DNA of 21,369 bases from Promethearchaeota archaeon (GTDB lineage Archaea > Asgardarchaeota > Lokiarchaeia > Sigyniarchaeales > SOKP01): NCBI GenBank assembly GCA_048941015.1, contig JBHLNZ010000034.1, forward strand, positions 10,725 through 32,093, written 5' to 3'. Of this stretch, positions 1 to 21,369 are shown one piece after another; within the stretch, counting starts at the first letter, position 1; every line of letters starts with the position of its first letter. The notes beneath the pieces are model-generated. The model saw nothing but the letters and a program-made list of their open reading frames with translations. It did not search any database and was not told where the DNA came from. Position numbers and translations under genes: made by a program.

Positions 1-117
1 ATTTTGATATTCTTCTTCATTTTTGAATTCCAATTCTAACGTTTTAATATCATTTACTTTATTCTCTGATACAATACTTTTGACTTTTGTAAGCATTGGA
101 AGATATGCATTAGGCAC
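1..117 (-). CDS. flxA: FlxA / AsrB-like FAD/NAD(P)-binding oxidoreductase subunit, N-terminal fragment running off the window's left edge
   Basis: Not in the ORF track; translated by hand. GTG at 117-115 is preceded by GAGGGG (130-125) and overlaps the flxB stop. The open frame MPNAYLPMLTKVKSIVSENKVNDIKTLELEFKNEEEYQN matches the NxYLP...I..E...IKT start of AsrB/FlxA/PyrK-type proteins, at the expected position in hdrCBA-flxDCBA. Confidence 0.8.
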   Translation of the reverse strand, partial: MPNAYLPMLTKVKSIVSENKVNDIKTLELEFKNEEEYQN

Positions 118-1168
118 TTATTTTCCCCTCTTTTTTTTGTTCAATTTTAATAATTTTTTGAAGAATTGTCCTAAGATCATTATTAGCTGGGCATAATTGA
201 ACGCATCGACCGCATCCAACGCACCCTAGCATACCATAATTCTCGGGATAATAACAAAATTTATGTAATATTCTGTTTCTGGTACGTTCAATACAACTTT
301 CTCGTGGATTATGACCGCTCGTGTGTAATGTGTATAAGCAAGATTGGCATGTATCCCAAATTCTTACTCTTCTTCCACGATTCTCATTTGGAACGTTTTC
401 ATCAATTACATCAAAACATGTGCATGTTGGGCACAAAAAAGAGCATGTTCCACATCCAATACAGATTTCACTAATTTCTTTCCATATTGGATGATCAAAG
501 TTAGGATCCAAAATTTTATCTATGTCCTTTAAATCTAAATTTGTAACAATTGATTCTTCTGCCTGTTTTGCTAACTTTTGAGCCTTCTCTAAATCTATTT
601 TTGTTGCATCGGCAAGCCACGAAAGTTTTTTAATTATATCCTTACCCTTATCACTTATTCCCTCAACAAGATATTCTTTTTCTAAATCTACCAAAAAAAT
701 GTCCATATCCTCCTTTTGAAATGGGCTTCCATCTACTGATGTGCAAAAACAGGTGCTCTTAGGGGTATTACAACCAATTCCTATCAAAATTGTATTATCC
801 CTTCGATTTACGATAATATCATCTTTAAAATCGCCCTGAGAGAAAAAATTCGTTAATAAAACAAAACTGTGTGCATCACAAGGTCTTATTCCAAATATTA
901 TGTTACTCTCATTAAAACTTTTAGGTTCCTCAATCTCTATCTCTTTACCATTAATTTTGTACTCAAAAAGAATATCGGTCTCCGGAAATAAGATTTCCTT
1001 TGGTGGGACTTTTGAATTTAAATAATCTAATACTATATCTTCTGGATTCGTTATTTTACTAAAAACAATATTTCTCTTTTCTTTAATTGGTGCATAAAAA
1101 TTATAATCTTTGCTCAATTCATCGTATAACTTTGCAATTTGGTCTTTTTTTAATATCTTTTGTTCCAT
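110..1168 (-). CDS. flxB: FlxB / AsrA-HydB-like 4Fe-4S dicluster protein
   Basis: GIRPCD, CFC, CIGCGTCSFLCPTCTCF, R-x-WDTC, KF.Y...YG..GCVGCGRCVQLCP motifs. SD AGGAGTGA upstream; operon position fits. Confidence 0.85.
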   Translation of the reverse strand: MEQKILKKDQIAKLYDELSKDYNFYAPIKEKRNIVFSKITNPEDIVLDYLNSKVPPKEILFPETDILFEYKINGKEIEIEEPKSFNESNIIFGIRPCDAHSFVLLTNFFSQGDFKDDIIVNRRDNTILIGIGCNTPKSTCFCTSVDGSPFQKEDMDIFLVDLEKEYLVEGISDKGKDIIKKLSWLADATKIDLEKAQKLAKQAEESIVTNLDLKDIDKILDPNFDHPIWKEISEICIGCGTCSFLCPTCTCFDVIDENVPNENRGRRVRIWDTCQSCLYTLHTSGHNPRESCIERTRNRILHKFCYYPENYGMLGCVGCGRCVQLCPANNDLRTILQKIIKIEQKKEGKISA

Positions 1169-1184
1169 TTTTCAAATCACTCCT

Positions 1185-2195
1185 TTAATCTTCCTCCATC
1201 ATAAATTCTTGTTCATCTTCCATATCAAAAGCCATCATTGGGGGTAAAGTTCCTGGATTGAGACCAGATGTAAAATTAAACCTTTCCTTTGCAATTTTTT
1301 CTAATGATCTTGTTATTAAGTTTAAGTCAATTCCCATTGGACAAACACTACTGCAAGCACCACAACCCACGCATCGTCCTGCCATATGCATTGCTCGAAC
1401 TAAATGAAATACAAATATATCATTATATTCTGTTGTTTTGCCAAACCATATAGGTTTGTTTTGATCTACAAAACATAGATTACAATAACACATAGGACAT
1501 GCTTCTCTACATGCATAACATCGAGTACATGTTTCCAAAAGATTTTTAATATATTCCCATTTTTCTTCAGGGGTTTTTGAATCAAATTCAGTAAGATCTG
1601 AGAAATCATCTTCAATAATAGGATTTTCTAAGCATTCTCCAAGGCAGATATCAGCTACGCTTGGAGGTGATTTAACTTTACATGTTTTACATAATTCGTT
1701 CAAATATTCATCAAAAGGAAATTCTTTTTCAAAATCACTCCCTTTTACTATTATTTTATCTCCTGATACTGAGATCTCAAAGATTTCTCTTTCTCCGATT
1801 TCATCCTCTATTTTTTTTCTATTTATGATTCCATTACAAGGAATTCCTATTATTTTAATATTTTCAAGTTCAATTTGATGTTCTACGGATAGATGAATTA
1901 AAGCTCTCCCTACACATCCTTTTGAAACAATACCAACTTTTAATTTTTTTCCTTCTTCATTAAATAGAGTTGGAATTCGAGGTACCAAATAATTAGCTAA
2001 ATTAATATAACATAAATTATTCCAAATTAATTTGTCTACATCCTCAACTTTATCAATTACTATTGGTGACGAATTTAAGGGGACTGTACCTGTCGTGTAT
2101 CCAATAATCACGTCAACTTGTTTCTCTTCAAGTAACTTTCTAGCTAAATCTCTGATCATCTCTTCAATTTCCTTATTTTGACTTTCAATTTCCAT
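1185..2195 (-). CDS. flxC: FlxC / FdhB-FrhB-like 4Fe-4S protein
   Basis: VDVIIGY, CTRCYACREACPMCYC..C, FHLVRAMHMAGRCVGCGACSSVCPMGI motifs. SD GTGGTGA upstream; lies between mvhD/flxD and flxB. Confidence 0.85.
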   Translation of the reverse strand: MEIESQNKEIEEMIRDLARKLLEEKQVDVIIGYTTGTVPLNSSPIVIDKVEDVDKLIWNNLCYINLANYLVPRIPTLFNEEGKKLKVGIVSKGCVGRALIHLSVEHQIELENIKIIGIPCNGIINRKKIEDEIGEREIFEISVSGDKIIVKGSDFEKEFPFDEYLNELCKTCKVKSPPSVADICLGECLENPIIEDDFSDLTEFDSKTPEEKWEYIKNLLETCTRCYACREACPMCYCNLCFVDQNKPIWFGKTTEYNDIFVFHLVRAMHMAGRCVGCGACSSVCPMGIDLNLITRSLEKIAKERFNFTSGLNPGTLPPMMAFDMEDEQEFMMEED

Positions 2196-2200
2196 TTAAT

Positions 2201-2659
2201 TCACCACGAGGTTTTAAATTGGTTATTTGGTCCTAGATTTTTAATATTCTTGGTTACTTTTTTAACTAAATTTGCAAAACGATCCCCTTCAGATGCAGAA
2301 GACCACATAAATGTGACTCTCTCCGGGTGTATTCCAAAAAGTGTTAATAAATCCTTCAAAATTGCAAAGCGTCTTCGTGCAACTAAATTACCACTGATAT
2401 AATGACAATCACCTGGATGACATCCTGAGACGATAACTCCGTCCCATCCTCTTAACAAACTTTTAATAATGAAAAATGGATTTACTCTACCTGAACATGG
2501 AACCCTTACAATTCTTATATTCGAGGGATATTGGATTCGACTCACACCAGCCAAATCAGCTCCGGCATAGGAGCACCAATTACAAAGAAATGCAATTATT
2601 TTTGGTTCCCACTGTTTTTTATTTTCTGATTGTTTTGATTGTAATTCTGCCTTACTCAT
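2201..2659 (-). CDS. mvhD: MvhD/FlxD 2Fe-2S subunit (methyl-viologen-reducing hydrogenase delta family)
   Basis: FLCNWCSYAGADLAG, RVPCSGRV, GCHPGDCHY..GN and W.SASEG motifs. TAATG overlap with the hdrA stop. Confidence 0.95.
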   Translation of the reverse strand: MSKAELQSKQSENKKQWEPKIIAFLCNWCSYAGADLAGVSRIQYPSNIRIVRVPCSGRVNPFFIIKSLLRGWDGVIVSGCHPGDCHYISGNLVARRRFAILKDLLTLFGIHPERVTFMWSSASEGDRFANLVKKVTKNIKNLGPNNQFKTSW

Positions 2660-4680
2660 TAGAGTTCACCCTCCATAATTATTGAAAATATTTGTTCGCC
2701 TGTAAATCCAATAATGTCAATGGCAGAACATCTACAATTACCAGAACATGCACCACATCCTTTACATAATGCTTGGTTAACAGAGGCTACGGTACCAAAG
2801 CTTCTATCTTCAATTAATTCAATAGCTCCATAGGCACAATTTTCAACACACATCCCACATCCTATACATTGGTCTGGACGTACAACTGCAAAAAATGGTT
2901 CTAATTCGACTTCACCTTTAGCCATTAATGTCGCGGCGCTTGATGCCGCTCCTTTTGCCTGAGCAACAGAATCTGGAATATCTTTTGGACCTTGTGCGAC
3001 TCCAGCTATAAAAATTCCTTCAGTTAAAGTATCAACAGGTCTTAGTTTGGGATGGGCTTCCATGAAAAATCCATCTGATGCTCTTTGAACTCTAACTAAT
3101 GAGGCGACTTTATTCGCATCAGCTCTGGCTTCCAATCCACAAGAAAGAATAAGTAAATCGACTTCATACTCTACTGGTTCTTGAAGTAAAGTATCTTCAG
3201 CTCTAATGATAATTTTATGATCCTCACCCTCTCTGACCTCAGCAATTCTGCCTCTAATATAACTAATCCCATAATTTCTTGCAGCGGATTCATAGAACTC
3301 TTCATATCCTCTCCCAAACGCTCTAATATCCATATAAAATACATATACATCTGCTTCAGGATGTTTCTCCTTATATTGTCGTGCTTGTTTAGTCGCATAC
3401 ATACAACAAACTCTTGAACAATATTGATTACCCCCTTCTCTAAAATTTCTACTTCCAACACATTGAAGGAAGGCGATACTATGGGGTTCTTTAAGATCAG
3501 ATGGTCGTGCAGGTTTTCCAACTAAAGGTCCAGTAGAACTTAGTAAACGTTCCATTTGGAGACCTGTAATAACATTTGGATATCTAGCATATCCATATTG
3601 TTTTAATTCGGTTGGATCGTATAAATCCCAACCAGTCGCAATTATTATAGTTCCTACCTTAACTTTGATATATTCTGGTTCATCATCATATCTAATAGCA
3701 TCAGGCTCACAAACAGTTAACCTAGCACAAATTCCACATTTAATACAATTATCCATATCAATTGTGTATTTACCAGGAACAGCTTGAGGGAAAGGAATAT
3801 ATATTGCCTTTCTTGTAGCTAAACCAAGATCAAATTCATTTGCACAAACAATGGGACAGTGTTCTTCACAAATTCCACAACCAGTACAAGCTTCTTGATC
3901 AACATAATGTGGTTTTTTCTTTATTGTAACTTCAAAATTTCCAACATAACCAGTTATTTCTTCAACTTCTGAATAAGTTAATAACTCAATATTTTCATTT
4001 CTTGCCACATCAACCATTCTGGGAGTTAAAATGCAAGCACTACAATCCATTGTAGGAAAGGTTTTATCTAATTGTGCCATATGCCCTCCGATAGTTGGTG
4101 TTTTTTCAACTAAGTAAACTTTATATCCTTCAGTGGCTAAATCTATAGCGGAATTCATTCCTGCGATCCCACCACCTATTATTAAACAAGCCGGTTCGAT
4201 ACTTACAGTTTTTACTTCAAGTGGTTTTAATTCTCTAGCCTTAGCGACTGACATTTTAATGAGATCTTTTGCCGCTTCAAATGCGCCTTCTGGATCTTTC
4301 ATATGAACCCAAGTCGAATGTTCTCTAATATTTGCTTGTTCAAACAAGAACTGATTTAAACCTGCTTCTTTACAAACTAATCTGAATGTTGGTTCATGCA
4401 TTCTAGGAGAACATGCTGCCACGACAACTCTATTTATTAAACCTGCTTTGATATCTTCCTTAATTATATTCTGACCTGTATCTGAACAAAAAAATTTATA
4501 TTCACGCGCAACTGATACATCCGGTAAGGTTTTAGAATATTCTACTAAATCTGGAACTGAAACAACACCACCTATATTTACGCCACAATGGCAAATATAG
4601 ACTCCAACTTGAGGTTTCTCATTACCGGTAACAATTATTTCTTTTCTAACCTCATTTGTTTCTTTTTTGGCTTCTGTCAT
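2659..4680 (-). CDS. hdrA: Heterodisulfide reductase subunit A (FAD, multi 4Fe-4S, electron bifurcating)
   Basis: GVYICHCGVNI, AACSPRMHE, ANIREH, GGGIAG FAD motif, LDKTFPTMDCSACILTP, QCVGSR..YCSRVCC, HPKLRPV, QGPKDIPDSVAQA and ferredoxin motifs. Confidence 0.97.
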   Translation of the reverse strand: MTEAKKETNEVRKEIIVTGNEKPQVGVYICHCGVNIGGVVSVPDLVEYSKTLPDVSVAREYKFFCSDTGQNIIKEDIKAGLINRVVVAACSPRMHEPTFRLVCKEAGLNQFLFEQANIREHSTWVHMKDPEGAFEAAKDLIKMSVAKARELKPLEVKTVSIEPACLIIGGGIAGMNSAIDLATEGYKVYLVEKTPTIGGHMAQLDKTFPTMDCSACILTPRMVDVARNENIELLTYSEVEEITGYVGNFEVTIKKKPHYVDQEACTGCGICEEHCPIVCANEFDLGLATRKAIYIPFPQAVPGKYTIDMDNCIKCGICARLTVCEPDAIRYDDEPEYIKVKVGTIIIATGWDLYDPTELKQYGYARYPNVITGLQMERLLSSTGPLVGKPARPSDLKEPHSIAFLQCVGSRNFREGGNQYCSRVCCMYATKQARQYKEKHPEADVYVFYMDIRAFGRGYEEFYESAARNYGISYIRGRIAEVREGEDHKIIIRAEDTLLQEPVEYEVDLLILSCGLEARADANKVASLVRVQRASDGFFMEAHPKLRPVDTLTEGIFIAGVAQGPKDIPDSVAQAKGAASSAATLMAKGEVELEPFFAVVRPDQCIGCGMCVENCAYGAIELIEDRSFGTVASVNQALCKGCGACSGNCRCSAIDIIGFTGEQIFSIIMEGEL

Positions 4681-4683
4681 ATG

Positions 4684-5643
4684 CTATACTTCCTCAAACA
4701 ATTGTTCCTTTATATAATTTAAAAAGGGTTCTACTGGAATAAATGGTGAAACTCCAGTTAACTCGTGATTTTTAATCAATCCTAAGCGATTAGGATCAAT
4801 ACCAAATGATAAACCAAGTAATTGAGTGATATAAATAACAGGAATATTAAATGGTTCTCCAATCATATCTTTATAGATGTTATTTGCTTCCATTTGACCT
4901 AGATCTAGTTGTAAATGACAAAATGGACAGCAATCGACAATTATATCAGCACCAGCATCTCTAATATTGGTAAGTTTTTCTCTTGAAAAATCTGCTGATA
5001 CTTCTTTAACTGCTGTTCTGACTGCACCTCCTGCTCCACAACACATAAATTTATCTTGATAATCAATACTCTTTGCTCCAGTTAATTCAACAATTTCATC
5101 AAGAAAAGTTGGACATTCATATTCTCCACCCCAAGGCCTCTTATCGCTTGGTTTAACTATATGACATCCATAATGGACTGCAACTTTAAGATCTTTGAAT
5201 TTATGTTTTACAAAACCCCGCAGATATTCAATTCCCATATCTTGATAAAAAACCTGAACTATATGTTTTGGTTCGATACTTCCTTTAAATTGTCTTCCTA
5301 CTTTCGCAAGGTGTTCATTTACCATTTTCTTTAATTCCGGTTCATGCAGCAATTCATACCAAGCATCTCTTAATGTACCATAACAACCATTACACCCTGT
5401 AATTACATCTACTCCTAACTCTTCGGCAATGGTTAAATTTCTAGCTGCAATTACTAGCCAAGTTGGAATATGAAATGCTCTAAAAACTCCTGGAGCGGGA
5501 CAACATGAAGCTCCTTCTAATTCTAAAATTTCTGCTCCTAAATGTTCGAATACTGCACGAATAGACACTTCAATCTGAGGATATCTATTAGGAGCGACAC
5601 AACCAAGAAAAAAGCCATATCTAAACTTCTTTTCATCAACCAT
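4684..5643 (-). CDS. hdrB: Heterodisulfide reductase subunit B (two CCG domains)
   Basis: FLGC...SCCPAPG...CNGC and HYGCH...CCGAGG...CPFCHLQLD.GQ CCG motifs; IPVIYITQLLGL. Confidence 0.96.
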   Translation of the reverse strand: MVDEKKFRYGFFLGCVAPNRYPQIEVSIRAVFEHLGAEILELEGASCCPAPGVFRAFHIPTWLVIAARNLTIAEELGVDVITGCNGCYGTLRDAWYELLHEPELKKMVNEHLAKVGRQFKGSIEPKHIVQVFYQDMGIEYLRGFVKHKFKDLKVAVHYGCHIVKPSDKRPWGGEYECPTFLDEIVELTGAKSIDYQDKFMCCGAGGAVRTAVKEVSADFSREKLTNIRDAGADIIVDCCPFCHLQLDLGQMEANNIYKDMIGEPFNIPVIYITQLLGLSFGIDPNRLGLIKNHELTGVSPFIPVEPFLNYIKEQLFEEV

Positions 5644-5673
5644 TTTTATCTTCCTACCAATTCTCCTTTCTAT

Positions 5674-6264
5674 TTAGCTTTTCGGCTTCTTTTTTTCTTT
5701 TTCTTTCATTTTTTCTATGTTATCCATTAATTTTCTAAAACCTATTGATTTCATTAATTCTTGACATTCCTTAACTGCTTCAGGATGAGTATGAACTGTA
5801 GGAGGTAATGGTGGTAAACCGACAGATTCTCTTAAATCTCTCCACTTTTTGTTATCCTCGCCAGTAGCGGGAACTCCATGCCCAGTTTCATAAAATATTT
5901 TGTTAGCCAATACAAAATGTGAATCTAAAATATGACCTTCCTCAACAGCAATATTTCTTAATTTGATAATCATATCCGTTACTGGAATATCGCGAGGACA
6001 TCTTTCATAGCAATAATAACATGTACTACAGAGCCATATATCTATATCCTGCAAAACAGATTCATCCCCAGTTAATGCTCGACGAATCGCTGATCGTGTA
6101 CGATATGCAGTTCTTCTTCCTGAAGGACAACTTCCAGTACATGTCCCACAATTAATACATGCTCTAATTTTTTCTAATCCAGCATCAACAAACTTTTGAG
6201 CAATTCTGGAACTAGTAGATTTATAAACTTTTCGTTTAATATATTTTTCTACATTCTCGCTCAT
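5674..6264 (-). CDS. hdrC: Heterodisulfide reductase subunit C (2x 4Fe-4S)
   Basis: CINCGTCTGSCPSGRRT and IWLCSTCYYCYERCPR motifs. ATG at 6264 (MSENVEK) preferred over the track's TTG at 6279. Confidence 0.95.
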   Translation of the reverse strand: MSENVEKYIKRKVYKSTSSRIAQKFVDAGLEKIRACINCGTCTGSCPSGRRTAYRTRSAIRRALTGDESVLQDIDIWLCSTCYYCYERCPRDIPVTDMIIKLRNIAVEEGHILDSHFVLANKIFYETGHGVPATGEDNKKWRDLRESVGLPPLPPTVHTHPEAVKECQELMKSIGFRKLMDNIEKMKEKEKKKPKS

Positions 6265-6279
6265 GGTTATTTCAAACAA

Positions 6280-6365
6280 GTTTAAAATTATAATCTTATG
6301 AAGTGAAAAGTACTTTACATTAAAAAATTTGTTATTGTTAGTTAATAACCGTCTTAGACGTTTAG
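6280..6365 (-). promoter_or_regulatory. Putative hdr-flx operon promoter/operator region
   Basis: TTATAA (6288-6293) lies 24-29 nt upstream of the hdrC ATG. Inverted repeats GTTATT-n7-AATAAC (6331-6349) and CGTCT-T-AGACG (6350-6360). The AT-rich background weakens the call. Confidence 0.35.
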
Positions 6366-6537
6366 GTTAAATATTATATTTTTTAGATTTATAAAGCTAC
6401 TTTATCAATGTTTAAGGTAATTTTAAAGATTAAGATTCAAATTATTAATTTTTAAGCATGAAATCGAAGCACTAATTTAAGTTAAAACTTGCCTTCTATA
6501 AGTTCGAGATTTTAGTAAAAACATTTATAAATTCGTT

Positions 6538-6906
6538 TTGAATATGATATTTGGAATCCGAATTAATTTAGCGTGGAAGTTAAAATTGAGTGAAAATTCT
6601 AAAATTACTAACAAAAACATTGAAAATAAGAAAAAGAAATTCGAAGCTTTAACTTCAGATAAAATTAAACAAATTCTAGAGTTGAAAAAAGGATTTGAAA
6701 CGATAGATAAACAAGAAAGGAATAAGGACAAAATAATTGAAATATTAAGGGAAGAAATTACCTTAATTGGTCACATGAATCAAAAAGTTATAGAAGAAAA
6801 AGATAGAATTATTCATGAACTTAAAGCTCTTATAAAAGATAAGAATGAGAAAATTGAACAGTTAACAAAATTATTAAAAAGAGAGACAAATCTTCCTTTT
6901 GTTTAA
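6538..6906 (+). CDS. Hypothetical coiled-coil protein
   Basis: K/E-rich ORF with heptad pattern (I..L.EEI..I...NQ..IEEKDRIIHELKALIKDKNEKIEQLTKLL). True start may be TTG at 6586, after GTGGAAG. Confidence 0.65.
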   Translation: MNMIFGIRINLAWKLKLSENSKITNKNIENKKKKFEALTSDKIKQILELKKGFETIDKQERNKDKIIEILREEITLIGHMNQKVIEEKDRIIHELKALIKDKNEKIEQLTKLLKRETNLPFV

Positions 6907-6921
6907 ACAACTCATCAATAA

Positions 6922-7143
6922 TTAGGATTTGTTTTCTGCTAGTTCTTCTAAATATTTTATTTGTTTCTCTTCTGACAAAAATGCTAATTCTTTTTTAATT
7001 TTTTCCAAGTCTTTTTCAGAAAAATCTAACTTTAAGAGCTTCTCCCTTACTTCCTTAGAGAGAACATTAAAAATTCGAGCAAAATATTTTTTAACAATTT
7101 CTACTTTCTCAAAATCATTATTATCATCTATTATAAAAACCAC
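6922..7143 (-). CDS. Small hypothetical helical protein (73 aa)
   Basis: GTG start and K/E/L-rich amphipathic helices, convergent with 6538..6906. An in-frame TAA seven codons upstream rules out a longer N-terminus. Confidence 0.6.
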   Translation of the reverse strand: MVFIIDDNNDFEKVEIVKKYFARIFNVLSKEVREKLLKLDFSEKDLEKIKKELAFLSEEKQIKYLEELAENKS

Positions 7144-7557
7144 CGATTCTTTTTCAGAAAATTATATAGTATTATAATTTTATTTTCATCTTATTGTTTA
7201 AATAATACAATGAAGCTCATCTTCTTAAGAAATTCGGAGTCCAATTTTTAAAAGATTTCTCTATAAAAATTGAATAATTTAATTAATTTATGAAGTCTAA
7301 GAGACAAAATGTTTTTGTCGGAATGAATTCGATAAAAATTATCTTCTTTTAATAAAAGTAAGTTATAAATATCGACATAATCCTAAAATCCGTCAAAGTC
7401 ATAACTAGAATAAAATTAATCATCTTAAAATGAGATTTTCCTTTTTTTCAAATTACTAAATTGAAAATCCGTTTATTTATATATAGGTTCTAAGATTACT
7501 ATGTTAGCTCATTAACATTTAGTTATTGACAAAGGGTTCTGGTATTAGAGGAGACGT

Positions 7558-7812
7558 ATGGGTCTTAATTTTGATGATTATAAGGAAATAAAGAAAGAGT
7601 TCAAGCATAAACTTAGGTGGTTTGAAGAAGAATTCGATTTAATCTTCCAAGGTAAAACACATAATTATTCTAGAGAGGATACTAAACTCGCTAATAAATT
7701 ATTAGACAAACTATCGGAAACCATCAATGAATATAAGGATGAAAAACTTCTCTATCATTTAGTTTCTACCTTAAACAATATTGAAAGAAAGCATCCTGAA
7801 TTCTTTCCATAA
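7558..7812 (+). CDS. Small hypothetical helical protein (84 aa)
   Basis: ATG with clear AGAGGAG SD; upstream TTTATATATA box near 7476-7486; protein-like composition. Confidence 0.75.
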   Translation: MGLNFDDYKEIKKEFKHKLRWFEEEFDLIFQGKTHNYSREDTKLANKLLDKLSETINEYKDEKLLYHLVSTLNNIERKHPEFFP

Positions 7813-7869
7813 GGAATATTATTTAAAATTGACGATATAACTTATTTATATAGAATTTAATTTATTTTT

Positions 7870-8262
7870 TTAAAAAAAGGGTCCAAATTTTTCATAAACT
7901 CGTATTAAATTCTCACGATAAAATTTAAACTTCTCTTCTTGGGGATTTAAAATAACTGCCTTTTCAATTGTTTCTTCTGCGAGTTTCTTGTGTCCTTTAT
8001 CTAAATAGGTTATAGTTAATAAGCCCCAAGCTTCTAATAAAGCATTATTTAATTCAACTGCAGCAGTGAAATATTTTAAAGACTCATCTAACCTTCCAAC
8101 ACGCCGCTTAGCGATACCCAGTAGAAGCCAAGCTTGATCATTAGAAGGATCTTGATCTATCAGCTTAGTAAGATATTTAATAGCTTTAGTATTTTTTCCC
8201 TTGAGCAACAATTCATTAGCAGGGATAAGTGTACTTTCCAATTCTGAAATCTCTAACTGCAT
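7870..8262 (-). CDS. Tetratricopeptide repeat (TPR) protein
   Basis: About three TPR units: A..YL.K.I..DP.N..AW.LLG.....G...E....F..A.ELN....EAW..L...Y...G....A......A..LNP. Confidence 0.85.
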   Translation of the reverse strand: MQLEISELESTLIPANELLLKGKNTKAIKYLTKLIDQDPSNDQAWLLLGIAKRRVGRLDESLKYFTAAVELNNALLEAWGLLTITYLDKGHKKLAEETIEKAVILNPQEEKFKFYRENLIRVYEKFGPFF

Positions 8263-8669
8263 AAGAATCGATAATAATCTCTCTTTATATACTAGTTATC
8301 ACATTACCCTTATATATTTTTAATTTTTTCAAAAATTATTTAAGAATATTGAAAATAATTTGAAAATCTTAAATTTATTTACAACTATAGCTAATTATTA
8401 AAATATTGTTAGATAATTGCTAATTTTAGGCTTTTCCTTTTTTTCCTGTTATATTTGAGAAATTATAATTGCTAATCAGAGGCTCCTTAAGAATTAAATA
8501 TTGCTTTAACAGTAGTGTCAAGTTTCACGAAAAAGTGCTTTAAACAATAAATTTTAAATATTTAAAAACAGATATCTTAACTAACTCTTATACCATAACT
8601 ATAGCATAATTTTTTCTTTATATATTAGAAATATATTCCTATAAAAATAATTAGGAAAGAAGGATAAGG

Positions 8670-9962
8670 TTGGTCTCTGAAAGTTTAACCATACATAAAA
8701 AACCAGTTATAAGTATTGATCACTTCTTAAATCAATACGAAGATGTTATGGAATCTGGGTTAGAAACATTATTAAACTTAGATTTTAAGTTAAAGAAGAA
8801 AAGATCATCTGACAAAATTATAACTAACCTAAGAATTGCTGAGCCAGCTGATTCTGAAAAAATTGCTAATCTTTTCAAAGAAGTATACCATAGTACATAT
8901 CCATTTAAAAATATGGAAGATCCTGAGGAAATATCCTTATTAATGGAAGAAAATAAAGTGAGATGGGTTTTATTTATTTCAAATAATGAAGAAATCGCGG
9001 GTTGTTTTGGTGCAAATTTAGTATTTGAAAGAAAAATTGGACTACTTTATGGTTTTATTATACGTAAAAAGTATCGCCATATTGTTGATTCATTAAAGGC
9101 ATTTACTGGTTCGCTAATTTATTTTTGGAATAATTATAGAAACAAAATCCCTATTTGGATAGGTGAAGTCCGTACAAATAATCCTACTCCTCAATTTGCT
9201 ACATCATTATGCGGTTTAAAACCAATAGCATTTTATCCTAACAAAGATATTTTTTTTGGAAAATACGAATCTGAATTTCTCCATATTGCATATTCTGATA
9301 ATATTTTAAATCAATATCGCAAGAAAGAATCGCCAAAAATTATCTTACCTGTTATTCGAGGTTTTGCTTACGCTCAAAAAAGATATAATTTAACTTTCCC
9401 CAAACTAGTTGAAGAATTTTCCTTTACAAACTTAGTAAATTATAAATTTGAAGATGAGCGTATAAATTCAGTCGAAGTAGCTAGATTAAAGAGAAAAGTA
9501 TCAATTGAAATAACGAAAGATAAATATAAAAATGAAGATATTACCCTTTCATTGGATTCTGCTTTCTTTCATTTTAGATATAATCCCCATAGTAAATCGA
9601 TAGAAAAAACAAAATATAATATATCTTATCCAGAACAATTGCAAGCTTTCCTATTACATTTAAGAGAAATTATTTTTAAAAAAAGAGTTAATTACTTTCA
9701 ATGTTTTGTATCTGCTTATAAACCTATTGAACAAAGGTTATTTTATAATATGAAATTTAAACCTAATGGATACATTCCTTGTTGGAAGTATAATAAAAAG
9801 AATAATTACTTTGAGGATGCTATAATTTTTAATTATAGTCGTACAGAAATTAACGAAAATATTAAATTAATTCCAGAAACTAGAGAATTATTAGAGGTAT
9901 TGGGTTACTATGGTGAAGTTAAAAGTAATGGGTTTTTAGAACAATTTCTTTCATATCAATAA
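8670..9962 (+). CDS. GNAT-family (tandem GNAT fold) N-acyltransferase
   Basis: LRIAEPADSEKIANLFKEVYHSTYPF start, IAGC strand, IIRKKYRH motif A and GEVRT..P.PQ....CGLKP. A second, degenerate GNAT at the C-terminus (QRLFYNMKFKPNGYIP...EDAIIF). TTG start after a purine-rich SD-like tract. Confidence 0.7.
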   Translation: MVSESLTIHKKPVISIDHFLNQYEDVMESGLETLLNLDFKLKKKRSSDKIITNLRIAEPADSEKIANLFKEVYHSTYPFKNMEDPEEISLLMEENKVRWVLFISNNEEIAGCFGANLVFERKIGLLYGFIIRKKYRHIVDSLKAFTGSLIYFWNNYRNKIPIWIGEVRTNNPTPQFATSLCGLKPIAFYPNKDIFFGKYESEFLHIAYSDNILNQYRKKESPKIILPVIRGFAYAQKRYNLTFPKLVEEFSFTNLVNYKFEDERINSVEVARLKRKVSIEITKDKYKNEDITLSLDSAFFHFRYNPHSKSIEKTKYNISYPEQLQAFLLHLREIIFKKRVNYFQCFVSAYKPIEQRLFYNMKFKPNGYIPCWKYNKKNNYFEDAIIFNYSRTEINENIKLIPETRELLEVLGYYGEVKSNGFLEQFLSYQ

Positions 9963-10027
9963 CCTATTTTATTAATCAATAAAGAATTTTAATTATTTTT
10001 TTAAAAAATTAATTCATAAAAGAGGAG

Positions 10028-10882
10028 TTGTTTAAGTTTAAAAAAAGAGAAAATTGGACTGAAAGTTATATTTCACAAATTCAAAGGAATATAGGCCTTT
10101 TTAATCGTGAAGAACAAGAAAAAATACGTACTACTAAAATTGCCATCTTAGGTTTAGGAGGAATAGGGGGATCTACAGCAGAACAACTCATAAGAACTGG
10201 TTGTGAACAATTCATATTATGCGATAATGAGAAGTTTGAAGTTTCTAATCTGAACAGGCAACTCTGCACTATAGAAGATCTTAATAAATATAAAGTAGAT
10301 GTAATTGAAAATCGCTTAAAAAAAGTTAATCCCCAAGCTAATATTCAATCGTTTTATAATATTGATGAAAAAAATATTTCTGATATTTTAAATGGAGTAA
10401 AAATAGTTGCTTTATGTTTAGATGGTCCTATTGCGTCAATATTAATTGCAAGAGAAAGTTTAAAAAGAGATATACCAATTATTGAATCTTATGCCATACC
10501 TTATGTATGGACTTGGTGGTTCACCTCTGATAGTATAGATTATGAGACATGTTATCATCTTTCAACTCATAAATTATCAATATCTGAAATAGAAAAGTCA
10601 TCCAATTTCAAAAACAAGTTTAAAGAAGGGATGCTATCTATTCTATTGAAATTTCCAAATATAAGTAAAACCTATTCTAGAGAACCAAATATATTAGATG
10701 CTGTTATAAGAGGACAACACCCTTTGGTCTCAATAGCTCCAATTGTTCGACTTACAGCCTCTTTTCTTAGCTTTGATTTATTATATTCTGGCATCTTAAA
10801 GATTAAGAAAATGAATTTAGCTCCCAGCATTATAGGTTATGATTATTTAAGAATGAAAGAAATAAAAGTAGAACTTTTCTGA
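10028..10882 (+). CDS. ThiF/E1-like adenylyltransferase (PRK08223-like subfamily)
   Basis: RNIG....EQ, GLGGIGG nucleotide-binding loop, D...FEVSNLNRQ, KYKV, ..LD. No CxxC zinc motifs. C-terminal half resembles the PRK08223 type (F....DYE...S.AP.....A...AP....YD). Confidence 0.88.
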   Translation: MFKFKKRENWTESYISQIQRNIGLFNREEQEKIRTTKIAILGLGGIGGSTAEQLIRTGCEQFILCDNEKFEVSNLNRQLCTIEDLNKYKVDVIENRLKKVNPQANIQSFYNIDEKNISDILNGVKIVALCLDGPIASILIARESLKRDIPIIESYAIPYVWTWWFTSDSIDYETCYHLSTHKLSISEIEKSSNFKNKFKEGMLSILLKFPNISKTYSREPNILDAVIRGQHPLVSIAPIVRLTASFLSFDLLYSGILKIKKMNLAPSIIGYDYLRMKEIKVELF

Positions 10883-10940
10883 ATTATTCTAGAAAGAAGT
10901 AGATAAAAATAAGAAAAAGAAAGTACAAATAAAAAATATT

Positions 10941-11948
10941 ATGAATATTAGAACTATTAGCAATTTAAGTTTAATTTTAAAATATCTTCAATTAGGAACT
11001 ACGATTCCGATAACTCCGGAGTTCCATAAATATATTATTTCTGATCTACAATTTTATAATGCAAAATCACTAATTATACTTGACAATAATAAAAATCCAA
11101 TTGGTCACGTTTTAGTATTTAATGATGAATCAAATATTCTCTATTTTGGGTATTTTGGAGTTCATAATCATAATGTAAAAGGAATTGAATTTTTATTAGA
11201 AGAGATAAAAAATTTTGCTATAAATAATGGATTTAAAAAAATAAAAGGGCCAATCAATATTCCCACTGTTTTATATGGGTGGGGTTTTATGGAAGAAGGT
11301 AGTTCTACGTCCCTATTCGTAGGGAAACCGGTAAATCCTCCAATTTATAACAAAATTCTATTGAAGAAAGGCTATTTGATCTCCACGAAATTTCATTCTT
11401 ATGAAGGTTATTTTACACAAATTACAGAAGACATGTTAGAAAAGTATGATTACAGTGAATATGAAATATATATCCCAGAAACTTGGGGTGAAATTGTTAA
11501 ATTAAAAAATGATTATTTGAGTCTAAATGCTCGTAATTTAATGCCAGAGGATACAGTTACTCCAAGCGTTGCAAAACGTTTTGAAAATTACCTTCAATTT
11601 ATTAAAGACTTTGGAGAGCCTTCTATGTTCGTATTTTTGCGCTATAAGAAGAATAATAAGTTAATAGGTTGCTTTACTTCACTTCCTAATCCTTTTAGAA
11701 AAGATAATCAAGGTAAATATGATTCCTTCGTAGCTTTTACACTAGTTTTAGATAAAAAATATAGAGATAAAGGTTTGGGATTATTACTTACAAAACATAC
11801 TTTAGATGCTGCTGTTAAACGCCATAACTTATACGTCCTTACTCCTATTGAAGAAAGCAAAGTAAAGACTATATATTTCTCAGTAGAAAAAGGAAAAATC
11901 TCCCTTTCGCGAATGCATTCAATTTTTGAACTTGATTTATTAGATTAA
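10941..11948 (+). CDS. YghO / bacterial ceramide synthase (bCerS)-like tandem GNAT N-acyltransferase
   Basis: YFGYF....LL......G...IKGPIN......GFMEEG.......P.NPPIY..IL...GY signature, plus a C-terminal GNAT motif A (LDKKYRDKGLG). Confidence 0.75.
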   Translation: MNIRTISNLSLILKYLQLGTTIPITPEFHKYIISDLQFYNAKSLIILDNNKNPIGHVLVFNDESNILYFGYFGVHNHNVKGIEFLLEEIKNFAINNGFKKIKGPINIPTVLYGWGFMEEGSSTSLFVGKPVNPPIYNKILLKKGYLISTKFHSYEGYFTQITEDMLEKYDYSEYEIYIPETWGEIVKLKNDYLSLNARNLMPEDTVTPSVAKRFENYLQFIKDFGEPSMFVFLRYKKNNKLIGCFTSLPNPFRKDNQGKYDSFVAFTLVLDKKYRDKGLGLLLTKHTLDAAVKRHNLYVLTPIEESKVKTIYFSVEKGKISLSRMHSIFELDLLD

Positions 11949-12085
11949 AGATATAATTTTTTAAGGTAATGAATTATTACTCGATAAAAATATCAATGGT
12001 ATATTGTCAATCATACTAATGTTTTAAATATGTAAAGTCTTATACCTAATAGTAAGCAATTCAAAAATATATTTAAACAAATTTT

Positions 12086-12850
12086 ATGTCCCTACTAATT
12101 TTATTTCAAATCGTTGAAGATTGGCCTCGAATTCTCCCCATATTTGTTACCCAGCCCTTTATCTCAGTGATGTTTATAATTCTCGCGTATAAAGTTTTGA
12201 AAAGAAAAGTAGATAGGATTTCTCTTAGTTTAGGTGCTTTTTATATTATTTTAGGAATAGGGTTTGTATTAAATATAGTTTATTTAGTTTTTACCTTAAT
12301 ATCGAACGAACCATTATTATTGTATATCCTTTATTATTTAACTATTTACCCAATTATGTTCTCAACCGTATTTATCGTATTATTTATTAATATTCTTTTA
12401 AGATATGAAGCGGAGCTCCCATTGAAACCGTATATACTTTATGTTTTAGTATACGGCGTGTGTTCTGCATTAATTATAATATTTCCAGGGGGAATTACGT
12501 TAAATCCAGAAAATTCTTGGGCTCCAGAATATAATTGGGAATTTCTTATATTTATTTATCTCTTCTTTACAATATCAATTACAGTTCCGATAATTTTTTA
12601 CTCAAATCGGTTATACAAACATTTTCAAGCAAGAAATTTGAAAGGTAGATTAAGATTAATTATTATTGCTGTTATTGAATTATTAATTTTGTTTTATGGC
12701 GTAGTCTTATTTAATACTTGGCCCCAATATTTACAATATTTAAACGAAATATTGGTACCAATCTTTAAAACCATTTGGGGGCTTTTTTCTGCTATCCTTG
12801 TTATTTCTTCAGCATTATTGTTATATTATAGTTTAGGAAGAAATTTGTAA
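12086..12850 (+). CDS. Stand-alone 7-TM integral membrane protein (HisKA_7TM-like sensor domain)
   Basis: Seven hydrophobic stretches with basic inside loops (KVLKRK, RLYKHFQARNLKGRLR) and an extracellular W.P.Y.W loop; no cytoplasmic output domain. Confidence 0.7.
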   Translation: MSLLILFQIVEDWPRILPIFVTQPFISVMFIILAYKVLKRKVDRISLSLGAFYIILGIGFVLNIVYLVFTLISNEPLLLYILYYLTIYPIMFSTVFIVLFINILLRYEAELPLKPYILYVLVYGVCSALIIIFPGGITLNPENSWAPEYNWEFLIFIYLFFTISITVPIIFYSNRLYKHFQARNLKGRLRLIIIAVIELLILFYGVVLFNTWPQYLQYLNEILVPIFKTIWGLFSAILVISSALLLYYSLGRNL

Positions 12851-13020
12851 ATCTAATTCTAATTCTTTATTCTAAAATTTTTAGGATTCAAGAAAGATGA
12901 TTATTTATTTAAGGAAAGAAAAAGAGAGAATAATTATAAATTATAAATACAAATTGAAATATAAAGTGTATTAAATTTGGTTTTAAATAATTGATTTAAA
13001 CCTTCATATGTTGTATAATT

Positions 13021-14526
13021 ATGGGATCTCAAAATAAAATTCTTTTTGTACAAATTTATGCTTGTGAAGGAATAGGCTCTGAATTTCTTTATCGACGCCC
13101 TTCTGATTATAAACAAATGCTTAATAAGACTTATCCTGACATAAGAAAATGGTTGAATGATGAAACTTTTAATCAACTCAAAGATTGGCCAGATGGTGTA
13201 AATATTAGATTTGAAGTTGATGATGTTAATCTTCAAGGAAGATTTCTAGCAGCAAATATTGATACACCTTCCCATGTTATTGACAAACCTGTTAATCCAG
13301 AATCCTTAATTTCCGAACTAGGAAGAGATAATTACACTCATGTTGGATTTTCCGTCATTTCGAATGACTATTCAAATTTTATAAAATGTTCTCAAGCTGT
13401 AAAAAAATATGATAGTTCTATTAAAACTATTGCTGGAGGTCCTGGGGCTATGTTTGAACAAACAAAAAATTATGTCGACTATATATGCATGGGAGAACGG
13501 GGGGAATTTTTTCTTCGTAAACTATTTCATGAAGATTTAAATAATCCGATTAAATTTATTATCATCCCAAATAAAATATATTGGAGGTATAATAATCGAG
13601 AGTTACCTACTGAACTTTATAGAGTAATTACTAAGCTTGGATGTCCATTATCGTGTGATTTTTGCACTACTCCTGTTTTATATAATAGAAAATATACTGG
13701 TGAATTATTCAGTCCCCAGTATGTTCATGATATTTTGGTAGATTTTCGTGATCAATTAAAAAAAGAGAAAATGACTATTTATTTCGAAGAACCAACGTCA
13801 CTTTATTCTTTAGATTGGTGGTATGAATTCATCAATCTTTTTAGAGAAGATTATGGCGACTTTGCTTTATATTTATACAGTATAACATCAATTTTAAATA
13901 AATTAAATCTAGATAAAATATCCAACTCTGCTGCTCGAATTAATTTGGTAAATTTTGGAATTGAAAACTTTAATAAAAGTTATCCGAAGAATTTAAATGT
14001 TGATTTAAAAGTTTTGATAAAAAAATTATCTGACTACGGAATTTGGACAAATCCTAATTATATAATAGGGTATGACTTTGATTCCAAAGAAAGTGTATGG
14101 AATGATATAAAGAAGTTGATAGATTTAGACGCGGATGTAAACACTATTCTCCATTTGCATCCACATCCCAGAACAGAAATTTGGAAAAAGTTAGAAAAAG
14201 AAAAAAGATTATTAGATGTTCCTCCTGAATTTCATTTTATTCATGGATTTCAATCATTTAAACATCCTAGCTTTAAACCAGGATTCGAGGATATGCTTCC
14301 CTTATTATGCAATATTTATAATTACATTGAAAAAGAAATTGGAGACAAATTAATAAATATTATTAGAACTATGAAAAATTTATTAAACCATACAAATCAT
14401 GCGAGTATTATTAAACGTGAGATTCTATTATATAAATCGTTTGGAAAAATATTATACCCACAATGGAAGCAATTTTTTAATCCAAGTGAAGCCCAAGACG
14501 CTAATTTTCAAAAGAAATTAAAATAA
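13021..14526 (+). CDS. Cobalamin-binding (class B type) radical SAM protein
   Basis: B12-binding Rossmann segment VGFS...TIAGGPGA..DYICMGERGE, followed by GCPLSCDFC (CxxxCxxC), FGIE, YIIGYD.D and P.P.T. Confidence 0.88.
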   Translation: MGSQNKILFVQIYACEGIGSEFLYRRPSDYKQMLNKTYPDIRKWLNDETFNQLKDWPDGVNIRFEVDDVNLQGRFLAANIDTPSHVIDKPVNPESLISELGRDNYTHVGFSVISNDYSNFIKCSQAVKKYDSSIKTIAGGPGAMFEQTKNYVDYICMGERGEFFLRKLFHEDLNNPIKFIIIPNKIYWRYNNRELPTELYRVITKLGCPLSCDFCTTPVLYNRKYTGELFSPQYVHDILVDFRDQLKKEKMTIYFEEPTSLYSLDWWYEFINLFREDYGDFALYLYSITSILNKLNLDKISNSAARINLVNFGIENFNKSYPKNLNVDLKVLIKKLSDYGIWTNPNYIIGYDFDSKESVWNDIKKLIDLDADVNTILHLHPHPRTEIWKKLEKEKRLLDVPPEFHFIHGFQSFKHPSFKPGFEDMLPLLCNIYNYIEKEIGDKLINIIRTMKNLLNHTNHASIIKREILLYKSFGKILYPQWKQFFNPSEAQDANFQKKLK

Positions 14527-14562
14527 TATCATTTTATTTCAACATCTAAGAAAATATAAATT

Positions 14563-17500
14563 TTATATTAGAGGTAAAGAAAAATAAAAAGTACTTCCTT
14601 TATTCCTTCCCTTTGATTCAGCCCAAATTTTTCCATCATGAAGTTCAATAATCTCTTTTGATATGTACAAACCTAAACCCGTACCTTCGATTCCAATATC
14701 CCATCCTTGGCCATATCGTTCAATTTTTCCGAATTGAGTAAAAAGTTGCTTTTTCTCTTCATTGGTAAGCCCGATGCCGGTATCATTTACAGAAATTATG
14801 TATGAATCATTTTTAATTTGAGATTCAATAGTTATTACTCCTCCTTTAGGAGTATATTTAATTGCATTAATCAATAAATTTGAAATTACTTCTTCTATTT
14901 TTTCCTTATCAAAAAGGGTAATTAGATCTTTTTCAACTTTATTGAGTATTGTTTGATTATGTAATTTTGCCTTTCCTTCCAAAGATTTAATTGAATCTCG
15001 TATAATAGAATATAGATCTTCTTCCTTTTTGTTTAATTTCATTAAGCCTTGTTCTACTTTTGAGCCTTCTACAATTTTATTGATATAATCTTCGAGTCGT
15101 TTACTCCCATCCATTATTTCATTGAGAATGGATTTAATTTCTTCATCTAATTTATTCGCATGGAGTTTTAACAATAATTCAGTAAAGCCTTTAATAGATA
15201 TTAGAGGTGTTTTTAATTCATGAGATGTTCTTGAAAATAGGTCAGTTTTTAATCGATTTATTTCGCTTAATTCTTGTGCTTGTTGTTCAAGGTGTTGCTG
15301 TACTTGCCATCGTCTCTGTTCAATTTCTATGGCATCGCATATTAAAAATAGCACTAATTTATCTTGATTTGTAATTAAAGGATTTTCAGGATATAAAACA
15401 CACATCATATCATTGAGTTCATTTTGTGACATGACAAGCTTTCCATAGAGCGCTTTGATATTATTTTCTTTTATGAATTTATCATGTTTAGACCTTTCAA
15501 TTGTATTAATATCATAAAAAATCTGAGGAAAATCGTGATTTTCCTTGAATAATTCACTTATATAGAAATTATTCATGAATTCCGAAATAGGAAGTGTTAT
15601 AACTTCACCTTCGCTTGTCATTAATCTGAATTGCTCCTTCCCATCGAGCTCTAATTTATTTGCATATATTGCAATTTTTCCGTTTAAAAGTTTTAAGCTA
15701 GTTTTTAGGAGTAGTTCAATGTTTTTTCGAGTGTCTGTTGAGAAGTTAAGGAAGTTGATATTTAACTCATAAATTAATTCCTCATACATTTTTTTCTCAG
15801 TAATGTCTTCTAACCATAATCGAAATCCGATTGGTTCGCCAACCTCGTTATATTGGTTCCAACGACGTCCATGAAGCCATTTTAATTTTTCATCTTTAGT
15901 GACAATTCTAAATTCTAGATCTTTATCTTCCGAGGATTTTAATACCTTGTTTAAATCATCTGGATGAATAATGTTTTGAATAAATTTACTTCCTAGAGAT
16001 TCTGCTTCATAATAACCGGTAATTTCTAAAAGTTTATGATTGATAAAAGTTACTTCCATATTTTCGATATTTATTTCTAGTATGCCAACTGTAGAGGTAT
16101 CTAATAAATTACGATATTTTTCTTCAGAATCTTTTAATCTCTCTTCAGCTTTTATACGTTCAGTAATATTGGTAATTACTCCATCATAACTTATAATGTT
16201 ACCATTATTATCAAGTATAGGGACTCCATGATCCCGCAAATAAAATTCTTGTCCGGTATCTTTATGTATAACTCTATATTCGATAATGAATTCCACTTTT
16301 TTAATAGCAGCTTCATTATAAGCTTTAAGAGTATTTTCTCGATCATCTGGGTGGATAGAATCTTTCCATAATTCAGGATTATTGTACATCTCTTCGGGAT
16401 TGTATCCCGTCCATTCTTCCCATTTGCTTGAAACAAATAATGTACTACTTATTTCGTCTGGTAATGAGGAGTAAATAACATCAGGTATATTTTCGATAAG
16501 TGTTTTATATTTTAATTCTGATAATTTTAACTTTTGCTCTGCTTCTTTTTTTTCAGTAATATCTTGTGCGATTGCTTGAAAAAAAGTTCTTTCGGCTAAT
16601 TTTATCAAGGATAACTGGGCATTAACCCAAGCATAAGTTCCGTCTTTTTTATAAACCTGAAATTCTGTTGGTTCAATTTCTCTTCCCTTATATAAATCTC
16701 TTAACTTTTTATTTAAAATAGAGAATATTTCTGGTGGGAATAGGGGTAGGTCTTCATATGTTTTACCTATATATTCCCCTTTTTTATAACCAAATAACTT
16801 TTCAGTGGTAGAATTATAATCTATAATTTTTCCATCTATATCGAATAATAATATTGCAAATGGTGAGCTTTCGATTAAATTTCTATATTTCTTTTCTGAT
16901 TCTTTTAAGTTTTCTTCTGATTTCTTTCGTTCTGTAACATCTTCAAAAGTTACAAGAATTCCTACTACGTTTTCATCAGAATCATAAAGAGGGATTCTAT
17001 TTATTTGAACCCATATTTTCTTTCCATCTCTCAGAGCCCATGATTCTATAACATTAAATTCGGCTTTATCAGAATCAATTAAGTCTCTTTCCTTTTTTTG
17101 ATTATAAAGTATTTGTTGATTATCATAGAGTAGATCTTTATCCTTTTTATTGATTATATTCTCAGGATATTCAGCTCCGATCAAATTAGCATAATTATTG
17201 TTGCATCCAAGATAATTTAAATCATTATCCTTCCAATAAACATATTGAGGGATATTTTCCATAACAGTTTGAAGCATTTCGTAAGAGCTTTGTAATGCTT
17301 CTTCATATTTTTTTGGATTAAAAAGTTTCCAAAATCGTATTTCAGGAATTGATTCGGTAATTTTTTTAAATCTTTCTTCCCCGATTTTCAATTCTTCTTC
17401 AATTTTTTTTCTCTTTGAAATATCTTTAAAGATTATCAGAATCTTTTTTTCATTTAATTCATTCTTGAATTTTTTTGTCTTAATTTCTGTCCATATGATT

Positions 17501-17793
17501 TCTCCTGTAGAATTTTTTAATCTTATTTCTTGAATTCGATCTATATGGTCAATTTCTTTTTTAAAACTTTTAATAGTCTTTTTATAATCTTCAGGATAAA
17601 TAATATTTGTAATACTCTTTCCAATCAGGTCCTTATAAGCATATCCTAGCTTTTCTAAAAATGAATTTCTGTTTATTTGTTCGATTTTATAATTTGCTGT
17701 CGGTTCAACAACCGCGACTAAATCATCTATCGAGTCCATGAAAAACTTGAACTGAGCCTCAAGATTTTCGAAATCTTTTTGATCTAGAATCAT
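14563..17793 (-). CDS. Soluble multi-PAS (5x) / GAF-like sensor histidine kinase
   Basis: Five PAS/PAC units ending D(I/V)(T/S).(R/K)K or NITERIK; H-box SHELKTPL, N-box NLLINAIKYT, G1 DTGIG, G2 GTGLGL, GSTFYF. No TM segments and no receiver domain. Confidence 0.95.
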   Translation of the reverse strand: MILDQKDFENLEAQFKFFMDSIDDLVAVVEPTANYKIEQINRNSFLEKLGYAYKDLIGKSITNIIYPEDYKKTIKSFKKEIDHIDRIQEIRLKNSTGEIIWTEIKTKKFKNELNEKKILIIFKDISKRKKIEEELKIGEERFKKITESIPEIRFWKLFNPKKYEEALQSSYEMLQTVMENIPQYVYWKDNDLNYLGCNNNYANLIGAEYPENIINKKDKDLLYDNQQILYNQKKERDLIDSDKAEFNVIESWALRDGKKIWVQINRIPLYDSDENVVGILVTFEDVTERKKSEENLKESEKKYRNLIESSPFAILLFDIDGKIIDYNSTTEKLFGYKKGEYIGKTYEDLPLFPPEIFSILNKKLRDLYKGREIEPTEFQVYKKDGTYAWVNAQLSLIKLAERTFFQAIAQDITEKKEAEQKLKLSELKYKTLIENIPDVIYSSLPDEISSTLFVSSKWEEWTGYNPEEMYNNPELWKDSIHPDDRENTLKAYNEAAIKKVEFIIEYRVIHKDTGQEFYLRDHGVPILDNNGNIISYDGVITNITERIKAEERLKDSEEKYRNLLDTSTVGILEINIENMEVTFINHKLLEITGYYEAESLGSKFIQNIIHPDDLNKVLKSSEDKDLEFRIVTKDEKLKWLHGRRWNQYNEVGEPIGFRLWLEDITEKKMYEELIYELNINFLNFSTDTRKNIELLLKTSLKLLNGKIAIYANKLELDGKEQFRLMTSEGEVITLPISEFMNNFYISELFKENHDFPQIFYDINTIERSKHDKFIKENNIKALYGKLVMSQNELNDMMCVLYPENPLITNQDKLVLFLICDAIEIEQRRWQVQQHLEQQAQELSEINRLKTDLFSRTSHELKTPLISIKGFTELLLKLHANKLDEEIKSILNEIMDGSKRLEDYINKIVEGSKVEQGLMKLNKKEEDLYSIIRDSIKSLEGKAKLHNQTILNKVEKDLITLFDKEKIEEVISNLLINAIKYTPKGGVITIESQIKNDSYIISVNDTGIGLTNEEKKQLFTQFGKIERYGQGWDIGIEGTGLGLYISKEIIELHDGKIWAESKGRNKGSTFYFSLPLI

Positions 17794-17834
17794 AACTAAA
17801 TTAACCCTTTATGAAGGAGCCGATATTATTAACC

Positions 17835-17907
17835 AAAATATGCATATTTTAAATATTTCTATAAGGTTAGTGATGATGTTGCTATTTATATATTAGCATA
17901 TTTTAAA
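17835..17907 (-). promoter_or_regulatory. Putative operator/promoter of the histidine kinase
   Basis: Perfect 16-bp palindrome AAAATATGCATATTTT (17835-17850); 12-bp direct repeat GCATATTTTAAA at 17842-17853 and 17896-17907. Confidence 0.4.
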
Positions 17908-17955
17908 CCATTTTTGCAATGAATTCTTTATATCTCTTATTAAAATCAAGAGCGC

Positions 17956-19125
17956 TTAAATATGTAAAGATTTTAGACCACCTATAACTTTTTCAATATC
18001 TTCTAAGTTATTATAATAATTAAAAGCGAATCTTAGTAGGGTATGTTTTTCTGAGCGAGGATACATTTTTAGTGTTGGATATATGTTTTTCTTTACTAAA
18101 AGTTTATAAATTTGTTCTGCTTTTGAGTGTTCTATGGTAATAATGCCTGATCTAAATTCTAATTCAAGGGGTGTTATTATCTTATAATTTAAGTTAACAA
18201 TTCTCTCAATAAATTCAGAAGTGAGCCAGATTATCCTCTCTTGAATCCTCTGAATTCCTTTTTTAATATCTCCATCTCCTATCTCCGATTTGATTAAATC
18301 TAGTGATCCTTTTAATGAAAGTAAAGCTCCAAAATTAGGACATCCTCCTAAGGTATCCATATATTTTGTTTTATTTATTACATTTAAATTATCATTATCC
18401 ATTGAAAATGGTTCTTCTACACTTAACCATCCTGAAAATGGAAGGCCTTTTTCTTCAATTATTTTATTATTTATATATAGGAATCCTGCTCCATAACCGC
18501 ATGCGCCCCATTTAAGTGGATTTATAACAAGCATATCTATATCTTGCTTTTTAACGTCAATTTGAAAAGCACCAAAAGATTGAGTGGCGTTAATGATGTT
18601 TAAAAGATTATTATCGCTACAAAATTGTCCCAATGCGTCAAGATTTTGTTTAAATCCAGTCAGTGATAATATATGACTATGAATTATATATCTTGTATCT
18701 TTTGTAAGTTGCTTTGTGAAGTCTGATACAAGGTATTTATTTGAATTATCTATCAATTTTGTACATGGAAATCCTAACCTTTTAAAAATATGTATTGATG
18801 CAGGAAATTCTAAAGAAGGATAGAGAATTTCTCCTTTTTCTAGAACACGCGAGATGGCGTTCATGCACGAAGAAACATTAAGAAAAAATGCGATATCTTC
18901 TGGCTCTGCGTTTATATATTGTGCAATTGTTGATCTTAATTTATTAATTTCTTCGTTAAATTTTTCGAAATGGATATCACCAAAATTTAACATATCTTTA
19001 AAATAATTTATACCGTTTTGATAAGCATTTTTACTCAAAGGAGATGCTGAAGCTGCCATAAGGTATGTTAATTTTTTTAATGCAGGAAATTGGTCTTTTC
19101 GAATTTTTTTCCAATTGACTGACAT
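17956..19125 (-). CDS. Aminotransferase class V-fold PLP-dependent enzyme (C-S lyase-like; lacks the desulfurase Cys motif)
   Basis: IR..QFP...TYL.AAS.SP, EFPAS, NATQSFG, PLKW PLP lysine, RSGII, LRFAFNYYNN.EDI. Confidence 0.88.
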   Translation of the reverse strand: MSVNWKKIRKDQFPALKKLTYLMAASASPLSKNAYQNGINYFKDMLNFGDIHFEKFNEEINKLRSTIAQYINAEPEDIAFFLNVSSCMNAISRVLEKGEILYPSLEFPASIHIFKRLGFPCTKLIDNSNKYLVSDFTKQLTKDTRYIIHSHILSLTGFKQNLDALGQFCSDNNLLNIINATQSFGAFQIDVKKQDIDMLVINPLKWGACGYGAGFLYINNKIIEEKGLPFSGWLSVEEPFSMDNDNLNVINKTKYMDTLGGCPNFGALLSLKGSLDLIKSEIGDGDIKKGIQRIQERIIWLTSEFIERIVNLNYKIITPLELEFRSGIITIEHSKAEQIYKLLVKKNIYPTLKMYPRSEKHTLLRFAFNYYNNLEDIEKVIGGLKSLHI

Positions 19126-19300
19126 AATAATTCATAATCAAAGCTTGTATAAGAATCAAATTATCAATTAATTTAATCTAAATTAACTATTAGATGATTA
19201 GAATTTATTATTTATAAACAATAAATATTTGAAATTTCTTAAGTTATTCATTTAATAAATCAAATTGAAATTTCCAAAAAAAAATAGTTGATGAATTTTT

Positions 19301-20146
19301 ATGGAGACGAATGATTTTCTTCGTTGTTTAAGTTGTGGTAAAAGATTAGGACCCAAATCTAAGCAGTTACATAATCAATGCACAGAATGCATTTTAAAGT
19401 TAGATTTTAAAATTGATGATTTAGATAATAAAGAAATTGATAAGAATTTACAAAAAATTTTAGATTTCTTCATATCAGATGTTAATGCTGCTTTTAATAA
19501 AGATCCTGCAGCAAATACTTTAGTTGAAGTCCTCACTAGTTATCCGGGAATAAAAGCAGTTCTTTTATATAGAATCTCTCATTTTTTTTGGAAGTTGGGA
19601 ATGCCTTTTATCCCAAGATATATTTCAGAAATAGCAAGAGAATTAACGGCAATTGAGATACATCCAGGTGCTGAAATTGGTAGTGATTTTTTTATAGACC
19701 ACGGTTCTGGAGTGGTTATAGGAGAAACGGCTGAGATTGGTAATAATGTTACATTATATGCAGGAGTAGTATTAGGTGGAACCAGTTTAGAGAAGACAAA
19801 AAGACATCCTACCATAGGAAATAATGTTGTTATCGGAACTGGAGCAAAAATATTAGGACCAATAATTGTAGGTGACAATGTTAGAGTAGGCGCAAATTCC
19901 GTTGTAGTAGAGGATGTTCCACCGAATTGTGTAGTGGTTGGAGTACCTGGAAAAATTGTCTCTAAAAGAGGAGAAGAGATCGAGAAAGTAGATTTAAGGC
20001 ATGGAGACCTACCTGATCCAATTGCTATCGCAGTTTCGAGTTTAGACAAAAGAATAAAAGAATTAGAAATGCAGATCTTTAATGGTAAAAAAGTAAAGAG
20101 CGATCAAATTGAAATATATTACGGAAAATATGGTGGAGGTATTTAA
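19301..20146 (+). CDS. cysE: Serine O-acetyltransferase with N-terminal zinc-finger extension
   Basis: DPAA.....V...YPG, T.IEIHPGA.IG..FFIDHG.GVVIGETA.IG, GV.LGGT.....KRHPTIG hexapeptide repeats, HGDLPDP, C-terminal GGGI; adjacent to cysK. Confidence 0.95.
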   Translation: METNDFLRCLSCGKRLGPKSKQLHNQCTECILKLDFKIDDLDNKEIDKNLQKILDFFISDVNAAFNKDPAANTLVEVLTSYPGIKAVLLYRISHFFWKLGMPFIPRYISEIARELTAIEIHPGAEIGSDFFIDHGSGVVIGETAEIGNNVTLYAGVVLGGTSLEKTKRHPTIGNNVVIGTGAKILGPIIVGDNVRVGANSVVVEDVPPNCVVVGVPGKIVSKRGEEIEKVDLRHGDLPDPIAIAVSSLDKRIKELEMQIFNGKKVKSDQIEIYYGKYGGGI

Positions 20147-20182
20147 TAAATTCTTTTAAATAAAAAGTAATCAAATGGTGGT

Positions 20183-21121
20183 ATGATGGTAAATTTCTAT
20201 AATAATATTATTGAAACCATAGGTAAAACTCCCCTTGTAAAACTAAATAGAATTACTGAAAATTTAAATCCTAAACCAAATCTTTATGCAAAATTAGAAT
20301 ATTTTAACCCTGGGGGTAGTGTAAAAGATAGAATAGGAATGGCTATGATACAAGTAGCTGAAGAGAAAGGAATTATTGATAAAGATACAACTATTGTGGA
20401 ACCTACCTCTGGGAATACTGGTATTGGATTAGCACTTGTCTGTGCAGCAAAAGGTTATAAATTAATTTTAATTATGCCAGAAAGTGTTTCAATTGAAAGA
20501 ACCAAGATTTTAAAAGCTTATGGCGCTGAAGTAATATTAACTCCCAAAGAAGGTGGAATGAAAGGAACAATTACTAAAGCTGAGGAAATTGCGAAAGAAA
20601 AAGGGAATGTTTATATTCCTCAACAATTTAAAAATTTATCCAATCCTGAAATACATCGTAGAACAACAGCTAAGGAAATCTTTAATGATTTAGATGGCCA
20701 AATAGATGCTTTTGTTGCAGGTGTAGGTACAGGTGGAACAATAACTGGCGTTGGAGAAATCTTAAAAGACAGAGTTGGTGCAAGATTAAAAGTATATGCT
20801 GTAGAACCGAAAGATTCTCCAGTATTATCTGGTGGTGATCCAGGGCCTCATAAAATTCAAGGAATTGGTGCTGGTTTTGTCCCAGAAGTTCTTAATACAA
20901 AAATATATGATCACGTTATTCAAGTTGAATATAATGACGCGATTAAAACTGCTAGGGATTTAGCTAAAATGGAAGGCATTTTTTCTGGAATTAGTTCAGG
21001 CGCTATAGCTTGGGCAGCTATAAACGTAGTTTCAAAAGATTTTGAAAAAGGAGAAAATATCGTATTTATAATATGCGATACAGGTGAAAGATATTTATCA
21101 ACCGAATTATATAATTATTAA
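20183..21121 (+). CDS. cysK: Cysteine synthase A (O-acetylserine sulfhydrylase)
   Basis: IGKTPLV, KLEYFNPGGSVKDRIG (PLP Lys), EPTSGNTG, QQF.N..N...H..TT, GVGTGGT, PHKIQGIGAGF, GISSGA, DTGERYLST. SD GGTGGT. Confidence 0.97.
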   Translation: MMVNFYNNIIETIGKTPLVKLNRITENLNPKPNLYAKLEYFNPGGSVKDRIGMAMIQVAEEKGIIDKDTTIVEPTSGNTGIGLALVCAAKGYKLILIMPESVSIERTKILKAYGAEVILTPKEGGMKGTITKAEEIAKEKGNVYIPQQFKNLSNPEIHRRTTAKEIFNDLDGQIDAFVAGVGTGGTITGVGEILKDRVGARLKVYAVEPKDSPVLSGGDPGPHKIQGIGAGFVPEVLNTKIYDHVIQVEYNDAIKTARDLAKMEGIFSGISSGAIAWAAINVVSKDFEKGENIVFIICDTGERYLSTELYNY

Positions 21122-21126
21122 ATTTA

Positions 21127-21154
21127 TTAAGAAGAATTTAATAATTCTTCTTAA
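21127..21154. terminator. Perfect 12-bp inverted repeat between convergent genes (putative bidirectional terminator)
   Basis: TTAAGAAGAATT-taat-AATTCTTCTTAA, filling the gap between the cysK stop (21121) and the convergent gene's stop (21157). Confidence 0.55.
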
Positions 21155-21156
21155 AA

Positions 21157-21369
21157 TTACTTAATATCAATAGAGTTGGAATATAAACTATTATTAATTC
21201 GCTCAAAATATTCTTTTATAACCCATTTCTTTTTAGATTTAATTTTATGAGATAATACATTAAATACCTCTTTAAGTTTTAAAGAATCAAGATAACTTAT
21301 CATAGGCGCAACATATGCTAACATGAATTGTTTTTCTTTATATCGTTCCTCTTCATCCGGATAAGAATC
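21157..21369 (-). CDS. C-terminal part of a hypothetical protein (starts beyond the window)
   Basis: Not in the ORF track. 70 open codons from the right edge (DSYPDEEERYKEKQFMLAYVAPMISYLDSLKLKEVF...SIDIK) to TAA at 21159-21157, convergent on cysK. Confidence 0.7.
   Translation of the reverse strand, partial: DSYPDEEERYKEKQFMLAYVAPMISYLDSLKLKEVFNVLSHKIKSKKKWVIKEYFERINNSLYSNSIDIK

Follow-up and report, generated by a model that had tools for sequence, protein, structure and literature searches.

A conserved module of tandem GNAT proteins, a ThiF-type adenylyltransferase and a membrane protein in Lokiarchaeia-type Asgard archaea, a candidate for acyl-amide biosynthesis

The window, a stretch of 21,369 nucleotides from a Promethearchaeota archaeon, carries an uncharacterised four-gene module of Lokiarchaeia-type Asgard archaea, which encodes two double-GNAT proteins (P1 and P3), a ThiF protein (P2) and a seven-helix membrane protein (P4). 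The module is a conserved, multi-copy feature confined to the family of Lokiarchaeales from which the window comes. We propose, with middling confidence, that it makes a membrane-associated small acyl-amide metabolite, either lipid-like or a signal, which is specific to this lineage. The observations behind the proposal are the folds of the proteins, the adenylation residues, the contrast between the P3 and P1 loops, the gene linkage, the gene fusions, the bacterial homology of P2 and P3, and the lineage restriction.

P1, P2 and P3 are three co-oriented open reading frames on the + strand with intervals of 65 and 58 bp (Table 1), as the earlier note had described, and its picture of two acyltransferase folds around an E1-like adenylase also holds, the outer genes encoding GNAT folds and the middle one an intact ThiF/E1-type protein. 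Each of these GNATs is a double GNAT, which was not recognised there, and P4, which was missed there, is a fourth conserved member of the module. The stretch upstream of P1, presumed to be the promoter region of the module, contains no open reading frame of at least 40 aa except one overlapping the end of a TPR gene, and has no Rfam match. Downstream, both domain matches of P5 fall under the Pfam cut-offs, and a P5 orthologue adjoins the module in one other genome only (L036, 76% identity), while the B12-radical SAM genes flanking the paralogous modules of group B (see below) are non-orthologous to P5. Its membership in the module is therefore weak, and it is possibly an accessory tailoring enzyme.

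Table 1. Positions in the window of the module genes and adjacent features.
Feature	Position	Strand	Description	Basis
Presumed promoter region upstream of P1	8263..8669		407 bp, AT-rich	intergenic
P1	8670..9962	+	430 aa, tandem GNAT	no Pfam family; AlphaFold model
P2	10028..10882	+	284 aa, stand-alone ThiF/E1-like adenylyltransferase	PF00899
P3	10941..11948	+	335 aa, tandem GNAT, MshD / GlcN-N-acetyltransferase architecture	PF00583
P4	12086..12850	+	254 aa, polytopic membrane protein, ~7 TM	conserved gene linkage
P5	13021..14526	+	501 aa, B12-binding radical SAM protein	PF02310 + PF04055, sub-cut-off

At least 30 loci, all from a single family of Lokiarchaeales, carry the module, which has two paralogous layouts. 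Group-A loci, found in at least 12 genomes, carry P1, ThiF, P3 and P4 in shuffled orders, and in group-B loci, found in at least 14 genomes, ThiF is divergent from a P1 paralogue (P1B), followed by a small membrane protein and then a P3 paralogue (P3B). A P1 or P3 homologue lies within about 2.5 kb of 35 of the 43 P2-type ThiF genes, and the P1 family was found in 52 of 61 relatives. Moreover, P1 and P3 are fused into one protein of 748-752 aa in two independent assemblies, and P1 is fused to the membrane domain DUF998 in at least 15 clusters. In related genomes the genes cluster at more than 30 loci and in several different orders, and fusions of two kinds occur, all of which argues against a chance arrangement. 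The trio is thus conserved by synteny within this archaeal family, so that the lack of conservation which the earlier note named as a ground for refutation does not arise there. Some loci lack ThiF, as do most of the other Lokiarchaeia in which P1 and P3 are kept, and the 6.04-Mb single-contig genome G055 carries the P1 and P3 core pair. P1 and P3 are the old core, to which ThiF is a frequent but facultative addition, and since they occur without ThiF, the core reaction can proceed independently of it.

P2 matches the ThiF family PF00899 with 116.8 bits (E 1.1e-33, cut-off 28.1), which places it in the superfamily. Members of the superfamily are characterized by a GxGxxG ATP loop, a ribose Asp, an Arg finger (N-R-Q), a Lys and an Asp for Mg/alpha-phosphate. 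Across 28 orthologues, G42, G44, G45 and G47 (G42-x-G-G-x-G47), D66, N76-R77-Q78 and K89 are invariant and D132 is conserved in at least 90%, while CxxC zinc motifs are absent and C175 is a frequent but not invariant cysteine. Judged by its sequence, P2 is an intact stand-alone ThiF that keeps all adenylation residues, and its activity is predicted. The best NCBIfam model for P2 is PRK08223 (NF006077), at 97.3 bits over residues 13-179 only and far under the cut-off of 266, so P2 does not belong to that subfamily. Four other identities were considered and rejected, namely TcdA (45 bits, cut-off 304), UbaA (41 bits, cut-off 450), and MoeB (65 bits, cut-off 266) and the ThiS-linked ThiF PRK08644 (94 bits, cut-off 159), the latter two also because P2 has no CxxC pairs. 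In a limited tree, which included no OxzB, TyzB or TrzS sequences, P2 forms a clade with stand-alone ThiFs of Shinella and B. cereus (SH-like support 0.999), separate from E. coli MoeB and ThiF and from six other ThiF paralogues of this genome, with E. coli TcdA as the nearest characterised outgroup (SH 0.84). Both the NCBIfam scores and the separate clade agree that P2 does not group with TcdA, MoeB or UbaA.

P3 matches PF00583 in its C-terminal half (residues 215-297, 32 bits, cut-off 20.7), and its model (pLDDT 95.9) is a tandem GNAT whose best structural matches are 7q3a (Z 22.9), 5kf1 (Z 21.6) and MshD (Z 20.1). These belong to the MshD-type GNATs, including mycothiol synthase, the C. acetobutylicum GlcN N-acetyltransferase, MAB_4324 and clavulanate CBG, which match P3 with Z 20-23 over 265-291 residues at 8-17% identity and, like P3, have the acyl-CoA loop in the C-terminal domain and a degenerate N-terminal domain. 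We know of no MshD-type tandem GNAT paired with a ThiF enzyme or a second tandem GNAT. The C-domain of P3 carries a conserved acyl-CoA loop as expected of a GNAT, R/Q275-x-K-G278-L-(G/S/T/A)280, and of 48 sequences, 44 have R and 4 have Q at position 275, 39 keep G278, and 39 carry G, S, T or A at position 280.

The earlier note had also described the second GNAT as YghO/bCerS-like, and the YghO part is borne out by a nearly full-length match of P3 to a profile of YghO-type GNATs from a bacterial operon (hhalign 95.2%, E 2.7e-8, 290 columns), which itself matches E. coli YghO (99.9%, E 1e-34). P3B links the two ends, matching P3 (98.6%), the bacterial profile (97.4%) and E. coli YghO (BLASTP 1e-7, hhalign 92%), while P3 matches a shallow profile of E. 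coli YghO only weakly (E 0.007). YghO, P3 and P3B also have in common the two-domain architecture of the 'bCerS-like' tandem GNATs and the N-domain motif G-P-(I/F)-N ... G-x-x-x-E-G ... P ... Y. Membership in the YghO family is not defined by any entry in Pfam, NCBIfam or PDB; from these comparisons, P3 is related to the family distantly but over its full length, with the link clear only via P3B or the broader bacterial profile. The ceramide synthase bCerS of Caulobacter, an enzyme defined by N-acylation of a sphingoid base with long-chain acyl-CoA, may be grouped in the same family in InterPro. Next to the module, no gene of the serine palmitoyltransferase type was observed.

P1 has no Pfam match, GNAT families included, and its AlphaFold model (pLDDT 89.4) is again a tandem GNAT, with an N-terminal GNAT domain at about residues 50-215 and a C-terminal GNAT-like domain at about 265-395. 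The fold is recognised with Z up to about 11: the N-domain resembles RimI, SpeG, Naa10/Ard1 and Naa50 (Z 10-11), and the tandem arrangement resembles 7q3a and 2wpw (Z 10.6-10.7). Among 51 homologues, 22 residues of P1 are invariant. However, the canonical Q/R-x-x-G-x-G/A acyl-CoA loop (motif A) is absent from both domains, the N-domain having K/R-K/R-K-Y-Q/R-x-x-x-D instead and the C-domain a loop of three residues with no glycines. Distant P1 homologues share operons with other fatty-acid-adenylating enzymes, namely LuxE and a LuxC/AMP-binding protein. The role of P1 could be non-catalytic, or it could use another donor, such as aminoacyl-tRNA. Since P1 has no canonical CoA loop, the previous suggestion that one GNAT acylates and the other makes another amide is one option only.

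Previous studies showed that an acyl-CoA N-acyltransferase, a ThiF-like ATP-dependent cyclase and a flavin oxidase together produce N-acyl oxazolones (bioRxiv 10.1101/2020.06.11.147165; PMC10404671; PMC12856293; PMC12596934). Similar to the module, OxzAB of Pseudoalteromonas rubra and TyzACB/TrzAS of Mycobacterium tuberculosis place a gene for an acyl-CoA-dependent N-acyltransferase beside a ThiF-family gene. TyzB resembles P2 in being a stand-alone ThiF, with a length of about 300 aa, and mmpL9, a neighbour of tyz, encodes a membrane protein (PMC10404671). The ThiF-family enzymes of these pathways adenylate the carboxylate of a small N-acyl amino acid, as is proposed by analogy for P2. Unlike the tandem GNATs of the module, OxzA, TyzA and TrzA are single-domain AHL-synthase/FeeM-like acyltransferases, and P2 scores low against the NCBIfam models Rv1355c (TrzS; 41 bits, cut-off 476) and PRK14851 (78 bits, cut-off 1170). 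The archaeal module is also set apart by P1, its second tandem GNAT, and by a 7TM protein dedicated to it. In addition, a nitroreductase-superfamily flavin oxidase is always fused or adjacent in known oxazolone systems, whereas no nitroreductase/Acg-family gene was found on the module-bearing contigs (C84 and C43) or in about 40 loci inspected. The known oxazolone end-product is therefore not expected.

The analogy is better founded through a bacterial operon that pairs a ThiF with a YghO-type GNAT and bears an oxidase. Its order is a 314-aa hypothetical protein (hyp314), ThiF, a membrane protein, the GNAT and an Acg-family FMN oxidoreductase, as on the Shinella plasmid NZ_OZ000535.1. It is complete in 62 of 80 alphaproteobacterial genomes, and its hosts include Shinella, Ensifer, Mesorhizobium, Bosea, Bradyrhizobium and other Alphaproteobacteria. 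The ThiF of the operon, with PRK08223 as its best NCBIfam model (116.9 bits), is in the clade nearest to P2, the GNAT is the homologue of P3 described above, and a polytopic membrane protein is encoded between the two. In the Rv1355c (TrzS) family and in PRK14851, it is the oxidase half that the oxidase of the operon matches, which strengthens the analogy with oxazolone pathways drawn in the earlier note. The operon differs from the archaeal module in possessing the FMN oxidase and the 314-aa protein, in having no P1 homologue and in a membrane protein unrelated to P4; it is bacterial, and its function is likewise a prediction.

By analogy, these comparisons support a pathway of the N-acyl-amide type, related to oxazolone biosynthesis minus the O2-dependent oxidase, for which we infer the substrates, acyl chain length, amino-acid acceptor, step order, P1 role and product. 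P3 would use acyl-CoA to N-acylate a carboxylate-bearing amine, most simply an amino acid, and P2 with ATP would adenylate the carboxylate of the P3 product. The activated species might be an acyl-adenylate or a cyclised saturated 5(4H)-oxazolone, as with OxzB, TyzB and TrzS, with no desaturation. P1, whose fusion to P3 in some species suggests that it is an obligate partner of P3, may bind an acceptor and transfer the activated species onto a second amine or hydroxyl. Finally, the membrane partner would receive, insert, export or sense the product. This partner is P4 in the present module, a membrane protein of about 190 aa in the paralogous one and, elsewhere, a DUF998 domain fused to P1. 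The nearest solved folds of P3 (5kf1 and MshD) acetylate amino sugars, and a short acyl group and a sugar acceptor may thus be involved.

Such a sugar acceptor is central to another reading, which we consider unlikely. In it, P3, with or without P1, would N-acylate an amino sugar of a glycan at the membrane, either lipid-linked or on the surface. ThiF would activate a sugar acid, uronic or nonulosonic, by adenylation of its carboxylate, giving an amide or lactam, and the lipid-linked substrate would be handled by the membrane protein. This reading would suit the best folds of P3, including the glucosamine N-acetyltransferase 5kf1, the fungal GlcN N-acetyltransferase region 4zm6 and MshD, as well as the membrane partner in every module variant. 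The Shinella operon is flanked by genes for a GT4 glycosyltransferase, a nucleotide-sugar dehydrogenase and a methyltransferase, and LuxC/LuxE-type genes are reported in flagellin glycosylation islands (PMC7874193). However, in about 40 loci inspected, the archaeal modules have no linked gene of the glycosyltransferase, sugar-nucleotide or flippase kind, and the oxidase of the bacterial operon is of the oxazolone-pathway type. Nor are we aware of any ThiF-family enzyme with activity on sugar acids, and the review PMC12596934 names none.

Modification of a protein or peptide is, in our view, decidedly improbable. ThiF would here adenylate a peptide or Ubl-like protein at its C-terminus or at a side chain (as in E1, MccB or PaaA), the GNATs would serve in acylation or immunity in the manner of RiPP or microcin-C-like systems, and the membrane protein would export the product. 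ThiF-like enzymes of RiPP pathways are often paired with GNATs, exporters and peptidases (PMC12596934), group-B loci sometimes carry genes for an MFS transporter, an M20 peptidase and B12-radical SAM proteins, and the N-domain of P1 resembles the N-terminal protein acetyltransferases RimI, Naa10/Ard1 and Naa50, although these GNAT Z-scores are generic. Against it, the ThiF domain of P2 begins at about residue 19 and leaves no N-terminal peptide-clamp (RRE) domain, P2 has neither a CxxC zinc site nor an invariant C175, and it lies outside the MoeB/ThiF/Uba-like clade. Moreover, no beta-grasp/Ubl gene and no conserved small open reading frame is found in or beside the module.

P4 adjoins P1, P2 or P3 in 16 of the loci retrieved and its family has 1-8 copies per genome. 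It has no Pfam or NCBIfam family, with Pfam searched to E 1, and the sole lead is a protein language-model look-alike, 'histidine kinase N-terminal 7TM region' (score 0.96). An identity with DUF998 (PF06197) was rejected after hhalign against the C-termini of 15 P1-DUF998 fusions (probability 0.05%, E 0.85). It would be a long shot that the module makes a diffusible acyl-amide for which P4 is a stand-alone 7TM receptor, relayed by the adjacent multi-PAS histidine kinase. The look-alike and the expansion of the P4 family would fit, as would a 1076-aa PAS-HisKA kinase whose gene converges with the module at every orthologous group-A locus, the P1-P3 fusion locus included. However, PF16927 (HisKA_7TM) has no match in the whole genome, P4 included, at E up to 1, and all P4 homologues are stand-alone, with no fusion to a kinase in 61 genomes searched. 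The kinase is adjacent at orthologous (syntenic) loci only and not at paralogous ones, so it may be an inherited neighbourhood.

It is hardly credible that the module modifies tRNA or a nucleotide, with P2 as a cyclodehydratase resembling TcdA and with acetyltransferases whose target is a modified nucleoside, since the low TcdA score, the consistent membrane partners and DUF998 fusions, and the multi-copy, lineage-restricted and facultative distribution are unlike core tRNA modification, despite the outgroup position of TcdA and the conserved basic K/R-K/R-K loop at the CoA-loop position of P1.

Archaeal membranes are built of isoprenoid ethers, and acyl-amide lipids or signals are, to our knowledge, essentially undescribed in archaea. 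With acyl-CoA-type transferases and an ATP-dependent carboxylate activase together, the module is a concrete, testable candidate for acyl-amide chemistry, and two of its genes, those for ThiF and P3, have bacterial counterparts that appear to resemble known oxazolone-lipid pathways. The uncharacterised five-gene alphaproteobacterial operon itself has the appearance of an oxazolone pathway in a new, split form, in hosts that are culturable. It is very unlikely, in our estimate, that the module makes a new acyl-amide class (for example an anaerobic, non-desaturated N-acyl oxazolone or an N-acyl-aminoacyl amide) by means of two tandem GNATs and ThiF, combined with a receptor from the expanded P4 family feeding the PAS histidine kinase. 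If true, however, the acyl-amide, receptor and kinase would constitute self-contained chemical signalling in the closest prokaryotic relatives of eukaryotes.

The GNAT-ThiF-GNAT feature is real, strongly conserved and larger than the earlier note described. The three co-oriented reading frames reported there, encoding a tandem-GNAT protein (P1), a stand-alone ThiF (P2) and a second tandem-GNAT protein (P3), were borne out at their coordinates with spacings of 65 and 58 bp, and are followed by P4, a membrane protein of about seven TM helices, and P5. The window (25-35% G+C) is contig C84 of a 3.59-Mb genome that is 95% complete. Unrelated housekeeping genes flank the module, including an HdrABC/MvhD-like cluster on the minus strand upstream and a multi-PAS histidine kinase, a class-V aminotransferase and CysE- and CysK-like genes downstream. 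The Hdr-like cluster is highly conserved across the genus (75-94% identity), and the kinase keeps its position in all orthologous loci of the window-type module, including locus L066, which carries a P1-P3 fusion. An 84-aa ORF upstream, with the C-terminus ...EFFP, is conserved and confined to the syntenic neighbourhood. No Rfam RNA family was found within window positions 6000-15000, and a search of the module region found no small precursor-peptide or ubiquitin-like (Ubl) ORF.

Features of the module, its flanks and the bacterial operon (window positions, except for the Shinella operon, which is given in positions of locus L099)
Feature	Coordinates	Strand	Description
Heterodisulfide-reductase-like cluster	110-6279	-	HdrA-like 673-aa FAD/FeS protein, MvhD (FlpD), HdrB-like CCG-domain protein, HdrC-like 4Fe-4S protein, two more Fer4 proteins
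P1	8670-9962	+	430-aa ORF
P2	10028-10882	+	284-aa ORF
P3	10941-11948	+	335-aa ORF
P4	12086-12850	+	254-aa polytopic membrane protein, 137 bp past P3
P5	13021-14526	+	B12-binding radical SAM protein, 170 bp past P4
Histidine kinase	14563-17793	-	1076-aa multi-PAS HisKA/HATPase protein, convergent on the module
Hexapeptide-repeat (CysE-like) acetyltransferase	19301-20146	+	adjoins PALP (CysK-like) enzyme and class-V aminotransferase
Shinella sp. plasmid NZ_OZ000535.1 operon	5051-10145		314-aa protein, ThiF, 400-aa membrane protein, 367-aa 'GNAT', 332-aa protein

Among 61 related genomes, the families of P1, P3, P2-type ThiF (E below 1e-30) and P4 were present in 52, 42, 31 and 43, respectively, and twenty loci were fetched around P1 matches. 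Twelve or more genomes of the genus carry the window-type module (group A: P1, ThiF, P3 and P4), whose gene order is P1-P2-P3-P4, P1-P3-P2-P4 or P1-P2-P4-P3 or is partly inverted; a few of its loci are without ThiF. A paralogous module (group B) was found at no fewer than 14 further loci, one of them on contig C43 of the window genome. In this layout ThiF is divergent from the P1 paralogue (P1B); next in order are either a small membrane protein (about 190 aa, 4-5 TM helices) or some other gene, and P3B, which is P3-like and about 390 aa long. Of the 43 P2-type ThiF genes, a coordinate cross-check placed 35 no more than about 2.5 kb from a homologue of P1 or P3; another three share a contig with such a gene at a distance of 43-50 kb, and the remainder are on other contigs, mostly short. 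Two independent assemblies encode a P1-P3 fusion of 748-752 aa, with a P4 gene next, and in at least 15 clusters P1 carries the membrane domain DUF998 fused at its C-terminus; both kinds of fusion are independent support for the linkage. More distant Lokiarchaeia, including a single-contig 6.04-Mb genome, keep an adjoining P1-P3 pair without ThiF or P4. Across a 201-genome draw of the phylum (E at most 1e-10), 34 of the 40 genomes from the window's family have P1, as do two of three from the sister family and one other genome; none of 156 genomes from 24 other families has it. From this pattern of conservation, linkage and fusion, P1 and P3 are therefore the old core, the membrane partner is always there in some form, and ThiF, though frequent and tightly linked, is an optional addition.

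The second module of the window genome (contig C43, L049 6814-16236) consists of P1B, an opposite-strand ThiF, a 389-aa protein with a weak PP-loop ATPase match and a 388-aa P3B, and two tandem P4-like genes lie about 3 kb beyond it. Other group-B loci (L071, L072, L074, L069 and L073) variably add a 560-570-aa B12-binding radical SAM protein, an MFS transporter and an M20 peptidase, and this accessory content resembles a small biosynthetic gene cluster. P5 is not an ortholog of these radical SAM genes, since no BLASTP match was obtained at 1e-3, and what recurs is therefore a type of gene and not one gene. Neither Pfam nor NCBIfam offers a family for P4; by hhalign it is not a DUF998 protein, and it did not match the HisKA_7TM model. 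P4-type proteins are expanded in the genus (1-8 copies per genome), often paired in tandem at sites away from the module; among the 61 genomes searched, no copy was fused to another domain.

P2 matches PF00899 (ThiF) at 1.1e-33, and its ATP loop G42-x-G-G-x-G47 as well as D66, N76-R77-Q78, K89 and D132 are conserved in 28 orthologues, from which it is judged to be an intact adenylating enzyme. CxxC zinc motifs are absent from these 28 proteins, and C175 is frequent but not invariant (24 of 28). The label 'PRK08223-type' in the earlier note fails, as PRK08223 is the top NCBIfam model at 97 bits, which is below the family's own cut-off of 266. P2 was likewise excluded by its scores from PRK08644 ThiF (94 bits, cut-off 159), PRK14851 (78), MoeB (65), TcdA (45), the Rv1355c family (41) and UbaA (41). 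Seven further ThiF-family matches in the genome, six of which are full-length, all outscore P2 on PF00899. A FastTree phylogeny places the 28 P2-type proteins in a single clade, whose sister comprises the ThiF of a Shinella plasmid, retrieved by tblastn of P2 against plasmids, and two ThiFs of a B. cereus plasmid (SH-like support 0.999). E. coli TcdA is the next branch after P2 and these bacterial proteins, and E. coli MoeB, E. coli ThiF and the genome's six other paralogues fall on the opposite side of the tree. On the B. cereus plasmid (NZ_CP085499.1, L098 6136-10807), the two ThiF genes, both inside the sister clade, are neighbours and precede a DUF441 membrane protein, an alpha/beta hydrolase and a 2-isopropylmalate synthase homologue. 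The top PDB sequence match of P2 is 9egc/9egb, for which no paper was found, and a literature search for PRK08223 gave no result.

The predicted model of P3 is very confident (pLDDT 95.9) and has a tandem-GNAT fold of the MshD/glucosamine-N-acetyltransferase/MAB_4324 type (Z 20-23 over 265-291 residues), while NMT, Fem and MprF are clearly lower (Z 13-16). An NMT-like or Fem-like primary match was rejected on this basis, with Z of 14.5 for NMT and 15-16 for FemA/X. The GNAT acyl-CoA loop R/Q275-x-K-G278-L-G/S/T/A280 is kept in the C-terminal domain, and an N-domain motif, G103-P-x-N-x-P ... G-x-G-F ... P-x-N ... Y136, is the best-conserved stretch of the family. In profile-profile comparisons, P3 matched P3B (98.6%, E 6e-16, 320 columns) and the GNAT of the Shinella-type bacterial operon (95.2%, E 2.7e-8, 290 columns); P3B in turn matched E. 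coli YghO (92%, E 6.6e-7; pairwise BLASTP 1e-7), as did the operon GNAT (99.9%). The YghO profile is shallow, its homologues being at least 79% identical among the matches listed, and the operon GNATs gave the broader profile. By these links, the earlier description of P3 as YghO-like is therefore right as distant homology.

P1 matches no Pfam family, and its predicted model, which is also confident (pLDDT 89.4), has two GNAT-like domains, both of which lack the Q/R-x-x-G-x-G/A loop; in the N-domain, a basic K/R-K/R-K-Y-Q loop takes the place of the CoA loop. Because 22 residues are invariant across 51 homologues and eight (Y73, Y77, R168, N191, E200, Y342, Q355 and D383) are retained even at E ~1e-23, P1 looks, from its sequence, like an enzyme or a specific binder and not a decayed duplicate. 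The distant P1-like tandem GNATs P0285 and P0289 (E ~1e-23), which have 12 of the 22 invariant residues in common with P1, stand at the head of operons that also encode LuxE (acyl-protein synthetase) and a LuxC/AMP-binding fusion (L088 334-5255; L091 6001-11017); one of these operons adjoins a type I PKS, a PPTase and an asparagine synthase. The contexts of P0250, P0288, P0290 and P0243 were uninformative. The missing CoA loop and these operons suggest that P1 may work with an adenylating partner instead of CoA, an idea weakened by the many P1-P3 pairs without a linked ThiF. Kinship of P1 with the 314-aa protein, the 400-aa protein or the GNAT of the bacterial operon was ruled out by hhalign.

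Oxazolone biosynthesis begins with the formation of an N-acyl amino acid by an N-acyltransferase that depends on acyl-CoA; a ThiF-like enzyme then activates the carboxylate of this product as an adenylate and closes the ring, and a flavin oxidase of the nitroreductase superfamily uses O2 to desaturate the oxazolone, giving tyrazolones and tryptazolones; the known systems are OxzAB, TyzACB and TrzAS, and TyzB is a 318-aa stand-alone ThiF-family protein (bioRxiv 10.1101/2020.06.11.147165; PMC10404671; PMC12856293; PMC12596934). In the Shinella operon, the 332-aa protein belongs to the Acg family of FMN oxidoreductases (138.8 bits) and also matches the Rv1355c (TrzS) family and PRK14851 over their oxidase halves, confirming PRK14851 as a ThiF-oxidase fusion, and the 367-aa protein is a YghO-family tandem GNAT (E 3.5e-35 to the YghO HMM). 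Of 80 species-level genomes (L100-L179), 62 have the whole operon; most are Alphaproteobacteria, among them Shinella, Ensifer, Mesorhizobium, Bosea, Bradyrhizobium, Devosia, Sphingomonas and Caulobacter. It has all three activities of the known pathways, with a YghO-type acyltransferase instead of the OxzA type, and by analogy looks like an uncharacterised split oxazolone-type cluster with a different acyltransferase family. The archaeal module has a homologous ThiF, a homologous GNAT and a membrane protein in common with this operon; it adds P1 and lacks the flavin oxidase, none being present on either module-bearing contig (C84, C43). The lack of an O2-dependent oxidase is sensible in strict anaerobes.

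We propose a four-step route, which we hold to be evenly poised between right and wrong. P3 would use acyl-CoA to N-acylate a carboxylate-bearing amine, and P2 would adenylate the product; P1 would then assist in the capture of the adenylate, or of a saturated oxazolone, on an acceptor, and the membrane partner would take up, export or sense the final product. The strongest rival is glycan tailoring, for which the closest folds to P3, which acetylate amino sugars, and the sugar genes flanking the Shinella operon both speak. That the module both makes and senses a signal is suggested only by a language-model look-alike of P4 and the syntenic adjacency of the kinase. Modification of a peptide or Ubl protein is disfavoured, as an RRE domain, a zinc site, a Ubl gene and a precursor ORF are all absent, and a tRNA role does not fit, being at odds with the membrane partners. 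With a product that is predicted only, the module is an instance of the acyltransferase and ThiF-adenylase theme, and it belongs to an archaeal lineage in which no such chemistry is known.
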